Origin: Parcubacteria group bacterium GW2011_GWC1_36_108
GTDB taxonomy: Bacteria > Patescibacteriota > Minisyncoccia > Moranbacterales > GWC2-37-73
Direction of reading: 5' to 3'
Length of the DNA stretch: 64,000 nt
Assembly: GCA_000991245.1 (NCBI GenBank)
Contig: LBRD01000001.1
Coordinates: 5,467 to 69,466, forward strand
Part shown: positions 1 to 64,000 of the stretch, piece after piece
Position numbering within the stretch: position 1 is the first letter of the stretch
Layout: every line of letters starts with the position of its first letter
Notes under the pieces: model-generated
What the model was told of the DNA's origin: nothing
Databases searched by the model: none
Seen by the model: the letters and a program-made list of their open reading frames with translations, nothing else
Program-made: the position numbers and the translations under genes

Positions 1-509
1 TTAAATTCTTGAATACTAAGTCCACTGTCACTATGCATCCCTCCATTAAGCACATTAAACATTGGAACAGGGAGTTTAGGTTTTGTTTTTAATCCTGATA
101 TCTCATTTATATATTGATAAAGAGGAATTTTTTTTGCAAAAGCTACCGCCCTACAAACCGCAAGAGAAACACCCAAGATAGCATTTGCTCCTAACTGCGA
201 TTTATTTTCTGTACCATCAAGCTCAAGCATAATTTCGTCAATGGCAATTTGATTACCAGCATCCTTACCCACAAGAGCATCTTTTATTTTTGTGTTTACA
301 TTTTTCACTGCATTTAGCACACCTAATCCTCCATAACGCGCAACATCCCCATCCCTAAGTTCAAGCGCCTCAAACTTTCCCGTTGAAGCCCCAGAAGGAA
401 CAGCCGCAACTGCACTTACCCCTCCACTCAAAAAAACTTCCACTTCCACCGTAGGGTTTCCGCGAGAATCCAAAATTTCCCTACCGATTATATTTGTAAT
501 TTTCATCAT
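1..509 (-). CDS. eno: Enolase, N-terminal part (gene continues beyond the window edge)
   Basis: Reverse-strand translation from the ATG at 509 gives [25 protein letters not shown]...[16 protein letters not shown], a canonical enolase N-terminus. It is not in the ORF track because the 3' end is truncated by the window. Confidence 0.9.
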
Positions 510-518
510 ATATTTTTA

Positions 519-556
519 CCCCGTTAAATTCGCCTTTGGCGAGTATTTAACTGGGG
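519..556 (-). promoter_or_regulatory. 5'-leader inverted-repeat element, copy 1 (CCCCGTTAAAT-CGCCtttGGCG-AGTATTTAACTGGGG), 10 nt upstream of the eno AUG
   Basis: Inverted repeat read directly from the sequence. It belongs to a family with copies at 19511, 21001/21131, 34624, 43519 and 61837. Confidence 0.6.
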
Positions 557-574
557 TGTAACTCAAACTCTTAT

Positions 575-1186
575 TTAAGTATGTAAACGAATCCAAAAGA
601 ACACTTGATACAATGGATCGAAAGAAACAAGTAGTGCCAACAATAAAATGTAATAGGCTGAAAGATATTTTAGTGTTACTTCATATTGTTCCCTGCTGGC
701 ATACAAACCTTTCTCATTTTCCATATTTATTTTTCGAGCTTTGAATATAAATTTGATATGGATAGACGCAATGGTCATAATTGACAAAATAAGCAAAGCA
801 AGCGCTGGAGCAATAAGACTGTTGTATAAAAAAAATGTTCCGAAAAAAAATAAAGGCAAAATCCAAAATGTTTCCTTGTCCCAAAAATCACTTTCCTTAA
901 TAAAATTCTTCAAGCTGGAAAAATATAAAAAAGGAATGGAAATAAAATTAATAAAAAGACCAATAAAAAAAACTACCACGGTTACCCAATTATAGGCACC
1001 AAAATAGCTTCCTGGTGCAATAATATTCAAGTTGTTCAAAAGAATAAGCAATATCCCAAGAAATAATAATGATTGGGATATATATAACCCCAATATTGAA
1101 ATTGGATCAATTTTTCTAAGATCACTCAATGAAACTTTTTCATTAAATACACCCATATTGCCCGCCTTAAATTGGGGACTTTTCAT
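575..1186 (-). CDS. Hypothetical polytopic membrane protein
   Basis: 203-aa ORF with several hydrophobic segments. No recognisable family motif. Confidence 0.4.
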   Translation of the reverse strand: MKSPQFKAGNMGVFNEKVSLSDLRKIDPISILGLYISQSLLFLGILLILLNNLNIIAPGSYFGAYNWVTVVVFFIGLFINFISIPFLYFSSLKNFIKESDFWDKETFWILPLFFFGTFFLYNSLIAPALALLILSIMTIASIHIKFIFKARKINMENEKGLYASREQYEVTLKYLSAYYILLLALLVSFDPLYQVFFWIRLHT

Positions 1187-1293
1187 AATTTTATTTTTTA
1201 AAAAAATACTTTCTTAAGCAATGAAAATTTTAACAATAAACATCTACAACAATTATAGTATACCACAACAATCGATTATTTTCCAAAAATATT

Positions 1294-2385
1294 TTATTGC
1301 TTTTTTATGCGTAAAGCTTCAACTCCTGGCATCAAATTTCCACTTAAGTATTCCAACATTGCGCCACCTCCGGTTGAAACAAACGATATTTTATCAAAAA
1401 GATTATTCTCCTCCAAAACCTGAACAGATTCTCCACCGCCAATAAGAGTAAACGCATCACTTTCAACAATCGCTTCCAAAATAGCACGCGTTCCGATATC
1501 ATATGGCTGCTCTTCAAATTTACCCATCGGACCATTCCAAACAATAACCTTGGATTGCGCGATGATTTCCTTAAACCTGTTAATTGTCTTTGGACCAATA
1601 TCAAGACGATCTTTGGCAAAATCAAGAGGCAAAACAACTTTTGAAGAAAATACTATTTTCTGATCAACAGCTTCGTTGGCTATTTTTCCACCCACTAAAA
1701 TATGCGCATATTTTTTTTCAAATCTTTTTATAAGCGGCAACTTTGTTTCAATTTTAGCTCCACCAATAATAGCTGTTGCCGGACTTTCAGGCTCATGAAT
1801 AACTCGACTAAGATTTTTTATTTCTTCTTGAAGTCTGAGACCAGCATAACCCTCAACATACGCAGTAATTCCTGTAACAGATGCTTGATCACGATGACAA
1901 ACGCTAAACGCATCATTAACAAAAACATCAAAATTTTCAGCGAGTTTTTTGGCAAATTCAGAATCATTTTTTTCCTCACCCTCATAAAAACGAACGTTTT
2001 CCAAAAGAATAATCTCGCCAACATTAAGTGCGTCCAGCGCTTTTGAAACTTCACTGCCAACACAATCATTCACAAAAACAATTTTTCTTTCCAAAATTAT
2101 TTCCAGTTCGTCCTTAATTTGCTCAAGTGAAAATTCTGGATTCTTTTTCCCTTCAGCATTGCCCGCCAAAGTTTTAACGGCGGCGGGACGACCAAGGTGA
2201 GATATCAGTGCGATTTTAGAACCACTCTGAGCTGACAAATGGTCAACCGTTTTTTTGCATACTTCTAATTTGAATTTTTCCTTTATTTTTCCATCCTCAA
2301 GCGCAATATTGAAGTCTGCTCTAACCAAAATTTTCTTATCCAAAAAAACCCCTTCCTGTATTTTTTTAATACTCACGTTGTTCAT
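1294..2385 (-). CDS. pgk: Phosphoglycerate kinase
   Basis: KILVRADFNIA, GRP, FVNDAFSVCHR, GGAKIETKLPLI and GGGES motifs. Start taken as MNNVSIKK at 2385; an alternative in-frame ATG lies at 2406. Confidence 0.9.
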   Translation of the reverse strand: MNNVSIKKIQEGVFLDKKILVRADFNIALEDGKIKEKFKLEVCKKTVDHLSAQSGSKIALISHLGRPAAVKTLAGNAEGKKNPEFSLEQIKDELEIILERKIVFVNDCVGSEVSKALDALNVGEIILLENVRFYEGEEKNDSEFAKKLAENFDVFVNDAFSVCHRDQASVTGITAYVEGYAGLRLQEEIKNLSRVIHEPESPATAIIGGAKIETKLPLIKRFEKKYAHILVGGKIANEAVDQKIVFSSKVVLPLDFAKDRLDIGPKTINRFKEIIAQSKVIVWNGPMGKFEEQPYDIGTRAILEAIVESDAFTLIGGGESVQVLEENNLFDKISFVSTGGGAMLEYLSGNLMPGVEALRIKKQ

Positions 2386-2486
2386 GAAACATATAGCATA
2401 TAGCATAAAGCAAAAAAATTAATGCTATGCGCTACTCACTATCTGTTTTTATTTGTTACATGTTATATGTTTTGTGTTATATGGTT

Positions 2487-3587
2487 TTATCTTCCCATGC
2501 CAAAAATTGCAACCACAACCCCGATGATTGCAGTTACCATAGTAAAAATCCAGGCACGCATAACAATTTTACACTCTGGCCAGCCTTTTGCTTCAAAATG
2601 ATGATGAAGTGGCGCTGCCAAAAAAACTTTACGATGGAAAAATTTCTTACTAGTAAGTTGGATTACAACACTACCTGATTCAAGAACATAAATAAATACG
2701 ATCAGAAAAAGTGCTAACGCTGAATTTGTAAGCATCGCAACGACGCCAAGCGTTGTGCCAAGTGACATCGCACCAGTATCGCCCATCATAAAACGAGCAG
2801 GTGAAATATTGAACCACAGAAAAGCCAAGAGCACCCCGGACATAGCTGCGCAAAACGAAGCCAAATCAACCTTGTTTTGAAAAAAAGCAATGATTGAAAA
2901 TGAGAAAAAGGCAAGCAATAAAACTCCTCCGTTTAGACCATCTAATCCATCTGTTTCATTTGAAGATACTGCGGAAAATAAAATCACAAAAACAAAAAGT
3001 GGAATATACCAAAAGCTTATTGAAAAATCTCCAAATGCAGGAATATGTAAAATATCCCAACCAAGTTTATAAAAAAACCACCAACCACCTGCCGCAGCAA
3101 TAACAATAAGCCATCCAAAACGCATAGCAAAACGCATTCCACCTCCTTTATTACTTCCCCAGCCACGAACACTCATCACGTCATCAAAAAGACCGAGAAT
3201 TCCAGCTGAGGCAAGCGCAAAAAGTGGAAGCCAGACCTGTTTACGACTCAAAAAGTCGAGCCTGGCGATAAAATCCATATTGAAAAGTTTTCCAATCCAA
3301 GGAAAAATAAAATGGGAGGAAAAAACTAAAATAAGAATTGTCACCCACATAATAACCCCACCCATTGTAGGAGTTCCTGATTTATGTGCATGCAATTTAT
3401 TAACAAATGTTAATTTTTCCCCATTAACATCGCTGCTTTTGATTTTTATTCCAAATTTATATTTATAAAGCAGATGCGTCCAAAGCGGTGTAATTGCAAA
3501 TGCCAGTAAAAAAGCAAGCAGCCCTGTAACCAAAACTTTGAGGACATTAACTACTTCTGGAATTGTTTGAATTTGAGCAAATTGCAT
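2487..3587 (-). CDS. mraY: Phospho-N-acetylmuramoyl-pentapeptide transferase
   Basis: GTPTMGG, NETDGLDGL, MMGDTGAMSLG and APLHHHFE motifs. Ten or more TM segments. Confidence 0.9.
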   Translation of the reverse strand: MQFAQIQTIPEVVNVLKVLVTGLLAFLLAFAITPLWTHLLYKYKFGIKIKSSDVNGEKLTFVNKLHAHKSGTPTMGGVIMWVTILILVFSSHFIFPWIGKLFNMDFIARLDFLSRKQVWLPLFALASAGILGLFDDVMSVRGWGSNKGGGMRFAMRFGWLIVIAAAGGWWFFYKLGWDILHIPAFGDFSISFWYIPLFVFVILFSAVSSNETDGLDGLNGGVLLLAFFSFSIIAFFQNKVDLASFCAAMSGVLLAFLWFNISPARFMMGDTGAMSLGTTLGVVAMLTNSALALFLIVFIYVLESGSVVIQLTSKKFFHRKVFLAAPLHHHFEAKGWPECKIVMRAWIFTMVTAIIGVVVAIFGMGR

Positions 3588-3590
3588 AAT

Positions 3591-4625
3591 TTATTGCCAA
3601 CTATAAGAATTAAAAGTCCAACTAATCATTGTCTTGATATCCAACCATCGCTGAGAATCATCAAGAACTACTCCGACAATCCTGTGTTTTGAACTAAAAT
3701 CAGAAACCACTGTAAGCAAAGAATAACCAGCAAGTGGAGTAAACCCAGTTTTTGCACCAACAATGTTTGGCATTTGATCAAGCAACTGATCTGTATTTAA
3801 TATAGTATGCTCAATTTTTCCATCCACTGAAGTTACAATAGAATTGCTTGGCAAGCGTGCAAGCTTCCAAATAGTTTCATAGCGAAGTGAATACGCCGCA
3901 ATACGAGCAATGTCATATGCAGAAGAATAACATCCAGCTGCAGCGCCTTCATCATCCAAATCAAGTCCTGAGGACGTACAAAAATTTGTGTCTACCAACC
4001 CTAAATCTTTAGCTTTTTTATTCATAACTTGCACAAAAGCTTCCTCCGAACCAGATACATGCTTTGCAAGTGCAATTGCTGCATCATTAGCACTATTCAT
4101 AACCATCGCTTGAAGTAAACTCTTTGCTGTAATTGTCTCTCCAACTTTAAGACGTGGACTTATGCAATAGCCACTGCGAGGACAACCTATTTTTGTGCCT
4201 TCAGCATATACTGCCTCCTCATCAATAGTTACGGGTTCATCAAGATTTTTAATATTTTCCATCACTAAAACTGCTGTCATAATTTTTGTCAGTGAAGCAA
4301 TCTGCCTATGCGTACGCCCTTCGTTATAATGCAAAATAGTTCCTGTATCGGCATCAATAACTACAGAGGCATGCGCATTCGGCACAACAAGATCATTAGT
4401 TTTAATATCTCTTACTGGTTGATATTGAGGCTCATCCACTGCCTGCGCTTTTAAGGTTACAATTTTCTGCGTTTCAACGCCCGCCACCAATCCACTAATA
4501 CTATTTTCTTGACTACTAACAACATCAGCTTGAACTTGATTTCCATTAATAAAACTTTCCTGCAAAAATAAGAAGGAATTAAGCGGAAAAAAAACTATCA
4601 TCAAAATGGTTGCCCCTATACCCAT
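3591..4625 (-). CDS. D-alanyl-D-alanine carboxypeptidase (S11 serine peptidase, PBP5-like)
   Basis: SxxK (ASLTK), SxN (NSAND) and KTG (KTGFT) active-site triad. N-terminal signal/TM segment. Confidence 0.8.
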   Translation of the reverse strand: MGIGATILMIVFFPLNSFLFLQESFINGNQVQADVVSSQENSISGLVAGVETQKIVTLKAQAVDEPQYQPVRDIKTNDLVVPNAHASVVIDADTGTILHYNEGRTHRQIASLTKIMTAVLVMENIKNLDEPVTIDEEAVYAEGTKIGCPRSGYCISPRLKVGETITAKSLLQAMVMNSANDAAIALAKHVSGSEEAFVQVMNKKAKDLGLVDTNFCTSSGLDLDDEGAAAGCYSSAYDIARIAAYSLRYETIWKLARLPSNSIVTSVDGKIEHTILNTDQLLDQMPNIVGAKTGFTPLAGYSLLTVVSDFSSKHRIVGVVLDDSQRWLDIKTMISWTFNSYSWQ

Positions 4626-5173
4626 TACTCTTTTGAAATTATTGAATTAATTCTCTCATCCACTGAAAGTATACCATACTCTGGAAGATTTTTCACGGAT
4701 TCAATCCCTAATTTTTTAAGAAAATCAAATGTAATTGCATAAACATAACCTCGAGAGTCATTTGGGTTATCATTTCGCTCAATAAGCCCTCGCAGTAACA
4801 AGTTTCGCAGAGTGTAAGCACAATTAACACCTCGAATAGCTTCGATTTCCGTTTTAGAAATTGGACCACGATAAGCAATGATTGAAACGACCTCCATCGC
4901 AGCATTCGATAATGAATCTTGCAGCTCACTTTTAACCAATCCTTCAATAAATTCAGCATTTTCAGGATTTGAAACCAATTGCACTTCTTCGCCCTTAACA
5001 AGCAAGCTGAGCCCACTGCCCGCCAAGGCATATTTTTCGCTCAACAAAGCCAAAGCAGCATCAACTTCTTCAGCCCTAAGCCCCACAATCTTCATCAACT
5101 TCGCCCTCTTAATCGGCTCCCCACTAACAAACAAAATGCTTTCAATAACCCCTTGTAATTTTTCCAATTCCAT
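4625..5173 (-). CDS. scpB: Segregation and condensation protein B
   Basis: Two winged-helix ScpB repeats (ESILFVSGEPIK... ; VVSIIAYRGPISKTEIEAIRGV). Confidence 0.85.
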   Translation of the reverse strand: MELEKLQGVIESILFVSGEPIKRAKLMKIVGLRAEEVDAALALLSEKYALAGSGLSLLVKGEEVQLVSNPENAEFIEGLVKSELQDSLSNAAMEVVSIIAYRGPISKTEIEAIRGVNCAYTLRNLLLRGLIERNDNPNDSRGYVYAITFDFLKKLGIESVKNLPEYGILSVDERINSIISKE

Positions 5174-5220
5174 AGCTTTTAATTTTTTTATTACTTATTG
5201 AAAGTATACCAGCTTTTTAG

Positions 5221-5246
5221 GAATTATGTAATTAGCTACGTAATTC
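5221..5246. terminator. AT-rich hairpin GAATTAtGTA-N6-TACGTAATTC downstream of the 5272-6381 gene
   Basis: Imperfect inverted repeat. A second copy with the same stem sequence is at 43828-43857. Confidence 0.3.
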
Positions 5247-5271
5247 TCACATTTCATTTCTTAAATTTCTT

Positions 5272-6381
5272 CTAATTTTTATTTGAGCTGTCTGATACAT
5301 TTTGTCGCAACATCGCAAATCTCTCCTCCCTCCTTGGTAATAACTTACTAATTGGAGTTGTTGCAAATATTTCCACATAAAGATTTTCAGCTGTCACATT
5401 CTCATTTGTGATGATTTTTTTGGCAAGTTCATTGCAAAACTTTTGAGTTTCCTCATTTTCCTTGTGCTTGATTGTAAGCTCATCATTGATCAGTATATCA
5501 GAAATTTCTTGCTTGTCTTTAGCATTTTTTATTTTCGGCAAAACTCTGCCTATATAACATCTTATTACCTCTTGTATATCTTCAATAATTTTATCGAAAG
5601 TTTGTTCTATCAAGTCAACATCCCTAAGCGTTAATTTTCCACTTTGGGCCAAAAGTTTCAAATCATTATCATCATATGCTCTAGTAAAAAATAATTTATG
5701 ATAGGCAGCCAATGATGGATTTGAGCAATTGATTTTTCTGCCATGAAAATCGATTACTTCTGGCGTTAACCACTCTTTTGGTATAGTGGTTTCATGATGT
5801 CCAATGGGTTCACCGCTATCGTTCCATTTTATAATATGGGTATCGATACAAAAATTTTCTTTACCATATTTTATTGATCCATCTCCATTTATTGCAAAAA
5901 TCATTGGTTGAAATCCTTCCTCATTATTTTGCAGACGTTTTGCGTCAATGCGTTCAAAAATTCTTTTCTTTCCTGGGCGATGACCACTACTTAAAAATAA
6001 TCCGAAACCTTTACTGCCTAAAAATGATTCAACCTTTTCTAGCTCACGGAAATCAATCGATAAATCAATATCTTTATGCACACCTATATATGCACCTCTA
6101 TAAAGTGAAATATTCAAAGCCCCGTCTAATTGCCAATAAAAATCAGCTCCCTGAAACAAGTCTCCCAACTGCTCAAGAGATTTGTCTAGTTCATTCTTTT
6201 CTTCTTCCGTACAAGGTCTTCGTTCAATATCTTTTTCAGATAAGAAATCAGCGCCTTCTTCCCAAAAAGGTTCCTTTTGAAATTTGTTTCTTTCTCTAAT
6301 TTTTGATTGCTCTGCTAGGTCTGGTTGTGCTTTCACAACTTCCGTGGCTTTTCTCATCATTTGTTTCTCAAAATCATTCAT
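5272..6381 (-). CDS. Nucleotidyltransferase-fold protein (minimal NTase motif)
   Basis: LYRGAYIGVHKDIDLSIDF fits the G[SG]x9-13 DhDh pol-beta NTase motif, with more acidic residues downstream. The rest of the protein is unassigned. Preceded by GC-rich 30-mer copy 1. Confidence 0.45.
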   Translation of the reverse strand: MNDFEKQMMRKATEVVKAQPDLAEQSKIRERNKFQKEPFWEEGADFLSEKDIERRPCTEEEKNELDKSLEQLGDLFQGADFYWQLDGALNISLYRGAYIGVHKDIDLSIDFRELEKVESFLGSKGFGLFLSSGHRPGKKRIFERIDAKRLQNNEEGFQPMIFAINGDGSIKYGKENFCIDTHIIKWNDSGEPIGHHETTIPKEWLTPEVIDFHGRKINCSNPSLAAYHKLFFTRAYDDNDLKLLAQSGKLTLRDVDLIEQTFDKIIEDIQEVIRCYIGRVLPKIKNAKDKQEISDILINDELTIKHKENEETQKFCNELAKKIITNENVTAENLYVEIFATTPISKLLPRREERFAMLRQNVSDSSNKN

Positions 6382-6416
6382 ATTATTTCCAATCTGAAAT
6401 TATTATTTATTTGTTA

Positions 6417-7013
6417 TTAACTCACTCTTCCACGGCCGACGTTGAGTGAGTGTTCTTTTTTTTTGAAAAACATTTTTTCGAGATATTTACCGTTATCCAA
6501 TTTCTGTGCCGTGATGACTCTGACAAATTTTTCCGCCGAATACAGGGCAACCAATTCCAAAATAGGCTTCTCGAAAGGATAAGGCGAAACAAAAACACTG
6601 TGCTGCAATTTCCTGAATTTCAAATCCTTCAAGTGATTCCTAAGCACATCGCGGAAAAGTCTATCTTTTTCAGGAATATCAAACATGACGACTCGCCATT
6701 TGCCATCCCATTTCTTCGGCTTCTTAAATTCTATCGACTTTCCGAAGATATTCAGCACGCGGGCTTGCTTCCTGCCTTTTTCAGTTAAAGTCAATTTAAA
6801 AGAACCGTCGGGAAGCTCGATCTCACTTATAAGTTTTTCCTTCGAAAGACTCTTAATGGAGCGATTAAAATTCTGTGGATTTATTTTTACCCATTCTTTT
6901 TTCAATTTTCGCAAAGTACTAAAATATTGTCGAGGCGATGAAGACATACCCAAAGCGACCCCACCTAAAAGCGCCAACAATATTTTCTTTTGAACAGCTC
7001 CTGGCCTATACAT
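6417..7013 (-). CDS. PaaX-family transcriptional regulator (winged helix + PaaX middle domain)
   Basis: WDGKWRVVMFDIPE...HSVFVSP matches the PaaX signature (E. coli PaaX has AWDGKWLLLLSEGLDK...). N-terminal wHTH-like segment. The ORF's last 8 codons read into repeat copy 1. Confidence 0.65.
   Translation of the reverse strand: MYRPGAVQKKILLALLGGVALGMSSSPRQYFSTLRKLKKEWVKINPQNFNRSIKSLSKEKLISEIELPDGSFKLTLTEKGRKQARVLNIFGKSIEFKKPKKWDGKWRVVMFDIPEKDRLFRDVLRNHLKDLKFRKLQHSVFVSPYPFEKPILELVALYSAEKFVRVITAQKLDNGKYLEKMFFKKKEHSLNVGRGRVS
6423..6452. promoter_or_regulatory. GC-rich 30-mer CACTCTTCCACGGCCGACGTTGAGTGAGTG, copy 1 (candidate operator) upstream of the NTase-like gene
   Basis: Exact 30-nt repeat present three times (6423, 7073, 7615). 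It is GC-rich in an AT-rich genome and lies ~40-70 nt upstream of three consecutive start codons. Confidence 0.55.
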
Positions 7014-7072
7014 ACCCCGATTATACTATAAAAAAATAAAGATTTCTATCTTAATAATATCACACGTTGCAT

Positions 7073-7102
7073 CACTCTTCCACGGCCGACGTTGAGTGAG
7101 TG
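7073..7102. promoter_or_regulatory. GC-rich 30-mer, copy 2, upstream of the PaaX-like gene
   Basis: Identical to 6423-6452. A TATAGTATAAT -10-like box lies between it and the PaaX-like start. Confidence 0.55.
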
Positions 7103-7146
7103 ATGGGGTGTTTGATTATTTTTTATTTTGTCTGCCTACTAAGACT

Positions 7147-7169
7147 GGTTACGTAACATGTTACGTAGC
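7147..7169. repeat. TACGTA palindrome GGTTACGTAACATGTTACGTAGC (family copy)
   Basis: Near-perfect palindrome centred on CATG, immediately 3' of the NUDIX gene. Confidence 0.5.
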
Positions 7170-7172
7170 TAA

Positions 7173-7580
7173 TTATAATTCAACTATTAATTTATTTTTT
7201 ATTTCAATTGGTCTCAAATCCAAATCCGAAAGCTCCTCTAACTTTATCCACATTGGTTCATAAATTCCACTATTGCGGTCTGGACTATATTCTTCCCCGT
7301 CACCACTTCCGAGTTTTCCTCCTAATATATCGCATTGATAAAAATATTCTTTCTGTGGTTCATTATCTTTTTTGATAAAATCAAAATCATACATAAGTTC
7401 CAAGACTGAAACATCTAAGCCCAATTCTTCTTTGCATTCTCTTCTTAGTGCTATGGGATGACTTTCTCCATCATCAACCCCGCCGCCGGGAAAAACAAAA
7501 TATGTTTCCCCATTTTTAATTCTCTTAATTACTAACAGTGAATCATCATTTTTAATTATAGCCCTAACCACAATTCTCAT
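7173..7580 (-). CDS. NUDIX hydrolase
   Basis: Nudix box GGGVDDGESHPIALRRECKEELGL. The ATG at 7580 (MRIVV) is the likely start; the ORF track extends to a TTG at 7595. Confidence 0.8.
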   Translation of the reverse strand: MRIVVRAIIKNDDSLLVIKRIKNGETYFVFPGGGVDDGESHPIALRRECKEELGLDVSVLELMYDFDFIKKDNEPQKEYFYQCDILGGKLGSGDGEEYSPDRNSGIYEPMWIKLEELSDLDLRPIEIKNKLIVEL

Positions 7581-7614
7581 ATTTTTTATTTCCAATCTGA
7601 AATTATTATTTATT

Positions 7615-7644
7615 CACTCTTCCACGGCCGACGTTGAGTGAGTG
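7615..7644. promoter_or_regulatory. GC-rich 30-mer, copy 3, upstream of NUDIX. Shares the extra AT-rich 5' segment ATTTCCAATCTGAAATTATTATTTATT with copy 1.
   Basis: Exact repeat. The AT-rich segment (7587-7613) is identical to 6384-6410 and supplies the same spacing to the AUG for the NUDIX and NTase genes. Confidence 0.55.
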
Positions 7645-7660
7645 GTGGTGAAAGATGGGG

Positions 7661-7828
7661 TTAGGATTTGAAGTCGGAGATTATTATGCGCTTTCGTTCG
7701 ATTTTGAAGGTCATTTTTTGGCGCTCTTTAATTCCGAGTTCGGCGACGATTTCGGATGGAATCACGATTGAAAGACTTCGTTTCCCTACTCTTGTAACTT
7801 TGCGAACAAGTTCTTCTTTCTTTTTCAT
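7661..7828 (-). CDS. AbrB/MazE-family (swapped-hairpin) DNA-binding protein, 55 aa
   Basis: Manual translation gives MKKKEELVRKVTRVGKRSLSIVIPSEIVAELGIKERQKMTFKIERKRIIISDFKS. VTRVGKRSLSIVIPSEIVAELGI is a typical AbrB/MazE/SpoVT looped-hinge motif. It is below the ORF-track size cut-off. Confidence 0.5.
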   Translation of the reverse strand: MKKKEELVRKVTRVGKRSLSIVIPSEIVAELGIKERQKMTFKIERKRIIISDFKS

Positions 7829-7884
7829 AACGCTTTGTCATTCCGAACTTAATCCGGAATCTAGATTAATTTTTATTTTTTATT

Positions 7885-7910
7885 TTGCTACGTAGCATGT
7901 TACGTAGCAA
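7885..7910. repeat. TACGTA palindrome TTGCTACGTAGCATGTTACGTAGCAA
   Basis: 26-nt near-perfect palindrome flanked by a T-run and an A-run, 3' of the 1175-aa gene. Confidence 0.5.
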
Positions 7911-7946
7911 AAAACATATTCAACTGTTTTTTTCTATAAATTATTT

Positions 7947-10900
7947 TTATCCATTAACAATTTCTTCGAGTTTCCAAAAACGACTGCCGCCTTTTTCAAT
8001 CAACTCATTTATCAATTCCGAAACTGCCAACTTCGTTGCATCATTTTTGTATAAAATTTCAAAAGCCCTGACGAAATCATTCACATAGATCATATTTCTA
8101 AATGATTCCGATTTTTTGAGACAGTACTCCAATAAATAAGCTTTCAGTATTCTCAATGTTTCTTGCGGTGCTTGCTCAGCAAGAATTGGCACAGACTTGA
8201 TCAAGCCATAATCCCAATCTGTTTCGCCTTTGCTTTTCTCAAGAGTTTCGGCAATGTGATCCGCAAGCCATTTGGAATCGGCAAAAACATTTTGTTCCTT
8301 GTCCACCCAAAAGCCAAAACCAGCAAAAACTTCTTCATTTTCAACATTCTTAAGTGTCCAATCCCAAAGGTCTTTTATTTTTTGCACATCAACTTTGCTC
8401 TCTTTGATGATAGTGGTTGCATTGGCGTTTGAAACAATATGCCTACCAACAAAAGAAATAGATTCTTTTTGCCTTGTCGTGTTTTGATTTTTCCAAAACA
8501 TTTCAAACAACTTTGAGCCTATTTTGAAATCAGGAAAATGAACATACGCAAGTGCCAAATGAGTTGCCAAACCTTCATCAATATTTTTGAAGTATTTTCT
8601 ATCAGTATAAATTTTCGAATCAAGCTGGATTGCTCTTTCATACAAATCCTCAAATTGAACGAACATGTCTCCATAGATATTGGCAGAAAGATACCCTTCC
8701 CAGGCTGCAAGATACAAATCAAATTTATCACCATCTTTTGAAAATATTTTTGGCATCAAAGAAGCAATCCATTTTTTGTCTCTATAATAAAAAGACGGTA
8801 AATAATGTCCAAACAAAAACATGATCGCAAAAGTCTTCTCCCTTTCCAGTGTCTCTTCAAAAATTTCCTTAACTTCTTTGGAAATTTCTTTTTCTGAAGA
8901 ATTTTCTCCCTCACGATAGACAAAAAGCACCAACGCCTGAAAAGCTCTTCCACGAACTGAATTTATGGCAACAAAGAAAGGTTCGCTTTCCTCCTCAGTA
9001 TTCCTTTCAAGACCGGGATTTTGATGTGCGAGGAGATGTTTGATGACAAACAATAATTGTTCGTGATGTTTTGAAAAATCAATTGTTGTTTGAGTTTTTC
9101 CTTCTCCCAGCAATTCTTTGATGACATCAGACATTGAATAGAAAACTGATTTCCAGCCAACAAGCCAGGCATCAAACTCTTGACGCCTATCATTCTCTTC
9201 AGGAAAATTTTCATCCGCATCTGATTTGACAATGTTTTCAATCAAAATCAGCAACTTTCCAAAATCAACATTTTCTTTTTCAACTTTATTTTCTCGCAAA
9301 ACATCATACACACCTTGCAAAAATGAATGAGTGTAGTGCTGATCCAAAACATCTCGATTGAAAAACAGCTCTGCAGAATCAATATATTCCTCAAATCTTT
9401 GAGTGATGTCTTGTTTGAGCAAGTTTCCCATTCCTTCCGCATTCAAAGGATTCATGAAATCTTTTTCGGTGTCCATAGCTTGAAGATTTTTCGGCGACCA
9501 TATTTCACAAAGATTTGAAACTATTTCCGAAACTTTAAATTTTTGCAAATCTTCCAGGGTTATTGGAGCTTTTGCAGAAATGAATCCTGCCATCCCGTTT
9601 GAAACAATGCTTGGCTCCGGCTGAAACTCTTCTGCGATTTTGCCTTCCAACTTTTCCTCGGCTATGTTTTTTTCATTTGCATCAAGCTCAAAAAAAACGC
9701 AGGAAAGAATTTCACGTCCTTTAACTTTGTGCCAAAATTCATCTTTTTCATCCTCTCTTTTTTTGCCGAAATATTCAATGACATTTTTGATAAATTGTCT
9801 TTTATCCTCATTTAAAAGTACAGAAAAACCTCTTTTCAAAGCCTGCTCATATTCAGCTCCGAAAATCAAATCATAACCATTCTTGTTTTCCTCAAAAAAT
9901 CTAAAAAAGGCTTTTTTCAACTCCGCTTGGAAAATTTGAGGATGAAGACTGAGCACAAACAAACTGAAACGCCACATTGAACGACTGAGTGGCAAAGTTT
10001 CAGCATACTCAGCATACATCCTTTTCATTTTTTCTGGCTCGGCATAATTTTTTGCAAACAATCTTTCAATGAGTTTTTTCATCACAGCAGTCAAGTTCTT
10101 CACATCATCGCGATATGAAGAATGCCTGTCATCTTCAAGTTCAAGTGTGAAAAAATCAACATCAAAAAGTCCAAAGCTATCCTCCACCTCAAAAATCTCG
10201 TTTTTGCTTTTTCTTTTTTTATTTGGGACAATTTTTTTCATCACATCCAAAACAAGTTTCAAAGCCTCTTCCAAATTTTCATCGTCAATTTCAGTCAAAT
10301 GTTTGAAAATTTCAATTTCACCAAGATCCCTAAAATAGAACGGGTTTTCCATGCCAAAAGTTTCTTTTTCACTCGCAACTTCTTTAGGGCGGACAGCCAG
10401 AACAGATTCAGTCAAAATCAAGAAATTTTTCCAATCTTTTGCTTCGGCAAGTTTTTCAAGCATTTGCTGATATTCAAAACCGAAATTGTTGAATTTTTTC
10501 ATCAATTGGATCCATTTTTCATCTCTGATCTTCAAAACCATTCTGACAAGTTGCTCTTTTGGCAAGGAACTGCAGATATATGCAAAGCTATTGATGACTT
10601 CCGGATTGAAATTTTCATCGGAAATTGGAACATCGAGCATGAAGTTGACAACACCAGCGGGGTCTTGTTCTGAGATATTCACAAGATATTGCAACTCTGG
10701 CAGAGTGTAGGAATATTGATTTTTGTCATTTACAGTTTTTTTCACTGCATCCAGAAATCCATTTTTGTGCAAAAATTTTAACCAATTTTTATCAGCTTTA
10801 TTAAAAAAATAGTCTTGAGCATCAACATTTGATTTTAAGATCAATTCCAAATCATTCTTTATTTGTTTTGTTTTTCCAGAAAGTTTTTCCTGAATAATTA

Positions 10901-11474
10901 AATCAATAACATTATGAATGTATATTTGCTGGAAACCGAAAGATTTATTGAGAACATTAATAGCATTTTGCATTAATTCTTCAAACTCACTGTGATCATC
11001 TAAGCTAACAAACTCCTTTTCCGAAAGACATCCTAGATTTACACCATGATGCGCAATATCTGACATTTTCCTATATATTATATCAAGATTTTTAAAAGTA
11101 TCTATAAATTCTCTGTTAAATTTTTTGCCTTCACTCTTTTCATCTGTAGCATAACAATTAAATAATTTTATCAAGTTATAATTTACATTTTTACCAATAA
11201 GAGGAAAAAGAACTTCCCTCATGGAATTTGCAGCCTGACTCATCCAATCAGGATTCGATCTACATTCCAATCTAATTGCATAAAAAGCCCCCTTAATCAA
11301 ATCAGAAGGTTTTCTCCCTATATGTTTTTTAGGATAACTATTATAAAAACTATCTATCTTGTTACATAGTTCACTCACATTTGATCCAGGAATAACTGGG
11401 GACAAAACAAAATCACCATAAGAAACAAGGCTTGATGTTTTTTTATTTTCTATATGTTTTTTGTTATTTCCCAT
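7947..11474 (-). CDS. Large (1175 aa) protein of unknown function, predominantly alpha-helical and acidic/lysine-rich. Candidate defence-island protein.
   Basis: Long uninterrupted ORF with consistent codon usage. No Walker A and no obvious catalytic motif. The N-terminal ~150 aa contain RKMSDIAHH (Rx6H, HEPN-like, speculative). Confidence 0.6.
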   Translation of the reverse strand: MGNNKKHIENKKTSSLVSYGDFVLSPVIPGSNVSELCNKIDSFYNSYPKKHIGRKPSDLIKGAFYAIRLECRSNPDWMSQAANSMREVLFPLIGKNVNYNLIKLFNCYATDEKSEGKKFNREFIDTFKNLDIIYRKMSDIAHHGVNLGCLSEKEFVSLDDHSEFEELMQNAINVLNKSFGFQQIYIHNVIDLIIQEKLSGKTKQIKNDLELILKSNVDAQDYFFNKADKNWLKFLHKNGFLDAVKKTVNDKNQYSYTLPELQYLVNISEQDPAGVVNFMLDVPISDENFNPEVINSFAYICSSLPKEQLVRMVLKIRDEKWIQLMKKFNNFGFEYQQMLEKLAEAKDWKNFLILTESVLAVRPKEVASEKETFGMENPFYFRDLGEIEIFKHLTEIDDENLEEALKLVLDVMKKIVPNKKRKSKNEIFEVEDSFGLFDVDFFTLELEDDRHSSYRDDVKNLTAVMKKLIERLFAKNYAEPEKMKRMYAEYAETLPLSRSMWRFSLFVLSLHPQIFQAELKKAFFRFFEENKNGYDLIFGAEYEQALKRGFSVLLNEDKRQFIKNVIEYFGKKREDEKDEFWHKVKGREILSCVFFELDANEKNIAEEKLEGKIAEEFQPEPSIVSNGMAGFISAKAPITLEDLQKFKVSEIVSNLCEIWSPKNLQAMDTEKDFMNPLNAEGMGNLLKQDITQRFEEYIDSAELFFNRDVLDQHYTHSFLQGVYDVLRENKVEKENVDFGKLLILIENIVKSDADENFPEENDRRQEFDAWLVGWKSVFYSMSDVIKELLGEGKTQTTIDFSKHHEQLLFVIKHLLAHQNPGLERNTEEESEPFFVAINSVRGRAFQALVLFVYREGENSSEKEISKEVKEIFEETLEREKTFAIMFLFGHYLPSFYYRDKKWIASLMPKIFSKDGDKFDLYLAAWEGYLSANIYGDMFVQFEDLYERAIQLDSKIYTDRKYFKNIDEGLATHLALAYVHFPDFKIGSKLFEMFWKNQNTTRQKESISFVGRHIVSNANATTIIKESKVDVQKIKDLWDWTLKNVENEEVFAGFGFWVDKEQNVFADSKWLADHIAETLEKSKGETDWDYGLIKSVPILAEQAPQETLRILKAYLLEYCLKKSESFRNMIYVNDFVRAFEILYKNDATKLAVSELINELIEKGGSRFWKLEEIVNG

Positions 11475-11636
11475 TATAATTTTTCGCTAAATCATATAGA
11501 GCTTACGAAATATTTACACACCTAATAATATTGGTACTGTTGGAATCTTTTCCGTACAAAGTTTTATTGAGAGAACCTTCGACTTTGCACCATCCTAAAT
11601 TTATTTCAAAATCTGAAATAAATTTTTATTTTACAT

Positions 11637-11659
11637 TGTTACGTAGCATGTTACATGGT
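11637..11659. repeat. Degenerate TACGTA palindrome (GTTACGTAGCATGTTACATGG)
   Basis: Partial match to the 26-nt palindrome family, 3' of the 11659-12369 gene. Confidence 0.35.
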
Positions 11660-12369
11660 TACTTTTTTTCTGAATATTTTTTCATAAAATATTTTCCCTT
11701 TTCGGTAAGATTAAATTTTTCACTTCCACTACTATTTGGCACTATTTCAATAAGTTCATGTGTGTCACAATAAACTTTTATACCAAGAGGAATATCACTC
11801 GCCCATCTGTTTCCTTCATAATATGTCTGACGAATTGAATCAAAAGAATTAAAATAATTTGAACCTTTAAAAATTTCGTATTCATCATCCCAAGCTTCTT
11901 CTTGGGACTTTTCTGATTTTATTTTCTTTACAGCTGTTTCTTTTTTAAGGACTTTTTCCTCCGCTTCTAATTTTATTTCTTCTGCTTGAAACTTCTTACC
12001 CTCCAATTTAAGGAAATCCTCTTCTTTTTTTAATTTTACAGTTTTAATATCATATTCATACTCCAAAGATTTTAGATAGTATTTTTTTGTTATTTTTGGT
12101 AGCCAAAATACGACTAGGTATGAAAACAAAAATGGAGTAAATAAACTATAAGCAATTGACCACAAATGACTTACGGGATAAAAAGTCAAAAGATAGTCGA
12201 TTTTCAAAACAGATTTTGACTGCATCAAAAGATCAGAATCGACAAAAAAAGTTACATACCAAACCCTCCAATTCCATACCAGCCAAGATGCAATAAATGC
12301 ACCCCAGAATGGACTAACTAATTTTTCGCCCAGGTTTTTCTCTAATGATTTTTTTGCTTCATCAAACAT
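11659..12369 (-). CDS. Hypothetical membrane-anchored protein with coiled-coil (K/E-rich) linker and a C-terminal globular domain
   Basis: 236 aa with two N-terminal TM segments and a KLEGKKFQAEEIKLEAEEKVLKKE coiled-coil. Unknown family. Sits immediately upstream, on the same strand, of the 1175-aa gene. Confidence 0.45.
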   Translation of the reverse strand: MFDEAKKSLEKNLGEKLVSPFWGAFIASWLVWNWRVWYVTFFVDSDLLMQSKSVLKIDYLLTFYPVSHLWSIAYSLFTPFLFSYLVVFWLPKITKKYYLKSLEYEYDIKTVKLKKEEDFLKLEGKKFQAEEIKLEAEEKVLKKETAVKKIKSEKSQEEAWDDEYEIFKGSNYFNSFDSIRQTYYEGNRWASDIPLGIKVYCDTHELIEIVPNSSGSEKFNLTEKGKYFMKKYSEKK

Positions 12370-12372
12370 ATT

Positions 12373-13125
12373 TTAAATTTTTTGAAAAATAAACAGATGC
12401 TCATGCATAATCAAGAGAAAATTGCTTTCTTGAGATCGTTTTACCCAAAAGCCGGTCGCTTTACAGTTGTGTTGTTTTTTAATAATATCCTCTTTCAACA
12501 TAAAACCTTGCTTCAAAAATCTCTCCATAACTTTAAATGCTAAGGGTTGATACATTTTTTCTCTTCTGGTATCCCCCATCAAAATTGCACAATATTTTCC
12601 TTTTTTCAAAACTCGAAATAATTCACTGGCAACTTTTTCAATTTCATCACAAAATTCATCCAGACTATGAATGCCAGATAAATCTTCTTTAATTTTTCCT
12701 TCGCTATATTTTATAATATCAACATATGGTGGATGAGTAAGAACAAAGTCTATTTCTTCATTCTTGATGAAGGTCATATTGCGAGCGTCACATTTTATTA
12801 TTCGTTGCTTGGATTTATTTTCAACCTCAAATTCCAAGGATTTTCTTGTACGTTCCAGTGCTTCTTCATTAACATCAACACAAGTGATATGACGATTTAA
12901 TATTTTTGCCTCTATTGCAGTCGTTCCACCACCAATCATGCAATCAAGAATGTGATCACTTTCTTTTGAATAACGCAGGATTAAATTACGTACCACTTCT
13001 GGCGCCCAGTTTCCACGCCAATCAGATTTATGTGTCGCCCAATTTCCACGACGTGGAAATGACCATACCGTTGTGCATTCTAAATCAAATTCGTCGGGAT
13101 GCAATTTGATATCTTTTTTGTTCAT
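12373..13125 (-). CDS. Site-specific DNA methyltransferase, N4/N6 class (PF01555-like, DpnA/MboIC-like)
   Basis: WSFPRRGNWATH...NWAPEVVRNLI (FP/HPA-FP region), DCMIGGGTT (AdoMet motif I) and LTHPPYVDI (motif IV, a DPPY variant). Confidence 0.8.
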   Translation of the reverse strand: MNKKDIKLHPDEFDLECTTVWSFPRRGNWATHKSDWRGNWAPEVVRNLILRYSKESDHILDCMIGGGTTAIEAKILNRHITCVDVNEEALERTRKSLEFEVENKSKQRIIKCDARNMTFIKNEEIDFVLTHPPYVDIIKYSEGKIKEDLSGIHSLDEFCDEIEKVASELFRVLKKGKYCAILMGDTRREKMYQPLAFKVMERFLKQGFMLKEDIIKKQHNCKATGFWVKRSQESNFLLIMHEHLFIFQKI

Positions 13126-13934
13126 TATTTTATTTCTAAAATATATTTTTTGCTTTTTACTATTTTCATTTCATTACTAAGACCTTTTTTGTTGTGCTCT
13201 AAGTCGTATGCCCAATATTCAATTCCTCGATTATTTGTTTGCGCAAGCAACACCAGTGAATGCACTTTTTTATGCTGTAAAAGTTTTTCCCATTTTAGCA
13301 GTGGAATCAATGCCTGATTAATATCAAAATTTTCCTGATTAAATGAACTCTTCATCTCTACAATAACTACAGTATCTGGCCATTCAAAACCACCATCTAT
13401 TTCAATTTGAGCTTTGGACATGTCTATATCGGAAGTTCCCACAACAAGATGAACAGCAGCTCGTTGACGACCACCCGTAAATAAAATTCCTGCTTTACCC
13501 AATTCGTAGAAATCTGAAATAATACCTGAGTAATTAGCAATTGCCAACAATGTAGTTTCTCCAGGATTAGTATTCCGACTCATTGTATCCCTAACGCCAA
13601 CTATCATACCGTCTGTTAACTTATTTTTTGGTTGAAAAATAATTTCCTCATCTGGTTTTATAAATTTAACGCTCTCAGTATGCAATATAAGTTTCCACTT
13701 TTGACGACTCAAGGGTATCTTAGCTACGCTCCTTTTCTTAACAGCTTTAATTTTTTCACTTCCGTAATGGAAAATACGTATTTCTCCTTGTCCTGATTTT
13801 TTGTATTTTGATAAAAATGGTTCAAGATCTTCCCTGCTATATTCAACTACATCATTTCCATCTGGACGATTATCCCAGAATTTTTTAAGAAACTTCTCCC
13901 AAGCTGCTTCTTTCCATGAATCTTTATTGGCCAT
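13125..13934 (-). CDS. Candidate PD-(D/E)xK nuclease (possible restriction endonuclease)
   Basis: SDIDMS...WPDTVVIVEMK resembles the D...(D/E)xK catalytic core. Its start overlaps the MTase stop (ATGA). No closer family assignment is possible by eye. Confidence 0.4.
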   Translation of the reverse strand: MANKDSWKEAAWEKFLKKFWDNRPDGNDVVEYSREDLEPFLSKYKKSGQGEIRIFHYGSEKIKAVKKRSVAKIPLSRQKWKLILHTESVKFIKPDEEIIFQPKNKLTDGMIVGVRDTMSRNTNPGETTLLAIANYSGIISDFYELGKAGILFTGGRQRAAVHLVVGTSDIDMSKAQIEIDGGFEWPDTVVIVEMKSSFNQENFDINQALIPLLKWEKLLQHKKVHSLVLLAQTNNRGIEYWAYDLEHNKKGLSNEMKIVKSKKYILEIK

Positions 13935-13968
13935 AATATAATTTATTTATTATTTCTTGTTTTGGTAA

Positions 13969-14835
13969 TTACCACGCTAATTCTTCAAGAGATCCCTGCT
14001 CTACCATTTGCAAATTGAAAACATATTCATTGTTGTTATATGTTTCTTCGAGTGGTCTTTTTGTTGTGTGCCAACCAAGTCCATCAGTAACCCAAACAAA
14101 ATCAATGCCCTGTTCTTTCAGTTCTCTATAAAGATCTTTAAACTCTCCACAAACTGCTTTCAATTTTGAACCGCCGCCATTGTAAAAATTAACTTCAAAC
14201 AATTTAATTTTTTTATTTTCAGGATTAAATACGGCGAAGTCAAAACTTCTTTCTGATTTATTTACCTTAACTTCGACACCCCACTTATTGCGAATTTCCG
14301 TAGAGCTTGCCTGCGCTATGTATTCAAAACCTTTTTGTTCACATAATTTGCCAATATGAGATTCAACTATTTTCTCCATTAGTGACCCTCCGCGATTTTT
14401 TCTGCCGTTGCTATCCAGTCCAACTTCAACACCAATAACATAATCAACAAGATTTTTAATTCCCTCTTTTTTAAAAAGGTTTATCAAGCCAGTTCTCTCA
14501 AGAAACATATAATACTTTTCAAAATTATCAACGCCAGCTTCATTATTCTTAAAATCAAAGATTTCAAAACTCCCATCACTTAATTCAAATATCTCTAACT
14601 GCTTTTCCCTTACTGCCAATAAGACTGGAAAAGCCTTAACTACGTCAGAATTAGTTTCGTATAATGTTTTAAATTCCGCCTTCAAATCCTCTTTTCCCAA
14701 AAGATAATTTAATTTATTCAGAATAATTTCCATCTCCGAACTATTTGTAAAAACCTTTTCCCAATTTACAAAATATTCCCATGTTTTAATTGAGTTTTTT
14801 AATGTATCTACTAAATTTTGAAAGTCTTTCTGCAT
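13969..14835 (-). CDS. Type II restriction endonuclease, DpnII/MboI family (GATC-specific family)
   Basis: 288 aa. NLVDYVIGVEVGLDSNGRKNRGGSLMEKIV, EVNFYNGGGSKLK and WVTDGLGW closely match my recollection of R.DpnII (NLVDYVTGVEVGMDTNGRKNRTGDAMENIV, EVNFYSGSGSKL, WITDGQGW). Adjacent to a Dam-class MTase. Confidence 0.65.
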   Translation of the reverse strand: MQKDFQNLVDTLKNSIKTWEYFVNWEKVFTNSSEMEIILNKLNYLLGKEDLKAEFKTLYETNSDVVKAFPVLLAVREKQLEIFELSDGSFEIFDFKNNEAGVDNFEKYYMFLERTGLINLFKKEGIKNLVDYVIGVEVGLDSNGRKNRGGSLMEKIVESHIGKLCEQKGFEYIAQASSTEIRNKWGVEVKVNKSERSFDFAVFNPENKKIKLFEVNFYNGGGSKLKAVCGEFKDLYRELKEQGIDFVWVTDGLGWHTTKRPLEETYNNNEYVFNLQMVEQGSLEELAW

Positions 14836-14849
14836 AAATATAGACTTTT

Positions 14850-15821
14850 TTAATAATTGATTACGACAACCTCCTTAATTTTTCCTCTTCCTGTGCCTTT
14901 TGAATTTATTGAACGTCCAGCGTCAACAGTGTGAATTTTTATTTTTTTGCCTAGTCCAGAATATAATTCATTAATAAGTGGCGTATCAGAATTTGAAAGC
15001 ATAACATAGCAACCTCTCTTGTGGAGTTCCATAAAGGCATCCTTCAATTCTATTTGTTGTTTTTCAAGAAATCCCTCCTTGGTATAACTCGTAAAACTAG
15101 AAGTTGCATTAACAGGATAATAAGGCGGATCAAAATAAACAAAATCTCCTTTTTTTGCTTTTTCTAAAACTTTTCCATAATCCTGATGCAAAATTTTGGT
15201 ATGTTTCATTGCATCATGGGCTTTCCGCAAATTTTCTTCATCACAAATAAGTGGATTTTTATTATCCCCAAATGGAACATTGAATTGACCACTACTATTA
15301 ACACGAAACATCCCATTGAAACAAGTTCTATTCAGATATATAAAACGAGCAGCAACATCAACATCAGAAAGTTTTTTAAAATCTTGCGCACGAACTTTGA
15401 GAAAATATTCTTTATTATTTTTCTTTTGATGTTCTTTTAATTTTTTTATTAATCCTTCAACATCATTTTTAATAACATTATAAGTTGTTACTAATTCGGC
15501 ATTCATATCAGACAAAACAGCTTTTTTTGGCAACAAATCAAAAAACATTGCCCCACCACCGACAAAAGGCTCAAAGTAAGTTGCAGTTTTCGGATCAAAG
15601 TCATAGGGCGGATATAAATCTCTCTCCCTAAATTGTTTGAGTAATTGCCTTTTTCCTCCAACCCACTTTACAAACGGTTTTGGATTTTCATCTTTAAATT
15701 CTTTGTACGCCGATATGATATTTTCAGCTGATGCATTTTTAAGGTTCGACATAAAAACCCGCAGATGAATTGGATGGATATTTAAACTGACGGCTATATC
15801 TTGTATTATTTTTTGTGTCAT
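14850..15821 (-). CDS. DNA adenine methyltransferase, Dam/D12 class (DpnM/MboIA-like)
   Basis: FVKWVGGKRQLL, FEPFVGGGAMFF (motif I) and YFDPPYYP (DPPY). About 40 aa of N-terminal extension. Confidence 0.85.
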   Translation of the reverse strand: MTQKIIQDIAVSLNIHPIHLRVFMSNLKNASAENIISAYKEFKDENPKPFVKWVGGKRQLLKQFRERDLYPPYDFDPKTATYFEPFVGGGAMFFDLLPKKAVLSDMNAELVTTYNVIKNDVEGLIKKLKEHQKKNNKEYFLKVRAQDFKKLSDVDVAARFIYLNRTCFNGMFRVNSSGQFNVPFGDNKNPLICDEENLRKAHDAMKHTKILHQDYGKVLEKAKKGDFVYFDPPYYPVNATSSFTSYTKEGFLEKQQIELKDAFMELHKRGCYVMLSNSDTPLINELYSGLGKKIKIHTVDAGRSINSKGTGRGKIKEVVVINY

Positions 15822-15909
15822 ATTTTTATTTTAAACTCTTACAGTGATATTATATCATTCAATAGGTTCGAACACAACTGTGGATAACTTATTTTTCAAA
15901 AATAAAACC

Positions 15910-15935
15910 TTGTTACGTAACATGCTACGTAACAA
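15910..15935. repeat. TACGTA palindrome TTGTTACGTAACATGCTACGTAACAA
   Basis: 26-nt near-perfect palindrome between the Zn-ribbon gene and the Dam MTase. Confidence 0.5.
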
Positions 15936-16029
15936 CATCAATTGACTTATGCCCCATTATCTCATAATCCCCCCACTTAATCAATTAAATAAAACAAAGA
16001 AAAGACCGGCTGAATTGCCAGTCTTTTGC

Positions 16030-16218
16030 CTATTTTCTACCTCCTCTTTTTTCAACCTCCCCATCTTTCAATTCTTTGCCAGACCAGCGTCCAAAACGTG
16101 CGCCACAATCTTGGCAGACAATTTCACTCACGCCGTCATAATACTCAGGATGCATCATGTCATATTCCACCATGATAATATTTTCACTTCCGCACTTTTT
16201 ACATTTTTCGTTTTCCAT
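16030..16218 (-). CDS. Small zinc-ribbon protein (62 aa)
   Basis: CKKCGS...CQDCGARF: two CxxC pairs. Lysine/Glu-rich tail. Confidence 0.5.
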   Translation of the reverse strand: MENEKCKKCGSENIIMVEYDMMHPEYYDGVSEIVCQDCGARFGRWSGKELKDGEVEKRGGRK

Positions 16219-16231
16219 ATTATTTTCAATT

Positions 16232-17296
16232 TTATTTTTTCACCATCCTATATCTTGTTGCCCTTCCCATCCCAATGCGCCTGATCAGTCCATGTTCAAG
16301 CAATCTTGCCACGGATTTTTTTATGGTTGGCAATGGAATGTCGGCCAAGTTTTTTTTGATTTCAGCCACGCCCAATTCAACCTCAACATTGCCAAACAAA
16401 TCAAAAATTTTCTTTTGCACCTCAGAAAGCAAACTTTCTGGATCATTTCCTTTGAGCAAGTCTATCGCTTTTTTTGATTGAATCAAGATGCAGTCCAAGA
16501 AAAAATTAATCCACGGATCAATATTCTCATCAGTAGTCTTGTGATTTTTTTGTGTTTCCCTTAGAGCCAAATAGTATTCCGACTGTTTATCTTCAATGAT
16601 TTCTTCCAGGGAAACATATGGGACATGCAAATATCCAGCCTGGAGCATCATAAGATTTGTCAATGCGCGAGAAAGTCGCCCATTCCCATCTTCAAATGGA
16701 TGGATTGCGAGAAATTCAAAAATGAAATTTGCAATCATCACCAGAGGATGCATTTCTTTTTTTCCCTGATTTTCCTTGAGCCACTCCAAAGCATCATCCA
16801 TCTCTTTTTTCACAAGCCATGGAGGCGTTGGATTGAAAAGAATTTTCTTAACTTCTCCATTTTGAACAATTGCAACTGTGTTTTCTTTCTTTTTGTATTT
16901 TCCTCTATGCAATTTGTCTTTTTCAGAAAACTCAAGCATGATTTCATGGAGTTGCAAAATTCTGTTTTCAGTTATTTTCAGCGAATCATGATGATCAAAA
17001 ATTCTTCCAAGCAAATCAGCATAACCAGCAACTTCCTGCTCATCTCTGTTTTTTGGAACCAGCTGTTTTATGCCACGCAAAAATCTGTCCACTTGCTGGT
17101 CAGTCATTTTTGAACCCTCAATACGCGTGGATGATCCCGTGCTAGTGATAATCACTGAACGCTTAAGTTGACCCAATATTCTTGGATTCAATGCTAGTGA
17201 TCCCTTCCATTGCCCTTTCATTTCATCAATCTTGGTAATTTTGAGCAAAATCTCATTGGAAAGCCTTATTCTTTTGTCTAGTCTGTCTTTTTTCAT
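16232..17296 (-). CDS. Fic family protein (class II, intramolecular inhibitory motif) with C-terminal winged helix
   Basis: Fic motif HPFEDGNGRLSRA. STRIEGS inhibitory (S/T)xxxE(G/N) motif upstream. C-terminal HTH-like tail. Confidence 0.85.
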   Translation of the reverse strand: MKKDRLDKRIRLSNEILLKITKIDEMKGQWKGSLALNPRILGQLKRSVIITSTGSSTRIEGSKMTDQQVDRFLRGIKQLVPKNRDEQEVAGYADLLGRIFDHHDSLKITENRILQLHEIMLEFSEKDKLHRGKYKKKENTVAIVQNGEVKKILFNPTPPWLVKKEMDDALEWLKENQGKKEMHPLVMIANFIFEFLAIHPFEDGNGRLSRALTNLMMLQAGYLHVPYVSLEEIIEDKQSEYYLALRETQKNHKTTDENIDPWINFFLDCILIQSKKAIDLLKGNDPESLLSEVQKKIFDLFGNVEVELGVAEIKKNLADIPLPTIKKSVARLLEHGLIRRIGMGRATRYRMVKK

Positions 17297-17524
17297 ATAT
17301 ATTCAGATATATCCAATTGTATACGATAATATCCATAAAGTCAAGCTTTTGCTGTGCACATTTTTTTGATTTTTTGTGCATAATTGTCAAGATGTACACA
17401 ATATGTGTGCTAAGTTCTACTTTATGCTCAAATAAGCCATTTTTGTGACAATCACATGATCAATTACTTCAATTCCCAGAATCTTCCCTGCTTCAATAAG
17501 CTGCTTAATAATTGCAAGAATAAA

Positions 17525-18244
17525 TTACGTAATACTTTTCACATCCTTATGTCTCATTTTTATTTCGGAAAACAACTCCCCCTGCTCAACATGAATAATT
17601 CGTTGTTTTACTAATTCAAGCATTGCAAGAAATGAAACTACTACTTCAACCTTATCTTTTGCATTTGCAACGAGCTCGGCAAAGGATGTTTGCACACGCT
17701 CTCGCAGGGTATCTTGCAAATGAATAATTCTATCTTCCAGAGTTAAAACTTCTTTTACCATTTCTTCTTCCAGTTTTTCTACTATAGGAATTTCTCCAAG
17801 CACCTTGTTAAAAGCTTTTTGCAAATCGCTAGCTACAATGTTTTCCGGTGGATAAAAAACCATTCCTATCCCCAAGAATCCTTCACGCGAAAAACTTGAC
17901 TTGGGAGAATCAAAAACGAGAGCAAGTTTTGCTGAAGCGTCTTTAAATTTTTTATACTCTGCCAATTGATATTCCAAATCTTTAATCTCTTCCTCCTCTT
18001 CTTCAGTAAATTCCAACATCGGAAGCAAGGCTTTGGATTTGATCAAAATAAGTCTTGCAGCCACTGACAAAAAATCAGCCAGATGAGCAAGCGTGATGTC
18101 TTTGGCCTCAGCAATATAGGCCAGATATTGATCTGCAATTTTCGCCAAACTTACTCGAGTAATATCAAGTTTTTCCTGTTCCGTCAGTTGCAAAAGCAAA
18201 TCCAGCGGCCCTTCAAATTGTTCGAGTTTAAAATGATAAGACAT
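17525..18244 (-). CDS. scpA: Segregation and condensation protein A (kleisin)
   Basis: FEGPLDLLLQLTEQEKLDITRVSLAKIADQYLAYI N-terminal ScpA signature. Start taken at MSYHFKLEQF. Confidence 0.8.
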   Translation of the reverse strand: MSYHFKLEQFEGPLDLLLQLTEQEKLDITRVSLAKIADQYLAYIAEAKDITLAHLADFLSVAARLILIKSKALLPMLEFTEEEEEEIKDLEYQLAEYKKFKDASAKLALVFDSPKSSFSREGFLGIGMVFYPPENIVASDLQKAFNKVLGEIPIVEKLEEEMVKEVLTLEDRIIHLQDTLRERVQTSFAELVANAKDKVEVVVSFLAMLELVKQRIIHVEQGELFSEIKMRHKDVKSIT

Positions 18245-18283
18245 AATAATTTCAATAATCAATAACAACAATACAAAAACAAA

Positions 18284-19501
18284 CTATCCGCGCAGATATT
18301 TTTTCTCTGAATCAATTTCTTCTTCACTTTTGTTATCCACTAAAGTAAAGGCAGGATATAGTGCAAGCAAAATGATCAGCGTGAGGAAAATAAACATTGC
18401 TTTGACGGGAAAAACAACCAACAGCATTGCAGAAATGGCTGTTGCTGCAATATAAGCAACACTTCGAGAGGTTCTGAAAAAACTTATGATATCCATATCA
18501 TCGCCATCAATTCTTTTGTAAAAATAGGAGTCGCGCAATGTTTCTATCATCGCCGCACCAATTCTTGTCATAAAAAGTACCATTCCCCAAATGAAAACTG
18601 ATGTGCTTGTCACGAAAAAAATACTCAGCGTTGAAATAGCCATCACAAACAAGGCGAAAATTATCATTTCTTTTTCTCCAAGTTTTTTATCCGCAAGCAC
18701 TCCCACGGGATAGTTAATCAAAATGAAAGGTATGAGCATTATGGTAAAAATAACTCCAATTTGACTCCAAGACATTCCCAAGTCAAGCAGATACAAAGGT
18801 GTATACACGGTCATCAAGGCATAAAAAAACTCAAGCACAAATGACACCCAATATATACGCATCAAATTTTTGTTCACGAATATTTTTTTTACCAAATCCC
18901 GAATGGTTATATTCCCATTAAACTTGTTGTTTCCACCGCGCAAGCCAACAAGACCAATAACAAAAATTACCATACTGATAAGCATCGACAAAAAGAAAAG
19001 CCCGGAATAATCATACACTTCCAAAATGTGGGTAGAAAGAATAGGTCCAAGCATAAACCCAGCACTAATAATCATCAAATGAAGTCCTCGTATTCTGCCT
19101 GATTTCCTGTCTTCAGAATACGATTCCATAATGATGTCCAACACCACATACATCAAATATGCCGTGATGATGTTTATCATCAACAAAAATATTCCAAACA
19201 TAGACGGCGGAACCATAATGAGCACCGCCATAGCAAAAATTTGCAAAAAGAAAAGCAGGAAAAAAGTTGTTGATTTTCCCAAATGCTTGATGAATTTATG
19301 CATATTCAAAAGACCAAGCAGTGACACGACATATGCCAAGAAATAAAAAACACTCACATTTTCACTGCCCAAAGACAATTTGAAATACGAAGATTCGACA
19401 TAAACAAGAAGCGACTGAGAAAAACCCAATAAAAAAGAAACAAACGTTATCAACTTTAATTTACCATCATTAAGCTTTTCCTTGTGTTTTTTGTTTGCCA
19501 T
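18284..19501 (-). CDS. MFS-type transporter
   Basis: About 12 TM segments. Start taken at MANKKHKEK (19501) directly after leader element copy 2; the ORF-track start at 19525 is an alternative codon inside the hairpin. Confidence 0.7.
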   Translation of the reverse strand: MANKKHKEKLNDGKLKLITFVSFLLGFSQSLLVYVESSYFKLSLGSENVSVFYFLAYVVSLLGLLNMHKFIKHLGKSTTFFLLFFLQIFAMAVLIMVPPSMFGIFLLMINIITAYLMYVVLDIIMESYSEDRKSGRIRGLHLMIISAGFMLGPILSTHILEVYDYSGLFFLSMLISMVIFVIGLVGLRGGNNKFNGNITIRDLVKKIFVNKNLMRIYWVSFVLEFFYALMTVYTPLYLLDLGMSWSQIGVIFTIMLIPFILINYPVGVLADKKLGEKEMIIFALFVMAISTLSIFFVTSTSVFIWGMVLFMTRIGAAMIETLRDSYFYKRIDGDDMDIISFFRTSRSVAYIAATAISAMLLVVFPVKAMFIFLTLIILLALYPAFTLVDNKSEEEIDSEKKYLRG

Positions 19502-19510
19502 TATTTCTCG

Positions 19511-19547
19511 CCCCGTTAAATTCACTTCTGACGAGAATTTAACGGGG
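19511..19547 (-). promoter_or_regulatory. 5'-leader inverted-repeat element, copy 2 (CCCCGTTAAAT-TCACTTCTGACGAGA-ATTTAACGGGG), 10 nt upstream of the MFS AUG
   Basis: The outer arms are identical to copy 1. The inner hairpin differs but remains self-complementary. Confidence 0.6.
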
Positions 19548-19582
19548 ATAAATATTTTGTTTTTTGTTTAATGAAGAATGAT

Positions 19583-20998
19583 TTATACTACTTTTTTCTT
19601 TTTTGTGACAATTTTGATGCCAGCTTCAGTAAGTTGTTTTTCATCCAAAACACTTGGGGCTTCCATCATTGGATCCTCAGCTTCTCCTGTTTTGGCAAAA
19701 GCAATAACTTCTCGAATATTTGGTTCGTTTTGAAGAATCATTACCAATCTATCAACACCAGGTGCAATTCCTCCGTGTGGAGGAGCTCCATATTTAAACG
19801 CTTCAAGCATATGGCCATAATCTCTTTGCACGTTTTCTTCAGAAATTCCCATAATTTCCAAAACCTTACGAAGCGCTTTCGGTTCATGATTTCTAATGCT
19901 TCCACCACCTGCTTCATATCCGTTAAGAACAACATCATATTGGGTTGTCAAGATATCGGCAATATTTTTCTTGTTCATAAGATCATCCATAAACTCAGGC
20001 TTCGGACGAGAAAATGGATTGTGTGTAAATGTCCAACCAGTAGAAGATTCCTCATCTTTTTCAAAAAATGGAAAGTCTACTACCCAACAAAAAGCCAACA
20101 AATTTGGATCATTTTTATCTTCTCTAATATCCGGTTTGTCGTTGCCATATTTTTCCATTGATTCTTTGTATGAAAAACGTGGGAAAGGAATTTCTTGAAT
20201 TCTTTTTTCTGGAAATTGAGTTTGCACAAGTTCAATAAGCATCTTTTCAACAATATTCATCACATCCTCTTGCTCAACAAAACTCATCTCCATATCCAAC
20301 TGCGTAAATTCAGGTTGTCTGTCTCCACGAGTGTCCTCGTCGCGGAAGCATCTGGCAATTTGAAAATATTTTTCAATTCCAGCAACCATCAACAATTGCT
20401 TATATTGTTGTGGCGATTGAGGCAAGGCATAAAACTTTCCTTTATAAATTCGAGATGGCACAACATAATCTCTTGATCCTTCCGCTGTAGTTTTTCCAAG
20501 AATTGGAGTTTCAACCTCAATAAAACCTTGGCTATCAAGAAAATCCCTGAAGAATTTCACAACCTTATACCTAGTCAAAATATTATTTTTCATTCTTTCT
20601 GATCTAAGATCCAAATAGCGATATTTCAATCTAAGTTTTTCATCAACATCCTTGGTGTCCTTAGTAATCTCAAATGGAGCAGTTTTTGCTTCGTTAAGAA
20701 TAGTTATCGAAGCAACCTCCAATTCAACACCACCTGTTGGAGATTTTTCGTTTTTCGCGCTCATTGGACGCTCTTTCACAACGCCTTCCATTTCAATCAC
20801 AAAATCACTGCGAAGTCTCTTAGCATTATCATGCGCTTCGATATGATCAGGAATGACAACAGTCTGAATAATCCCGCTGCGGTCACGCAAATCAATAAAG
20901 ATCAACTTACCATGATCACGACGAATATGAACCCAGCCCTGAAGCTTGACGGTTTTTCCAATAAATTTAGGAGTGTCGACAATGTTTGTTCTTTGCAT
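19583..20998 (-). CDS. aspS: Aspartyl-tRNA synthetase (short, archaeal/eukaryal-type architecture)
   Basis: Class II motifs FRDEDTRGDRQPEFTQLDMEMSF and GGGSIR. N-terminal OB-fold anticodon-binding domain. Confidence 0.85.
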   Translation of the reverse strand: MQRTNIVDTPKFIGKTVKLQGWVHIRRDHGKLIFIDLRDRSGIIQTVVIPDHIEAHDNAKRLRSDFVIEMEGVVKERPMSAKNEKSPTGGVELEVASITILNEAKTAPFEITKDTKDVDEKLRLKYRYLDLRSERMKNNILTRYKVVKFFRDFLDSQGFIEVETPILGKTTAEGSRDYVVPSRIYKGKFYALPQSPQQYKQLLMVAGIEKYFQIARCFRDEDTRGDRQPEFTQLDMEMSFVEQEDVMNIVEKMLIELVQTQFPEKRIQEIPFPRFSYKESMEKYGNDKPDIREDKNDPNLLAFCWVVDFPFFEKDEESSTGWTFTHNPFSRPKPEFMDDLMNKKNIADILTTQYDVVLNGYEAGGGSIRNHEPKALRKVLEIMGISEENVQRDYGHMLEAFKYGAPPHGGIAPGVDRLVMILQNEPNIREVIAFAKTGEAEDPMMEAPSVLDEKQLTEAGIKIVTKKKKVV

Positions 20999-21000
20999 TT

Positions 21001-21144
21001 ACCCGGTTAAATAAGATTTGGGTCTACCAACCTAGTAGCACCAACCTATTTCTAGATTAAATTCATCTTTATTAAAATATCCACCCATTATACCCAAATC
21101 TTAATTTTAAATTTTTTAAGAAATTTAAAATTATTTAACTGGGT
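21001..21144 (-). promoter_or_regulatory. Split copy of the leader inverted repeat. The 3' arm ATTTAACCGGGT abuts the aspS AUG. The 5' arm CACCCAGTTAAATA lies ~120 nt upstream, and the insert carries a TTGGGTATAATGGGTGG -10-like box.
   Basis: Seen in sequence: ...ATTTAACCGGGTAAATGCAAAGA (aspS start), and CACCCAGTTAAATAATTTT at 21131-21150 on the sense strand. Confidence 0.45.
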
Positions 21145-21160
21145 GAATTTTAAAATTAAT

Positions 21161-21958
21161 TTAACTCAACAGTTCTGTTACTCGCCGGGCAAGATCACTG
21201 GGGACTAGGCGTGTTTTTTCATAAAAATCAGTCACTCCCATATCTCGCACCGGCTGGATATCCCCTTCGATTAGTGATGCTGAAATCACAATTATAGGAA
21301 TATTTTTGGTTTTGTCATCCAATTTAAGACGCTTGATAATTTCCTCTCCACCCATTGCAGGCATAACCATATCAGTGATAATCAAATCGTATTGGTTTTC
21401 AGTTGCAAGCTTGCTGCCCCAAGCACCATTTTTTGCATATTCAAGACAAAACCCTTCGTTTTCCAATTTTTTTCCAAACATTTCCAAAAAGATTTCTTCG
21501 TCCTCAATAAAAAGAATTTTCTTTCCAACACAAGCATCGTCTTCTTTTTTGCTAGACAAACGCTGTTTGTTTTTTTTCTGCTCTCCATATTCATTCAAAA
21601 GTCTTTGCACTTCAACCACAAGCTCAGAAGGACTAAACTGCGTCTTGCCTATAAAATCATTGGCACCATTCTCCATTGCTTCCTTTTCATTTTCAGTCTT
21701 ATTAAGATTGCTCAAAATGATTATTTTCAAATCGCTGTCATATTGCGTGTTGCTGCGAAGTTCCTTCAGCACATCCATTCCACTCATTTCAGGCAAAACC
21801 ATATCCAAAAGAATAAGGTCAAATTTATCTTCCAAGGCAAATTTTAAAACTTCTTTTCCTGTCACCGCGTTGACAACGTCAAAGCCAGCCGATTCGAATT
21901 TTTTTTGATATATTTCAGCAATCATTGGGTCATCCTCCACCAACATTATCTTAGCCAT
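21161..21958 (-). CDS. Response regulator with two tandem receiver (REC) domains and no output domain
   Basis: Two REC cores (KIMLVEDD...DLILLDMVLP ; KILFIEDE...DLIITDMVMP). Start taken at MAKIM. Confidence 0.8.
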   Translation of the reverse strand: MAKIMLVEDDPMIAEIYQKKFESAGFDVVNAVTGKEVLKFALEDKFDLILLDMVLPEMSGMDVLKELRSNTQYDSDLKIIILSNLNKTENEKEAMENGANDFIGKTQFSPSELVVEVQRLLNEYGEQKKNKQRLSSKKEDDACVGKKILFIEDEEIFLEMFGKKLENEGFCLEYAKNGAWGSKLATENQYDLIITDMVMPAMGGEEIIKRLKLDDKTKNIPIIVISASLIEGDIQPVRDMGVTDFYEKTRLVPSDLARRVTELLS

Positions 21959-22092
21959 AAATTGAGCTTTTTTGTTATTTTTACTATTTTTTAATATTTG
22001 AAGTATAACCAATTCAAAGGTAAAAAGCAACCCAATCATGGATCACTAAACATAGAACATGGAGCAAAAAACAAGGGATCTCCACAAAAAAA

Positions 22093-22121
22093 TTAACTAC
22101 GTTTATGTTTCATGCTACGTG
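22093..22121. repeat. Degenerate TACGTA palindrome (AACTACGTTTATGTTTCATGCTACGTGTT)
   Basis: Partial family match overlapping the ispH stop. Confidence 0.3.
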
Positions 22122-22993
22122 TTCCATGTTTCAAGTTTTGCAATCACATCATCAATAATCCATTTTGGGGTGCTTGCTCCGGCGGTTACTGCCACTTTTT
22201 TGCAATTAGCAAACCATTTATTTTCAATCTCTGAAGCTCGCTGAACAAAATATGATGACTCATTGACGCGCTTGGCGATTTCCCAAAGACGCTTTGAATT
22301 TGCACTTTCTGGCGATCCGATAACAATAACAACATCGTTTTCTTGCGCCAATTGTTTTATTTCTGTTTGACGATGATGCGTGGTCAAACAAATAGAATCA
22401 ACAACTTCTGCTTTTGGATATTTTTGTGAAATTTGAGCGGCAGCTCTGTCAACAAATTCTTGATCTTGCGTGGTTTGCGAAATTACAGCAATTTTTTTGG
22501 CAGGATCAACATCAAAGCCGCACAAATCCTCATCCGTTTCAATAAAAATAGCTTTCTTGTTTGCCCATTCAAAAATACCCTTCACTTCCTTATGATTTTT
22601 TTCGCCAATAATCACAACCTGCACATCTCTGTCAAAAAATGCCTTCGCCAGCCTTTGCACCTTGACCACACGCGGACAAGTTGTGTCCACCAAATCAACT
22701 TCATATTTTTTGGCAAGCTCATAAATCTGTGGTCCAATGCCGTGAGCTGTGATTACCAAGGTTCCGACTTCATTTTTAATTTTTTCAAAAAAATCTTCCA
22801 GCGGACCCTCAACGTGCACCTTTTGAATTCCCATTTTTTCAATTTTTTCCACCACGTCCTCATTATGAACAAGCGAGCCCAACACAAAAATAGGCCTCTT
22901 TACTTTTGGGTCCTTGGCGATTTTTTCCACAATGTCATATGCCCGCTCCACTCCCTCGCAAAAACCAGCATATTGACTGAGTGTAATTTCCAT
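22115..22993 (-). CDS. ispH: 4-hydroxy-3-methylbut-2-enyl diphosphate reductase
   Basis: Conserved Cys ligands (GFCEGVERAY, TTCPRV, ICLTTHHRQ) and a HNEDVV motif. Confidence 0.9.
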   Translation of the reverse strand: MEITLSQYAGFCEGVERAYDIVEKIAKDPKVKRPIFVLGSLVHNEDVVEKIEKMGIQKVHVEGPLEDFFEKIKNEVGTLVITAHGIGPQIYELAKKYEVDLVDTTCPRVVKVQRLAKAFFDRDVQVVIIGEKNHKEVKGIFEWANKKAIFIETDEDLCGFDVDPAKKIAVISQTTQDQEFVDRAAAQISQKYPKAEVVDSICLTTHHRQTEIKQLAQENDVVIVIGSPESANSKRLWEIAKRVNESSYFVQRASEIENKWFANCKKVAVTAGASTPKWIIDDVIAKLETWNT

Positions 22994-23097
22994 ATCCCTA
23001 CAAAATTACAAAATTATACAAAAATACAAAAAGTTGATAATCCTTTTTATCATAAAAAATCCCCCACCACAAGAGCAAGGGATTTTTAAGATCTAAT

Positions 23098-24339
23098 CTA
23101 TTTTTTAAGCAAATTTAACAATTCATCAACCGTCATAATTTTGCTTTCACTTTCATTTCTTTTTTTAACTTCAATCCCGCCAGCAGCCAAAGATTTTTTG
23201 CTAATCACTGCGCGATACGGAATTCCAATCAGGTCAGAGTCTGCAAATTTTTGTCCAGCTTGAGCATCGCGATCATCAAACAAAACTTCAACGCCATTTT
23301 TCAAGAGCTGAGCATAAATTTTTTCTGCCTCGTCGTTCTCACCTAAACTCAAAAGATGCAAAGAAAATGGCGCAATATTTTCCGGCCATATTAAACCTTT
23401 ATCATCAGCAAACAATTCTGCAATCACTCCCATCAAACGACTAACACCAATACCATAACATCCCATAATAATTGATTGCTTCTCACCTTTTTCATCACTA
23501 TAAAATAATTCAAGAGCATCGGTATATTTACTTTCCAAATGAAAAGTATTACCAACTTCAACACCTTTTTTCTCTACCAAATCTTCGCGCTTCAGCCCAA
23601 GCTTTTCAAGATTTTCATCTGTAAATATTTCATCATTAATTGCAATTCGCTTTTTCTCATCAACATATATTTTATCTTCACCGACTTCACTCAATGTTTG
23701 AAACTCATCGCTAAAGCGTGGAGTGAAAATTCCACCATCCGCATAAGTTCGATAGGTTATTTGACCCAATCCAAGTCGATCATAAACTTTATAATATGCT
23801 GCAACTATTTTCTCATATTCTTCTTCATGCTGCTTTTGATCGCGAGAGAAGGTATACATATCTTTCATCAAAAATTCACGACCACGCAAAAGACCACTTT
23901 TGGCACGCTTTTCATTTCTGAATTTATTTTGAATTTGATACACAGCAAAAGGCATATCTTTATATGATCCCAGATAGTTACTAATAGCGTCCACAATTGG
24001 TTCTTCATGAGTCAGCCCAACTCCGAGCTCTGTCCCATTTACAAGCTTGGTTTTAAACCAATTATCAACCTTAGCATCATCCCAACGATCAGTTTTTTCC
24101 CAAATTTCCTTAGGCTGAAGTGTTGTCATCATAAGCTCTTGTCCACCAACACCATTCATTTCTTCGCGAACAATTTTTTTAATATTTTCAAGAACCCTAA
24201 GACCAAGTGGCATATACGCATATACGCCAGCCATTTCCTTATGAATAAAGCCAGCCCGAATCAACAGCTGCGCATTCTTTGCAACTTCATCAGATGGCGC
24301 CTCTTTTTTAGTTTTAGTGAAAAGTTGTGATTGTTTCAT
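23098..24339 (-). CDS. proS: Prolyl-tRNA synthetase (short form lacking the editing insertion)
   Basis: ProRS N-terminal signature QLLIRAGFIHKEMAGVYAYMPLGLRVLENIKKIVREEMN, class II core and GCYGIGVSRL. 413 aa. Confidence 0.85.
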   Translation of the reverse strand: MKQSQLFTKTKKEAPSDEVAKNAQLLIRAGFIHKEMAGVYAYMPLGLRVLENIKKIVREEMNGVGGQELMMTTLQPKEIWEKTDRWDDAKVDNWFKTKLVNGTELGVGLTHEEPIVDAISNYLGSYKDMPFAVYQIQNKFRNEKRAKSGLLRGREFLMKDMYTFSRDQKQHEEEYEKIVAAYYKVYDRLGLGQITYRTYADGGIFTPRFSDEFQTLSEVGEDKIYVDEKKRIAINDEIFTDENLEKLGLKREDLVEKKGVEVGNTFHLESKYTDALELFYSDEKGEKQSIIMGCYGIGVSRLMGVIAELFADDKGLIWPENIAPFSLHLLSLGENDEAEKIYAQLLKNGVEVLFDDRDAQAGQKFADSDLIGIPYRAVISKKSLAAGGIEVKKRNESESKIMTVDELLNLLKK

Positions 24340-24455
24340 ATGGGTCAGTTATAAAGTTCATAAAGTTATAAGGCTCATAAAACTATTGTATCAAATTTTT
24401 GCCTTATTGCAAGCAAAAACAGCCTCATTAAAAGACTGTTTATTAATTAAGATAT

Positions 24456-24977
24456 TCATTTAACCTTGGCATACATATGACAGTCTATGTATTTTCCATC
24501 TTTAATTGTATATTTCTTATGGATTCCCTCAAATTGCATACCAACTTTTTTCATAACATTCATTGATTTAACATTGTCAGCATGAGCAAAAGCACAAATG
24601 CGACGAAGCCTAAACTCGGAAAAAATATGAGTCATAAATTTTTTCACTGCTTCAGGCATAATTCCTTTTCCCCAGTGTTTTTCAGCCAACCAATAACCAA
24701 TTTCCGCCTTATGCCCGTGCACAATTTTATGTGCACCAACAGCGCCCACAACCTCTCCGTCAATTTCAATCATCATAACATAATCTTCGGGCTTTTCTTT
24801 TTTCATTTCCTTCTCCTTTCTTCCAGCAAATTGCTTTGCGTGTTTGAGTTCATACGGAAAAGGCAATTGCGATAGATTCTTAATAACATTCCAATTATTA
24901 ATATTCCTTGCAATATCTTTTGCATCCTTCAAAACCATTGGTCTTAAAATAAATCTTTTAGTTTTAATAATTTTCAT
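24456..24977 (-). CDS. GNAT family N-acetyltransferase (RimJ/RimL-like)
   Basis: GNAT core with a basic/Gly-rich acetyl-CoA pocket (GRKEKEMKKEK..., GYWLAEKHWGKG). Confidence 0.7.
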   Translation of the reverse strand: MKIIKTKRFILRPMVLKDAKDIARNINNWNVIKNLSQLPFPYELKHAKQFAGRKEKEMKKEKPEDYVMMIEIDGEVVGAVGAHKIVHGHKAEIGYWLAEKHWGKGIMPEAVKKFMTHIFSEFRLRRICAFAHADNVKSMNVMKKVGMQFEGIHKKYTIKDGKYIDCHMYAKVK

Positions 24978-24991
24978 ACATGTTATATGTT

Positions 24992-26674
24992 TTATGATAT
25001 ATGCTCCACTGGGATTTCAATAATAAATCTCGAACCCTTGCCGGCGCCGTCGGATTCAACCCAAACTTGACCGTGGTGTGTTTCAGCAATGGCTTTACCG
25101 ACATATAGCCCCAAGCCGGTGCCACCAACGTGCAGACGTGACACATCCTTGCCACGAGAAAACTTTTTGAAAAGATATGGGATTTCCTCTTTTGGAATGC
25201 CGATGCCAGTATCGGAAACCGTGATTCGAATCACTTTTCCAAATTCAGATTTTTTTCCAACAACAAACCCATTCTCATCAACCACAACCCCTTCTTCTCT
25301 GAGCTCAGCCTTGACCGTTGCTCCTCCTTTTTCAGTATATTTAAGCGCATTATCAATAAAATTGGAAACCAATTCTCGAATTTTGGAATAATCCATCACA
25401 ATCTCCGGCAAAGGATTTTCAGGTAATTTAATGTCCAAATAAAACTTTTTGTTTTTAGCGATTAAAATAAAATTGTCATAAAGTTCCTTGATCAGTTTTT
25501 CAACACTAGCTTTTTCAAAAGTAAATTGCATTCTGCCAGATTCGATGCGCGAAACATTCAAAAGATCCTCAACCAAATCTACCAAACGCTCTGCCGAAGA
25601 ATACACTTTTTCCAGCGCACTATGCACACTCTCACTCACTTCCCCATATGATCCTTCCAACAAAAGTGAAGAGAAACCCTTAATTGCTGTGATTGGTGTG
25701 CGCAATTGATGCGAAGCAATCGAAATAAACTCCGTCTTTGCATTGTCCAATGTCCTAAGCTGATCATTCGCTTGCGCCAACCTTGTTGCCATTTCTTGAA
25801 GTTCTTCTTTACGCTCAATTTCAACCTCAACACTCCTAACCAATTTATATGCAAAAAAAGTAAGCGCCACAAATATTAAACCTTGTGATATAAATTCTGA
25901 AATACCCTTCGCCGTAAACAACTGCACCAAACTCAAAACAATAACACCCAAAGCAAGCAATTCAGTGTAAATTATTTTAATATTCAGCAGGCGATGTTTT
26001 ATGATTGCGTAACCACTGAATACATTCAAGAAAATTACACTATAAATGCCTAGGCGAGAATAAAATGTATAATTAACGCTATTCTTTATAAGATCAACCA
26101 AAACAACATTTATTAAAATTGCAATAAAAATAAAAATAAAAAGACCTGTAAATATATATGCTAGTTGGACTCTTTTTTCATTGACAATTTTTCGATATTT
26201 TATTGCCGCAATAATAGAGCCAGCCAATAAAAAAACTACTAAAAATATCTCATAAATTATTTCCAAGCTACCAAGTATAGGGTTCAGTCCTCCTGGCAAT
26301 ATCTCAAAACCTTTAACTATCAAATCCGTAAAAAATATCATCCAAAATAGTAACATCGATGGCAAATATAAGGCTACCTTAATTATCTTGTTTGATAATA
26401 TTTTCAATTCAACCAATTCACCTATAAATAGAAAAAAATAAAAAACAATAAGGCATCCAAAAAAATAATCCGATCTCAATAGAACATTTAGCCATTGTTG
26501 ATTTCTTATAACATCTTCAAAATAGAAGGAAGCAATCCAAACAAAAACACTAGACGATAAATAAAAAAAATTTCTATTTACCCTATTTCTAGTATCCTTC
26601 AATAAAACAAACAGACCCATAAAAATTGAAACGAGAGAAACAAGTACAAAAAAAATGAAATCATTTCCGAACAT
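24992..26674 (-). CDS. Sensor histidine kinase (multi-TM sensor + HisKA + HATPase)
   Basis: H-box SHQLRTPITAIKGF; N/G boxes NALKYT, DTGIGIP, GGTGLGL. Seven or more N-terminal TM segments. Confidence 0.85.
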   Translation of the reverse strand: MFGNDFIFFVLVSLVSIFMGLFVLLKDTRNRVNRNFFYLSSSVFVWIASFYFEDVIRNQQWLNVLLRSDYFFGCLIVFYFFLFIGELVELKILSNKIIKVALYLPSMLLFWMIFFTDLIVKGFEILPGGLNPILGSLEIIYEIFLVVFLLAGSIIAAIKYRKIVNEKRVQLAYIFTGLFIFIFIAILINVVLVDLIKNSVNYTFYSRLGIYSVIFLNVFSGYAIIKHRLLNIKIIYTELLALGVIVLSLVQLFTAKGISEFISQGLIFVALTFFAYKLVRSVEVEIERKEELQEMATRLAQANDQLRTLDNAKTEFISIASHQLRTPITAIKGFSSLLLEGSYGEVSESVHSALEKVYSSAERLVDLVEDLLNVSRIESGRMQFTFEKASVEKLIKELYDNFILIAKNKKFYLDIKLPENPLPEIVMDYSKIRELVSNFIDNALKYTEKGGATVKAELREEGVVVDENGFVVGKKSEFGKVIRITVSDTGIGIPKEEIPYLFKKFSRGKDVSRLHVGGTGLGLYVGKAIAETHHGQVWVESDGAGKGSRFIIEIPVEHIS

Positions 26675-27161
26675 ATTTTTTTTCTATATTTTTAATATGA
26701 CTTTTATACAATTTAATTAATGAGCTTAAATTTATATGCAAATCAGACACATTAGTCCATCCCTTTTTTACACCAGGACACGAATTATCAATATTTAAAC
26801 CAGAAAATAAATCAATGTAAAACGGATAAGATCTACACACAGATGGTCGCTTTTCATATTTTGAACACATCCCATTTTTCAAAAGTACACAAGTATGATC
26901 TTTATATAGATTCATATATGATTTGCCCTTATCTGCATTGGACTTTATACAATCTTTGCAATCATTTTTTAATTTTTTTATCTCATTTGGCAAAACTTCT
27001 ATCTCATATCGTTCTTGTCCCTCAATTGATACGAAATTTGGAAGCGGATCTTCGAATGCTCCACAACAATTTTTAGCACATTTATCACGCAAGCATATCC
27101 AGTTTATCTGTAAATCACCCTTTTTGTTTTTCCTAACTAATTTCATATAAAATTCATTCAA
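26661..27161 (-). CDS. YkgJ-family Cys-cluster protein (putative Zn/Fe-chelating domain)
   Basis: CLRDKCAKNCCGAF...C...C...CxxYxxRPxxCRxYPF pattern typical of PF03692. Confidence 0.6.
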   Translation of the reverse strand: MNEFYMKLVRKNKKGDLQINWICLRDKCAKNCCGAFEDPLPNFVSIEGQERYEIEVLPNEIKKLKNDCKDCIKSNADKGKSYMNLYKDHTCVLLKNGMCSKYEKRPSVCRSYPFYIDLFSGLNIDNSCPGVKKGWTNVSDLHINLSSLIKLYKSHIKNIEKKYVRK

Positions 27162-27308
27162 GGCAAACTTATTAACAACAAAAAAATAAGTTGATAAATA
27201 GCAGCTATATTCTTGACAAATGTTAATTTTTAAGCTATCGTATATTGATACTATATTATTATATCACATTACAAATAAAATCAGAAGTTCATTTACAAGG
27301 AGGAAATC

Positions 27309-28034
27309 ATGAAGAAAAAATCCGCTATTAGAATAGCGAGCATTTCAGACCTACTGTTAGAGGGTATCCAACCTGAGGTTATCATTACGGCGTTTGTCAG
27401 TGTTAACAAGGCAGCTTGGCCACCGCCATTTCCACAAGAAATCCTATGGACTGAATACGAGGTTAGCCAACACATCAAAAATTGCCCTCGACTTCAATTT
27501 TGCGCAATTTATGAAGGTAGAATCATTGGAACAGTCAGTACAATACACATATCAGAATCGGCAGTCTTAAATTGCAAGGGGTGGGAGAGCATAAGTGGTT
27601 TTGGCACACTAAAAACCCATACAAATGATGGTGATTGCATGTTTGGAATAGATCTTTCTGTAATACCAGAATTTCAAGGAAAAGGTGTTTCCGAAAAACT
27701 AATAACAACAGCATTACTAATGGGGGCCGTACTCGCCAACAAGAAGGGATGCTTTCTGGGTTCCAGAATGCCAAGCTATCACAAAAAATCACATATTCCA
27801 GTTGAGCAATATGTATTTGGGAAAAAACTGGAAGGAAAAACAATGGATCCGGAAATAAGATTATACCAGGGAGATGGTTTTAGGATTATTAAAATAATTC
27901 CTAATTATATTAAAGATCCAGACAGTTTAAATTACGGCGCACTAATGTTTTGGGAAAATCCATTCTACAAGTACACAAGATATTTACCAATACATTGGAT
28001 AAAGCCAATGCTTAAAAAAATTATTATGAGATAA
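27309..28034 (+). CDS. GNAT-fold acyltransferase-like protein. The gene is noticeably GC-richer than its surroundings.
   Basis: GIDLSVIPEFQGKGVSEKLITTALLMG (GNAT motif A-like). Strong RBS AAGGAGG 7 nt upstream of the ATG. Confidence 0.5.
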   Translation: MKKKSAIRIASISDLLLEGIQPEVIITAFVSVNKAAWPPPFPQEILWTEYEVSQHIKNCPRLQFCAIYEGRIIGTVSTIHISESAVLNCKGWESISGFGTLKTHTNDGDCMFGIDLSVIPEFQGKGVSEKLITTALLMGAVLANKKGCFLGSRMPSYHKKSHIPVEQYVFGKKLEGKTMDPEIRLYQGDGFRIIKIIPNYIKDPDSLNYGALMFWENPFYKYTRYLPIHWIKPMLKKIIMR

Positions 28035-28039
28035 TTAAT

Positions 28040-28075
28040 AAGGGGAAGACTAGAATCTAGTCTTCCCCTTCTTTT
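28040..28075 (+). terminator. Hairpin GGGGAAGACTAGAATCTAGTCTTCCCC followed by a T-run
   Basis: Perfect 11-bp stem followed by a T-run, immediately after the 27309-28034 CDS. Confidence 0.6.
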
Positions 28076-28561
28076 TTATCCCCACTTTAGAGATGTGAAT
28101 ATCAAAAATGTCATAAGAACTTCGAGACACACCTCAACTCTTGATGACCACCAGAAAAATGGATGAAGTTTCTTGCCTCCACAAATTATCAAGTATCCGG
28201 GACTTAGAAATGATATGCTCCTGTTAATAAAAAAACCTACCCACCCCAATACGCCAATAATCTTTATAGTGGTCATATCAAGATTTTTTACAATTTGAAA
28301 TACCTTTCCAAATTCCAAATCTGCCAAATGCTTACTTATATTAATACCCATTGCAGACAAAATCATTAAAGCTCCAATTGTGTAAAAAATTTCCGTAACA
28401 ACTACCAAGGTTAAATACGTCTTTACTGAAACTCCCATCTCTGCCTGCATCTTTTTGCCCTTCATGGCAGCATACACACTTATGCCAATTCCAGTAATCC
28501 ATGCAACGACGGTCGCAACATTAACAAGAATTTTCTGTATCTCTGTAAATTCCATTAGCAT
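28076..28561 (-). CDS. Hypothetical membrane protein
   Basis: 161 aa with four predicted TM segments. Confidence 0.4.
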   Translation of the reverse strand: MLMEFTEIQKILVNVATVVAWITGIGISVYAAMKGKKMQAEMGVSVKTYLTLVVVTEIFYTIGALMILSAMGINISKHLADLEFGKVFQIVKNLDMTTIKIIGVLGWVGFFINRSISFLSPGYLIICGGKKLHPFFWWSSRVEVCLEVLMTFLIFTSLKWG

Positions 28562-28588
28562 CTCCTTTTTAATGAACTTTTTTATTTT

Positions 28589-28993
28589 TTATATCAAATT
28601 GCAACTTGGATATTTGGTGCCTCTTTTTATAAAATTAACCTCTAATTCTTTTAAGCCAAATTGCTTTTTAAAATATTCTTTGATAAATTCCGTATTCATC
28701 CCATTTCTGCAGGTATATACATCTATGCTAATAAAGCATCTAAGCGGAAATGTGTGCATACTTATATGACTTTCCTCTATAACAACAACACCCGTCCATC
28801 CTCCAGGATCCTTTTCACTTCCACCTTTTGCAAAATAAACTACTGGCTCTGCCAATTTTTTCATTTCCAATAACTCGGGTAATTCACATAAGCATTTCAA
28901 AACTAAATCATTATCATTTAATTTTTCAGTGTTACCACCATATCCATCAATTGTTAAATGTTCGCCAAAATTACATGTTTTTTCTAAATTCAT
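28589..28993 (-). CDS. speH: S-adenosylmethionine decarboxylase proenzyme (pyruvoyl-dependent, class 1b)
   Basis: GVVVIEESHISMHTFP: ESHIS self-cleavage/pyruvoyl site typical of archaeal/bacterial AdoMetDC. Confidence 0.75.
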   Translation of the reverse strand: MNLEKTCNFGEHLTIDGYGGNTEKLNDNDLVLKCLCELPELLEMKKLAEPVVYFAKGGSEKDPGGWTGVVVIEESHISMHTFPLRCFISIDVYTCRNGMNTEFIKEYFKKQFGLKELEVNFIKRGTKYPSCNLI

Positions 28994-29149
28994 TTTTTTG
29001 TTGATTTATTTTTTAAATGCTTTTAAAATTATTCTAGCACACAATAATAAAAAATAAACCAAACATTTTTCAGGCAATTTTAAACTATATTTCACAAAAC
29101 ACCATTTGTCAAGCATTTATACCATTTTCATTTTAAATAAGGCATTCAA

Positions 29150-29185
29150 AAGCGAAAAAACGCTCCGACATCGCGGAGCGTTTTT
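29150..29185. terminator. Bidirectional intrinsic terminator AAAAAACGCTCCGacatCGCGGAGCGTTTTTG
   Basis: GC-rich hairpin with an A-run and a T-run on either side, 3' of glyS. Confidence 0.65.
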
Positions 29186-29198
29186 GTATGTGTAAAGT

Positions 29199-30572
29199 CT
29201 ATTTCAATTTCTCTCCAAAATACTTTCCAAGCTCATCAATCTTAATTCTCTCTTGCTGCATCGTATCGCGGTCGCGGACTGTAACAGTACCATCTTCAAG
29301 TGAATCAAAATCAACCGTCACACAATATGGCGTTCCAATTTCATCTTGCCTGCGATAACGCTTTCCAACATTTCCATTATCATCAAACTCACACATAAAA
29401 TCTTCACTTAGGTTTTGGAAAATTTCTTTAGCCTTTGCAACCAACTCTGGCTTATTTTTCATCAATGGAAAAACTGCAACTTTGATTGGAGCCACAGCTT
29501 TAGGGAATTTCATCACAATGCGTTCCCCGTCTTCAAGCTTCTCTTCGGTATAGCCTGCACAAATAGCTGTCAAAATTAATCTATCCAAACCAACTGTCGG
29601 TTCAAGCACGTGCGGAGTGTAGCGCTTATTCGTTGTTGCATCAAAATAATCAAGTTTCTGACCAGAAAATTTTGAATGCTGTGTCAAATCAAAATCTCCA
29701 CGATGAGCTAAACCAAAAAGCTCACCAAACCCGAATGGAAAATTATATTCTGTATCAATTGTCTTTTTAGAATAATGAGAAAGTTTTGCCTTTGGATGTT
29801 CATAGCGGCGTAAGTCTTCTTTTTTAGCGCCGATAGAAATTGCAAATTCTTCCTGCTCATCCAGCCATTTTTCAAATAACGGTTCCCATTTAGTTTCCGG
29901 CTCAATGAAATATTCAATTTCCATTTGTTCAAATTCTCTAATTCTGAAAATGAAATTTCTTGCCACGATTTCATTGCGAAATGCTTTTCCAATTTGTGCA
30001 ATTCCAAATGGAATTTTTACACGCATCGAATCAATCACATTTTTATAATCAGAAAAAATTGCTCCAGCAGTTTCAGGACGAAGATATATTGGACCATCAA
30101 CACTATTCATTTCGGTTTGAAACATCTGACTCATATTGCGAACTTCAGTCCAGTCAGACTTTCCACATTCGGGACATTTAAGTCCTGCCTGCAAAGTTTT
30201 TGTCATCTTTTCTAATTCTCCTTCCATATCCTCTCCAGTCAATTCCTTCACAATGTGATCAGCGCGAAATCTTTTATTGCAGTTTTTGCAATCAACAGAA
30301 GCATCGTTAAAGCCACTAATATGACCAGAGGCTTCCCATAATTTCGTGTTAAGCAAAATTGGTCCATCCATTCCAATAATATCTTCTCGTTTTTGGACGA
30401 ACTTCTTCCACCACATCTTTTTAATATTGTTTTTTAATTCCGTTCCATATGGACCATAGCTATATGAATTTGCCAATCCTCCATAAATTTCCGACGTTGG
30501 AAAAATAAATCCACGTCTTTTACAAAATGAAACAATGTCTTCCATCTTGGTAACCTTTTTTTCTTCAGCCAT
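29199..30572 (-). CDS. glyS: Glycyl-tRNA synthetase (dimeric alpha2 type)
   Basis: GGLANSYSYGPYGTELKNNIKK N-terminus and class II motifs; 457 aa. Confidence 0.9.
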   Translation of the reverse strand: MAEEKKVTKMEDIVSFCKRRGFIFPTSEIYGGLANSYSYGPYGTELKNNIKKMWWKKFVQKREDIIGMDGPILLNTKLWEASGHISGFNDASVDCKNCNKRFRADHIVKELTGEDMEGELEKMTKTLQAGLKCPECGKSDWTEVRNMSQMFQTEMNSVDGPIYLRPETAGAIFSDYKNVIDSMRVKIPFGIAQIGKAFRNEIVARNFIFRIREFEQMEIEYFIEPETKWEPLFEKWLDEQEEFAISIGAKKEDLRRYEHPKAKLSHYSKKTIDTEYNFPFGFGELFGLAHRGDFDLTQHSKFSGQKLDYFDATTNKRYTPHVLEPTVGLDRLILTAICAGYTEEKLEDGERIVMKFPKAVAPIKVAVFPLMKNKPELVAKAKEIFQNLSEDFMCEFDDNGNVGKRYRRQDEIGTPYCVTVDFDSLEDGTVTVRDRDTMQQERIKIDELGKYFGEKLK

Positions 30573-30699
30573 ATTTTTATTAGAGCGAGAATATTTTTTA
30601 TTTTTTCACTTAAAACAAGTCTCTTTGGCGTTATGTCAGAAGTTGCAATTGTTTTTCCCTGCCTACCGGCAGGCAGGTGTGACAAAAATAAAAATGTAT

Positions 30700-30960
30700 C
30701 CGAGCGATTAACTATAAAAATTAAATAAAATAAAAACTCGTCTCGAATATAATAAAATGAATTATTACATTCGGGACGAGTCATTAGACACGCGGTTCCA
30801 CCCGACTTCCCCAACATTGCGTCGGGACTACTCTTTTTATGCAAGTTCGATTTTCCCTTATCTTGGGCAAAAAGGAGCCACCCTCTTCTCAACCTCACAT
30901 AGCTCTATTATACTCCTATTGACAGAATTTGTCAATGATGCTATTATTGTTTTTTATGTT
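30700..30960 (-). promoter_or_regulatory. T-box riboswitch leader (glycine) upstream of glyS
   Basis: Sense strand carries AAGUCGGGUGGAACCGCG (T-box consensus AAUUAGGGUGGNACCGCG), an AGAGGGUGG GA/K-turn-like stem I, and the terminator ACUCGUCCCGAAUG...CAUUCGAGACGAGUUUUUAUUUU (30721-30780). Confidence 0.7.
30907..30935 (-). promoter_or_regulatory. Sigma70-like promoter TTGACA-17-TATAAT driving the glyS T-box leader
   Basis: On the minus strand: TTGACAaattctgtcaataggagTATAAT. Confidence 0.5.
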
Positions 30961-31075
30961 AATACCTTCAGTTGTTAGGTCATCAAGCGTATCTATACAT
31001 AAAAAACATTTAATTTTTTGTGTATACGATCTTGCTTGGAAAATTCTTTCCTAGTTTGTTTTGTTTAAAATATAC

Positions 31076-32296
31076 ATGCATAGCAGAAACTTCAAAGCGG
31101 GCAGTTCGCGCCCGACGCGCTCAAGAGCGCCATTCCAAGGCGGACAAAAAAATTCATTCAATAATCAAGGTGGTCGCAAAAAGCGTTTCACTGGAAATTA
31201 TATTGATATCAGCCGCTTTATTAACAAAGCAGCACCAGTCGTCGAAGCTGAGGCGTATGTCCCAGACACTATTTTTGCTGATTTCAAAATAGAAGAATCA
31301 ATCAAGAAAAACATTATCGCTCGTGGATATTTGCATCCAACTCCAATTCAAGATAAAACCATCCCCCACATTCTTGAGGGAAAAGATTTAATTGGTCTTG
31401 CTAATACTGGAACAGGAAAAACCGGAGCATTTTTGCTTCCGATGCTTGATAAGATTATCAAAAATCCTAGCGAGAAATTGTTAGTGGTTGTTCCAACTCG
31501 AGAATTAGCTATTCAAATTCAAGAAGAATTTCGCGCCTTTGCTGCCGGACTTCGCATTGGATCAGTGGTTGTTGTTGGTGGTGCTAACATTCGAACTCAA
31601 ATCGAATGTCTTCGCTCACGTTACAACGTTGTGATCGGAACACCGGGACGACTTAAGGATTTAATCCAACGCAAAAATCTTCATCTTAATACTTTTGCAA
31701 ACGTGGTTCTTGATGAAGCAGACCGTATGCTCGATATGGGATTTATGCCTGACGTGCGATATTTGCTTTCACTTGTTGCGCCAAAAAGACAAACTTTATT
31801 TTTCTCTGCAACGCTTGCTCCAGAAATTGAAAAACTTATTCAAGAATTTTTGGTTGACCCAATAAAGATTTCGATTAGAACTCGAGAAACTGCTGCCAAC
31901 ATCGATCAAGATGTTGTGCGCGTGAAACCAGGCGAAGATAAAATTGAAGTTTTGCAAGACCTACTTCGCAAAGCAAACTTTTCAAAAGTTTTGATTTTTT
32001 CTCGTACCAAACACGGAGCAGAAAAACTTTCCATCATTTTGAGTAAAAATGGATTTAAGGCTCAATCAATTCATGGAGATAAATCTCATGCCAAAAGACA
32101 AAAGGCTTTGAAACTTTTCAAGGAAAATTATGTTGAAATTTTGGTAGCAACCGACGTGGCTGCTCGCGGACTAGATATTCCAAATGTTTCTCACGTGATT
32201 AACTTTGATGTACCTGCAACATACGAAGATTATATCCACCGCATCGGACGAACAGGTCGCGCCGGCAAAACCGGAACAGCTTTGACTTTCGTTTAA
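31076..32296 (+). CDS. DEAD-box ATP-dependent RNA helicase with an Arg/Gly-rich N-terminal tail
   Basis: Q-motif/PTPIQ, GTGKTGAF (motif I), DEAD (VLDEADRM), SAT, HRIGRTGRAG. The ORF track starts at an alternative TTG at 31061. Confidence 0.85.
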   Translation: MHSRNFKAGSSRPTRSRAPFQGGQKNSFNNQGGRKKRFTGNYIDISRFINKAAPVVEAEAYVPDTIFADFKIEESIKKNIIARGYLHPTPIQDKTIPHILEGKDLIGLANTGTGKTGAFLLPMLDKIIKNPSEKLLVVVPTRELAIQIQEEFRAFAAGLRIGSVVVVGGANIRTQIECLRSRYNVVIGTPGRLKDLIQRKNLHLNTFANVVLDEADRMLDMGFMPDVRYLLSLVAPKRQTLFFSATLAPEIEKLIQEFLVDPIKISIRTRETAANIDQDVVRVKPGEDKIEVLQDLLRKANFSKVLIFSRTKHGAEKLSIILSKNGFKAQSIHGDKSHAKRQKALKLFKENYVEILVATDVAARGLDIPNVSHVINFDVPATYEDYIHRIGRTGRAGKTGTALTFV

Positions 32297-32385
32297 TAGA
32301 TTTCTTCAATATCTTTCTCCCCTCAGATGAGGGGAGATGCCTGAAAGGCAGAGGGGTTTGAATTGCGCCAAAAAAAGAAAATCCC

Positions 32386-32428
32386 CTTATTCCTGTTTCA
32401 AGAATAAGGGGATTTTTGATTGTAACTT
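32386..32428. terminator. Bidirectional terminator AAAATCCCCTTATTCctgtttcaaGAATAAGGGGATTTTT
   Basis: 12-bp stem flanked by an A-run and a T-run. Preceded by a second hairpin, CTCCCCTCAGATGAGGGGAG (32309-32328). Confidence 0.65.
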
Positions 32429-32436
32429 TTAAGCTT

Positions 32437-32607
32437 TTATTTTTCCAATGATTCCACTGCCACATACCTTCCCTGACAACAAGTGTTTTCTTGATGCATT
32501 GTCATACAATAAACACAACAATCACCAACAAAGGTAACACGCTTATAGCCACAACCATCACACACGCATAACACCTCTTCCTTCTTGTTTTTATCCAGCT
32601 CTTCCAT
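32437..32607 (-). CDS. Cys-rich small protein (about 56 aa, 10 Cys) downstream of ABC exporter copy 1
   Basis: MEELDKNKKEEVLCVCDGCGYKRVTFVGDCCVYCMTMHQENTCCQGRYVAVESLEK. Perfect SD GGAGGT 5 nt upstream of the second ATG. Acidic N-terminus with a Cys-dense core. Confidence 0.4.
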   Translation of the reverse strand: MEELDKNKKEEVLCVCDGCGYKRVTFVGDCCVYCMTMHQENTCCQGRYVAVESLEK

Positions 32608-32725
32608 TTCAACCTCCATTTCAACATTTTAGTATGCCAAAAAAATAGCGACGGTTTAAATATCATAAAAAAAACTAAATGCCACAATATAACATAATAT
32701 AGAAACTGTCAACATATATCGAAAA

Positions 32726-34495
32726 TTAATTTTCAATAATCCCATTACTTTGTATTTGCCACAAACTGTAATAAACACCTTTTTTAGCTAAGAGTTCTTG
32801 GTGATTTCCCTGTTCGGCTATTTTTCCTTTTTCCAAAACAACAATCTTGTCGAAGTCAACAATCGTCGAAAGTCTGTGAGCAATAACAATGGTGGTGATG
32901 TTCCCTTTGGAAAGTTTTTCGATTTCTTCTTGTATTATTTTTTCTGATTTCGTATCAAGTGAAGCAGTAGCCTCATCAAAAATCAAAATTTCAGGATTCT
33001 TGATTAGCATTCTCGCAATAGCAACTCGTTGCTTTTCCCCGCCTGACAACTTCACTCCGCGCTCGCCAACAACAGTTTCAAATCCACTAGGCAAGTCGTT
33101 AACAATAAAATCATAAATGTTTGCCATTTTAGCTGCCCGCTCAACATCCTCTTTTGTTGCGTCAGGTTTTCCATAAGCAATATTATTAAAAATTGTATCA
33201 TTAAACAAAGTTGTATCTTGAGCAACAATTCCAATATGGCTGCGCAAATTTTGCAACTTAAGATCTCTAATATCCACACCATTGATTGTAATTTTTCCAC
33301 TATCAACATCATACAATCTTAGTAATAATTTTGGCACAGTTGATTTTCCACTGCCGGAATACCCGACCAACGCAACCCTTTTCTTAAATGGCACGGTTAG
33401 TGAAACATTACTAAGCACCTCTCTTTCCTGGGCATAACTGAAATTTACATTTTCAAATTTTATTTCACCTGCCCAATCCTGCAGTTCCTTTGCATCCGTC
33501 TTATCTTGAATTGTATTTTTTTCTTTAAGCAATTTCAACATCTCATCAACATTGGCAAGTCCTTCTTTAATAGCTCTATAGGTAAAACCCAAAAATCCCA
33601 GTGGCACCGCAATATTAGCTAAATAGGTTGTAACCAAAACAAAATCACCAATTGTCGCATCTCCGTTTATAAAATGTTCCACAGCCAAAATCAAAATGGC
33701 TGCAAGACCAGCAGTAATAATAAAACCTTGTCCCATGTTCAAATTGGCTCCAGAGCGTATTGATTTTATGAACATCCCAGACCAATTTTCTAATTGTGAG
33801 TCATATTTTTGATATTCATATTTCTCATTGGTAAAGTATTTTACCGTGTCATAATTCAAAAGTGCGTCGATGGATTGTCCAGTTGCCTGATCATCCAATT
33901 TATTAGTTTCCAAAAGCAAAGCCTGTCTTTTTTCTGTAACATAAATTGTGAAAGCAACGTAGACAACTACAAAAAGTAAAAATGTCAGCACGAAAGATAA
34001 TGGAAAGAGAACGACAAAAACTACACCCACAAAAATTATTTGTATGATAGTTGGAACAACATTGAAAGACAAAAACATAAAAATTGTTTCCAATGCTGTT
34101 GTTCCTCGTGTGATTTTGCGAGTTACTCTTCCTGTTGAACGATCAGCATGAAAGGCTGATGGCAAATCCAAGAGGTGTTCAAAAACTTTAAGTGAAATTG
34201 AGCGACGAATATTGGCCTGAACTTTGGCAAAAGCATAATCCTTCATTCCATCCAACACATTGCCACCCCATTGCAAAGCAAAGAATGAGGCTAGTAAAAA
34301 TGCAATAGTCCCAATTGAAGCCGAAGTGCCATAAATCACTAACAAATCAATCAACTTTTTCATCACGTATGGTCCTGCCACCAACAAAACTTTGGAAGCA
34401 ACTACCAACAGAATACTGAAAAATATCCGACCGCTGAAAACTTTCAAATATGGCATCATATCCATAACATTGATTTTTTGATTGTTTTTTTCCAT
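32726..34495 (-). CDS. ABC transporter, fused permease/ATPase exporter type (copy 1)
   Basis: 6-TM N-terminal domain, Walker A GYSGSGKST, signature LSGGEKQR, Walker B ILIFDEATASLD, H-loop. About 90% identical to 40259-42028. Confidence 0.85.
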   Translation of the reverse strand: MEKNNQKINVMDMMPYLKVFSGRIFFSILLVVASKVLLVAGPYVMKKLIDLLVIYGTSASIGTIAFLLASFFALQWGGNVLDGMKDYAFAKVQANIRRSISLKVFEHLLDLPSAFHADRSTGRVTRKITRGTTALETIFMFLSFNVVPTIIQIIFVGVVFVVLFPLSFVLTFLLFVVVYVAFTIYVTEKRQALLLETNKLDDQATGQSIDALLNYDTVKYFTNEKYEYQKYDSQLENWSGMFIKSIRSGANLNMGQGFIITAGLAAILILAVEHFINGDATIGDFVLVTTYLANIAVPLGFLGFTYRAIKEGLANVDEMLKLLKEKNTIQDKTDAKELQDWAGEIKFENVNFSYAQEREVLSNVSLTVPFKKRVALVGYSGSGKSTVPKLLLRLYDVDSGKITINGVDIRDLKLQNLRSHIGIVAQDTTLFNDTIFNNIAYGKPDATKEDVERAAKMANIYDFIVNDLPSGFETVVGERGVKLSGGEKQRVAIARMLIKNPEILIFDEATASLDTKSEKIIQEEIEKLSKGNITTIVIAHRLSTIVDFDKIVVLEKGKIAEQGNHQELLAKKGVYYSLWQIQSNGIIEN

Positions 34496-34623
34496 AAATC
34501 ATTCCATTCCCTACTAATACAATCGACATGCCATTTTATCAACATCAGAAGCTACGCATTTCGAAACATTTCTTTTTTGGCCAATTGTTGGCGACAGCGA
34601 CTCTTGAGCTTTTGGATAGCTCG

Positions 34624-34677
34624 CCCCGTCAAATTGTTCACAGTAGTGAACACCAGCTTTGCTGGATTTGACGGGGT
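34624..34677 (-). promoter_or_regulatory. Leader inverted-repeat variant (CCCCGTCAAAT - two inner hairpins - ATTTGACGGGG), ~130 nt upstream of ABC exporter copy 1
   Basis: Outer arms as in the other copies with one A-to-G change. The flanks CTCGCCCC / GGGGCGAG are shared with the MFS copy. Confidence 0.45.
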
Positions 34678-34742
34678 AAATATTCATCCAAAAGCGTGCC
34701 AAATAAGAAATTGTTGAGAAAATGCGTAAGTCCTAAACATAA

Positions 34743-35048
34743 TCAAATCGCGCCCTCTTTTTTAAGAATTTTTTCCTTGTTTTTGGTTCCCTTATTATAA
34801 CCACCAATTTTTCCATCACTTCTGATCACCCGATGACAAGGAACAGCTGGGTCACAATTTTTATTTAACGCGCTGCCAACTGCGCGATACGCATTTGGAC
34901 TACCGACAAGATTGGCAACTTCCTTATAGGTCAAAGTTTTTCCCTTGGGTATTTTCTTCACTTGAGCAAAAACCTTATTGATAAACATCGAAGAAGTCCT
35001 ATACCCAGGCTTGCCAACTTTTCCGCCAGTTTTTGAATAATTTCTCAT
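34743..35048 (-). CDS. Methylated-DNA-protein-cysteine methyltransferase DNA-binding-domain protein (MGMT/Ogt C-terminal domain only)
   Basis: KTLTYKEVANLVG...PCHRVIRSDGKIGGY: PCHRV active-site motif; 101 aa. Confidence 0.7.
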   Translation of the reverse strand: MRNYSKTGGKVGKPGYRTSSMFINKVFAQVKKIPKGKTLTYKEVANLVGSPNAYRAVGSALNKNCDPAVPCHRVIRSDGKIGGYNKGTKNKEKILKKEGAI

Positions 35049-35222
35049 TTTTTATGATCAAAATTTTCAGCAACGTTTTTTGCTGAAATTATCGAAACTT
35101 CCGCTTCATTTCCAATTCCCCGAAAAACAAGCCAATTTTTTTCATATATTTTTCAAGTTTGATTATACCAGTAAAAAACAAAGATGAGCACCTCCTATGC
35201 CGAATTCAAAAGAAATGCTAAA

Positions 35223-35960
35223 TTATTTTATCATATTCCAATTATTCAAATAATAATCCATTTTGTTATCCTTATTTCCAAGATAAACAATGTTATCACG
35301 GAATTTTATATTTACCCTATATCTTTTACCGTGTCCGACTTCCAAAATAGCCTTCTCGTGAACCTTTTTTTCCATTTCATGATAAGGCAGTATTAAAAAA
35401 TCATTCTTATTTTCTCCGTGAAGCACAAAAATATAAAAAATATTTCCTGAATCATGTCTCTCAAAAGACACTTTTCTTACATCAAACACATAGGTATCAA
35501 ACTTGTTTAGGTTTGATGTTTTTACTTGTATACTAAAAAGTCTGTTATCCTTTGTGGCTATTATATCCATTCCAACATCCACACTCATAATACTCGCATT
35601 GAATCCTCGAAAAAGGAGTTCGCTGCAAACCAAATGTTCGCCAGCTTTGCCAGTATAGCCACTTTCAATCTTTATTTTTTCATCTTCTGTTTCCTCATCT
35701 TCTTCTATTTTCTGCTCAAATTTATTTTCAGATCTTTCTGGATTTAAAACATATGTGCTAGGAGCTGTTTTTATAAAATCAGATTTTTTACCTTTATTCC
35801 TAATGTCTATGATGATTTGGGAGTTCATCGAAGAATCCGGAGTTGCTCCCTCTGTTTCCAGAATGCCTTTTTCCAATGCTAAGCGAGTTATGTCTTTGTA
35901 GTGCAATGGCTTGCCTTCTTGCTTGAGTATTTCAATGGCAGAAGTTTTAAATTTGTTCAT
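35223..35960 (-). CDS. HARE-HTH domain protein fused to an Mrr-cat-like (PD-(D/E)xK) restriction endonuclease domain
   Basis: N-terminus AIEILKQEGKPLHYKDITRLALEKG...TPDSSMNSQI (HARE-HTH-like). C-terminus GEHLVCSELLFRGF...GMDIIATKDNRLFSIQVKTS resembles the Mrr catalytic core (G.D.I...IQcK). Confidence 0.5.
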   Translation of the reverse strand: MNKFKTSAIEILKQEGKPLHYKDITRLALEKGILETEGATPDSSMNSQIIIDIRNKGKKSDFIKTAPSTYVLNPERSENKFEQKIEEDEETEDEKIKIESGYTGKAGEHLVCSELLFRGFNASIMSVDVGMDIIATKDNRLFSIQVKTSNLNKFDTYVFDVRKVSFERHDSGNIFYIFVLHGENKNDFLILPYHEMEKKVHEKAILEVGHGKRYRVNIKFRDNIVYLGNKDNKMDYYLNNWNMIK

Positions 35961-36060
35961 AGTATTAAAATTATTTTTTTGTTAAGTCGTATTTCAAACC
36001 CCTTTAATGGGGGGGTACTTATATATGCCATATAACCAGAAATGCTTCTAAAAACTTTGC

Positions 36061-36912
36061 CTATCTTTTTCTTAATGTCCTGCCTGCAATGTCAGGCAGA
36101 CTATCAGCTGGCTGTATGTACGTTGTTATTTTTACATTCTTCATATCCTTTACTAACTTTGCCATAGTTTCTCCAGTCTTTTTTTGTTTTTCATACAAAT
36201 CAGCAATTTCATCGCCAGAAATAGTAAACCCCTCATTAGCCTCAATAAATGTATCTATTTTAAATGCACCATCCTTTTCGCCCTTCGCCTTTTTCATTGA
36301 GTCTAATAGTTTTTCAGGGGTAGAAACATCCAATACTTCCTGCATACCAGTTGCGTGTCCACTTCTTAATCCAAAGCCAGGAACTTTCCCAGCAACAACA
36401 TCGAAAGTAAACATATCCTCTTCAAAAAATGGGCTGTGAAAATCAGAATAATTTATAAAAGGCTTACTATCAATTCGCATTTGAAAATGATAGTGTGGCT
36501 TATTCCAAAAAGCACTTTTTTTGTGACCAATAAAATCTTCTTGGGAACAGGAAAAAGACCACTCAATATTTTTATATTTAACCGTGTACTCAAAATACTT
36601 TTTATTATTTTTTTCATCCTCAAGGTTATTGATATTGCCAAACATTTTCTCATAATTAGCAACCCAGAAAACATAAGCTCTTATTTGGTGATAACAAAAA
36701 TCATTTGTTAAGAGTGAAAAATGTTTCTTTTTAAAACCCTTTGGCTTCAATAGCCAATGAGGACAGGGCTTTGTCTTTTTAAAAAAATTCAGTTTTTGAC
36801 CACAAAGATAGCAAGTGCCATTCCGCATTCCTTCTGTAAATTCACTATGTTGCCTACTGGAATTTTCAATAACCTCTTTATTGAATTTTTCTATTTCTTC
36901 TGCTGTATACAT
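36061..36912 (-). CDS. Hypothetical protein with N-terminal CxxC...CPHW zinc-binding-like segment
   Basis: 283-aa ORF, no family recognised. The CCTGCCTG-N6-CAGGCAGG hairpin is embedded at its 3' end. Confidence 0.45.
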   Translation of the reverse strand: MYTAEEIEKFNKEVIENSSRQHSEFTEGMRNGTCYLCGQKLNFFKKTKPCPHWLLKPKGFKKKHFSLLTNDFCYHQIRAYVFWVANYEKMFGNINNLEDEKNNKKYFEYTVKYKNIEWSFSCSQEDFIGHKKSAFWNKPHYHFQMRIDSKPFINYSDFHSPFFEEDMFTFDVVAGKVPGFGLRSGHATGMQEVLDVSTPEKLLDSMKKAKGEKDGAFKIDTFIEANEGFTISGDEIADLYEKQKKTGETMAKLVKDMKNVKITTYIQPADSLPDIAGRTLRKR

Positions 36913-36940
36913 TTTTTAATTTAAAATAAATAATTGCTTC

Positions 36941-38509
36941 TTACTTTTTATTTGCCTCATCAATAAATTCCTCTAGCACCTCCAAAACAAAAATGTACTC
37001 TTTTATTCTGCTTAATTTATTCTTATCATCCATATATTCAGACTCATACCCCAATAAAATCCCCCTATCCTGCTTGATATCTTCCTTTGAGGGAAACACG
37101 ACTGGAATCATTCTATGCATAAACTTTAGCATTTTTTTGTTTTCACTCAAACCATTTTTATATTGTGCCTCAGCTTTTGATTCGACAGAGTTTCCACCCC
37201 AGCTCATAGCAAAACGACCCATTCCTCCAAAAAACCTCTTCGTATTTATGAGTCCCTCGATTCTTCCATCCGAATCAGGGTAAAACAAAAATGAAAATAT
37301 ATTTGCCCAAGAGATGGGTTCCGTGTCGGAAAACAGATAATAAAAAACCTTGTTTAATTCTGAATCATAGGACAATCCATTGGCAGTTCCCAATTGGCTA
37401 TCCAAAAAACCATCTGCTATCCTTCTTTCAGACCAAAGAATAATTTCCCTCAATGCAACAATTGGTACTATTTTTTCAGATTCCAAATTATTAGAATTTA
37501 TTTTCCATTCCTCTGGATATGACTTCCAAAATGTAAGCTCGCTACTTATCCTATTCAGGTTTAAAAGCAAGATTGAAAGAAAGGAAGAAAAGAAATTTTC
37601 TACATATTCGATATCGTCTGAATGTTTATCCAGGTGTTTTTTCACCAACTGCAAATATCGTGAGTAGCTCCTGTCAAAAGATTGAACTTCCACATATTCC
37701 AGTATTGGATAAATATCGTAATCGAATGGAAATCCCTGCCTTCTTTCATCATGCAAAGTTTCAGCCTTGTAATACCACTCAAGTATTTTTTCAAAAGGAG
37801 ATTCTTTGCCCCAATACAGCAAAATATCCTTTTCACGATTCTGAATCTGATTAGTGAAAGTTCTCAGGAACTCATTGAAAAAAATATTGGGTTTGTCTAT
37901 TTTAATCAAAATATTCACATTTTTAGAAAAAATTTCAAAGAATTTCAATTCATTATGTTTGCTATTTTCTTTTGCTTTCCACACTGAATCCCATGCCAAA
38001 ATGTACTCATTGCTTTCCCTTATTTTATCCAAGAATCTAAACCTGTGATAGTAAGGATTTTTTATCCAAATGATAAAATCGAGTATTATTTTCACAAGTA
38101 TACCTAGCCCAACCAACCAAATTATAAGTAACAAATTTTTTACAAAAAAACCACTGCCTGCCCAAAAAAATGATGGCAAATAGGACAACAACACGGTTAT
38201 CAATATCAACTTAACATCAAATACGCTATTTATAATAACAATCAAATCCAATTCCGAATAATTAACTGCCGTGCCGTTTCTTTTGTCTCGAAAATAATCC
38301 GACAGTACAGCTATAGCCAAAGGAATCAGAATTGTAAAAAGAGCAACATTCACATTGTGAAAATAATTGCCCATATCACTTAAGGAATTAGCATTGTTGA
38401 AAATAAGATATGTAAAAATAGCCAAAAATATTCCTTCGGAAATAAAGAAAATGACCTCCTTTTGTAGGATTTTCGCCTCAAATAATAATGCCCTTATTTT
38501 GCCAATCAT
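36941..38509 (-). CDS. Hypothetical membrane protein (N-terminal multi-TM region + large cytoplasmic domain)
   Basis: 522-aa ORF. About 6 TM segments in the first 150 aa. No recognisable catalytic motif. Confidence 0.45.
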   Translation of the reverse strand: MIGKIRALLFEAKILQKEVIFFISEGIFLAIFTYLIFNNANSLSDMGNYFHNVNVALFTILIPLAIAVLSDYFRDKRNGTAVNYSELDLIVIINSVFDVKLILITVLLSYLPSFFWAGSGFFVKNLLLIIWLVGLGILVKIILDFIIWIKNPYYHRFRFLDKIRESNEYILAWDSVWKAKENSKHNELKFFEIFSKNVNILIKIDKPNIFFNEFLRTFTNQIQNREKDILLYWGKESPFEKILEWYYKAETLHDERRQGFPFDYDIYPILEYVEVQSFDRSYSRYLQLVKKHLDKHSDDIEYVENFFSSFLSILLLNLNRISSELTFWKSYPEEWKINSNNLESEKIVPIVALREIILWSERRIADGFLDSQLGTANGLSYDSELNKVFYYLFSDTEPISWANIFSFLFYPDSDGRIEGLINTKRFFGGMGRFAMSWGGNSVESKAEAQYKNGLSENKKMLKFMHRMIPVVFPSKEDIKQDRGILLGYESEYMDDKNKLSRIKEYIFVLEVLEEFIDEANKK

Positions 38510-38647
38510 ATTTTAATAAATAAAAAAAACCGCTATGGAGATTAGCAAAAACCCGGTTGAGGACGGTCCACTATTAACTTGTATTTCCTGCCTTTATCCG
38601 CGGAGGTCATTGCTCGTCCTGAATTTAAAACGTATTTTGTCATAATT

Positions 38648-39382
38648 TTATTTTAAGCTTCCATCTATAAAAATATTTTGCCCGTTCATATCCAAAGATT
38701 CATCAGAAGCTAGAAATAAAACTTTTTCAGCAACTTCTCTTGGTTCAACCAGCTTTCCAGATGGAATATTAGCCAGATTTTTTTCCAACTCTTCTTTTGG
38801 CGCTCGCAGCCAATAACCAGTATTAACTGCGCCAGGAGAAACTGTATTAGCCCTTCCAAGTGGTGCAAGTAATTTTGCATATGCCTGAGTTATGTTCGCC
38901 ACTCCAGCTTTTGCTGCTGCATAAGCCAATGCATCATATTGTCCATCCGTAGAATATCGCGAAGAGATACTTACAATTACTCCTGATTTTTGCTGCTGAA
39001 AAATTTCAATTGCATATTTTGAGACACTCATCACAGAAACAAGATTTTGCAAAAGACTCTTAATCCAAATTTCACAATCTCCATTCCATTCATCGCCATC
39101 AATATATCTGCCAGCATTATTTACTAGTATGTCAATTTTTCCAAATTCCTGCATTGTCTGTTCTATAACATTTTTAGCAGCTGAATCAATTGTTAAATCT
39201 GCCTGAATGATTAGAGGTTTAACCCCAAGGGAATTAATTTTTGCTGCAATTTCATCTGCACCAGCTTTATTTTCCTTATAAGTAATAACCACGTTTGCTC
39301 CCTCCCTCGCAAAAGCCAAAGCTGTTTCAGCTCCAATTCCACTTGATGCCCCAGTCACAATAACCACCTTATCTTTAAACAT
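38648..39382 (-). CDS. SDR family oxidoreductase (FabG-like)
   Basis: TGASSGIG cofactor motif, NNAG, and a catalytic YxxxK in the YAAAK region. Confidence 0.85.
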   Translation of the reverse strand: MFKDKVVIVTGASSGIGAETALAFAREGANVVITYKENKAGADEIAAKINSLGVKPLIIQADLTIDSAAKNVIEQTMQEFGKIDILVNNAGRYIDGDEWNGDCEIWIKSLLQNLVSVMSVSKYAIEIFQQQKSGVIVSISSRYSTDGQYDALAYAAAKAGVANITQAYAKLLAPLGRANTVSPGAVNTGYWLRAPKEELEKNLANIPSGKLVEPREVAEKVLFLASDESLDMNGQNIFIDGSLK

Positions 39383-39408
39383 ATTTTTTAATCACTTATA
39401 TTCAAAAA

Positions 39409-40065
39409 TTAATTGAATTTTTTCCACACACCCTCTGAAACAATTTCCATCTTACCATCAACGATTTTGATTGCAGTCTGATCATCAATAGCATAAAAAG
39501 TGTCTGGAAATTCTTGTGACATCTTTTCCATATTTTCCAAATTCAATTTTGGAAAATATGGAGAATTAAGATGTGGACGAATTAGAAAATCAACGTAGCC
39601 AAGTCCTTCATCTTTTGCACCCTCATCAACCTTTTCGTCATACAATCTTTCTGATGTGCTCAAATCCAAATTTTTACAAACAACCATACTGCCAGCACTT
39701 ACCCCAATATATACTTTGGTTTTTAGCATTTTAGGCAAGAGATCTTTCAATCCTGATTTTTCAATCCAATGCATCAAATGAAAAGTATTTCCTCCTTCAA
39801 AATAAAAAATATCAGTTTCTTCCAATCTTGGAAGCCACACATCTTTTGGTAAGGCAGAGATATCAATAATATCAACCTGCTTAAAACCAAGATTCTTGAG
39901 ATTTATAAGGTCATCGATTACCCAGAACTTGTCGCCCTTTTCAACGTTGGAAGCCGTTGGAATAAAAGCAATATTAAGTTCAGAAAATGGCCTCTCGGTT
40001 AATTCTAGAAGTGAGTTACCAATAGATTTGTTCGATAAACCTGCGGATGTTAGCAATAATTTCAT
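39409..40065 (-). CDS. Peptidase E / S51-family (class I glutamine-amidotransferase-like) protein
   Basis: GGNTFHL and GVSAGSMV motifs typical of dipeptidase E. Confidence 0.65.
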   Translation of the reverse strand: MKLLLTSAGLSNKSIGNSLLELTERPFSELNIAFIPTASNVEKGDKFWVIDDLINLKNLGFKQVDIIDISALPKDVWLPRLEETDIFYFEGGNTFHLMHWIEKSGLKDLLPKMLKTKVYIGVSAGSMVVCKNLDLSTSERLYDEKVDEGAKDEGLGYVDFLIRPHLNSPYFPKLNLENMEKMSQEFPDTFYAIDDQTAIKIVDGKMEIVSEGVWKKFN

Positions 40066-40195
40066 AGGTATTAATTAAGACTTTTTATTATCTTCATCCT
40101 ACCACCGACCCCGATTTTTCTCAAGCCAAGCTGATATAGTAAGAGGTGGGTATTCGAATACCCACCCAGATAATTAAATTAAAAAAAACCACTAC

Positions 40196-40240
40196 CATAT
40201 GAAGTAGTATGGTAGTGGTCGCATATTACAATATACTGAA
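40196..40240 (-). terminator. Intrinsic terminator CCACTACCATA-ctacttca-TATGGTAGTGG followed by a U-run
   Basis: Perfect 11-bp stem followed by TTTTTTTT on the minus strand, 3' of ABC copy 2. Confidence 0.7.
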
Positions 40241-40258
40241 ATATTGTAATACAAATAA

Positions 40259-42028
40259 TCATCCTTCAGCAATTCCCTTGCTTTGAGCTTGCCACAAACT
40301 GTAGTAAACGCCTTTTTTGGATAAGAGTTCTTGGTGATTTCCCTGTTCGGCTATTTTTCCTTTTTCCAAGACAACAATCTTGTCAAAATCAACAATCGTT
40401 GAAAGCCTGTGCGCGATAACGATGGTGGTAATGTTTCCCTTGGAAAGCTTTTCTATTTCTTCTTGTATTATTTTTTCTGATTTCGTATCAAGTGAAGCTG
40501 TAGCCTCATCAAAAATCAAAATTTCAGGATTTTTAATGAGCATTCTCGCAATAGCAACTCGCTGTTTTTCGCCGCCTGATAATTTCACTCCACGTTCACC
40601 AACAATAGTTTCGAAACCATCAGGTAAATCATTAGTAATAAAATCAAAAATATTTGCCATTTTAGCTACTTTCTCAACATCGTCCTTTGTTGCATCAGGT
40701 TTTCCATAAGCAATATTATTAAAAATTGTATCATTAAACAATGTTGTATCTTGAGCAACAATTCCAATATGACTGCGCAAATTTTGCAATTTTATTTCTC
40801 TAATATCTATGCCATTGATTGTGATTTTTCCGCTACTAACGTCATACAACCTTAATAATAATTTTGGCACGGTTGATTTTCCACTGCCAGAATATCCAAC
40901 CAGCGCAACCCTTTTTTTAAATGGCACAGCCAGCGAAATATCACTAAGCACTTCCCTCTCTTGGGCATAACCAAAGTTTACATTTTCAAATTTTATTTCT
41001 CCCGCCCAATCTTGCAATTCTATTGCATCAGATTTATCCTGAATTATATTTTTTTCCTTGAGCAATTTCAACATTTCATCAACATTAGCAAGCCCTTCTT
41101 TGATTGCTCTATAAGTAAAGCCCAAGAATCCCAACGGCACCGCAATATTGGCTAAATATGTTGTGACCAAAACAAAATCACCAATTGTTGCATCTCCGTT
41201 TATAAAATGTTCCACAGCCAAAATCAAGATGGCAGCAAGACCTGCTGTAATAATAAACCCTTGTCCCATGTTCAAATTAGCACCAGAGCGTATTGATTTA
41301 ATAAACATTCCAGACCATTTTTCTAATTGTGAGTCATATTTTTGATACTCATATTTCTCATTGGTAAAATATTTTACTGTATCATAATTTAAAAGTGCGT
41401 CAATGGATTGACCAGTTGCTTGATCATCCAACTTATTAGTTTCCAAAAGCAAAGCCTGTCTTTTTTCCGTAACATAGATTGTAAAAGCAACGTAAATGAT
41501 TACAAAAAGTAAAAATGCCAACACAAAGGATAATGGAAAAAGAACAATAAAAACCACACCCACGAAAATGATCTGGATGATGGTTGGAATAACACTGAAA
41601 GACAGGAACATAAAAATCGTTTCCAACGCGGTTGTTCCTCGTGTGATTTTACGAGATACTCTTCCTGTTGAGCGATCAGCGTGAAAAGCTGATGGCAAAT
41701 CCAAAAGATGTTCAAAAACTTTAAGTGAAATTGATCGACGAATATTGGCCTGAACTTTGGCAAAAGCATAATCCTTCATTCCATCCAAAACATTGCCTCC
41801 CCATTGCAAAGCAAAGAACATAATCAACAAATATATGATCGTTGCGATTGAGGCTGAGGTACCCTGAATTACCAGCAAATCAATCAATTTTTTCATTACA
41901 TATGGTCCTGCCACCAATAAGACCTTGGAGCCAACCACTAATAGAATACTAAAAAATATCCGACCCCTGAAAACTTTCAAATATGGCACCAGCCCCATAA
42001 TATTTATTTTTTGATCATTTTTTCCCAT
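40259..42028 (-). CDS. ABC transporter, fused permease/ATPase exporter type (copy 2, paralog of 32726-34495)
   Basis: Same motifs as copy 1. The proteins align end to end with scattered substitutions, and about 60 nt of upstream sequence is also duplicated. Confidence 0.85.
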   Translation of the reverse strand: MGKNDQKINIMGLVPYLKVFRGRIFFSILLVVGSKVLLVAGPYVMKKLIDLLVIQGTSASIATIIYLLIMFFALQWGGNVLDGMKDYAFAKVQANIRRSISLKVFEHLLDLPSAFHADRSTGRVSRKITRGTTALETIFMFLSFSVIPTIIQIIFVGVVFIVLFPLSFVLAFLLFVIIYVAFTIYVTEKRQALLLETNKLDDQATGQSIDALLNYDTVKYFTNEKYEYQKYDSQLEKWSGMFIKSIRSGANLNMGQGFIITAGLAAILILAVEHFINGDATIGDFVLVTTYLANIAVPLGFLGFTYRAIKEGLANVDEMLKLLKEKNIIQDKSDAIELQDWAGEIKFENVNFGYAQEREVLSDISLAVPFKKRVALVGYSGSGKSTVPKLLLRLYDVSSGKITINGIDIREIKLQNLRSHIGIVAQDTTLFNDTIFNNIAYGKPDATKDDVEKVAKMANIFDFITNDLPDGFETIVGERGVKLSGGEKQRVAIARMLIKNPEILIFDEATASLDTKSEKIIQEEIEKLSKGNITTIVIAHRLSTIVDFDKIVVLEKGKIAEQGNHQELLSKKGVYYSLWQAQSKGIAEG

Positions 42029-42167
42029 AAATCATTCCGCTCTTTACTAATACAATATTAATACAATCGATATGCCATTTTATCAACATAATTAAATTGC
42101 ACCCTCTTTTTAAGAAGATCTTTTGAGACTTATAGATTCTCATTAATAATAAAAAATAAAAAAATAA

Positions 42168-42818
42168 CTATTTTTTTATTTTTTTAATAAGATTGTTTAA
42201 TTCGGTTGAAGCTTTGATGAGATAATTTGTCAAAATTTTCTGCATCGCATTTTTTATATAAAGTCTTTGATGTTTATCACTTTTTATTCCAAGTGTATCT
42301 TTATAAATAATATCGTGTTCAATTTCAGCCCAAGCATGATGCAAGATCGATGTTAATTGTATTTCACACTTAAGATCCTTAAATTTACTATACTCGCTTA
42401 AACTAATTCTTTTTTCGCCAAAACTTGCAACCACATGTGTTGATTCATAACCTGATATTTTCTTGTGATGAGTAACACTAACCTCATTAGTCAATTCTGT
42501 TAATAATTTTTTTTCAAACTTATTTTTATCAGCTTCAATATAAAACAGAATACGCAGTCCAGCTAAATCTTCCAAATCTTCCAACTTTTCATATCGAATA
42601 CCCTCCGCCTCTTTTCTCAATATTTTTTCCTCGAGCTTATCAAGTTCTTTAATTCTGTAAAATATTTGATACTTACATCCTTCGGTTATAAGCATACTAT
42701 CAAGTAATTTATACATTGCTAGACAGAACTCTTCATAAAGAGCCCTTTTTTCTCTAAAATCATTCAGTATCGTTTCTAGATTACTTTCCATAGTCTGAGG
42801 AGTATAACACGGAATCAT
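42168..42818 (-). CDS. RelA/SpoT-domain small alarmone synthetase-like protein
   Basis: YRIKELDKLEEKI...DLAGLRILFY...EIQLTSILHHAWAEIEHDIIYK matches the (p)ppGpp synthetase NTase domain (EIQIRT..QH.WAE.EH..YK). Confidence 0.75.
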   Translation of the reverse strand: MIPCYTPQTMESNLETILNDFREKRALYEEFCLAMYKLLDSMLITEGCKYQIFYRIKELDKLEEKILRKEAEGIRYEKLEDLEDLAGLRILFYIEADKNKFEKKLLTELTNEVSVTHHKKISGYESTHVVASFGEKRISLSEYSKFKDLKCEIQLTSILHHAWAEIEHDIIYKDTLGIKSDKHQRLYIKNAMQKILTNYLIKASTELNNLIKKIKK

Positions 42819-42913
42819 ACTTTAAACTAATAATCAAAAAAATATTAGTTTTGAAATATAAAACTCTCATTGGAGTATTAATAAATACTACAACTAATTG
42901 AACTATACGAACT

Positions 42914-43081
42914 ATGACAAAAAAAGAAAAACAACGTGTAACCCTATTTCTCAATCCCAGCCTATTAAAGCAAGCCAAGGCGCAAGCCATTGTTGAAGAT
43001 TTAAATTTAACCAATTTTGTAGAAAAAGCCTTAATAAAATATTTACCCAAGAAAACCATCATAAGAAAAGCGGATATATAA
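42914..43081 (+). CDS. Ribbon-helix-helix (CopG/ParD-like) small DNA-binding protein, 55 aa
   Basis: Manual translation gives MTKKEKQRVTLFLNPSLLKQAKAQAIVEDLNLTNFVEKALIKYLPKKTIIRKADI: a beta-strand followed by two helices, the RHH pattern. Divergent from the SAS gene. Confidence 0.45.
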   Translation: MTKKEKQRVTLFLNPSLLKQAKAQAIVEDLNLTNFVEKALIKYLPKKTIIRKADI

Positions 43082-43146
43082 ATTTTAATAATTTAAAATG
43101 GCCTAGAAAGATTACGTTTTTAATTTAATAACTAACACTAAATCAT

Positions 43147-43503
43147 ATGGATTCCTCAACTTCATCCAGCACAAAACCTCTCTACCGTGGCACGCAAATT
43201 GTTTGGTACCTATTGAGTCTACTGGAAGTATTACTTGCCTTTCGTTTTGTTCTGAAATTATTAGGAGCTAACCCAGAAGCCGGATTCACAAGTTTTGTAT
43301 ACGGCGCAACCTATATATTCACAGCTCCATTTTTGACAGTATTTCGAATGACAAAAGTTGCAGGCAGCGTTTTTGAGTGGACAACACTTCTAGCTATGCT
43401 TGTTTATTGGGTTGTTGCTCTTGGTATCATTAGGATATTCCTAATAGGAAAAACTGTATCCACACCGGAAGCTGCAGAAAAATTAAACGCACAAGATAGA
43501 TAA
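43147..43503 (+). CDS. YggT-family membrane protein
   Basis: FRFVLKLLGANP...FVY..T.....PF pattern and TM helices. Confidence 0.65.
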   Translation: MDSSTSSSTKPLYRGTQIVWYLLSLLEVLLAFRFVLKLLGANPEAGFTSFVYGATYIFTAPFLTVFRMTKVAGSVFEWTTLLAMLVYWVVALGIIRIFLIGKTVSTPEAAEKLNAQDR

Positions 43504-43518
43504 ATTATATAACAACAT

Positions 43519-43557
43519 CCCAGTTAAATAGTGTGGATTACCACAATTTAACGGGGC
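43519..43557 (+). promoter_or_regulatory. 5'-leader inverted-repeat element on the + strand (CCCAGTTAAAT-AGTGTGGATTACCACA-ATTTAACGGGG), 9 nt upstream of the glsB-like AUG
   Basis: Same arms as the minus-strand copies. Orientation follows the downstream gene. Confidence 0.6.
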
Positions 43558-43566
43558 AAGAAAAAT

Positions 43567-43806
43567 ATGAGTATTCTTATTTGGATCATCTTTGGAGCAA
43601 TCGTAGGCATAATTGCATCAGCAATTATGGGGACTAATGAGAGGCTACTTATGGATATCATCCTCGGTATCGTGGGAGCAGTCCTAGGCGGATGGTTGAT
43701 GAGCTTCTTTGGTGAAAGTGGAGTTTCCGGCTTTAACCTCTACAGTTTCTTTGTTGCTATCTTCGGAGCTGTCGTGCTAATTGCAATCGTAAGAGCACTA
43801 AAATAA
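43567..43806 (+). CDS. GlsB/YeaQ/YmgE-family stress membrane protein
   Basis: WIIFGAIVGIIASAIMG...ILGIVGAVLGGWL pattern; 79 aa. Confidence 0.75.
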   Translation: MSILIWIIFGAIVGIIASAIMGTNERLLMDIILGIVGAVLGGWLMSFFGESGVSGFNLYSFFVAIFGAVVLIAIVRALK

Positions 43807-43827
43807 GGACAACACCGATAAAAAAAG

Positions 43828-43857
43828 AATTACGTATTTAGTTACGTAATTCTTTTT
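43828..43857. terminator. Hairpin AAGAATTACGTA-tttagt-TACGTAATTCTT
   Basis: 12-bp AT-rich inverted repeat immediately 3' of 43567-43806, followed by a T-run. Same stem sequence as 5221-5246. Confidence 0.45.
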
Positions 43858-43925
43858 TATATAAAGAACGGTAAAAATAAACTAAGCTCCAAGCATTTCC
43901 GCATAATCTCAAATAACGACTTGGA

Positions 43926-44321
43926 TTACTTATTTAAATAAGTAATTGTTAATTGCAAAACAGTTGCGAATGAAACCCATAGTAAATATGGAATCTGCAT
44001 GTACGCAATCCAGCGTGAATATGGATATATTGCAACAATAGCCCAGATAAGCGTTGCTAAAATAAAAATTATATCTATTGATGCTAATAAATTATTCCTA
44101 AGTCCAAATTGCAAAGGAGTGAAGGCGAGATTGAAAACAATATTAAGTAAAAATGGTAATGCCACCATAAAGGCAATTTCTTTTTTCCAAGTCATCAAAA
44201 AAACTTTTCCGAATGAAATAGCAATCAGAATATATAGAAAAGTCCAAACTGGTCCAAAAAGAAAAGCGGGTGGAGCCCAAAACGGTTTTATTAATTGCGA
44301 GTACCAACTATATGTATCCAT
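43926..44321 (-). CDS. TspO/MBR family (tryptophan-rich sensory protein)
   Basis: WYSQLIKPFWAPPAFLFGPVWTFLY signature; 5 TM segments. Confidence 0.7.
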   Translation of the reverse strand: MDTYSWYSQLIKPFWAPPAFLFGPVWTFLYILIAISFGKVFLMTWKKEIAFMVALPFLLNIVFNLAFTPLQFGLRNNLLASIDIIFILATLIWAIVAIYPYSRWIAYMQIPYLLWVSFATVLQLTITYLNK

Positions 44322-44389
44322 ACAAAATATTGCTTTTAATTGTTAAAAATATTTCCAAACCTATCTACTATGCTATCAAATTTAGTTGA

Positions 44390-47065
44390 TTATTTAGATA
44401 TCATTCTTCCATAAACAATTTTTCTTAATTCCTCCACTATTATTATGGAGGATGCGATCAAGGCAATCAGCAGCCACTCCTTTCCTGACAATGGCACAGT
44501 GCGCAATATTTTTTGAAAAAATGGATTATAAACTGCCAATAGTTGCAATGAAACAACAATCCCAGTAGCACTGACCAAAAATTTATTGGAGAATGGATTC
44601 ATCACAAAAATTGATTTTTCTTTTGAACGACAGTTCCACACATTAAACCATTGAAAAACTGCCATGGTGGTTAGAGATATTGTCCAAGCTTTTGCGATAT
44701 CAGTCTGATAATATTGACTGAAAAGATATATTGTTCCAATAGCCATCGGCAGCGCCATAAAAAACATTCTTTGCATCATCAATTTATCTATAATGAAAGT
44801 CTTTTTATATAATCTATTATTGTCGTCTTCTTTGGGCTCCATAGCCAAAGCCATATCCAAGAATCCGTCCGTCACAAGATTAAGCCACAAGATTTGAGCT
44901 GCCAAAATCGGCAGAGGGAAACCAAGAAACAGCGCACCCAATATAACAAGGACTTCACCTAAACTGGTGGAAAAAAGATACAACACCACTTTTTTAATGG
45001 TATTAAAAATGTTTCTACCTTCTTCAACTCCATGCGTTATGTTGGCAAAATTGTCATCAAGTAAAATTAAATCTGAAGCTTCCTTAGCAACCTCTGTCCC
45101 TATTTTCCCCATACCAATACCAATGTCCGATGCTGTAAGAGAGAGCGCGTCATTAACTCCATCACCAGTCATTGCAATCACCATCCCGTTTGATTGATAA
45201 GCTTTAATTATTCTAAGTTTTTGATCCGGTGTGATTCTAGCAAAAACACTGACGTTACTAATTTTTGATGCCAACTCATTATCAGTCAGATTTCTAATTT
45301 CCTCGCCACTCAAAACTTCATCCTTGACTTTAAATATTCCAGCCTCCTTAGCAATCGATCTTGCCGCTGATTCATGATCTCCCGTTATCATAACAACCTT
45401 GATTCCAGACATTGCCACTTGCCTGACTGCACTTTTCACTTCACTGCGCAGCGCATCCTTGATTGCAAAAAATCCTCCAAAAACAAGCTTAGGGATTTTT
45501 TCTTTGTCCAAAGAATGCAGCTTTGTTTCAAGATAAGCAAAGCCGATAACTCGAAGACCATCTTCAAACATTGATTGCATCATTGCTTGAATCTCGTGCT
45601 TTCTCTTGACTGTTATTTTTTTAAATCCATTAACATCACTTTCTTTTTCAGATAACTCAAGGACAACTTCCGGCGAGCCGGTAATTATGAGCAGATTGTT
45701 TTTATCTTGTTTATGGAGAGTAGCATGAAATTTAAGTTCGTAATCAAAAGGTATTTCATCTATAAGAATTTCCTCTGAAATCAAATCGTCACGATGAAAT
45801 CCAATTTTTTTCGAAAATACTGTTACAGCTCCTTCAGTGGGATCGCCCGCTATTTTCCAAAGTTTTTTCTTTTTCTCAAAAATCAAATTAGCGCTACTAT
45901 TCAGTGCCGCCAATTTACCAGCCATCAAAAGCTCAAGATGATTAAGTGGGTCAATCGTTTTTCCATTTAGTGTGATTCCGCCTGTTGGAGCATAACCATT
46001 ACACTGAACTTTAAATAGATTTTGTCCAATATACACGCTTTCAACCACTAACTCATTCTTAGTTACTGTTCCAGTCTTATCAACAGCCAGAATTTTTGTT
46101 TCGCCCAAAACTTCCACTGCCTGAAGTTTCTTTATGAGAACATTTTTCTTACCCATTCGCCAGACACCGCTTGCCAAAACAAGAGTTATCACGATAGGCA
46201 ATCCCTCTGGAATGATTGAGACTGAAACTGCAACCATAGTTTTGAAAATATCTTTCAAGACTAAACCATTAAACAACCCTAGTAAAAAAAGAAGAACTGA
46301 AACAATAACAACAAAAACAATAACAAAATTTGAAAGTTTTCGAATATCACCCTTAAGTGGAAATTCCCCATCAACACCCAATGTTTCTTCAGCAATATTT
46401 CCAAGAAAGGTATTTATTCCAGTTGCAACCACAACAGCTTTTCCATTACCAGAAACAACAACCGTTCCCTTGTATACCATATTAGTTTGATTCATAACCG
46501 AATTCACTGTTTTTTTGCAGGTAGCTATCGTCTTGAATTTAGGAACTGATTCTCCCGTCAGGGCAGACTCATTCACCTTGAGTGAGTTCGCGTTTATCAA
46601 TCTGGCATCAGCAGGAACTTTTTCTCCCTCACGAAGAATAATAATATCGCCAGACACAAGTTCTCTGTCGGAAATGATCACTTCCTCGTTATCGCGCAAA
46701 ACCATCGCACGACCCTTGATAAATTTCTTGAGTGCCAAAAAAGTATTTTGGGCCTTACCCTCTTGAATGGTTCCAATGATTGCATTAAATAGAAGCACGA
46801 AGAAAATGACTAGTGAGTCCATTGTTTCACCCATTGCAAACACAATCACTCCAGCAGTGAGGAGAATATAGATAAGTGGACTTTTAAATTGACTCAAAAA
46901 AATAGTTGCGTAGCTATCCCTTTTGGCCTCGGGTAGTTCATTGTATCCGCTTTCCAGTATCCTCTTTTTTGCATCAGCTGAAGAAAGTCCATATTGACTG
47001 GAACTAAATTCATTAATGACAGCATCAGGCTCTTGAAAATAATATTGCTCAACTTTTTTATTCAT
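44390..47065 (-). CDS. P-type cation-transporting ATPase (type IIA/Ca2+-like)
   Basis: TGES, DKTGTVT (phosphorylation site), KGAPE-like, MITGDH, GDGVNDALSL; 10 TM segments. Confidence 0.9.
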   Translation of the reverse strand: MNKKVEQYYFQEPDAVINEFSSSQYGLSSADAKKRILESGYNELPEAKRDSYATIFLSQFKSPLIYILLTAGVIVFAMGETMDSLVIFFVLLFNAIIGTIQEGKAQNTFLALKKFIKGRAMVLRDNEEVIISDRELVSGDIIILREGEKVPADARLINANSLKVNESALTGESVPKFKTIATCKKTVNSVMNQTNMVYKGTVVVSGNGKAVVVATGINTFLGNIAEETLGVDGEFPLKGDIRKLSNFVIVFVVIVSVLLFLLGLFNGLVLKDIFKTMVAVSVSIIPEGLPIVITLVLASGVWRMGKKNVLIKKLQAVEVLGETKILAVDKTGTVTKNELVVESVYIGQNLFKVQCNGYAPTGGITLNGKTIDPLNHLELLMAGKLAALNSSANLIFEKKKKLWKIAGDPTEGAVTVFSKKIGFHRDDLISEEILIDEIPFDYELKFHATLHKQDKNNLLIITGSPEVVLELSEKESDVNGFKKITVKRKHEIQAMMQSMFEDGLRVIGFAYLETKLHSLDKEKIPKLVFGGFFAIKDALRSEVKSAVRQVAMSGIKVVMITGDHESAARSIAKEAGIFKVKDEVLSGEEIRNLTDNELASKISNVSVFARITPDQKLRIIKAYQSNGMVIAMTGDGVNDALSLTASDIGIGMGKIGTEVAKEASDLILLDDNFANITHGVEEGRNIFNTIKKVVLYLFSTSLGEVLVILGALFLGFPLPILAAQILWLNLVTDGFLDMALAMEPKEDDNNRLYKKTFIIDKLMMQRMFFMALPMAIGTIYLFSQYYQTDIAKAWTISLTTMAVFQWFNVWNCRSKEKSIFVMNPFSNKFLVSATGIVVSLQLLAVYNPFFQKILRTVPLSGKEWLLIALIASSIIIVEELRKIVYGRMISK

Positions 47066-47078
47066 TGTCTTTGTATTT

Positions 47079-48143
47079 TTATTTTAATAACACCTTGCTA
47101 AAAATTTTCTCATACTCATTCACCATGCGTTCAACTGAAAATTTTTGAGTTACACTTTCTCTGCATTTTTCAGGTAAAATATCTACAACTTTTCCAATCG
47201 CCTCAACCATCTCATCAACATCTTCGACGATGAATCCATTTACTCCGTCTTCAATAATTTCAGGAACAGAGCCTCTTCTGAAAGCAATGACCGGGGTTCC
47301 ACATGCCAAAGCCTCCACCATGACCAAACCAAAAGGTTCATCCCAAAGAATTGGGAACAAAAGGCATTGCGCTTTTTTCAAATACTTAACCTTTTGTGAA
47401 AAATCAGCCTCTCCGACATATCGTATAAATTCTCCGTCAATGCGAGGCTTAACATCCTTTTCATAAAAATCGCGATCGGAAGAATCTATGTTAGCAGCAA
47501 TAATTAGTGGTATTTTAGTTTTTTCCGAAACTGAAATAGCCTCCAGTATTCCCTTGGTTGGAGTTATTCTTCCAAGAAACAATAAATAATTTTCCTTTTT
47601 ATCATCGAATGGAAACTTTTCAACATCAATACCATTATAAATGACCGCGGAATTTAGGATGAAAGACAAAGGACTACGATGATTTTCACTTATAAATACC
47701 GGTAAGCAATTGAATGGCAACTGGTTCTTCTTATAATACTCGATATGCTGCGGAACATTGGTTGAATTATGAAAAGTCGTGACCACTGGCACTGAAAAAA
47801 GTTTGAGTAAATTTGTTTGCTTGCCTTCAACTTCAAAATTGAGAACTGCTGGCTCATAATTCAGATGGATCAGATCGAATTCATTTTGCCTTTCAATTAC
47901 ACTTAGGATCTGACGTTCTTCCCATATTCTGTTTTCATCCACATGGTCAAATGTGGGATAGGGTGAAGTTTCCACACAGGTAATATTTTCCCCTCCAATT
48001 ATTGATCCTCCCGAACAGAAAACTGTCACTTGATGTCCACGTCCTGCCAGTCCTTTTACAAGCTCGGCAACAATCAATTGAATGCCTCCGTACTTTACAG
48101 GAGGAACAGGAATTATAACTGGGGATACGATAGCTATTTTCAT
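47079..48143 (-). CDS. Glycosyltransferase family 4
   Basis: GT-B fold with an EPFGLVMVEALACGTPVIA C-terminal motif. Confidence 0.75.
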   Translation of the reverse strand: MKIAIVSPVIIPVPPVKYGGIQLIVAELVKGLAGRGHQVTVFCSGGSIIGGENITCVETSPYPTFDHVDENRIWEERQILSVIERQNEFDLIHLNYEPAVLNFEVEGKQTNLLKLFSVPVVTTFHNSTNVPQHIEYYKKNQLPFNCLPVFISENHRSPLSFILNSAVIYNGIDVEKFPFDDKKENYLLFLGRITPTKGILEAISVSEKTKIPLIIAANIDSSDRDFYEKDVKPRIDGEFIRYVGEADFSQKVKYLKKAQCLLFPILWDEPFGLVMVEALACGTPVIAFRRGSVPEIIEDGVNGFIVEDVDEMVEAIGKVVDILPEKCRESVTQKFSVERMVNEYEKIFSKVLLK

Positions 48144-48150
48144 AAACTTT

Positions 48151-49182
48151 TTATTTTAAAAGAGATTTATACATTTTTTCATGCGCTCGTGCCATGACTA
48201 AAATATCGAATCTGTTTTCAGCCTCAGCGCGACATGCTTGTCTTGAAAGCGTTTTTACTTTCTTAGCAGCTTCAATAAATGCTTTCTCATCTTTAACAAT
48301 AAATCCGGTAACGCCGTCATGCAAAACTTCATGCACAGCGCCATTATCAAGAGCAATGACTGGCGTTCCACAAGCTAATGCTTCAACCATTACCAAGCCA
48401 AATGCCTCACTCCAACGTGATGGAAAAAGCATTGCATCAGCCTCACAAAATAAACGAACCTTTTCCTCATGTCCAACTTCACCAATAAAGCGTATTTGCT
48501 TGCCATCCACATATGGAAAAACTTTTTCTTCAAGAAACGCTTTGTCATTCTCACGAATCTCTCCAGCAATCGTCAGTGGAATATTTAGTTCTCTCGCAGT
48601 ATTAACAGCAATATCCAAACCCTTATTTTCTGAAAGAGTACCCAAGAAAACAAACCCATTACCATCTCCCCCTAAGCGTAATTTGAAATTGGCAGTATCT
48701 ATACCGTGATAGATTGTTGCTGCGTAATTTAATTCTGGAGCGAGATTACGCTGAGACTCACTAATGGAAATAAATGGATATTCCCTGAAAGCATCTGCCA
48801 GATATGGAAAATCGGGCGGTAAACTGCTATGAAGGGTTGTCACAAAAGGAATATTCATGAATGGAGCAAGAGCAATTGGATGAAAACCCATGTGATTATG
48901 CACAATATCAAAATCTTTAATGCGTTTTCCTAACTCAAAAAAAGACAGGAATTCATATTGTTTGATTCCTTTCCAGTCGAATCCCCCAACAAGATCGTAC
49001 ATTGGCCTATCAATTACTGGCAATAATTTACCTGTAACTTCAGACCCCCCACAAGCAAAAGTAGTGACCTCATGACCAAGTGCAGTAAGCCCCTTTGCCA
49101 AGTTAGCAACAACGAGTTCAGATCCTCCATATTTTTGAGGGGGAACAGTTTTCCAAAGTGGTGCCAGGAGTGCTATTCTCAT
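48151..49182 (-). CDS. Glycosyltransferase family 4 (paralog)
   Basis: EAFGLVMVEALACGTPVIA; the two GT4 genes are tandem paralogs. Confidence 0.75.
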   Translation of the reverse strand: MRIALLAPLWKTVPPQKYGGSELVVANLAKGLTALGHEVTTFACGGSEVTGKLLPVIDRPMYDLVGGFDWKGIKQYEFLSFFELGKRIKDFDIVHNHMGFHPIALAPFMNIPFVTTLHSSLPPDFPYLADAFREYPFISISESQRNLAPELNYAATIYHGIDTANFKLRLGGDGNGFVFLGTLSENKGLDIAVNTARELNIPLTIAGEIRENDKAFLEEKVFPYVDGKQIRFIGEVGHEEKVRLFCEADAMLFPSRWSEAFGLVMVEALACGTPVIALDNGAVHEVLHDGVTGFIVKDEKAFIEAAKKVKTLSRQACRAEAENRFDILVMARAHEKMYKSLLK

Positions 49183-49194
49183 ATTTTTTTATTA

Positions 49195-50688
49195 TTATTT
49201 TAACAAAAACTTACCATAACGAAGTTCTGCCTCAGCCAATATTTTTTTTGAATATTCCTTCGTTGGCTTAATTTTCCAATAAACATAGAAGACGGAAAAA
49301 ACTACTGATGCTGCAATCAAAAATGCAACTACCATAATGGGCTTCCCCCACCAAACAGCAGCTACCGCACCCAAAAGATACCATGACCCCAGAATAATTT
49401 CTCCGTAAGAATTCTTCATAAGACTTGGAATTTTTTTTATCACAAATTTATTAGTTCTTTCAAATCCGAATTTCTTTCCAAAAGCAAAAGCGATCCAGGC
49501 CTCCGAATAAACCAATGACATTCCCATGTGAACAACAAAAGCTTTAAATGCTCGAATGATAAAATTATTCTGCTTTCTGAGTGTCACCAAGAAAAGAAGC
49601 ATCTTAGCAGTAAGCGTTATAAAAATAGCCAAAGAAGCAAAAATCAGCACTTGCTTATGATAACTAGTAACAGGAATTGCTGGATGTAAAATTACAGGAA
49701 ACGCAGCAAGTGCAGCAAACGGCAAAAACAGGAATTGTTGCCAAGCGGTTAGATGAGAAAGAAAACCAATCCATGTTCTGAAAGGAATTTTCCCAAAAAG
49801 CATAAACAAAGTTTTCAGCGACTGCGCATTTCCAAAAGCCCATCGCCATTTTTGCTTTCGATATGATTCCAGATCATAAGGCATTAGTCCATATCCAACA
49901 GGCTGATCAACATAAATACCTCGGTAACCCGATTCATAAATTCTAAGCCCAACATCAGCATCTTCAGTCAGTGCCTCACCTCTAAATCCTCCGATCTTAT
50001 TCAGAACATTTAGCTTGTATACACTCACAGTACCAGTAGAGGGAACGCAATCCAAGTGATTGGCCATGTTCATATAGATTTCAAAAAAATGTCTATATTC
50101 ATCCGAAATTGATTGATTTTTTGCATTGCAATTTCTATATTGTTGAGGAAATTGCACCAGTGCAATTTTATCTTCTGAGAAAAATGGCATGGCGATTTTT
50201 AAAAATTTGTTTTCAACAACATAGTCAGCGTCAATAATGGCTATATATTCAGTTTTATTATCTATTTTCTTTAAAATATAATTGAGCGCCCCAGCCTTGA
50301 ATCCAGGCAGTTTATCGACATGAAAAAAACGAAATTTATTTCCGAGAGTTTCAACAAAAGACTCCACTGGTTTCCAAATGTTTTTGTCTCGAGTATTGTT
50401 GTCTATAACCAAAACTTCGAATTGATCGTAATCGAGCTTAGCCAATGCCTCAAGTGTCTGCATAAGAATTTCGGGAGGTTCATTGTAAGCAGGAACCAAA
50501 ATCGAAACAAAGGGTTGCGATTTCTTTTTACAGCTTTTCGGTTTGGAATGAGGAATAAGTGAAATGATTATTTGAGAAACGGACAAAAAAAGCCCCGCGA
50601 AAAGATTCAGGGCCAGAAAAATAACCACGTATTTAGGTATGAAAGCAGAAACTATCAAGATGATAATAAAAAACAGTGAAATACCCAT
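49195..50688 (-). CDS. Membrane glycosyltransferase family 2 (processive, cellulose/chitin-synthase-like)
   Basis: DxD (IDADY), TEDADVGLR and QKWRW (QxxRW) motifs; flanking TM helices. Confidence 0.75.
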   Translation of the reverse strand: MGISLFFIIILIVSAFIPKYVVIFLALNLFAGLFLSVSQIIISLIPHSKPKSCKKKSQPFVSILVPAYNEPPEILMQTLEALAKLDYDQFEVLVIDNNTRDKNIWKPVESFVETLGNKFRFFHVDKLPGFKAGALNYILKKIDNKTEYIAIIDADYVVENKFLKIAMPFFSEDKIALVQFPQQYRNCNAKNQSISDEYRHFFEIYMNMANHLDCVPSTGTVSVYKLNVLNKIGGFRGEALTEDADVGLRIYESGYRGIYVDQPVGYGLMPYDLESYRKQKWRWAFGNAQSLKTLFMLFGKIPFRTWIGFLSHLTAWQQFLFLPFAALAAFPVILHPAIPVTSYHKQVLIFASLAIFITLTAKMLLFLVTLRKQNNFIIRAFKAFVVHMGMSLVYSEAWIAFAFGKKFGFERTNKFVIKKIPSLMKNSYGEIILGSWYLLGAVAAVWWGKPIMVVAFLIAASVVFSVFYVYWKIKPTKEYSKKILAEAELRYGKFLLK

Positions 50689-50870
50689 ATTTTAACAATC
50701 AATGCTTAGTTTAAGGCATACTTTGCACATGATATAAAAATAACACCAACTATATAGTCGGCGTCAATTTGCGCCTAGATCACACTTATTGCCAACTGTA
50801 TCCTAGCATAAGATATTAAATTTTTCCAGTCTTTCTGTGTGCCCTATTTTATATTTTTCAATTAATAAAA

Positions 50871-51356
50871 CTACAAATAGCTCCCAAAACGAATGAAATG
50901 GCATGTGTAGCCTTCGGGATTTTTTTGCAAATAATCTTGATGATAATCTTCTGCTGGATAAAATTTCTTCAAAGGTTCCAATGTTGTGACTACTGATTTT
51001 TTCCAACGCGCGGATTCATTAACAATATCAATGAATTTTTCAGCCTCTTTTTTTTCATCTTCATTTGTATAAAAAATAGCACTGCGATATGAAGGACCCC
51101 TGTCATTTCCCTGTTGATTCAAAGTGGTGGGATCATGAATTTGAAAAAAGAAATCCAATATTTGATTGAAAGATGTTTTTTTATTATCATATTCAATTTC
51201 AACGGCTTCTGCGTGTCCTGGATGATTTTCGTAGGTTGGGTTTTTATTCTCGCCCCCAGTATATCCAACTCTCGTGCCAATCACGCCCTTTTGTTTTCTA
51301 ATAAGTTCTTGCAGACCCCAAAAACATCCTCCCGCCAGAACTATTTTTTTATTCAT
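50871..51356 (-). CDS. msrA: Peptide methionine sulfoxide reductase A
   Basis: GGCFWG active-site motif. Confidence 0.9.
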
Positions 51357-51360
51357 AATT

Positions 51361-51723
51361 TTATTTTCCCAGGATAAATTTCATCGATATTGAGTTAACA
51401 CAATGTCTGATGTTTTTATCTGTTAATTTTTCTCCCTCAAAAACATGCCCTAGATGTGCTCCACATCTCGCACAAATAATCTCAGTCCGTCTTCTATCCG
51501 CATCCAAATTTCTTTTTACAGCACCCTCAATTTCATCATCAAAACTGGGCCAACCGCAAAAAGATTCGAATTTATCCTTAGAATTATACAGTGGCGCTCC
51601 ACACTGTTTGCATACATAAATCCCATTTTCTTTATTATTAACATATTCCCCAACAAACGGAGCCTCCGTGCCTTTATCAATAATGACTTTTTTTTCTTCT
51701 GGTGTTAGTTTTTTTAATTCCAT
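51361..51723 (-). CDS. msrB: Peptide methionine sulfoxide reductase B
   Basis: Two CxxC pairs ([20 protein letters not shown]) and RTEIIC. Start taken at MELKKL; the ORF-track N-terminal extension overlaps intergenic AT-rich sequence. Confidence 0.85.
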
Positions 51724-51946
51724 ATTATTAAAAATCATAATCAATATTCCACACTCATTCATACGATTCATAAGAGACGCGTATTTCAAACAAATAAAAA
51801 ATGGGGATTTAAATTCCCATTTTTTTCTTTAATAATCCACGGGCTAGCAAAGGATGTTAGAACTTTACTTGAGAAAAATAATAAAGATATCTATATCCCA
51901 AGCCTTTCTATGACAGCGTCAGATTTAGTTAATTAACTAAAAAACA

Positions 51947-53080
51947 TTATTTTATACAGGCACCCTCACGGCAACCCATTGGACACATAAATGCTGTAGC
52001 AGAAACTTCCCCATTTTCATCGCAAAAGGCTTCATTTAATTGGGGACCTCCTTCCTTTAAACAATTATCATAAACCGAAACGACAGATGGATCACCTCCA
52101 CTTAATATCATCTTGCCATTTATGTCTATTGAACCACCACCTCTTATTCCAAAAGGTGAAATATATTTAGAGGAAACATTGTGTATAGTAGAAACACCTC
52201 TAGTGTAATAATCCTTACCACCATCAGAATCTTCACAAGTATTAACTTTTTCAAAATTCAATTTTTTCTCATAATCATTATTATTTTCATTTGATTCTTT
52301 CACTATATTGCCACTGTCGATTGTCACAACGACATTTTTATCCCTTTCATCCACAATATCTAAATTATATATTATATCGGAAGTCAGACAATCTCCTGGA
52401 GAAAGCCTGAAATAATCCCAATATGGTGCCGCCCGATATTCTTTACCATCTATAGATACCTTAAACTGAAATTGCTCTTGATTTCTCACTGTCCAAACAT
52501 TGCAATATGTAACATCAAGAGCATTGATTCCATTAAATTTAATATCAGTGACCCTCAAATCAGGACTATCATTAGGCACAACAAAATTAAATTTATCAAC
52601 ATTGTTTAATTTGCTTAATTCGCTAACTTTTTTCTCTGGATCAATTATGATGTCGTAAGAATAATTACCAGAATCAATTTTTTCAATAGTTTTTGAAAAA
52701 TTATATATCTCACCAACTTTCAATCCTTTAATTTTTTCACTCGCAATTAATTTTTCTCCAACCTTAACAACGACATCAACACCATCTACAGTTTCTTTAT
52801 GTCCCCTATTTTCAATTTTACATTCCAGCCTTACAAATTTATCTATTTTTTCGGCATAAACTTGCGTTTTCAAATCAGATACTGTCAAATCAGCTCTTTT
52901 GTAAAATAAGAAATATGCCATAGATAAAAGCACAATAAATAGCAATGCACAAAATATTCCAGCCAAAATAAGCTTTTTATTGTTCGACTCACTTGACTTA
53001 TTGTCTTTTTCAAAATTACTTATCTGCCCATTGTTATTTCCCGAATTTTCACTATTGAAATTTTCAACATCTCCTTCCAT
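51947..53080 (-). CDS. Secreted/membrane-anchored protein with two CARDB-like beta-sandwich repeats and a Cys-rich C-terminus
   Basis: N-terminal TM; repeats beginning ADLTVSDLK... and PDLRVTDIK... (CARDB-like PDL motif). 8 Cys in the last 80 aa. Confidence 0.4.
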   Translation of the reverse strand: MEGDVENFNSENSGNNNGQISNFEKDNKSSESNNKKLILAGIFCALLFIVLLSMAYFLFYKRADLTVSDLKTQVYAEKIDKFVRLECKIENRGHKETVDGVDVVVKVGEKLIASEKIKGLKVGEIYNFSKTIEKIDSGNYSYDIIIDPEKKVSELSKLNNVDKFNFVVPNDSPDLRVTDIKFNGINALDVTYCNVWTVRNQEQFQFKVSIDGKEYRAAPYWDYFRLSPGDCLTSDIIYNLDIVDERDKNVVVTIDSGNIVKESNENNNDYEKKLNFEKVNTCEDSDGGKDYYTRGVSTIHNVSSKYISPFGIRGGGSIDINGKMILSGGDPSVVSVYDNCLKEGGPQLNEAFCDENGEVSATAFMCPMGCREGACIK

Positions 53081-53355
53081 AATTTTATTTTATAAATTTA
53101 TATCAATATTATAGCACAGTTCTAACTTCCTACTGCCCCACCAAAAAAGAGACTGACTAAAGCCTCTTTTTTATGTCTGCACGGGGTGCAGGAATCCTCC
53201 TCCCCCGAAATTTCTCGCGAATACACAGAGAAATTTCTCCTCCGGAGCCTGGGTTTTCAAAAACGTAAAATCGTTTGCGTTTTTGAAATACCCTTCGATT
53301 CCTACGCAAGCAAATAATAAAACAGACATCATTATGATGTCTGTTTTATTATTTG

Positions 53356-53426
53356 CACGGGCGGCAGGAATCGAACCCACGCCAACGGTTTTGGAGACCG
53401 ACGTACTACCACTATACGACGCCCGC
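53356..53426 (-). tRNA. tRNA-Trp (anticodon CCA)
   Basis: Manual fold: acceptor GCGGGCG/CGCCCGU, anticodon loop CUCCAAA, T-loop UUCGAUU, discriminator G73. A CCA anticodon is consistent with the standard code (UGA is stop). Confidence 0.8.
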
Positions 53427-53465
53427 ATTTTGTAAAAAGGGACAGACAAAGCCCGCCCCTTAATA

Positions 53466-53630
53466 CTATTTCATCTCTTTATGTTCAGTGTGCTTTCGGC
53501 AATGATTGCAGAATTTGTTAAGTTCAAGCTTTTCTTTGATCTTCTTTTTGTTACGAGAAGTGTAATAGTTAATTTCTTTGCATTCACTGCACTTTAATTT
53601 TACTAGATTTTCCTTTGTCTTTGTGGCCAT
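53466..53630 (-). CDS. rpmG: 50S ribosomal protein L33
   Basis: Manual translation gives MATKTKENLVKLKCSECKEINYYTSRNKKKIKEKLELNKFCNHCRKHTEHKEMK: an L33 zinc-ribbon (CxxC...CxxC). Below the ORF-track cut-off. Confidence 0.85.
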   Translation of the reverse strand: MATKTKENLVKLKCSECKEINYYTSRNKKKIKEKLELNKFCNHCRKHTEHKEMK

Positions 53631-53725
53631 ATAATTAGCTTATTAGGCTTTAGCTTTTTAGCTTCTTAGTGAATCCAAAAAACAAAAACTTTTTTATAAA
53701 TAATTCAATTTATTAATTCAACCTG

Positions 53726-53797
53726 AGCCGAAGAGAGGAATCGAACCCCCAACCCATCGCTTACAAAGCGATTGCTCTACCGTTGAGCTACTTCGGC
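53726..53797 (-). tRNA. tRNA-Thr (anticodon UGU)
   Basis: GCCGAAGUAGCUCAACGGUAGAGCAAUCGCUUUGUAAGCGAU...GGUUCGAUUCC; anticodon loop UUUGUAA. Confidence 0.8.
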
Positions 53798-53808
53798 TTA
53801 TTATCTAT

Positions 53809-54423
53809 CTATGTCAATTCTTTCTTATATTGATCTATCCAAGACAATAAAATGTTTAACAACTTTTTATCTGAATAATTTATTGCTATCGTACCCCAGC
53901 GAGATTTATTCTTATATGTTCCCACTCTGCCTTCATGAACATGTGATCTATAAAATCTCTCTGTCGGAATATTGGTTAGCTTTGACCAAAAAAGTTTCAA
54001 TTCTTTTTCATTGTGATCAGGATATATATGTATCAAAGCCTTCAGTCGTTCCTCTTGAACTCCGCAAATCTTCCTCAAAAAATTTAAAAAAACTTTTATC
54101 ATTTCAGGGTCACTATTTGCAAACTTGACTGTATTTTCTGTCTTAGCACCCTCGCCCCAGTACAGCATAATACCGGAAATTTTCAGTTCATTATCAACTC
54201 TTGAAATAACTTTTTTCAATTCAAATGGTTTTTTGTTAAATTTGGTCACATTCAAACTTGTAACAGCCTCGCTTATCGAACGCTTTTTGACATTTTGTTT
54301 TGCCAACCAATAGCACACAGCTGAATTTGAAACATCCAGCTTTTCAGCTATTTGCATTGCAGATAATCGCTCCTCCACATAAAGCTTAGCGATTCTATTT
54401 TGAATATTTTTTGAGATTGCCAT
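53809..54423 (-). CDS. HTH-domain protein, possibly a LAGLIDADG-type homing endonuclease, embedded in the tRNA cluster
   Basis: N-terminal HTH (LSAMQIAEKLDVSNSAVCYWLAK). The central motif GIMLYWGEGAK resembles a LAGLIDADG/GLxDGEG block. Weak assignment. Confidence 0.35.
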   Translation of the reverse strand: MAISKNIQNRIAKLYVEERLSAMQIAEKLDVSNSAVCYWLAKQNVKKRSISEAVTSLNVTKFNKKPFELKKVISRVDNELKISGIMLYWGEGAKTENTVKFANSDPEMIKVFLNFLRKICGVQEERLKALIHIYPDHNEKELKLFWSKLTNIPTERFYRSHVHEGRVGTYKNKSRWGTIAINYSDKKLLNILLSWIDQYKKELT

Positions 54424-54480
54424 GCTACAATATTAGCACAGTAACTGTTATTTGACAAACTACTCTACTATAAATAATTT

Positions 54481-54537
54481 TAAACCAATACCCCAAAAAA
54501 AGGCGTCTGTTTTAAAATTGGTGGGCAGAGAGGGATT
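54481..54537. repeat. Direct repeat copy A: duplicate of the tRNA-Tyr 3' end (19 nt) plus ~37 nt of its 3' flank (att-like)
   Basis: TAAACCAATACCCCAAAAAAAGGCGTCTGTTTTAAAATTGGTGGGCAGAGAGGGATT, versus copy B at 54697-54752 (about 5 mismatches). Confidence 0.6.
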
Positions 54538-54696
54538 TTCGCGTCGCTTGTTCGTCGACACTCACAATCTCCTTGCCCTGGTCAGCGCTGAATGCTCGTA
54601 TTCCTCGCATTCATCGGCGCACGCTGCGTTGTCTTTCTGCTGAAAGCCAACTTGCTTAGCTCCTGACCGTTCGAATCCTATCATTGTCAATAATTT

Positions 54697-54752
54697 TAAA
54701 TCAATGCCCCAAAAAAGGGCATTGTTTTAAAATTGGTGGGCAGAGAGGGATT
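54697..54752. repeat. Direct repeat copy B (the genuine tRNA-Tyr 3' end and its terminator region)
   Basis: Overlaps tRNA-Tyr at 54734-54752. Confidence 0.6.
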
Positions 54753-54819
54753 CGAACCCCCGAAGGCGTAAGCCGTGTGGTTTACAGCCACATCCAGTTG
54801 ACCGCTTTGGTATCTACCC
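54734..54819 (-). tRNA. tRNA-Tyr (anticodon GUA), long variable arm, CCA encoded
   Basis: GGGUAGAUACCAAAGCGGUCAACUGGAUGUGGCUGUAAACCACA...GGGGGUUCGAAUCCCUCUCUGCCCACCA. Confidence 0.85.
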
Positions 54820-54904
54820 GAGATATACTATATGCATATATAGTATTTCGTATTTCATATTAAAATATGAATTACAAAATGCTAGATACGAAATTCTTCT
54901 ACTG

Positions 54905-54977
54905 AGCCGTTGACCGGAGTCGAACCGGTGACCTCGCCCCTACCAAGGGCGTGCTCTACCAACTGAGCTACAACGGC
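54905..54977 (-). tRNA. tRNA-Thr (anticodon GGU)
   Basis: GCCGUUGUAGCUCAGUUGGUAGAGCACGCCCUUGGUAGGGGCG...CCGGUUCGACUCCGGUCAACGGCU. Confidence 0.8.
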
Positions 54978-55015
54978 AAAATATGGCAAAGCAACGTTTC
55001 TCCATCTTACACTAT

Positions 55016-55696
55016 CTATTTCATTCTTTCAAGTCTCCTGATTCTAAGACGTGCTTTGTGATGAGCGGGGCTCAAACGCAAAACTTGTTTGAAACATTCC
55101 AGTGAATCTTGAAAATTATCCCCTTCCAAATAATAATCCCCCAGTCTTTCATATGCTTCTATGTCACGAGGGTTTACAGCAATTCGCTTGATCAATGCCT
55201 CTTCCAATTGATTTTTTTCTTTCACCATTTTTTGCCTAGGCATTGTTACAGCATCTTTAACCATCGGTCTGGATGATCTCACTTCCTCCACAACGTTGCT
55301 TTTATATTGAACATTCACAGTTTCATTAGCCCTTGTTTCATCAGCCTGTTGGAATTCAGCATTAAGCAAAACTTTTTTCTCTTGTTCTTCTTTTTGCAGT
55401 TGCACACTTCGTTGTCTTTTTTCTCGAATTGTTTGAAACCAAGCGTTGCTAACATTGTGAAATTTAAGTGAAAACAATTTCGTTCTATGCATTATTCTTT
55501 CCAATAATTTCAATCCGAACTGCCCTACTGATGATATCATTTTTTCAGTGTTTTTTTCGCTTTCTCTTTTATATTCATCAGCAATAAATTCTCCAGCTGG
55601 AATTTGCGCCGCCTTTTTAAAAAGGAACATTATCAAAATAGAAATGCTAATAACAATTATTATTGGTGGCAAAATATAATTAAGCATTTGATTCAA
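55016..55696 (-). CDS. Hypothetical membrane-anchored protein with C-terminal TPR-like repeat
   Basis: N-terminal TM; YERLGDYYLEGDNFQDSLECFKQVLRLSP is TPR-like. Confidence 0.45.
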   Translation of the reverse strand: MNQMLNYILPPIIIVISISILIMFLFKKAAQIPAGEFIADEYKRESEKNTEKMISSVGQFGLKLLERIMHRTKLFSLKFHNVSNAWFQTIREKRQRSVQLQKEEQEKKVLLNAEFQQADETRANETVNVQYKSNVVEEVRSSRPMVKDAVTMPRQKMVKEKNQLEEALIKRIAVNPRDIEAYERLGDYYLEGDNFQDSLECFKQVLRLSPAHHKARLRIRRLERMK

Positions 55697-55712
55697 AATT
55701 ACTTTGAAAAAA

Positions 55713-56489
55713 TTAGATGAGCGCTTCCTTTTTTACAACCACAATTGTACCATCAGTCATTCTTATTTTAACATCTCCTGTTAATACATTCAATTCAATA
55801 ACCTCACCTTTTCCATCGCGAGTCTTAACACTACTACGAACTTCCGGCATCCCAGCCATCATTTGTTGATATTGAGCGGCTTCATAAGAAAGACAACACA
55901 TAAGTCTTCCACAAACCCCAGAAATTCGCTCACTGCCCCTATGCGCAACTTGTTGTACACGAGCCATATCAATCGAAATACTAGGCAAACTTCCAGGAAA
56001 ACGCAAGCAGCAAAGATCCCTACCACAAACCCCACATCCTCCAAGTTTTCTAGCTTCATCTCGCGAACCAACTTGATGCATTCGTACAGAGCGATGAAAA
56101 ATTTTGGAAAGATTTTTTACCAACTCGCGAAAATCAACTCGCTCATCAGCAGTAAAAAGAATCACAGCGTTACTACCATCAAGACTAATATGAACGTCTA
56201 CCAATTTCATATTAAGTGACAATCGCTTGATTTCTATTTTGCTCAATTTCAAAATTTCACTTTTCTTCTCCTCATTTTTTGCCAACATCTCTAAATCTCT
56301 TTCAGTTGCTTTTCTAACAATAGTAGTATTTCTTTCCTTCATCACAATACCGCCACCATCTTCAATATATGCAATTTCACTAGTTAAATCTTCTTTTACA
56401 ACAATAGCATCACTAGTTTGAAATTCATGTTCACTTTTACAAAGACGTGCTGGTTCCCAACTATATACACGAACTGAATATTTATACAT
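55713..56489 (-). CDS. PSP1 C-terminal domain protein (YaaT/RicT-like)
   Basis: GCGVCGRDLCCLRF and GRLMCCLSYEAAQY Cys blocks characteristic of the PSP1/YaaT domain. Confidence 0.7.
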   Translation of the reverse strand: MYKYSVRVYSWEPARLCKSEHEFQTSDAIVVKEDLTSEIAYIEDGGGIVMKERNTTIVRKATERDLEMLAKNEEKKSEILKLSKIEIKRLSLNMKLVDVHISLDGSNAVILFTADERVDFRELVKNLSKIFHRSVRMHQVGSRDEARKLGGCGVCGRDLCCLRFPGSLPSISIDMARVQQVAHRGSERISGVCGRLMCCLSYEAAQYQQMMAGMPEVRSSVKTRDGKGEVIELNVLTGDVKIRMTDGTIVVVKKEALI

Positions 56490-56523
56490 ATTGCTTTTCC
56501 CTACATTAAATCACTACGAATGT

Positions 56524-57099
56524 TTATAGTTCAATTCTAGACATCTCACTAACTTCAATTTTTTCTCCCATTTTTCCAATAGCTGCTACGATTAATTCAT
56601 TGATTGTAATTTCAGGATTTTTAACAAAAGATTGAGTTAAAAGTGCCGATTCTTCTCTGAATTTCTTTTCTTTTCCTGCCATAATTTTTTCAATCATTTC
56701 CGCAGGTTTTTTCTCCGTTTCCAAAAGTGCGCGCCAAATTTCTTTTTCTTTTTCAATCAATTCGGTTGGCACATCTTCCGGTTTAATGAATTTTGGACTC
56801 ATAGCTGTTATATGCATTGCGATGTCCTTAGCAAGCGCAACAAACTCTTCATTACGAGCAACGAAATCAGTTTCACAAAGCAATTTAACCAAAGCGCCAA
56901 CCTTATTTGAATGTACATAAGAAACAACAACGCCTTCTTTTGTAACGCGATCTGCCTTTTTAGCAGCCTTGCTTTCTCCCTGCTTACGAAGAATTTCGAT
57001 TGCCTTTTCCTCATCTCCACCAGCCTCATCAACAGCCTTTTTAATAGCAACCATTCCAGCCCCAGTACGCTCTCTAATTTTTTTTACTAGTTCAAACAT
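56524..57099 (-). CDS. tsf: Elongation factor Ts (short form)
   Basis: N-terminal UBA-like LVKKIRERTGAGMVAIKKAVDEAGGDEEKAIEILRKQG. Confidence 0.9.
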   Translation of the reverse strand: MFELVKKIRERTGAGMVAIKKAVDEAGGDEEKAIEILRKQGESKAAKKADRVTKEGVVVSYVHSNKVGALVKLLCETDFVARNEEFVALAKDIAMHITAMSPKFIKPEDVPTELIEKEKEIWRALLETEKKPAEMIEKIMAGKEKKFREESALLTQSFVKNPEITINELIVAAIGKMGEKIEVSEMSRIEL

Positions 57100-57213
57100 A
57101 TTTTTTTATGATACTAATGATGCGAATATTATGCTAATACACAAATATGCGAATTATTTGCGTCATTCGTATATTTGCATCATTTGCATTCATTTGCGTA
57201 TTAGTATTTTTAT

Positions 57214-57975
57214 TTAAGCCTCAATAATTGCCTTATAAACATAAGAAAGAATAAGCCTGAGAGATGAAATTGCATCATCATTTGCAGGAATCGGGAAATC
57301 AACTTGTGATGGATCAATATTTGTATCAGCAATTGCAATCACAGGAATACCCATTTTCTTAGCTTCAGTAATTGCTAAATTATCTTCCTTTATACTTGCA
57401 GCAAATACTGCACCTGGAAGATCTGCCATATTTTTAATACCACCCATTCTTTTTTCCATTTTTTCTAATTCTTCCATTTTCTTCATCTGTTCAAATTTTG
57501 TGTATTTCTTGAATTCACCACGTGCCAACATTCCCTCGCTATCAACTAAATATCGAGTTCGTCCGCGAATAACCTTAAAGTTTGTAAATGTTCCACCAAG
57601 CCATCTTTCACTAACAAACGGCATCTGCAAAGCTCCTGCTAAATCTCTCACAAGCTCTTTAGATTGAATTTTTGTTCCAACAAAAAGAATTGCTTTACCA
57701 CTTTTCTTCACACCCACAAGAAAATCAAGCGCCTCTTGGATTTTTTCCTGAGTCTTTTGAAGATCAATAATGTTGATTCCTTTACGAGTTGTAAAGATGT
57801 ATTCATCCATTTTTGGGTTTCGGCGAGCTTTTTGATGACCAAAATGCACACCAGCCTTCATCATTTCCTCAAGACTTTGCTCAATTTTAGACACGTCAAG
57901 AGAAGCGAAATAGCTTTCTCGCACTTCTTTTTCCTCTGCAGCAGCCGGAGCTACTTGAGTAGTTTCATTTTGCAT
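57214..57975 (-). CDS. rpsB: 30S ribosomal protein S2
   Basis: AGVHFGHQKARRNPKM...IIDLQKT; rpsB-tsf operon arrangement. Confidence 0.9.
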   Translation of the reverse strand: MQNETTQVAPAAAEEKEVRESYFASLDVSKIEQSLEEMMKAGVHFGHQKARRNPKMDEYIFTTRKGINIIDLQKTQEKIQEALDFLVGVKKSGKAILFVGTKIQSKELVRDLAGALQMPFVSERWLGGTFTNFKVIRGRTRYLVDSEGMLARGEFKKYTKFEQMKKMEELEKMEKRMGGIKNMADLPGAVFAASIKEDNLAITEAKKMGIPVIAIADTNIDPSQVDFPIPANDDAISSLRLILSYVYKAIIEA

Positions 57976-58280
57976 ATTTTTTTACCCTAACCAAATCTCC
58001 CCAAAAATGAGGCTTTCTGGCGCGAGTTTCCTTTATGTCGCAGAGCGACCACCTACTTTTTCCCTTTTATTAGCCAGAAATCTCAATTTTTGAGACAGGA
58101 CTAGCCAGAAAAAGTATGCTTTTTGTTAATTAGTAATACAAGACTCAGTATAGCGCAGGACCCACCCCTTGTCAATTTTCTCTTACTATGTTAGGCTTTC
58201 TGAGTACTTAATTCGCATTTCCATATTTACACGTTTGTATATTTGTAAATTTGTAACTTTATTCGTAATTTGTAGAATAT

Positions 58281-58526
58281 ATGAAAAAGAAAATTCACCC
58301 TGAATATCACAGCGATGCAAAAATTATTTGCTCTTGTGGAGCAACACTGCAAACAGGTTCGACATTGAAAGAAATGAATGTTGAAATCTGCTCAGCTTGT
58401 CATCCTTTTTACACTGGTAAAAAGAAAGTCCTCGACACAACAGGACGCGTTGATCGCTTCAAAAAACTTGCTGAAAAGGCAGCAGCCAAAAAAGTTGCTC
58501 CAAAGAAAGCACGAGTTAAGAAATAA
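58281..58526 (+). CDS. rpmE: 50S ribosomal protein L31 (with K/A-rich C-terminal tail)
   Basis: [10 protein letters not shown]...[12 protein letters not shown]...[13 protein letters not shown]. Confidence 0.9.
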
Positions 58527-58540
58527 GACAAACATCTTCT

Positions 58541-58568
58541 TAAAATTAAAAAGGAGTCCGAAAGGACT
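58541..58568. terminator. Bidirectional terminator AAAAAGGAGTCCgaaaGGACTCCTTTTT
   Basis: 8-bp GC-rich stem with A/T runs on both sides. Confidence 0.7.
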
Positions 58569-58573
58569 CCTTT

Positions 58574-58822
58574 TTAAAATACCCAGTAATTCACAACACC
58601 AAACAAAGTTACCAAGCAGAAAAACACAGTATTAACAAATATACCGATTTGTCCAGCTTGTTTGTAAGCTTTCCATGAAGAATAAAGCCAAAACGGCTGT
58701 GAAGCTAATGCTAACACCAAACCATACTTTGGAAATTTAAGTGCAATTGCTAATTGCCCACCAAGCGTCAAAGCTGGAAGAGCAACTTGTGTCATAGTAT
58801 TAAATATTTTTTTATTTTTCAT
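58574..58822 (-). CDS. Small hypothetical membrane protein (about 82 aa)
   Basis: Three hydrophobic helices. The ORF-track N-terminal extension (to 58990) would overlap prfA and is rejected. Confidence 0.4.
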   Translation of the reverse strand: MKNKKIFNTMTQVALPALTLGGQLAIALKFPKYGLVLALASQPFWLYSSWKAYKQAGQIGIFVNTVFFCLVTLFGVVNYWVF

Positions 58823-58883
58823 AAGTGTTTGACTTTTCCCTTTTTTAAAGCTAAAATTATAGCTGTATTGTAACAAAAAATCA

Positions 58884-59957
58884 ATGAAATCACAATTAGA
58901 TGCAATTAAAAAGGAATATGATGAAATAACAGCCGAGCTAAGTTCTCCGGAGATTTTTAATGATGCCAAAAAAATGGCGCAGCTTGGCAAGCGTCAAAGT
59001 GAGCTTCAAGGCTTGATGCAAAAAATCAATGAATATGAAAAAATTGAGCAAGAAATGAAAGGCAATGCCGAAATTATGAACACCGACGACGACGCAGAGA
59101 TGAAGGAAATGGCAACGACTGAAAATATTGAACTAGCAAAAAGAAAAGCTGAGATTGAAAAAGAACTTGAAGTTATGCTTTTGCCAAAAGATCCTAATGA
59201 TGACAAAAACATTATTGTGGAAATTCGTGGTGGCGCAGGTGGAGATGAGTCAGCCCTTTTTGCTGCCAGTCTTTTTCGTATGTATTCCAAGTTTGCCGAG
59301 AAAAACAATTGGAAACTGGATGTGTTAAATTCAAATCGCACAGAATTAGGAGGCTTCAAGGAAGTTGTTTTCGAAATTAACGGAACACCTTCAAACCCAG
59401 TTTATCAAAAAATGAAATTCGAATCTGGAGTGCATCGAGTGCAAAGAATTCCTGAAACAGAGAAACAAGGTCGCATCCACACCTCAACTGCAACCGTGGC
59501 TGTTCTCGCTGAAGCTGAAGAAGTTGATTTGGTTATCAGTGAAAATGATTTGCGAATCGACACTTTTTGCTCATCCGGTCCTGGAGGACAATCAGTAAAC
59601 ACCACCAAAAGCGCCGTGCGTATTACCCATATTCCAACTGGCGTGGTTGTTTCCTGCCAAGATGAAAAATCTCAACTAAAAAACAAAGACAAAGCTATGA
59701 AAGTTTTGCGCTCTCGCCTTTTGCAAGCCGAAGAAGAAAGAAAAGCAAAAGAACTGGGAGATGCTCGCAAAAGCCAAGTTGGAACCGGCGACCGCTCTGA
59801 AAAAATCAGAACTTATAATTATCCACAAGATCGCATCACTGACCATCGCATCAAACAATCTTGGAGCAATATGGAAGGAATTTTGGATGGCAATATCGAC
59901 CCTATTATTGAAGCTATCCGAGAAGAAGACACGAGACTTAAGATGACGACATCTTAA
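58884..59957 (+). CDS. prfA: Peptide chain release factor 1
   Basis: GGQ motif ([11 protein letters not shown]) and a PxT-type tripeptide region ([14 protein letters not shown]); followed by prmC. Confidence 0.9.
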
Positions 59958-60022
59958 GAATTTTTAATTTTTAATTTTTAATTTTTAATCAATTTCCAAT
60001 GATTAAATTTTTAAATTAAATA

Positions 60023-60952
60023 ATGCTTACCATTCAGGAAATTACCGAGGCATACAAAAATAAGATTGATTTTTTAGATCTTGAAATATTAATTGCAAAT
60101 TCCCTCAAGAAAACGAGGGAATTTGTTTTAACGCATCCAGAATACAAATTAACAAAATTTCAAATTTCAAATTTCAAATTTCAAATTAATCGTCGCCTCA
60201 AAGGAGAGCCGATCGCCTACATCCTTGGTCATAAGGAATTTTATGGATTGGATTTTATCGTCAATAAACATACACTAGTTCCAAGACCAGAAACAGAACT
60301 ACTCGTTGAGCTGGTGCTCAACGAAATTTCCAATTTCCAATTTCCAATTTCCAATTTAGGAATTGTTGACATTGGGACAGGATCTGGAAATATTATTATT
60401 TCAATTGCACACGCCATACAGCATGGAGCATGGAGCATGAAGCAAAAAAATACCACAACATTTTTAGCATCAGATATCAGCAAGGAAGCATTAACTATTG
60501 CCAAAAAAAATGCAAGATTAAATGGCGTTGATAAAAAAATCAAATTCCTCCACGGAGATTTGTTAAAACCATTCTTAAAAGCTAAAAAGCTAATGCCTAA
60601 TAAGCTAATTATCACCGCTAATCTACCATATTTATCAAAAGATATTTATGAAAGCGCACCGATTGATGTAAAAAAATTCGAACCAAAATCAGCATTATAC
60701 AGTCCTGAAGAAGGACTACAGCATTATCGAGAACTATTAGAACAAATAAAAAAACTCTCCGTCATCAGTCATCAGTCATCAGTCATTCTGTTTTTGGAAT
60801 TTAGCCCTGAACAAAAAATATTGCTCGCAAAACTCATCAAAAGCATTTTCCCAAAAACCAAACCCGAATTCAAAAAAGACCTAGCTGGTAAATGGAGAGT
60901 GTGTAAAGTAACCATCCATACTTCTCCCTCTCCTTATCAAAGAAGAGATTGA
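60023..60952 (+). CDS. prmC: Release-factor glutamine N5-methyltransferase (PrmC/HemK)
   Basis: VDIGTGSGNI (motif I) and NLPY (an NPPY variant). Contains three in-frame heptanucleotide microsatellites. Confidence 0.85.
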   Translation: MLTIQEITEAYKNKIDFLDLEILIANSLKKTREFVLTHPEYKLTKFQISNFKFQINRRLKGEPIAYILGHKEFYGLDFIVNKHTLVPRPETELLVELVLNEISNFQFPISNLGIVDIGTGSGNIIISIAHAIQHGAWSMKQKNTTTFLASDISKEALTIAKKNARLNGVDKKIKFLHGDLLKPFLKAKKLMPNKLIITANLPYLSKDIYESAPIDVKKFEPKSALYSPEEGLQHYRELLEQIKKLSVISHQSSVILFLEFSPEQKILLAKLIKSIFPKTKPEFKKDLAGKWRVCKVTIHTSPSPYQRRD

Positions 60953-60977
60953 TAATGAAAAAATCATTAGATGCCAA

Positions 60978-61008
60978 ACTAAAACCCGCCAAATTGGCGG
61001 GTTTTAGT
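60978..61008. terminator. Bidirectional terminator AAACCCGCCaaatTGGCGGGTTTT
   Basis: GC stem flanked by A/T runs. Serves prmC (+) and the K-rich gene (-). Confidence 0.7.
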
Positions 61009-61069
61009 TTGTTGATATATTTAGGCTTACAATGAAGCCAAAAAATAAAAAACATGTATCAAAAGAAAA

Positions 61070-61240
61070 CTATTTTCGTTTCTTTGCTACTTTTCTTTTT
61101 GCAACTTTCTTTACAGCTTTTTTTGGAGCTGCTTTTTTAACTGCTTTTTTTACAGTTTTAACTGCTTTTTTTACAGCTTTCTTTGCAACTTTTTTAACTA
61201 CTTTTTTTGCAACTTTCTTTTTTGCTTTTTTAACTGCCAT
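61070..61240 (-). CDS. Lys/Ala-rich histone-H1-like basic protein (56 aa)
   Basis: Minus-strand translation gives MAVKKAKKKVAKKVVKKVAKKAVKKAVKTVKKAVKKAAPKKAVKKVAKRKVAKKRK. SD GGAGGTG 7 nt upstream of the ATG. The + strand FFATFLF ORF in the track is its mirror. Confidence 0.6.
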   Translation of the reverse strand: MAVKKAKKKVAKKVVKKVAKKAVKKAVKTVKKAVKKAAPKKAVKKVAKRKVAKKRK

Positions 61241-61836
61241 GGTAAAACACCTCCTTTCGTAAATTTGCTCTTATACGAATATCTAGCAAGACTCATTTGT
61301 CCCGCACCACCTCTTTTGATTTGCCTGCCTGCCGATGAGGCAGGAGTTGCAATCATCAGAAAAGGTGCGGGCCAAAGTCTAAAGTTCTAAATACTTTTTC
61401 AGAAAACAAATATTTTTAATTTTTAATTTTTGCTTTTAATGTTTTTATTTCACAGAAAAATTATTTTCAAAAAATCTTTTTTCCATTACCTTAATTATAG
61501 TGGATATTTTTTAAAAAGCAATGCAAAAAAGTTATCCACAGCGTCACAAAATTTTAAATTTTAACTTTTAAATTTTAAAGAACATTTTAACACCATATCC
61601 ACTATCTTATCTCACATTATATTTATACATCTATCTTGAAATAAAATTTCTAAAAAATATTTTCTACGCAGACTTTTTTTGAAAAAAATATTTTTTAACC
61701 TTTTTTATTTTTCAATACATTATATTTTTATAAAAAATATTTTATTCAAACTTTATTATAAATTATAAACCAATAATTTTACATCAATTTATATTATTTT
61801 TATTGTTATATGCTATATGTTATGTGTTGTATGTTT

Positions 61837-61876
61837 ACCCCGTTAAATTGTGGTACTCCACAATATTTAACTGGGG
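61837..61876 (+). promoter_or_regulatory. Leader inverted-repeat element (CCCCGTTAAAT-TGTGGTACTCCACA-ATATTTAACTGGGG) with no annotated long gene downstream
   Basis: Palindrome read from the sequence. Its arm sequences and flank (GGGG then UUAUAUGUUUUAUG) fit the + strand pattern. Confidence 0.5.
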
Positions 61877-61887
61877 TTATATGTTTT

Positions 61888-62043
61888 ATGCTTTATTACG
61901 CCAAAAAACAGGCTTTTTGTCTAGTTGACGCTCAAATTTGGCTAAGATACAATGAAAAGACTAAAGGAAGAATTTGTCTCCTAAAGCGATTGAAATCGCC
62001 AGAGGCGGATAAAGCTTCAACGAAAGCGCCCTTTGACAATTAA
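61888..62043 (+). CDS. Candidate small ORF (51 aa) starting 11 nt after the leader element
   Basis: MLYYAKKQAFCLVDAQIWLRYNEKTKGRICLLKRLKSPEADKASTKAPFDN. Its position relative to the element mirrors eno, MFS and glsB. No family recognised. Confidence 0.25.
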   Translation: MLYYAKKQAFCLVDAQIWLRYNEKTKGRICLLKRLKSPEADKASTKAPFDN

Positions 62044-62108
62044 TCATTCAATTCCTGCATCCTCTCACTGGACGCGGGATTAAACTAGAAAGGAAGGTGA
62101 AATCACAT

Positions 62109-62705
62109 ATGGAAGAATACACACCAGAAACAGAAACCCAAGAAGAAAAATCTGAACAACTAAAAAGATGGTTTCAAGATAATCTTCGCATTATCATCAG
62201 TGTTGCAATCGTTATTATCATTGCCGGAGGAATTTATTCATATTCAAAAAGAACAGATTCTCCTATCGTAGCTGATCAAGAACAAGCAACTGAAGAAAAC
62301 GACACAACCACTGACGAAGAAAAAGTTGCTGACAAAACAGAAGAGGCAAAAGTAACAGAAAACAAAGACACCAAGCCAGCTGTTTCTCCTGCTCAAACAA
62401 GCAAAGAAACTGAGGTTTCATTCGTTGAAACTGCAGGTAAAGGTGACGGATTGACTGTTCTTGCTCGTAGAGCAACTGCGAATTATCTCGAAAAAAACCA
62501 GGATTCAACTTTGACAAAAGAACACAAGATCTACATCGAAGATTACCTAAGAAAAGCTGTTGGTCAAAAAGGTGGCGTTCGCGTTGGAACAAACGTAGAA
62601 TTTTCAAAAGATTTGATCCAAAAAGCAATTGCTGCATCTAAGACACTTAATGAAAACCAATTGAAAAATCTTCAAAAATATTCAGCTCGAGTTTCTTCAC
62701 TCTAA
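62109..62705 (+). CDS. Hypothetical single-pass membrane protein with acidic low-complexity linker
   Basis: RBS GAAAGGAAGGTG. One TM near residue 30 and a T/E/D-rich segment. Unknown C-terminal domain. Confidence 0.5.
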   Translation: MEEYTPETETQEEKSEQLKRWFQDNLRIIISVAIVIIIAGGIYSYSKRTDSPIVADQEQATEENDTTTDEEKVADKTEEAKVTENKDTKPAVSPAQTSKETEVSFVETAGKGDGLTVLARRATANYLEKNQDSTLTKEHKIYIEDYLRKAVGQKGGVRVGTNVEFSKDLIQKAIAASKTLNENQLKNLQKYSARVSSL

Positions 62706-62776
62706 TAAGTGAAAAAGTTTAAGCAAATATTTGTTTCATAAAATTGTTCTTTTCCGGAAAAGATATTTATAACATA

Positions 62777-62803
62777 AAACCCCGCCAAAGCGGGGTTTTA
62801 TGT
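62777..62803. terminator. Bidirectional terminator AAAACCCCGCcaaaGCGGGGTTTT
   Basis: GC stem with A/T runs between the convergent genes. Confidence 0.7.
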
Positions 62804-62817
62804 TGTCTGTTTTTATT

Positions 62818-63966
62818 TTAGGACTTACGCATTTTCTCAAAAGCAATGGAGTCGCCAACTTCAATACCCAAATCATCCACTGTGCCAGCGTTAAGCTCCA
62901 AAACCTTATCTGCATCGCTATTTGGGATAAGAATGCCAACCAAGTCAGGTTTGATATTTTTTTCAATATAAACAATTTCATTTTTTGAAATCCACAAAAT
63001 ATCCAGAGGAAATTGCATATTCTTCATCCAAAATGTATGTTGCGAAGACTTTTGAAATTCAAAAAGCATACCGCAATTCTCACACATATCAACCCTACCG
63101 CCCAGTCCTTTTTGCATTTTTTGACTGCTGGAAACAAATTCGGCATAAAAAATATTATTTTTAATATTAACAGGAACAATTCGATTGCCAGCAAAAGAAT
63201 ATACCCTTTTTGACACATAACCAATCGCAAACACAAAAATAACAAGGGCTAACATCAACAATGCTATTTTTTTAATTTTCATTTTTCTGCGAATAATCAC
63301 AAAAAACACAAGTATAACCATTGTAACGAGAAAAAGTGCAATCATTTTTTCCAAAGCTTGCGTATTAAGCGCTATAAATGCAACTAATGCAGTTATTACG
63401 TAATAAAAAAGACAAATGTTTCTTTGCGACCATCCAAGTTCAAGCAGCCTAAAATGCAGGTGTCGCCTATCCCCAGAGAAAATTGAAGCTCCCGCTTTGA
63501 AGCGTTCACCAATAACCCAAAGTGCATCGATAATAGGTACGGCCAGCACAAGCAAGGTGGTTGCTATTTTTGCTCCAGCAAAAATAGCCAGAACCGCCAA
63601 AATAAAACCTATAAACATTGAGCCGCTACTCCCGGCTAAAATTTTTGCGGGATAAAAATTAAAAAGCAAAAAGGCAACCAGACCACCCGCAAAAACAGCC
63701 GCAATAATTCCAATAGGCGGTTGATTAACTTCCGGCCTTAAACTTAAAAAGAAAATCGCTACGATTCCAATAAGTGCCACACCCCCAGCCACACCATCAA
63801 TTCCATCAACCCAATTCATCGCATTCATAAGAAAAATAATCCAGATAGTGGAAATCAAAAAACCAAATACATATCCCCAACCAGCATCAAGCACCAGCAC
63901 TCCACCAAAAGGATTTGTCACATATTCAAGATGTACGCCCATAATATACACAAAAATCACAATCAA
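62818..63966 (-). CDS. WecA/MraY-family (GT4) polyprenyl-phosphate sugar-1-phosphate transferase fused to a C-terminal DUF192-like domain
   Basis: NAMNWVDGIDGVAGG and ILAGSSGSMFIGF motifs with about 10 TM segments. The C-terminal ~110 aa (GRVDMCENCGMLFEF...FWMKNMQFPLDILWI...VLELNAGTVDDLGIEVGDSI) fit the DUF192 pattern. The N-terminus may extend beyond the window. Confidence 0.7.
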   Translation of the reverse strand: MIVIFVYIMGVHLEYVTNPFGGVLVLDAGWGYVFGFLISTIWIIFLMNAMNWVDGIDGVAGGVALIGIVAIFFLSLRPEVNQPPIGIIAAVFAGGLVAFLLFNFYPAKILAGSSGSMFIGFILAVLAIFAGAKIATTLLVLAVPIIDALWVIGERFKAGASIFSGDRRHLHFRLLELGWSQRNICLFYYVITALVAFIALNTQALEKMIALFLVTMVILVFFVIIRRKMKIKKIALLMLALVIFVFAIGYVSKRVYSFAGNRIVPVNIKNNIFYAEFVSSSQKMQKGLGGRVDMCENCGMLFEFQKSSQHTFWMKNMQFPLDILWISKNEIVYIEKNIKPDLVGILIPNSDADKVLELNAGTVDDLGIEVGDSIAFEKMRKS

Positions 63967-64000
63967 AAATTGAAAGAAGAGTTGTTTTTTCCATGCTATT

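Follow-up and report, generated by a model that had tools for sequence, protein, structure and literature searches.

The scpA-scpB interval and its genes

The 64-kb stretch of DNA analysed here (the window) comes from a tiny-genome groundwater bacterium of the Candidatus Moranbacteria (CPR), and within it scpA, encoding the kleisin (17525-18244, or 17525-18271), and scpB (4625-5173) are separated by 12.35 kb, measured from the stop codon of scpA to the start codon of scpB. A preliminary description had placed a 12-kb accessory block between these two same-strand genes, and this is borne out: ScpA and ScpB have strong Pfam matches (SMC_ScpA PF02616, E 4e-27; SMC_ScpB PF04079, E 9e-43), the island genes are all reproduced at the coordinates given below, all on the minus strand along with scpA and scpB, and the families named for them are recovered in Pfam, PADLOC and NCBIfam profile searches, some by weak matches. 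Relative to related genomes the insert occupies positions 5174-17524 (12,351 bp). A 111-aa plus-strand ORF (15949-16284) is probably spurious; it has no Pfam match and a codon usage z-score of -3.3, and it overlaps the gene for a Zn-ribbon protein.

Directly after scpA lies a 3′ remnant of radC on the minus strand (17417-17509; about 30 codons and the stop), which by BlastN is 85.7% identical to positions 5677-5753 of the related locus L006, the end of an intact RadC gene (Pfam RadC, E 4e-43). Its translation, IKQLIEAGKILGIEVIDHVIVTKMAYLSIK followed by the stop, matches the RadC C-terminus, and the remnant records an earlier deletion. The first complete gene (16232-17296) encodes a 354-aa SoFic-like Fic-domain protein (Pfam Fic, E 7e-18; PADLOC SoFic, E 4e-46) with a readable canonical HPFEDGNGR motif and a C-terminal winged-helix-like tail; its NCBIfam SoFic equivalog score of 62.9 bits is below the cutoff of 550. 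The Zn-ribbon gene (16030-16218) lies 14 nt downstream, and its 62-aa product has two CxxC pairs and a weak match to NCBIfam ECs_2282_CxxC. Copies are found in L006, after a different Fic gene (90% identical), and in L016 (72%). A minus-strand terminator-like hairpin (16000-16027) with an 11-bp stem and a T-rich tail follows.

The genes that come next form a packed operon. It begins with a DpnM-type (D12 class) N6-adenine DNA methylase (14850-15821; Pfam MethyltransfD12, E 8e-65), whose best solved relative is DpnM (2DPM, E 2e-77; E. coli Dam, 5e-39) and which is probably GATC-specific. A DpnII-family restriction endonuclease (13969-14835; Pfam DpnII, E 2e-93; PADLOC REase_II, E 6.5e-95) is followed by a 269-aa DUF6997 protein, a restriction-endonuclease candidate (13125-13934; Pfam DUF6997, E 7e-18; PADLOC REase_II, E 1.8e-10), the end of whose gene overlaps by 1 nt the start of a gene for a 250-aa PF01555 (N6/N4) DNA methylase (12373-13125; Pfam E 2.7e-22; PADLOC MTase_II, E 8e-93). 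We infer the GATC specificity of the island methylases and nucleases from family membership only. The last gene (11659-12369) encodes a 236-aa protein with no Pfam, PADLOC or NCBIfam match, which by inspection only is a putative membrane protein with two hydrophobic N-terminal segments and a charged, coiled-coil-like middle; a comparison of genomic contexts shows that the 1175-aa protein family described below does not have it as a conserved partner. These genes could be taken for two separate restriction-modification (RM) systems, but a single DpnII/MboI-type block, containing two methylases and an extra nuclease candidate, is the better reading: the D12 methylase resembles DpnM most closely, the Dam-DpnII-PF01555 methylase trio is also found in L104 and L057, and DUF6997 homologues always adjoin a D12 or PF01555 methylase (L141-L143). 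Within this block the PF01555 enzyme is the second methylase and takes the place that a DpnA/MboC-type enzyme would have.

The largest protein, of 1175 aa (7947-11474), has no sequence match in Pfam, PADLOC, NCBIfam or the PDB. Its AlphaFold2 model (pLDDT 85.8) is an all-alpha solenoid in which the N-terminal 190 aa or so form a separable helical domain; structure comparison yields generic HEAT/ARM matches only (TM 0.10-0.20), and no catalytic domain is recognisable in this generic alpha-solenoid. The family is unannotated and comprises 1,659 representative clusters, and in 35 of 56 informative loci its genes lie behind RM or helicase genes, at the 3′ end of type IIG/Eco57I methylase, PLD-SNF2, type I HsdR or ResIII helicase loci.

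The remaining genes are small. A 55-aa AbrB/MazE-like protein with the SpoVT-AbrB fold (7661-7828; Pfam MazE_antitoxin PF04014, E 3.5e-6) is predicted to bind DNA; its gene was not called by the source pipelines, and homologues 47-93% identical are present in L003, L005, L008, L016 and L137. There follow a 140-aa NUDIX hydrolase (7173-7595; Pfam NUDIX, E 7e-16; PADLOC PDC-S07, E 9e-16), the probable start of which is the ATG at 7580, in a register common to the 5′ repeat of the NTase gene; a 198-aa PaaX-like small regulator with a winged helix and a Cas2-like domain (6417-7013; Pfam PaaX_M, E 1e-22); and a 369-aa NTase-fold protein (5272-6381) with a weak Pfam match (Aminoglyc_resit, E 2e-4), the minimal nucleotidyltransferase motif G-x(n)-DIDL, and no PADLOC or NCBIfam match.

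The right-hand joint (5203-5246, minus strand) carries a degenerate palindrome, TACGTAGCTAATTACATA (5225-5242), together with a promoter-like site, a sigma-70-like sequence for scpB (ATTACA-18-TATACT, 5232-5203) whose -35 element overlaps the palindrome. Its homologue in L012 is the 81-bp spacer between scpA and scpB, where TTACGTAATTAATTACGTAA is present intact.

Repeats at the cassette joints

The island is punctuated by repeat families, as had been reported, and both the TACGTA palindromes and the GC-rich repeats are confined to it in the window, the GC-rich unit being a 26-mer. The first is an 18-bp palindrome, TACGTA-N6-TACGTA (TACGTARCATGYTACGTA), with four copies, all intergenic, where 0.01 would be expected by chance. 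A perfect copy, TACGTAACATGCTACGTA (15914-15931; RNA hairpin z-score -3.3), lies 93 bp upstream of the Dam-type methylase gene and has the same position in L005; a degenerate one, TACGTAGCATGTTACATG (11640-11657), lies 166 bp upstream of the 1175-aa gene; a perfect one within an extended inverted repeat of about 26 bp (7889-7906; RNA hairpin of -15.1 kcal/mol, z-score -4.4) lies 61 bp upstream of the AbrB-like gene; and the perfect TACGTAACATGTTACGTA (7150-7167) is between the NUDIX and PaaX-like genes. TACGTA is also present at both island edges, as a single copy over the scpA stop codon (17526-17531, within the last codons and stop, ATT ACG TAA) and in the degenerate palindrome upstream of scpB. 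L005 has six palindromes, five of them inside its island and most at cassette joints.

The palindrome accompanies particular genes outside the window as well. Of five AbrB homologues, four have it no farther than about 100 bp upstream; these include the ones in L003 and L008, where AbrB forms a mini-cassette between mraY and pgk. The AbrB gene of L137 is without a full palindrome. The palindrome likewise accompanies 1175-aa genes (AbrB and 1175-aa loci together: L003, L008, L139, L140 and L051). Given these associations, the palindromes most likely serve the island's own AbrB-like regulator as operators. Relative to predicted promoters their positions are inconsistent: one is about 50 bp upstream of the Dam promoter, another overlaps the scpB -35 element, and a third precedes a hairpin that lies upstream of the PaaX gene. 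One copy also scores as a terminator, and the operator role is therefore unproven.

The GC-rich 26-mer, CACTCTTCCACGGCCGACGTTGAGTG, occurs in three exact copies (6423-6448, 7073-7098 and 7615-7640), with 0 expected by chance, each just 3′ of a gene (PaaX-like, NUDIX and AbrB-like, respectively, one copy encoding the last 11 codons of the PaaX-like gene). It forms a weak hairpin only (z-score -0.9 to -2.3), and L005 has two copies. A 38-nt repeat spans the 5′ UTR and start codon of the NTase-fold gene (6374-6411) and has a second copy at the NUDIX gene (7577-7614, 89% identity).

Variation among related genomes

We compared 44 related loci, in which ScpA is mostly 57-90% identical (30-50% in the six most distant) and a conserved order of eight genes is apparent (RR-AsnRS-MFS-ScpA-ScpB-Dac-MraY-PGK). 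Both scpA and scpB are contained in 37 of these loci, with a spacing of 0-287 bp in 36 of them and likewise in 36 of 39 informative related Moranbacteria genomes. Adjacency is thus the normal state, as the preliminary description had supposed, and the genes of the island are therefore not a conserved core arrangement among the 44 loci. Three relatives carry different inserts at this junction, as expected of a hotspot. L005 has glyoxalase, GNAT, Dam, GmrSD, a 211-aa protein, a methylase, a 154-aa protein, AbrB, a 475-aa protein, NUDIX, PaaX and HAD; L006 has SRPBCC, glyoxalase, RadC, another Fic, the same Zn-ribbon, an SDH protease, DUF6680 and a 692-aa methylase; and L014 has a Schlafen/AlbA_2 protein.

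Compared with L005, which represents a sister species, the island is mosaic. BlastN alignment shows five blocks of 88-98% identity alternating with five replaced blocks. The palindromes and the GC-rich repeat coincide with the block ends or lie close to them; in several of the exchanged blocks the boundaries are formed by conserved genes, the two methylases, and not by palindromes. The D12/Dam methylase is 97% identical in L005, the PF01555 methylase 95%, the PaaX-like protein 96.5%, and the right-hand joint (5203-5246) 97.7%. L005 keeps both methylases, but its nucleases are replaced, GmrSD occupying the slot between the methylases, and a HAD hydrolase replaces the NTase-fold gene.

The window derives from a metagenome-assembled genome, and four related contigs (L009, L024, L025 and L042) end at or near scpA, so we considered whether the arrangement is an artefact of mis-assembly or of wrong scpA and scpB assignment. 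We regard this as scarcely credible: besides the strong Pfam assignments, identical ScpA and ScpB proteins recur across different samples and assemblers, on 14 to more than 23 contigs, and L005 is an independent case that runs through the hotspot from scpA as far as the region upstream of scpB. Several independent metagenome assemblies carry the same island contiguously across both junctions, which shows that it is not a chimera.

The comparison of composition proposed in the preliminary description gives no signature for the island, its GC content being 0.338 versus 0.355 in the rest of the window, and its codon usage is indistinguishable from that of the core (Mann-Whitney p = 0.35). No integrase, transposase or resolvase family is represented among the scanned island ORFs of 60 aa or more in Pfam, PADLOC or NCBIfam, none was found elsewhere in the window by a crude scan (a motif search and one resolvase query), and the island edges have no tRNA or Rfam family and no long flanking direct repeats. 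The locus had been described as an integration hotspot or defence island; its different cargo in relatives and its PADLOC content agree with a hotspot and with defence, but because no integration machinery was found, recombination hotspot is the better description.

Proposed mechanism and function of the island

We consider it probable that the 12.35-kb segment is a variable accessory island, composed mostly of defence genes, at a recombination hotspot, with at least five independently exchangeable cassettes that move by homologous recombination, palindromes acting as operators, and scpB under its own promoter. The cassettes would be the SoFic-like Fic protein with the Zn-ribbon; the single packed GATC RM operon of DpnII/MboI type (DpnM-like methylase, DpnII, DUF6997, PF01555 methylase and membrane protein); the 1175-aa alpha-solenoid protein; the AbrB/MazE-like protein with the NUDIX hydrolase; and the PaaX-like regulator followed by the NTase-fold protein. 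Cargo would be gained, lost and swapped between related Moranbacteria with no dedicated integrase involved. Recombination would be anchored in scpA upstream, in scpB downstream and, inside the island, in two kinds of conserved segment, namely both methylase genes and the intergenic joints that carry palindromes. DNA is likely taken up by natural transformation, and we infer both homologous recombination and transformation from the absence of other machinery. Separated from scpA, scpB would now have a promoter of its own at the right-hand joint to drive its transcription.

The palindromes also invite an explanation by site-specific recombination, in which TACGTA-N6-TACGTA sites would build a cassette array (integron/CALIN or otherwise att-based) through a recombinase encoded elsewhere or of an unfamiliar type. 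Palindromes do lie at cassette joints in both the window and L005, TACGTA marks both island ends, the AbrB and 1175-aa genes travel with the palindrome to L003, L008, L139, L140 and L051, and the 'empty' L012 spacer contains one intact palindrome, after which its sequence is that found downstream at the right-hand joint of the window. We nonetheless judge this explanation unlikely. The island has no integrase, transposase or resolvase, nor does the window by crude scan; the sites are perfect palindromes of 18-30 bp, as against the imperfect 55-140 bp structures of attC type; the cassettes themselves contain promoter-like sequences; and several exchanged blocks end at the two methylase genes. 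The cassettes are all co-oriented, but this is uninformative because 51 of the 58 window genes share one strand.

As to function, PADLOC confirms the defence content first proposed, with matches to the type II RM genes, the SoFic-like protein and a PDC-S07 candidate. Several cargo proteins (NUDIX, PaaX-like, NTase, membrane and 1175-aa) are without an established defence role, and about half of the cargo lacks a demonstrated one. The locus might instead be a general accessory or regulatory island, with Dam-type methylation as an epigenetic housekeeping function and with metabolic, regulatory or symbiotic roles for the NUDIX, PaaX-like, NTase, Fic and AbrB proteins. Five of the 12 island genes have no defence-model match in PADLOC, the L005 and L006 inserts include glyoxalase, GNAT, HAD, SRPBCC and RadC genes, and the Fic protein is below the SoFic equivalog cutoff. 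This seems to us improbable given a complete DpnII nuclease with two methylases, an additional nuclease candidate, the SoFic (E 4e-46) and PDC-S07 matches, relatives with GmrSD (matching PADLOC HEC-06) and Schlafen-AlbA_2 proteins in the same slot, and the position of the 1175-aa family behind RM or helicase genes in 35 of 56 informative loci.

Comparison with known systems

Clusters of attC sites without an integrase are known as CALINs. Like these and integron arrays, the island has co-oriented cassettes with short palindromic elements between them and no integrase nearby; unlike them, its palindromes are perfect, 18-30 bp long and not attC-like, its cassettes have their own promoter-like sequences, and some exchanged units are bounded by genes and not by repeats. 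The PADLOC 'HEC' candidates are defence genes embedded in or appended to RM, BREX or Hma loci, and the 1175-aa family at the 3′ end of RM and helicase loci resembles them, as does the L005 GmrSD protein with its HEC-06 match, but the 1175-aa protein itself matches no PADLOC, Pfam or NCBIfam model and has a generic alpha-solenoid fold.

MboI systems have the gene order M-R-M, DpnA methylates single-stranded DNA, and the pneumococcal DpnI and DpnII cassettes share one chromosomal locus. The DpnII system has two methylases (dpnMAB), and different S. pneumoniae strains carry alternative DpnI and DpnII systems (PMC3812788). The island operon is similar in its DpnM-type D12 methylase, DpnII-family nuclease and second, PF01555 methylase, and differs in adding the DUF6997 nuclease candidate and the putative membrane protein. 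The GmrSD gene that L005 holds in the nuclease slot between conserved methylases recalls the replacement of DpnI and DpnII cassettes, except that in L005 the methylases are retained and the nucleases swapped.

Chromosomal defence-island hotspots between conserved core genes are known in E. coli and Pseudomonas. In a literature search we found no description of the scpA-scpB junction as a hotspot, and the island is unlike known defence hotspots in splitting the scpA-scpB pair and in having no integrase or mobile-element hallmarks and no compositional signature. Defence islands have been reported in CPR bacteria, with RM and SoFic families called 'first-line' and at least three defence families as the formal criterion (PMC12259885), a number that the island reaches only when the PDC-S07 candidate is counted. 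Its cargo, enriched in RM genes and with a SoFic-like gene, is like that of these CPR islands. As in the E. coli and Pseudomonas hotspots, the site is fixed between two core genes, empty in most relatives and filled with different cargo in others, and a defence island at scpA-scpB is in this respect a familiar kind of arrangement.

The scpA-scpB junction

The genes for ScpA (17525-18244/18271; Pfam E 4e-27) and ScpB (4625-5173; Pfam E 9e-43) lie on the minus strand and are separated in the window by an island of 12,351 bp (5174-17524), the same strand holding all of the substantial ORFs between 4.6 and 18.3 kb. Pfam reproduces the scpA and scpB assignments and coordinates of the preliminary description, and every gene that it had listed between the two is found again. 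Its claim that scpA and scpB are normally adjacent also holds, and the finding that it had named as a refutation, the same intervening genes as a conserved core arrangement in relatives, was not made. Scanning one genome per species yielded 44 related loci with ScpA proteins 30-90% identical to that of the window, and tblastn with the window proteins shows that gene order is kept across these relatives (response regulator, AsnRS, MFS, ScpA, ScpB, D-Ala-D-Ala carboxypeptidase, MraY, PGK). Both genes are present in 37 of the loci, and 36 of these have them 0-287 bp apart, with 0-40 bp as the typical distance, such that most relatives have an empty site.

Cargo at the junction differs among the window, its sister species (L005), and two further relatives, L006 and L014. 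The L014 insert is 2.2 kb and contains a 62-aa ORF and a Schlafen-AlbA_2/HATPase_c_4 protein. In L006 (ScpA 83% identical) the cargo comprises SRPBCC, glyoxalase, RadC, Fic, Zn-ribbon, an SDH-type protease, DUF6680, two unknown proteins and a 692-aa methylase, after which the contig ends; its Fic protein differs from that of the window (25% identical) and its Zn-ribbon is the same (90%). Directly after the window scpA there is a 77-nt match to the end of the L006 radC gene whose translation is the RadC C-terminus, and this remnant is the footprint of an earlier cargo. In four other loci (L009, L024, L025, L042) the contig ends at or inside scpA, or no more than ∼110 bp from its 3′ end, which fits a junction sequence that varies between strains or contains repeats in those populations. 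Identical copies of ScpA and ScpB are encoded on contigs from Rifle groundwater metagenomes, and the 1175-aa island protein is identical to a protein of a Candidatus Moranbacteria MAG. Because several independent assemblies carry the same island contiguously, mis-assembly is excluded.

Gene content of the island

Profile searches with Pfam, PADLOC and NCBIfam assign most of the twelve island genes, all of which are on the minus strand. In transcription order these are a Fic protein (Pfam E 7e-18; PADLOC SoFic E 4e-46), a 62-aa Zn-ribbon (CxxC...CxxC), a D12/Dam methylase (Pfam MethyltransfD12 E 8e-65), a DpnII endonuclease (Pfam DpnII E 2e-93), a DUF6997 protein (PADLOC REase_II E 2e-10), a PF01555 methylase (PADLOC MTase_II E 8e-93), a 236-aa protein whose N-terminal part has two hydrophobic segments, the 1175-aa protein, a 55-aa AbrB/MazE-like protein (AbrB55; 7661-7828, domain E 3.5e-6), a NUDIX protein (Pfam E 7e-16; PADLOC PDC-S07 E 9e-16), a PaaX_M/Cas2-like protein (Pfam E 1e-22), and finally a 369-aa NTase-fold protein with only a weak match. 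The 236-aa and 1175-aa proteins have no matches in the three profile sets. The Fic protein carries the motif HPFEDGNGRLSR, of the HxFx(D/E)GNGRxxR type; the PADLOC SoFic match covers residues 34-349, and with the NCBIfam SoFic equivalog the protein reaches 62.9 bits, the cutoff being 550.

A defence island has been defined operationally as at least five defence genes from at least three families (PMC12259885). Five such genes are present here, encoding the Dam-type methylase, the DpnII nuclease, DUF6997, the PF01555 methylase and the SoFic-like protein, and PADLOC adds the NUDIX protein as a PDC-S07 candidate. At the family level, restriction-modification (RM) and SoFic are clear, and for a third family there is only the PADLOC candidate PDC-S07.

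A type II toxin-antitoxin reading was examined for the AbrB/MazE-like protein, and no known toxin family is present beside it. The gene that follows it encodes the NUDIX hydrolase in the window and an unknown 475-aa protein in L005, and is absent from two other relatives, L003 and L008. The AbrB55 gene is uncalled in public assemblies of the contig, yet its product is 47-93% identical to proteins in five other genomes.

The restriction-modification block

Five genes (Dam, DpnII, DUF6997, the PF01555 methylase and the 236-aa protein) form a compact block with gaps of 15, 35, -1 and 3 nt. The Dam-type enzyme matches DpnM (2DPM, E 2e-77) far better than it matches E. coli Dam (E 5e-39), and this DpnM-type D12 methylase adjoins the DpnII-family endonuclease at a distance of 15 nt, which is the arrangement of a DpnII/MboI-type system. 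The second methylase, of the PF01555 class, is in the same tight operon and is DpnA/MboC-like by class and operon membership. The trio of Dam, DpnII and PF01555 methylase is found again in L104 (64-72% identity) and L057. DUF6997 homologues are common in Patescibacteria, and in three sampled contexts they adjoin a D12 methylase or a PF01555 methylase, or one of each. Taking together the recurrence of the trio, the likeness to DpnM, the DUF6997 contexts, and the precedent of dpnMAB as a two-methylase DpnII system (PMC3812788), the block reads best as one system of GATC type with two methylases, the GATC specificity being putative; two independent type II systems would be a less likely reading.

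Judged from the loci compared, the nuclease slot between the two methylases of this predicted single system is variable. It holds DpnII and DUF6997 in the window, GmrSD and a 211-aa protein in L005, DndB and DUF6997 in L141 (where the order is Dam, a 137-aa protein, DndB, DUF6997, PF01555 methylase), and DpnII alone in L104. The L005 segment (12402-16477) keeps both methylases (97% and 95% identical) with a GmrSD type IV enzyme (PADLOC HEC-06) between them, and its 211-aa protein has a PD-(D/E)xK-like motif; because these two replace DpnII and DUF6997, the L005 Dam-type methylase is without a DpnII partner.

Mosaicism between the window and its sister species

The L005 island (9.9 kb; ScpA 90% identical) is a mosaic of that in the window. 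BlastN comparison reveals six conserved blocks, five of them within the island, which alternate with five replaced blocks. The conserved blocks are the flanking core genes MFS and scpA (89%), a palindrome with Dam (94%; protein 97%), the PF01555 methylase (89%; protein 95%), a palindrome with AbrB (88%), NUDIX with PaaX (92%), and the joint upstream of scpB (98%). Among the replaced blocks, Fic and Zn-ribbon of the window correspond to glyoxalase and GNAT in L005, DpnII and DUF6997 to GmrSD (PADLOC HEC-06, E 4e-75) and the 211-aa protein, the membrane protein and 1175-aa protein to a 154-aa protein, and the NTase-fold gene to a HAD hydrolase; the fifth is the extra 475-aa gene after AbrB in L005.

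Palindromes and the GC-rich repeat

The preliminary description had noted that two repeat families punctuate the island, and both are real and confined to it within the 64-kb window. The 18-bp palindrome TACGTARCATGYTACGTA, of the form TACGTA-N6-TACGTA, occurs at 7150, 7889, 11640 (a degenerate copy) and 15914, with 0.01 expected by chance, and the GC-rich 26-mer CACTCTTCCACGGCCGACGTTGAGTG has copies at 6423, 7073 and 7615, where chance predicts 0. The 26-mer, which is found just 3′ of three genes, has only a weak fold, and with a common 38-nt 5′ UTR repeat it makes up a joint of ∼75 nt that is present twice (6374-6452 and 7577-7644). The PaaX-like ORF runs into one copy (6417-6452), which supplies its last 11 codons (HSLNVGRGRVS, then stop), and the L005 orthologue is 3 aa shorter than that of the window. 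A phage origin of the repeats was rejected, there being no exact match of the palindrome or the 26-mer in 2.9 million viral contigs.

Eleven of the 14 TACGTA copies in the window are in the island, and there is one site of this type at each edge. At the left edge TACGTAA overlaps the scpA stop codon, as it does in L005 and L006, and at the right edge there is the degenerate TACGTAGCTAATTACATA, 52 bp upstream of scpB. The L005 sequence contains six full palindromes, of which five are within the island, mostly at cassette joints, and in L012, which has no island, the 81-bp scpA-scpB spacer holds an intact TTACGTAATTAATTACGTAA followed by sequence homologous to the right-hand joint of the window. 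At such positions the palindromes may be recombination sites. The right-hand joint palindrome also overlaps a predicted sigma-70-like promoter for scpB (ATTACA-18-TATACT).

The extended palindromes fold as strong hairpins (z-scores -4.4 and -3.3) and may act at the RNA level. A role as terminators was rejected for them, since a T-run precedes the stem and an A-run follows it, opposite to the order in a terminator; only the copy at 15910-15935 has a terminator-like score. Elsewhere in the window, AAAAAAAGAATTACGTATTTAGTTACGTAATTCTTTTTT (43822-43856), between convergent genes, is a textbook bidirectional terminator with TACGTA twice in its stem, 12 nt apart. Its flank arrangement is opposite to that of the island palindromes, and the TACGTA pair therefore also exists in an unrelated structural context.

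Homologues of AbrB55 were found in five of the sequences searched, and in four of the five TACGTA-N6-TACGTA is directly upstream. In L139, L140 and L051 the palindrome is upstream of an operon containing a close homologue of the 1175-aa gene, and L137 retains the linked 1175-aa and AbrB genes (78% and 85% identity) but lacks a full palindrome. Over the recombination-site and RNA-level alternatives, we favour the reading of the palindromes as a putative operator of the AbrB-like regulator.

Of the AbrB55 homologues with the site upstream, those of L003 (8679-8898) and L008 (13721-14019) are mini-cassettes flanked by such palindromes and inserted between mraY and pgk, a gap that is only 80 bp in the window; mraY-pgk is thus another variable site nearby, smaller than the first.

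Mode of exchange

No recombinase family was found among the island proteins with Pfam, PADLOC or NCBIfam, and a crude motif search with one resolvase query found no tyrosine- or serine-recombinase signature in the whole window. There is no tRNA or Rfam element near the island, nor any tRNA or RNA family that would explain its edges and repeats, and long flanking direct repeats are absent, the edges having only single TACGTA hexamers in common. An integrative mobile element was rejected on these three counts of recombinase, tRNA/att target, and flanking repeats. The comparison of island and flanks invited by the preliminary description gave no signature: GC is 0.338 in the island and 0.355 elsewhere in the window, and its codon usage is indistinguishable from that of the core (p = 0.35), so that composition does not flag the island and suggests cargo donors within the same lineage.

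From these negative searches and the core-like composition we infer, rather than observe, that homologous recombination exchanges the cargo, for which scpA, scpB and the conserved internal segments would be the anchors; natural transformation is a plausible route of entry. The preliminary description had read the locus as an integration hotspot or defence island. The variable junction and the PADLOC defence matches bear this out, and, with no integrase or recombinase found among the island proteins, recombination hotspot is a better term than integration hotspot; overall the analysis confirms the observation and supports the interpretation, subject to these refinements.

A large family represented by the 1175-aa protein

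A word-indexed search recovered more than 120 homologues of the 1175-aa protein, none with a Pfam domain, and the family comprises about 1,650 clusters defined at 50% identity (in an exhaustive HMMER search 1,659 representative clusters pass E ≤ 1e-3, and 247 pass E ≤ 1e-30). Since the GC of its loci ranges from 0.27 to 0.60, it is not restricted to CPR bacteria. The AlphaFold2 model is entirely alpha-helical (pLDDT 85.8); Foldseek against the PDB returned generic HEAT/ARM solenoids only (TM 0.10-0.20), and there is no PDB sequence match.

There are two forms, a long one of ∼1,150-1,200 aa and a short one of ∼1,000 aa without residues 1-182, and 19 of 48 short-form loci encode the N-terminal domain in an ORF of its own directly upstream. 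This separable domain of ∼190 aa models as a helical bundle (pLDDT 80.6), has invariant residues S57, G62, N74, D76, S84, R86, H142, H143 and H187, and has no significant structural or sequence relative in the PDB or BFVD. HEPN proteins have a conserved Rx4-6H motif in a four-helix fold. Assignment to HEPN was rejected because the arginine of RKMSDIAH is not conserved, though H142 and H143 are invariant, and because the best HEPN structure match has E 0.5 and probability 0.30.

The upstream neighbours at 86 loci fall into a single large cluster, that of Eco57I/MmeI-type (type IIG) methylases, in 40 loci, and smaller clusters of PLD-SNF2 helicases, type I HsdR proteins and ResIII helicases. Where upstream sequence exceeds 4 kb, as it does in 56 loci, 35 have a member of one or more of these clusters; the family is thus a recurrent 3′ appendage of RM and helicase loci and a candidate defence component. 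The 236-aa membrane protein was rejected as a conserved partner, as it is unlike the small upstream ORFs in other loci. A broader proposal, that the family is a new anti-phage component acting with RM/helicase modules and that the palindromes constitute a CPR-specific cassette-exchange system or an AbrB-controlled regulon, we consider rather unlikely. If true, palindrome cassette exchange would build defence islands at scpA-scpB and other sites without a linked integrase.

Other features of the window and its relatives

A low-GC (0.295) gene at 42168-42818 (minus strand) encodes a 216-aa RelA_SpoT-domain protein (Pfam E 2e-13) and adjoins a divergent 55-aa ORF (42914-43081, plus strand) with weak CcdA/RHH-like matches; the two may be a small-alarmone-synthetase toxin-antitoxin pair. 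The minus strand carries 51 of the 58 window ORFs of at least 100 aa and GC skew is negative almost throughout; the window is probably within one replichore, with strong gene/replication co-orientation. Among the relatives compared, L005 (5517-8737) being one, the class II aminoacyl-tRNA synthetase upstream of MFS is only 31-38% identical to that of the window in many but 84-97% in close ones, which suggests paralogue replacement at a fixed position, AsnRS versus AspRS.

Relationship to known systems

Several features deserve follow-up, namely the integrase-free mosaicism with palindromic joints, the nuclease slot bracketed by two methylases, and the solenoid family. Integrase-free island turnover is a lead possibly tied to natural transformation and the DpnA-like methylase, the short palindrome may serve as operator for an AbrB-type regulator that acts across the island, and a large unannotated family recurs behind RM and helicase genes.

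In integrons and CALINs, with or without IntI, attC sites are imperfect inverted repeats of about 55-140 bp located 3′ of promoterless cassettes. The island joints, in contrast, are perfect palindromes of 18-30 bp, promoter-like sites precede the cassettes, and there is no IntI-like protein, and an integron or CALIN was rejected accordingly.

Hotspots at core genes and defence islands are well established, and the CPR/Patescibacteria have very small genomes that are thought to be poor in defence systems. A literature search found no published description of the scpA-scpB junction as a hotspot. Twenty-five defence islands have been reported in 3,004 CPR genomes, with few islands, a high density of defence genes, and RM and SoFic as first-line families (PMC12259885), and genomic islands with one RM island have been described in Patescibacteria (PMC12455944). 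Beside these, the scpA-scpB locus is a clean and well-controlled example of a CPR island, with ∼12 kb of defence and accessory cargo interrupting a normally coupled gene pair, and with a sister species in which replacement can be seen cassette by cassette.

Follow-up and report, generated by a model that had tools for sequence, protein, structure and literature searches.

The window, a stretch of 64 kb analysed as a whole, carries a gene island situated between scpA and scpB. Within it an exact 30-mer, CACTCTTCCACGGCCGACGTTGAGTGAGTG (CACTCACTCAACGTCGGCCGTGGAAGAGTG in the minus-strand sense), is found three times, and all genes at this locus lie on the minus strand (Table 1). The G+C content of the 30-mer is 18/30, in a window that displays 27–40% GC when divided into 1-kb windows. 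With up to three mismatches allowed, no additional match is found in the 64 kb, and 100 dinucleotide shuffles give no match (chance expectation = 0). The initial annotation had placed the repeat upstream of the nucleotidyltransferase (NTase)-like, PaaX-like and NUDIX start codons, and these three exact matches are confirmed here, as are the gene calls. It overlooked that the final 11 codons of the PaaX-like open reading frame contain copy 1. Orthologs of the PaaX-like protein are mostly 184–190 aa long, with 186 the commonest length, and the extra 11–12 residues of the window protein are the translated element copy.

Table 1. Features of the repeat locus (positions in the window)
Feature	Position	Strand	Remarks
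LnuA/ANT(2′′)-like nucleotidyltransferase, 369 aa	5272–6381	minus	G..DxD motif present
MazE 3′-end relic	6383–6411	minus	between copy 1 and NTase start
PaaX-like gene	6417–7013	minus	198 aa
Element copy 1	6423–6452	minus	overlaps 3′ end of PaaX-like ORF; gene-proximal end 41 nt before NTase-like ATG (6381)
Sigma-70-like promoter (putative)	7020–7048	minus	TAGAAA-17-TATAAT, best match of the region; consensus match only
Element copy 2	7073–7102	minus	upstream of PaaX-like gene; gene-proximal end 59 nt before PaaX-like ATG (7013)
Second palindrome family, GTTACGTAACATGTTACGTAGC	7148–7169		45 nt upstream of copy 2
NUDIX hydrolase	7173–7580	minus	58.8 bits; treated as island cargo
MazE 3′-end relic (…IIISDWK-stop)	7586–7614	minus	between copy 3 and NUDIX start
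Element copy 3	7615–7644	minus	MazE/AbrB–NUDIX spacer; fits family consensus TCA-N8-CGRYCG-N8-TGA; gene-proximal end 34 nt before NUDIX ATG (7580)
MazE/AbrB-type (SpoVT-AbrB) gene	7661–7828	minus	55 aa
Second palindrome, further copy	7887–7908		~60 nt upstream of MazE start

Copies 1 and 3 are flanked by 29 identical AT-rich bases, AATAAATAATAATTTCAGATTGGAAATAA (gene sense). A shared AT-rich stretch had been listed with the repeat in the initial annotation; the identity is real and covers 29 nt, but the stretch is a relic of the 3′ end of a MazE gene and not a part of the operator. MazE-gene relics precede NUDIX, NTase and HAD hydrolase genes. On the upstream side, ACCCCAT is common to copies 2 and 3. 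The second palindrome, GTTACGTAACATGTTACGTAGC, is found alongside the 30-mer element in several relatives.

The intact MazE/AbrB-type gene gives 27.3 bits with MazE_antitoxin (PF04014; cut-off 24.7). As previously annotated it has no MazF partner: no MazF/PemK gene is adjacent, and the downstream gene encodes the NUDIX hydrolase. Downstream of the MazE head of other modules is a 475-aa protein without Pfam matches (L007) or a GNAT (L009). The 55-aa SpoVT-AbrB gene leads two-gene modules, as in MazE/AbrB antitoxin or regulator modules. However, unlike MazEF, the modules of the window and its relatives contain no MazF/PemK but varied enzymes (NUDIX, GNAT, HAD, NTase) or the 475-aa protein.

The 369-aa protein scores 21.9 bits against the Pfam model Aminoglyc_resit (ANT(2′′)), barely over the cut-off of 21, and shows an additional weak match to NTP_transf_5. 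In a PDB sequence match, its alignment with LnuA takes in the G..DxD core and a second acidic motif, and its homologs carry precomputed PF10706 matches. It has twice the length of LnuA/ANT(2′′), with extensions at both termini. The family is rare, its 31 hits coming mainly from candidate phyla radiation bacteria. The gene order, wHTH first and NTase fold second, had been likened to AbiEi/AbiEii. This likeness fails, since in L007, a sister genome, the NTase slot is taken by a HAD hydrolase, and other homologs of the NTase (loci L022–L024) are found with no PaaX, no MazE and no element. The PaaX–NTase pairing is conserved in no relative examined, the fold is LnuA/ANT(2′′)-like, and the protein gives no DUF1814, AbiE or PADLOC match. 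Assignment of the NTase to AbiE, CBASS or another defence system was rejected for want of a PADLOC match and of conserved neighbours. The earlier pairing of NUDIX and NTase as a nucleotide-signalling defence system is not upheld either, as the gene content is not conserved.

Genes downstream of the PaaX orthologs are varied. From the sequence comparisons, the NTase, NUDIX and MazE genes are most likely swappable island cargo and not one system. The three identical copies with their flanks would have arisen by local recombination and deletion among MazE-headed gene modules in the variable scpA–scpB island. Reading the genes as cargo keeps the locus from being misannotated as a toxin-antitoxin system or as a defence system based on nucleotide signalling.

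The PaaX-like regulator is small and widely conserved in Moranbacteria, which belong to the candidate phyla radiation bacteria. A search at E ≤ 1e-10 gives 1,417 cluster representatives, and among those listed most are about 180–200 aa. The protein of the window displays a PaaX_M/Cas2-like domain (PF20803, 80.2 bits, cut-off 24) at residues 100–174. Its N-terminal part yields no wHTH match in a Pfam search at E ≤ 0.1, the PaaX wHTH family included. The AF2 model shows a predicted H-H-H-beta-beta topology followed by a ferredoxin-like fold, with a pLDDT of about 50 for the N-terminal domain. The top Foldseek match is E. coli PaaX, 8a39 (E = 2.3e-4, 174 columns aligned), with Cas2 proteins next, and weak PDB matches are found to the wHTH protein F93 and to a MarR-family protein. 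The Cas2 score is below the cut-off (21.2 vs 23.8); residues 106–142 align to the N-terminal half of this profile, and the Cas2-like segment from FDIPE to QHSVF may cover the position of the Cas2 catalytic aspartate. The model is most likely that of a winged helix joined to a Cas2-fold dimerisation domain. The C-terminal (effector) domain of PaaX is absent, orthologs stopping at ~185 aa, right after the Cas2-like domain, and the PaaX equivalog model TIGR02277 gives 27.7 against a cut-off of 264.55. Because this effector domain is absent, acyl-CoA sensing is unlikely, and the ligand response proposed in the initial annotation is not supported.

In the window, 6 nt separate the putative −10 box from the PaaX-like ATG, and this short distance suggests that the mRNA may be leaderless or near-leaderless. 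Copy 2 is centred ~75 nt 5′ of the ATG, ~25 nt 5′ of the −35-like hexamer. A promoter formed by the 30-mer plus leader was considered and rejected; there is no acceptable −35/−10 match, and copies 1 and 3 are unlike in their 30-mer–leader spacing, with a difference of 11 nt.

Eight other genomes with a PaaX-like ortholog (L012, L013, L015 and L017–L021; orthologs 63–77% identical, PaaX-like proteins 64–76% identical to that of the window) served for comparison. All eight carry genome-specific palindromes, 2–5 copies, on both sides of the PaaX-like gene. Each genome shows 1–2 copies within ~500 nt upstream and 1–3 within ~400 nt downstream, and the first downstream core sits 5–29 nt past the stop codon. 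In the ~70 kb of loci counted, 24 of the 28 element copies are <600 nt from the PaaX-like gene, which is the only constant neighbour of the element in these genomes. The geometry across genomes is TCA-N7-ACGGCCGT-N7-TGA, with CGGCCG, CGATCG and CCGGCCGG as core variants, and in a gapless alignment the geometry of the window element is identical. A loss of TAAT/ATTA from each arm of the window element was rejected on the basis of this alignment, the L015-type arm stop codon having been lost by substitution. The consensus TCA-N8-CGRYCG-N8-TGA, derived from the other genomes, matches the 64-kb window solely at the three 30-mers, and allowing one mismatch leaves the matches unchanged (0.18 expected).

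Three of these genomes (L018, L020 and L021; proteins 65–68% identical to that of the window) have the core exactly 23 nt 5′ of the PaaX-like ATG, and their core-to-stop distances are also alike (15–17 nt). The right arm starts with TATAAT in L018 and L020 and with TAAGAT in L021, and in all three the upstream element overlaps the −10 box of the PaaX-like gene itself. Such a placement is classic for an autorepressor.

Among relatives, seven loci in at least three genomes retain 30/30 identity to the 30-mer, with sharp boundaries and diverged flanks. The few substitutions, found in L004a, L004b and L009, are at positions −15, −16 and +8, where the element family is not conserved. An exact 21-mer scan of a 483-kb contig of a relative gives three copies, two of them flanking PaaX, and the viral collection contains no copy of the 30-mer. 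With three copies in the 64-kb window and three in the 483-kb contig, the copy number is too low for a generic REP-like element, the finding by which the initial annotation would have been refuted.

Conserved positions of the element family are C−13, A−4, C−3, G−2, C+2, G+3, T+4, T+12 and G+13. The palindromic symmetry of the elements exceeds that of shuffled controls. However, only 67.9% of cells are paired across the entire palindrome, positions 5–10 pair in merely about 55–65% of cases, and sense-strand G-T wobble is not in excess (27 vs 46 for the antisense equivalent). Because of the position-specific conservation, the patchy arm pairing and the missing G-T excess, the element looks like a protein site rather than a conserved hairpin. 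These data make it improbable that the element acts as RNA, that is, as an intercistronic hairpin in the transcript, for instance a processing/stability signal or translational modulator of the downstream cistron, maybe recognised by the Cas2-fold domain. Such a hairpin would agree with the symmetry above controls, the co-orientation of every copy with the genes, the position of copies 1 and 3 between genes of the same direction, where no promoter match follows them, and a gene-sense fold of −11 kcal/mol (z = −1.9). The many uncompensated mismatches at positions 5–10 and the lack of a sense G-U bias argue against it, as do the weak z-scores of folds in context and the absence of an Rfam family match. 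Moreover, the −10 overlap in L018, L020 and L021 places the upstream copy mostly upstream of the likely transcription start. With Rfam 15, the whole window gives four tRNAs alone at the gathering threshold, and the region 5100–8000 gives nothing credible at E ≤ 10. An intrinsic terminator was likewise rejected; no T-run is present on the gene strand at the three copies, while canonical terminators with T-runs are found elsewhere in the window.

We consider the 30-mer to be, with somewhat better than even probability, this lineage's version of a conserved ~30-bp site that is most likely bound by the PaaX-like protein and autoregulates its gene. The repeat itself, its homology to the PaaX-flanking elements, the position-specific conservation, the protein domains and the non-conservation of neighbours are shown by the analysis; the PaaX-like protein as binder, repression by binding, and a roadblock or looping mechanism are inferred. 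Co-localisation is the one link by which the element is most likely assigned to this protein. Of the autoregulated PaaX operator proposed initially, the tie between gene and element stands, with bracketing palindromes in eight genomes and −10 overlap in three; the ligand response is not supported.

The predicted site is quasi-palindromic, with TCA at −14 to −12, an ACGG/CCGT centre and TGA at +12 to +14, a geometry that puts inner and outer half-sites one helical turn apart. It would be occupied by a dimer of the PaaX-like protein. Promoter occlusion could control the gene in those genomes whose site and −10 box overlap. Simple occlusion is inapplicable in the window, because the upstream copy, with its centre ~75 nt 5′ of the start, is off the promoter; here, control of the gene may involve the upstream site plus the site at its 3′ end. 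Because copies 1 and 3 are intercistronic and have no detectable downstream promoter, protein bound there is proposed to restrict how much transcription reads through into the genes for the NTase-like protein and NUDIX.

Some observations fit the operator less well. Across ten genomes, a small set for judging covariation of helix and operator, the putative recognition helix (…NFNRSI…) is near-invariant while the element arms differ considerably. The 30/30 identity at seven loci is closer than operator sets usually show, a hint of spread by copy and paste. In an ordinary regulon one would seldom expect an element copy straight behind the stop codon irrespective of which gene follows.

The palindromes could instead be mobile or recombinogenic, by analogy with REP/RAYT as substrates of the Cas2-fold/wHTH protein or else as recombination sites at cassette junctions; propagation or recombination of the palindromes by the protein would shuffle island genes. 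We regard this as unlikely. The gene is bracketed by its own genome-specific palindromes in a REPtron-like manner, and copies are homogenised within a genome. The 30-mer keeps sharp boundaries and one sequence at loci that are unrelated (ABC to SDR, small membrane genes, MazE to GNAT). Furthermore, the orthologous ABC-SDR spacer of the window has no 30-mer, the synteny breakpoints with L007 coincide with element or leader, and the FDIPE to QHSVF segment aligns with the first half of the Cas2 profile. However, the copy number is very low, no transposase or integrase is found among the neighbours scanned, and the equal start (23 nt) and stop (15–17 nt) distances in L018, L020 and L021 indicate an old, fixed architecture. 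Homologous recombination between repeated MazE sequences explains the breakpoints equally well. That the wHTH/Cas2-fold protein is in addition a DNA-processing factor propagating its own flanking palindromes, a Cas2-fold analogue of REP/RAYT whose sites seed module swapping, is a quite improbable extension drawn by analogy. If true, the palindromes would seed module swapping in defence-type islands, a frequent home of the PaaX-like gene. Integron attC sites are at least ~57 nt long with paired R′′/L′′-L′/R′ boxes and an adjoining IntI integrase. An attC identity was rejected, the 30-nt unit being too short, with one RYYYAAC/GTTRRRY-like box and no integrase among the neighbours scanned.

It is very doubtful that the element is the site of another protein, a MazE/AbrB-type or unlinked factor, with the PaaX-like gene merely adjacent. 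In the window lineage the 30-mer is usually beside a MazE sequence (full gene, 5′ fragment or 3′ relic), but the eight other genomes have the element around the PaaX-like gene, and their called neighbours show no recorded MazE_antitoxin match. Very unlikely, too, is functionless debris, whereby the NUDIX and NTase copies are by-products of duplication and deletion of the PaaX flank and only the PaaX-proximal site or sites function. The MazE relic common to copies 1 and 3, and ACCCCAT common to copies 2 and 3, do point to recent duplication and recombination. However, seven copies in at least three genomes retain all 30 bases while their flanks diverged (the region is 92.6% identical between the window and L007), and the substitutions that occur spare the conserved positions of the family.

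To our knowledge, few predicted transcription factor–operator pairs are known in candidate phyla radiation bacteria. Literature searches gave none for the short PaaX-like family, and nothing relevant on short PaaX-like/Cas2-like regulators of these bacteria. The putative operator and its regulator form a testable pair, and the family of short proteins to which this applies is large. The analysis supplies a position-specific model of the site and a layout that is conserved and unusual, the regulator's own gene having sites on either side.

Among known systems, the PaaX-like protein shares the PaaX_M Cas2-like middle domain with PaaX of E. coli and Pseudomonas, the repressor of the phenylacetate catabolon, and 8a39 is its top structural match. 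In E. coli, PaaX acts as repressor of its own promoter Px and has as its site an inverted repeat with widely separated arms, TGATTC-N27-GAATCA (PMC9493321). The window protein differs in having no effector domain and no paa genes nearby; its candidate site is unrelated in sequence and is present on both sides of the regulator gene. With the CRISPR adaptation protein Cas2 it has the ferredoxin-like fold in common, but here the fold is fused to a putative winged helix, and no cas1 gene or CRISPR array is found among the neighbours scanned. REP sequences are present in tens to hundreds of copies and are associated with the Y1 transposase-like RAYT. The locus resembles REPtrons in that one conserved gene is surrounded by genome-specific imperfect palindromes, with a few further intergenic copies. 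It differs in that the protein is not a Y1 (HUH) transposase but a putative wHTH plus Cas2 fold, and that the element occurs in a handful of copies at fixed distances from the start and stop of the gene.

The GC-rich 30-mer, CACTCACTCAACGTCGGCCGTGGAAGAGTG in gene sense, is found in three exact copies in the 64-kb window, as the initial annotation reported, and no further copy is found there at three or fewer mismatches (0 in 100 shuffles). It displays 60% G+C against 27–40% GC in the 1-kb windows of this stretch. All genes of the region are on the minus strand (see table). Copies 1 and 3 have 29 more identical bases in common.

Features of the 30-mer region in gene-strand order, followed by other features of the window
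Feature	Position in window	Strand	Remarks
scpA	18271..17525		
Island between scpA and scpB	5173–17525		about 12.3 kb; holds the whole cluster
1175-aa protein		-	followed by 22-bp palindrome; no Pfam hits
22-bp TACGTA-type palindrome			after 1175-aa gene, before MazE/AbrB; belongs to the second palindrome family (below)
MazE/AbrB	7828..7661	-	then copy 3
30-mer copy 3	7615–7644		
NUDIX	7580..7173	-	after copy 3; then TACGTA-type palindrome again, then copy 2
30-mer copy 2	7073–7102		
Promoter-like TAGAAA-17-TATAAT		-	between copy 2 and PaaX-like gene
PaaX-like gene	7013..6417	-	copy 1 within its last 11 codons
30-mer copy 1	6423–6452		
NTase-like gene	6381..5272	-	after copy 1; then half palindrome, then scpB
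scpB	5173..4625		
C-rich stretch	7103–7112, 7645–7660		
Second palindrome	7148–7169, 7887–7908, 15912–15933, about 11634–11655		
Second palindrome, half-site	5229–5243		
Second palindrome, related	43824–43855		
Defence-type genes	11659–17296		
ABC-SDR spacer	39388–40225		element absent
Paralogous ABC-transporter genes	32740–34462, 40225–41988		

The family of the PaaX-like protein is strongly conserved and counts 941 proteins at E ≤ 1e-5. The best 120 of these 941 are 63–77% identical to the window protein, except for one at 97%, and most are 184–190 aa long, 186 being commonest. At all eight ortholog loci compared, each from another genome, the gene is flanked by 2–5 copies of a genome-specific palindrome with the core CG(G/A)(C/T)CG, and this comparative evidence supports the central idea of the initial annotation, that the PaaX-like protein is autoregulated through the 30-mer. 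The first downstream core lies 5–29 nt from the stop codon at these loci. L018, L020 and L021 all have the upstream core exactly 23 nt from the ATG. The right arm starts with TATAAT in L018 and L020, where the palindrome thus overlaps the −10 box of the gene itself; the matching bases in L021 are TAAGAT. By hand count over about 70 kb of loci, 24 of 28 element copies are within 600 nt of a PaaX-like gene. The genes downstream of the orthologs differ in every genome examined.

Two types of element occur around the PaaX-like gene of one genome (L017, 3761–4965): four copies have a CCGGCCGG core with outer arms GTAAC/GTTAC, and one copy, CTCCACGGCCGTGAGA, is canonical. A C-rich stretch (ACCCCAT, CCCACCCCTC) is often found just 5′ of the element on the gene strand, in the window and in L009, L011 and L020, and gives polarity to an otherwise palindromic element. 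Of nine lineages, five (L013, L015, L018, L020 and the window) have the PaaX-like gene beside genes of restriction-modification or other defence types (type I R-M, GmrSD, OLD-like, Fic).

A gapless alignment of the 28 copies, centred on the core, shows C and G in every copy at positions −3 and −2 and again at +2 and +3. G is likewise invariant at +13, followed by C at −13 and T at +12 (26/28 each), A at −4 (24/28), T at +4 (23/28) and A at −12 (20/28). The window 30-mer corresponds to positions −17 to +13 and departs from the family base at only one of the positions just named, −4; the first base past the 30-mer, +14, is A in all copies of the window lineage. The consensus TCA-N8-CGRYCG-N8-TGA, derived from the other genomes and then run on the window, matches only at the three 30-mers with one mismatch permitted (0.18 expected). 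The few substitutions that relatives show in the 30-mer are at −15, −16 and +8, all non-conserved family positions. Judged by this alignment, the 30-mer is the same element as the palindromes flanking the PaaX orthologs. In L015 the PaaX-like stop codon lies within the element (CACTCA followed by TAA); the corresponding window bases are CTC, so the open reading frame runs on through the element and gains 11–12 C-terminal residues.

The palindromic symmetry of the element is real, as 67.9% of cells pair compared with 55.9% in shuffles and none of 500 shuffles reaches this value. An RNA hairpin is an unlikely explanation, since positions 5–10 pair in just 55–65% or so of copies, many mismatches being uncompensated, there is no sense-strand excess of G-T (27 G-T vs 46 A-C mismatches in the alignment) and no Rfam family matches the element. 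By these counts the pairing is poor for a conserved hairpin. The bases conserved as such form two symmetric blocks 10 bp apart, and hence on the same face of the helix. Copies over a −10 box would stay largely untranscribed, and no T-run is present on the gene strand at any of the three window copies. Together, the weak pairing, lack of G-T excess, base-specific conservation, −10 overlap and lack of an Rfam match or T-run favour a protein-binding DNA site, and an RNA role may apply to the intercistronic copies 1 and 3.

Exact-core scans found the 30-mer in Moranbacteria assemblies only, in two MAGs of the genome collection and at seven metagenome loci, and found none in the viral collection. 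It is situated ahead of NUDIX, ahead of the PaaX-like gene, and at the 3′ end of the latter, where the next gene is NTase in the window and a HAD hydrolase in L004, L005 and L007. In L002 and L006 it separates an ABC transporter from a short-chain dehydrogenase, in L001 and L010 it stands between genes for two small membrane proteins, and in L009 it follows a truncated MazE, with a GNAT acetyltransferase next. REP/RAYT-like or recombination sites, with the Cas2-fold protein as enzyme, would fit the gene-flanking layout, the homogenised copies within a genome, the sharp edges of the 30-nt unit and the presence of the element at the ABC-SDR locus in some genomes but not in others. However, distances to the PaaX-like gene are fixed and copy number is low, with three copies in 64 kb and three on a relative's 483-kb contig, two of them flanking the PaaX-like gene. 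This role is about as improbable as the hairpin, and the low copy number also speaks against a generic REP-like element, which the initial annotation had named as refuting its reading.

The window spacer orthologous to the ABC-SDR site, which holds palindrome and 30-mer in L002 and L006, contains an approximately 200-aa open reading frame with a canonical terminator ahead of it. Two paralogous ABC-transporter genes of the window both align at about 83% to the same L006 gene. L009 (700–1040, minus strand) shows two tandem MazE 5′ fragments, each ending abruptly after …SIVIP; downstream of the second come a C-rich stretch, a variant of the 30-mer and the GNAT acetyltransferase.

Between the NUDIX leader and the leader that follows copy 1, PaaX included, the window and its sister genome L007 share 92.6% identity. 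L007 then has a HAD hydrolase instead of NTase, and synteny returns at the half palindrome before scpB; L007 also carries a 475-aa gene between MazE and NUDIX, with no 30-mer at that place. The NTase-like family is rare (31 hits, the few with source names all from candidate phyla radiation bacteria). Its core aligns to the lincosamide nucleotidyltransferase LnuA, including the DxD motif, and the protein has no match in a defence-model scan. The PaaX-like gene, MazE and element are all missing from three NTase homolog loci. An AbiE-like toxin-antitoxin pair is thus not borne out, nor is nucleotide-signalling defence, as neighbour genes vary between relatives. From this comparison the NTase, NUDIX and MazE neighbours are cargo.

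The AT-rich stretch shared by copies 1 and 3, which the initial annotation described as reaching the ribosome-binding site, translates to IIISDWK between two stop codons. The MazE gene of L007 ends in …KKIIISDWK and a stop, and its NUDIX leader reads IEKIMISDWK; the stretch is thus a relic of a MazE 3′ end. On these matches NUDIX, NTase and HAD hydrolase were each formerly the second gene of a MazE-headed module and the 30-mer is now at deletion junctions of such modules, other junctions being in L009 and L011. There is only a slight chance that copies 1 and 3 are functionless duplication debris.

The island also contains Fic, a Dam methylase with DpnII endonuclease, DUF6997 with an N6/N4 methylase (a second methyltransferase unit) and, besides the 1175-aa protein, a 236-aa protein without Pfam hits. 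Its content differs at the same place in relatives (L007, L008). A second palindrome family, GYTACGTARCATGYTACGTARC, is found in the window. Its 9-mer TTACGTAGC occurs five times (0.18 expected), always within the island and in the gap separating one transcription unit from the next. The second palindrome is also found near PaaX-type elements in L002, L007, L011 and L018. No T-run follows it, and it is therefore probably another protein-binding site.

The 30-mer is probably the cognate DNA site of the PaaX-like protein; that it serves another protein, e.g. MazE/AbrB, is very unlikely. A dimer or higher oligomer would bind the approximately 30-bp site and, where this lies over a −10 box, would repress its own gene directly. 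The centre of window copy 2 lies about 75 nt ahead of the PaaX-like start, upstream of the separate promoter-like sequence, and any effect of this copy would require joint action with copy 1 or copy 3, at distances of 650 and 542 bp, or else an activating geometry. Downstream of copies 1 and 3 there is no promoter match, and protein bound at these copies could act as a barrier to read-through transcription of NTase and NUDIX. We infer all three of these points: which protein binds, in which direction it regulates, and the roadblock or looping mechanism.

Pfam assigns the PaaX central Cas2-like domain to the PaaX-like protein (80 bits), with a Cas2 match below threshold and no PaaX C-terminal domain. 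An AlphaFold model built from 45 sequences shows three helices and a beta-hairpin (low confidence), then a ferredoxin-like domain (confident). Among PDB structures the model matches E. coli PaaX best (8a39, E = 2.3e-4) and Cas2 proteins next. This is a large family (1,417 cluster representatives at E ≤ 1e-10), and a literature search gave no description of short PaaX-like proteins or their palindromes. We favour a predicted autoregulated winged-helix repressor of PaaX ancestry, with the effector domain missing and sites that bracket its own gene.

In E. coli, PaaX acts as a repressor of its own promoter, where it occludes RNA polymerase; its recognition sequence is TGATTC-N27-GAATCA, and a review assigns binding of the phenylacetyl-CoA inducer to one region of PaaX (PMC9493321). 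The protein here scores 27.7 against the PaaX equivalog model (cut-off 264.55), falls outside that family and is without the inducer region, and the acyl-CoA response first proposed for it is accordingly not upheld. It resembles a minimal PaaX, consisting of a putative DNA-binding domain and a dimerisation domain.

Follow-up and report, generated by a model that had tools for sequence, protein, structure and literature searches.

A 1175-aa gene behind restriction-modification genes is a fused member of a large, unnamed two-module family with a probable role in anti-virus defense

What is the role of a 1175-aa protein encoded behind restriction-modification (RM) genes in the window (the whole 64,000-nt stretch of Moranbacteria DNA analyzed here), and does it act together with the product of the adjacent gene? 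The first-pass annotation had described the large gene (7947..11474, minus strand) and the gene of a 236-aa membrane coiled-coil protein (11659..12369, minus strand) as a two-gene anti-phage cassette within a defense island. Both ORFs are present with these coordinates and lengths, and their order and shared strand were confirmed, while the spacer between them measures 184 nt instead of the 185 nt given. The setting was recognized correctly as well: it is a variable defense-type island, an insertion of ~12.3 kb that separates scpA from scpB. Upstream of the large gene, Pfam and PADLOC identified two Type II RM modules on the same strand (12373..15821, minus strand), consisting of a Dam-like methyltransferase (MTase; 14850-15821), a DpnII restriction endonuclease (REase; 13969-14835), a DUF6997 REase (13125-13934), and an N4/N6 MTase (12373-13125), whereas MazE-like, NUDIX, PaaX/Cas2-like, and weak NTase-like genes are located downstream of the pair.

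The membrane-protein gene is not a partner of the large gene: ORF and co-occurrence searches revealed that the two adjoin but are not linked. The membrane and charged-helix features ascribed to the small protein are indeed there, with a strong hydrophobic segment (aa 69-94), an aromatic-rich one (aa ~19-43), and a K/E-rich stretch (aa 96-160) that is 51% charged, and the protein matches PHROG families of unknown function (best 1.1e-11). Only 3 nt separate the start of its gene from the stop codon of the MTase gene upstream. A cassette is suggested by the position of the two genes as same-strand neighbors, 184 nt apart, inside a defense-type island, and by the conserved order on 23/23 contigs encoding an identical small protein, although these contigs represent a single population. 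However, the first-pass annotation had itself named a lack of co-occurrence in other genomes as grounds for rejecting the cassette, and the two genes do not co-occur. Using tblastn, relatives of the small protein were found in none of 84 other loci with large-protein relatives (up to 10 kb of flank each), and the large protein was found in none of 5 independent contexts of small-protein relatives. Moreover, the related Moranbacteria contig L093 harbors the MTase (97% identical) and, after the same 3-nt gap, the small gene (78%), with the large gene absent from this locus. The small protein is also unrelated to all partner families of the large protein's solenoid core (hhalign probability <1%), and a partner domain is already fused within the large gene. 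It is therefore highly improbable that the two proteins form an anti-phage cassette, and the unit to be studied, instead of the pair, is 7947-11474, either by itself or together with the RM genes upstream of it.

On its own, the 1175-aa gene constitutes a complete member of a large family without a name, in which a small predicted-nuclease-like domain is combined with a long helical-repeat body. At least 128 close homologs were identified, and the family comprises ~3,000 (3007) cluster representatives (50%-identity clusters, E≤1e-3), which are abundant in Patescibacteria/CPR and also occur in Caldilineaceae and other phyla. The protein yielded zero matches in Pfam (E≤0.01), NCBIfam, PADLOC, PHROGs, and PDB sequences; neither the large nor the small protein matched any family among the PADLOC-DB 2.0 HMMs, and no homology of the large protein to a validated defense protein was found in PADLOC 2.0. 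As initially reported, a Walker motif is missing (Walker A is absent, and so is a TM segment), and the protein is uncharacterized, with relatives that sit among RM and mobile-element genes.

Most of the protein (aa ~196-1175; 7950..10889, minus strand) is predicted by AlphaFold to form a HEAT/ARM-type helical-repeat solenoid of paired helices (pLDDT 87.8). The earlier statement that no repeat architecture could be assigned was thus wrong structurally; Pfam HEAT/ARM repeat models did not match the large protein at E≤0.01. The C-terminal half of the solenoid is the best-conserved portion of the large protein, with the motifs AINSVRGRAF, FGHYLP, AAWEGYL, HLALA, and FGFW, and the key activity could therefore sit there rather than in the N-terminal domain. 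The solenoid module itself shows no catalytic signature. Structural comparison with the eukaryotic HEAT/ARM solenoids CAND1, importin-beta, PP2A-A, HUWE1/Tom1, and condensin Ycs4 gave a TM of ~0.2 and 8-12% identity, and this likeness is one of fold class only and not of homology. Fold matches to condensin HEAT subunits, together with the location between scpA and scpB, raise the question of a housekeeping role in chromosome organization, in which the protein would assist the SMC-ScpAB complex with its HEAT repeats. These low-scoring matches are generic for HEAT/ARM proteins, however. Furthermore, the related genome represented by L093 has the same scpA-linked island without the large gene, ScpA/ScpB occur in no Pfam-annotated locus of the family and do not form a recurrent neighbor cluster, and the distribution of the family is patchy and mobile, with shuffled modules. 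A housekeeping function is thus scarcely credible.

The N-terminal domain (aa ~25-195; 10890..11402, minus strand) is modeled as an all-helical bundle (pLDDT 79.6). Alignments revealed D41, S57, G62, N74, D76, S84, R86, H142, and H143 as invariant and E87, Q183, and H187 as near-invariant residues, and N74, D76, S84, R86, E87, H142, H143, and H187 make up a polar constellation. The sole curated family touched by the N-domain family is PF18165 (pP_pnuc_1, 'Predicted pPIWI-associating nuclease'), which was matched by 13/30 homologous N-terminal domains at E≤1 (best E 1e-5), including the relative P0269 with 26.6 bits at a gathering cut-off of 26.3 bits, whereas the window copy of the domain, searched alone, had no match at E≤1. 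The matches in relatives span the region of the GA...NPDW...SLRE motifs and suggest that the N-terminal domain is distantly related to PF18165, a weak link to a family whose nuclease label is likewise no more than predicted. In both cases, a small all-helical domain is joined to a large partner within conflict-type loci, but no PIWI/Argonaute gene appears among the Pfam-annotated neighbors of family loci, and in metagenome loci retrieved via the N-domain, the solenoid core always lies directly downstream of it (76/76). The sequence RKMSDIAHH, in which an Rx6H spacing reminiscent of HEPN RNases had been seen, is present at aa 135-143, yet its arginine, R135, varies among relatives, in which G, N, K, or Y takes its place. 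Within this sequence, invariance is limited to H142 and H143, and the invariant arginine of the domain is R86, 56 residues upstream of the R135 position. Since the alignments contain no conserved Rx4-6H motif, the domain was not assigned to HEPN.

Among 63 loci of the family, 18 encode fused forms, while 38 encode split forms, in which a distinct gene (115-373 aa, in most cases 170-350 aa) lies ahead of the ~1000-aa core gene and typically overlaps it by 4 nt. The partner clusters c0, c4, and c6 constitute one superfamily (hhalign probability 94.5-98.3%, E 8e-8 to 1e-14) with the common motifs GA, NP[DE]W, SLRE, and HH, and 4/27 c4/c6/other partner proteins weakly matched PF18165. Rarer partners of the core are a CHAT protease (PF12770, 1.7e-7), the membrane-anchored cluster c28, and cluster c32. 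The modules are swapped between relatives, with identities to the window protein of 64% in the core and 31% in the N-domain for P0008, compared to 45% and 55%, respectively, for P0013, and the closest cores (72-87% identical) belong to split forms. The 1175-aa gene is therefore a complete single-gene version of a widespread two-module unit that exists in fused and split forms.

This unit usually lies at the tail (3') end of restriction operons on mobile DNA, and its linkage to RM genes is polar. Genes for large restriction-type enzymes (Type IIG, HKD-SNF2, Type ISP-like, Type III Res, or HsdM) were found within 6 kb upstream in 19/56 loci, compared to 0/49 downstream (Fisher p 1.2e-6), and 25 of 29 such upstream genes are on the same strand as the solenoid gene, which often overlaps the upstream RM gene in relatives. 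With its upstream RM genes, the window locus shows the typical upstream context of the family, the large gene being set off from them by the membrane-protein gene and the 184-nt spacer. Nine related loci contain an HKD-SNF2 helicase gene, and seven of these show the order HKD-SNF2, IIG MTase-REase, solenoid. The helicase (PADLOC DrmD 1.7e-34, BrxHI 3e-25) and the IIG-type methylase (DrmMI 7e-33, PglX 5e-24) of these nine loci are reminiscent of Class 1 DISARM and BREX-like systems; however, DrmA, DrmB, PglZ, BrxC, and BrxL are absent from them, PADLOC labels the methylase best as an ordinary Type IIG enzyme (2.6e-268), none of these genes is present in the window, and the solenoid matches no DISARM/BREX model. 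The strictly polar, same-strand placement with often overlapping stop and start codons, the recurrent gene order in HKD-SNF2 loci, and the weak resemblance of the upstream proteins to DrmD and DrmMI would also fit a non-suicidal accessory subunit of RM enzymes, whose solenoid docks onto or regulates the upstream enzyme or processes its DNA products, so that the unit would not be an independent sensor-effector. Yet the RM genes upstream are of several types (IIG, ISP-like, III, and I, with plain Type II at the window locus), which renders a specific protein-protein fit unlikely. An upstream RM gene is lacking altogether in about half of the loci, and replacing the N-module by a CHAT protease is what effector exchange typically looks like. 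We therefore regard an accessory subunit as rather unlikely.

The family is patchy and mobile in its distribution. Serine recombinases (15/63 loci), ParB-MTases, and terminases are encoded nearby, four IMG/VR contigs carry the family, and a distant, IS-flanked copy was found on Legionella conjugative plasmids. Such surroundings could indicate that it is the mobile element, and not the host, that benefits from the protein, through anti-defense, through the exclusion of competitors, or through maintenance of the element. However, mobile context fails to separate the two roles, since elements commonly carry host-protective defenses. In Caldilineaceae, moreover, the family is stably chromosomal with conserved synteny, and the window copy resides in a chromosomal island, with no mobile-element genes found among the tested ORFs. 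An element-serving role thus appears improbable.

The TACGTA palindromes of the window are real: TACGTA occurs 14 times versus 3.95 expected (a number reached in 0/100 shuffles), and the palindromes consist of inverted arms (10-12 nt) on either side of a 6-nt spacer. A copy had been reported just downstream of each gene. The one immediately 3' of the large gene (7883..7912; TTTTGCTACGTA-GCATGT-TACGTAGCAAAA) is perfect, with 12-nt inverted arms and a 6-nt spacer, whereas the one that separates the two genes (11628..11658; the copy reported at ~11637) is a degenerate version with one intact TACGTA box. The 7883-7912 palindrome is not an intrinsic terminator on the gene strand, because a T-tract precedes and an A-tract follows the hairpin; a terminator scan found only the copies at 7146 and 15935 to be terminator-like, and the copy at 43831 has an A-tract/hairpin/T-tract form. 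In geometry, the palindromes resemble Xer/dif-like sites or cassette att cores, for which ~11-nt inverted arms, a 6-8-nt spacer, and a location at indel boundaries are expected. The large gene is flanked by two palindrome sites where L093 has one, and the outer flanks match, the right flank of the 7883-7912 palindrome being the same as the flank of the single site after the small gene in L093. In this single comparison (n=1), the palindromes thus appear to mark cassette boundaries in the scpA-scpB island; a Pfam scan of 30 window ORFs identified no recombinase. They do not belong to the gene family as such, as they were found only in this Moranbacteria lineage.

Taken as a whole, we infer that the 1175-aa protein is probably a new anti-virus defense, and we see about an even chance that its gene is an uncharacterized, restriction-coupled defense gene combining effector and sensor. 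In this reading, the effector role would fall to the N-terminal domain, most likely with nuclease chemistry, and sensing or docking to the solenoid, which may bind an inhibited restriction enzyme or a trigger that stems from the phage or from restriction; once triggered, the effector would damage nucleic acid of the invader or the host. Given its usual place as the last part of RM operons on mobile DNA, the unit would serve as a second line behind restriction. For the family as a whole, we tentatively propose a new, widespread anti-phage family with an exchangeable effector (helical nuclease-like or CHAT) on a ~1000-aa solenoid, which, from its 3' position in RM operons, could stand guard or provide a backup and would fire when restriction is evaded or inhibited.

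Known systems offer parallels for both aspects of this proposal. In DSR2, a SIR2 effector is joined to a long helical-repeat sensor, and both DSR2 and the large protein combine, within one chain of ~1000-1200 aa, a small effector-type domain at the N-terminus and a long alpha-solenoid, with no NTPase. DSR2 may be considered a functional analog for the layout of effector plus repeat sensor. The large protein lacks a SIR2 match (Pfam, PADLOC), however, and its N-domain is modeled as a helical bundle. Furthermore, PrrC/RloC-type nucleases are embedded in restriction operons, and HEPN proteins are linked to RM systems. Here, too, an RM operon contains a putative nuclease module or ends with one, which suggests backup firing when restriction fails; the large protein differs in lacking an ABC-ATPase domain or a conserved Rx4-6H motif, in its solenoid partner, and in the varying upstream RM types.

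The size of the family, the confident predicted structure, and a few invariant residues (R86, H142, and H143) make the hypothesis directly testable. CPR/Patescibacteria have tiny genomes with few recognized defense systems beyond restriction-modification. If the proposed role is true, a large, unannotated family that is tied to restriction operons in position and direction would add a layer of immunity in these organisms and would provide a concrete case of bacteria backing up their restriction enzymes.

Both open reading frames of the proposed gene pair were confirmed on the minus strand, where they encode the 1175-aa large protein (7947..11474) and the 236-aa small protein (11659..12369) and are separated by a spacer of 184 nt. 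The small protein contains one strongly hydrophobic segment (aa 69-94), a second, aromatic-rich hydrophobic segment (aa ~19-43), and a K/E-rich stretch (aa 96-160) with 51% charged residues. The first-pass annotation had joined both genes into a two-gene anti-phage cassette, but no copy of the small protein was found by tblastn in 84 loci encoding relatives of the large protein, each with up to 10 kb of flanking sequence. This search was run on 87 loci, and its sole matches were L006 and L007, both of which had been fetched via the small protein itself. Likewise, the large protein was not among the neighbors of the small-protein relatives examined (L094:1157-2992, L007:4207-4938, L006:1261-2802, and a contig from JGI 3300075153), which comprised a DUF4145 protein, a DEAD helicase, a KAP NTPase, and a NERD protein following an MmeI-like methyltransferase (MTase).

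The source organism is a Candidatus Moranbacteria/Moraniibacteriota bacterium, to judge from public records with identical proteins. The strongest evidence against a pair comes from a related Moranbacteria genome (locus L093), which harbors the small gene in an island from which the large gene is missing. The gene order at this locus is scpA, 2 unrelated genes, a Dam MTase, a 176-aa gene, an N4/N6 MTase, the small gene, and a 200-aa gene, with identities to the window of 83% (scpA), 98% (Dam MTase), 97% (N4/N6 MTase), and 78% (small gene); the small gene begins 3 nt past the MTase stop, a spacing identical to that in the window. Together with the 84 loci devoid of the small gene, this indicates that the small gene moves together with the MTase gene in this lineage, and not with the large gene. 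While an identical small protein is encoded on 23 contigs, all with the arrangement of the window, these represent one population and provide no independent evidence, and we regard a cassette of small and large protein as very improbable. The Dam and N4/N6 MTases of L093 may have been orphaned after loss of restriction endonuclease (REase) genes, as DpnII and DUF6997 REases gave no tblastn match in L093 (segment 1877-4157 compared with positions 12373-15821 of the window). The small protein was also considered as a divergent, membrane-anchored version of the solenoid partners described below, which was rejected by profile comparison (hhalign probability <1%). It matches 4 PHROG families of unknown function (best E-value 1.1e-11), although tblastn against INPHARED phage genomes yielded no match, and it may represent a stand-alone accessory or defence-island gene.

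The large protein, in turn, contains neither a Walker A motif nor a hydrophobic segment, and it had no match in Pfam, PADLOC 2.0, PHROGs, NCBIfam (June 2026), or PDB sequences (phmmer and profile searches), with no solved structure related to it by sequence. A literature search on its family, on PF18165 (see below), and on restriction-modification (RM)-linked HEAT-repeat defence revealed nothing relevant. At least 128 close homologs were identified, and an exhaustive profile search extended the family to 3007 cluster representatives (50% identity) at E<=1e-3, of which 762 also passed E<=1e-30. Members are mostly found in Patescibacteria but also in Caldilineaceae, Omnitrophota, Nitrospira, Aminicenantes, Verrucomicrobia, and bins labelled Gammaproteobacteria.

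The homologs fall into 2 length classes of ~1150-1200 aa and ~1000 aa, with the short class being devoid of the first ~180 residues. The family can be described by an N-module (aa ~25-195 of the window's protein) and a HEAT/ARM-like solenoid core (aa ~196-1175, AlphaFold). ORFs were called in 84 loci and their neighbors clustered, and the forms were counted in those 63 loci that had 3.5 kb or more of upstream sequence. The fused form was found in 18 of these, while split forms have a separate same-strand gene (115-373 aa, mostly 170-350 aa) ahead of the ~1000-aa core, often with a 4-nt overlap. The upstream partners belong to cluster c0, which is homologous to aa 1-180 of the window's protein (16 loci), c4 and c6 (7 loci each), c28 (4), c32 (3), and c86 (1), with 7 loci remaining unassigned. 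Clusters c0, c4, and c6 are related to each other according to hhalign (c0-c6, 97.8% probability, E 8e-13; c0-c4, 94.5%, E 8e-8; c4-c6, 98.3%, E 1e-14) and have the motifs GA, NP[D/E]W, SLRE, and HH in common. Cluster c86, on the other hand, corresponds to a CHAT protease (PF12770, 1.7e-7). In 2 relatives, L031:470-1534 and L058:8866-9912, the partner upstream of the core is such a caspase-like CHAT protease and not a helical domain. Cluster c28 has a hydrophobic anchor at its N-terminus. N-terminal hydrophobic and probably membrane-spanning segments were seen in the partners L040:9291-10007, L076:7259-7966, L015:9384-9995, L021:9381-9995, L011:7555-8400, and L064:6480-7319, suggesting membrane anchoring of some versions of the system.

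A metagenome scan seeded exclusively with the N-domain motif yielded 80 loci, and the core was encoded 10-433 nt downstream in 76/76 loci with enough downstream sequence. Thus, the conserved unit consists of N-module and core, which happen to be fused in the window, and we are highly confident in this two-module architecture. To judge from sequence comparisons, N-modules and cores have been shuffled: the homologous protein P0008 is 64% identical to the window's protein in the core and 31% in the N-domain, whereas P0013 is 45% identical in the core and 55% in the N-domain. Moreover, the closest cores (72-87% identical, e.g., in L008) belong to split forms with a c32-type partner, and some members carry 2 tandem N-domains ahead of the solenoid (P0031 and P0269; L001:8001-11972, of the P0023/P0031 type).

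Within the N-domain, D41, S57, G62, N74, D76, S84, R86, H142, and H143 are invariant, and E87, Q183, and H187 nearly so; this polar cluster speaks in favor of a site for catalysis or ligand binding. It had been speculated that RKMSDIAHH represents the Rx6H motif of HEPN RNases. While this sequence is present, its arginine, R135, is not conserved, so that the HEPN reading fails at its defining motif. The only Pfam family recurring among the N-domain relatives is PF18165 (pP_pnuc_1, 'Predicted pPIWI-associating nuclease'), which was matched by 13 of 30 c0-type domains (best E-value 1e-5) and weakly by 4 of the other partners. In P0269, the match (26.6 bits, with a cut-off of 26.3) spans exactly the stretch SDML..GA..NPD..QAAHSIREI. 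The window's own N-domain alone did not match PF18165, and as a query in a word-indexed homology search it retrieved only 3 proteins. Designating the domain a putative nuclease follows from the name of PF18165, a family that is itself only predicted. In the core, conservation is strongest in the C-terminal half (AINSVRGRAF, FGHYLP, AAWEGYL, HLALA, FGFW), suggesting that this half holds a conserved surface for interaction or activity.

With respect to genomic context, the unit of N-module and core occupies the 3' end of restriction-type operons. Sixteen loci contain Type IIG MTase-REases and 9 contain HKD-SNF2 helicases, 7 of them with the helicase upstream of a IIG gene; further RM genes near the family encode a Type ISP-like enzyme, Type III Res and Mod, and HsdM. 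An RM-type gene is directly upstream on the same strand in 15/63 loci. Large RM-type enzymes are encoded within 6 kb upstream in 19/56 loci compared to 0/49 downstream (Fisher p 1.2e-6), with 25/29 of the upstream genes on the same strand as the unit, and inclusion of N4/N6 MTases results in 28/56 upstream and 2/49 downstream (p 6.6e-8). No such polarity was exhibited by serine recombinases (3/56 upstream, 5/49 downstream), which served to control for general island content. The window conforms to this pattern with 2 RM modules upstream on the same strand. This polar coupling to diverse RM types suggests co-transcription, and that the unit acts behind restriction instead of being tailored to a single enzyme. 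We consider it unlikely that the protein acts, with no suicide logic, as an accessory subunit of RM enzymes. The family is apparently carried on mobile DNA, as suggested by ParB-MTases, terminases, and serine recombinases in the vicinity, by its presence on 4 IMG/VR contigs, and by a distant copy located between IS elements on conjugative plasmids of Legionella. This copy is encoded at 11428-13797 in the record of the Legionella pneumophila plasmid NZ_CP016871.1 (L088), where it carries the annotation hypothetical protein, and it shares 23% identity across the C-terminal 540 aa. An IS3-family transposase gene lies close upstream of it, and both sides harbor IS256-family transposase genes. A function serving the mobile element itself appears rather improbable to us.

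In the window, the accessory block of ~12.3 kb (~5.2 to 17.5 kb; 5173-17525) is flanked by scpB (4625-5173) and scpA (17525-18271), which are usually adjacent genes, and we read it as an insertion into this pair. Since L093 holds a different gene set there, the scpA-linked site is a variable hot spot. While the scpA/scpB flanks would be in line with a condensin-like housekeeping role of the large protein, this is contradicted by L093 and by the patchy, mobile distribution of the family, rendering it extremely improbable. The island encodes a 354-aa Fic/DOC-domain protein (16232-17296; PF02661, 6.8e-18), followed by a 62-aa cysteine-rich ORF with its own terminator (~16030-16217), which, judged by eye, is likely a Zn-ribbon; together, these may constitute a defence or toxin module of the Fic type that opens the island. 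The small and large genes are preceded, on the same strand, by genes for a Dam-like MTase, a DpnII REase, a DUF6997 REase, and an N4/N6 MTase. Downstream of the large gene, a 55-aa MazE/AbrB-like antitoxin-type ORF without an obvious toxin (7661-7828; PF04014, 3.5e-6) is followed by a NUDIX gene (7173-7595; PADLOC candidate PDC-S07, 8.9e-16) and a PaaX-like gene with a Cas2-like central domain (6417-7013; PF20803, 1.2e-22; weak Cas2 matches), which adjoins a gene for a 369-aa protein with a weak nucleotidyltransferase match. The MazE-like gene was rejected as a partner of the large gene, as downstream neighbors are not conserved across loci. A G+C-rich inverted-repeat element, CACCACCACTCACTCAACGTCGGCCGTGGAAGAGTGA, is conserved at different intergenic positions in the window (~7612-7652) and L093 (~4965-5005).

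The palindromes described as bracketing the 2 genes are real, with TACGTA occurring 14 times in the window compared to 3.95 expected. Three near-identical copies of the type GYTACGTARCATGYTACGTARC are located at 7148 (7148-7169), 7887 (7883-7912), and 15912 (15912-15933), and degenerate two-box or one-box copies near 11640, 5237, and 17526; the inverted arms comprise 10-12 nt with a 6-nt spacer. All sites are either intergenic or located at the end of a gene, and jointly they delimit gene blocks of the island. Copies were also found in L093 (397, 1766, 4904) and L008 (4189). Among 178 fetched loci (2.17 Mb), TACGTA-N6-TACGTA was specific to this lineage, being found in these 2 and the window's own population, and palindromes were absent from 87 unrelated loci; they were therefore rejected as a feature of the gene family. 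The palindrome at 7883-7912 was also dismissed as a terminator of the large gene, since its tract polarity is wrong. At 43825-43855 (copy at 43831), a hairpin with TACGTA arms, GAATTACGTA-ACTAAA-TACGTAATTC, lies between convergent ORFs and has an A-tract on one side and a T-tract on the other; it looks like an ordinary bidirectional terminator whose arms are similar to those of the palindromes. Where L093 contains a single site following the small gene, the window shows a degenerate site, then the large gene and a full site, with matching outer flanks; in this one comparison, it looks as if the large-gene cassette was inserted at a palindrome with duplication of the site, which would produce the difference. 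The palindromes could thus be recombination sites, although a Pfam scan of 30 window ORFs detected no recombinase to act on them; they could equally well serve as operators for a local regulator.

Taken together, the first-pass annotation was largely wrong in its specifics (cassette and HEPN motif), yet it pointed to a gene worth testing. The anatomy of the unit, an exchangeable small module (including a protease alternative) and a large repeat scaffold without NTPase, resembles other defence proteins that combine effector and repeat-domain sensor, DSR2 being the closest analog known to us, while its coupling to RM is reminiscent of PrrC and RloC, nuclease modules embedded in RM loci. A role in defence seems somewhat probable to us. 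In our best overall reading, to which we give an even chance, the solenoid would detect either a product of the phage or an indication that restriction has failed, upon which the N-domain would act, probably as a nuclease; the specific assignment of sensor to the solenoid and effector to the N-domain is one we hold with low confidence. While the logic of effector and repeat sensor within a defence island is already known, no curated library that was searched names this family, and what appears to be new is the family as such, together with its N-domain and its directional association with RM operons.
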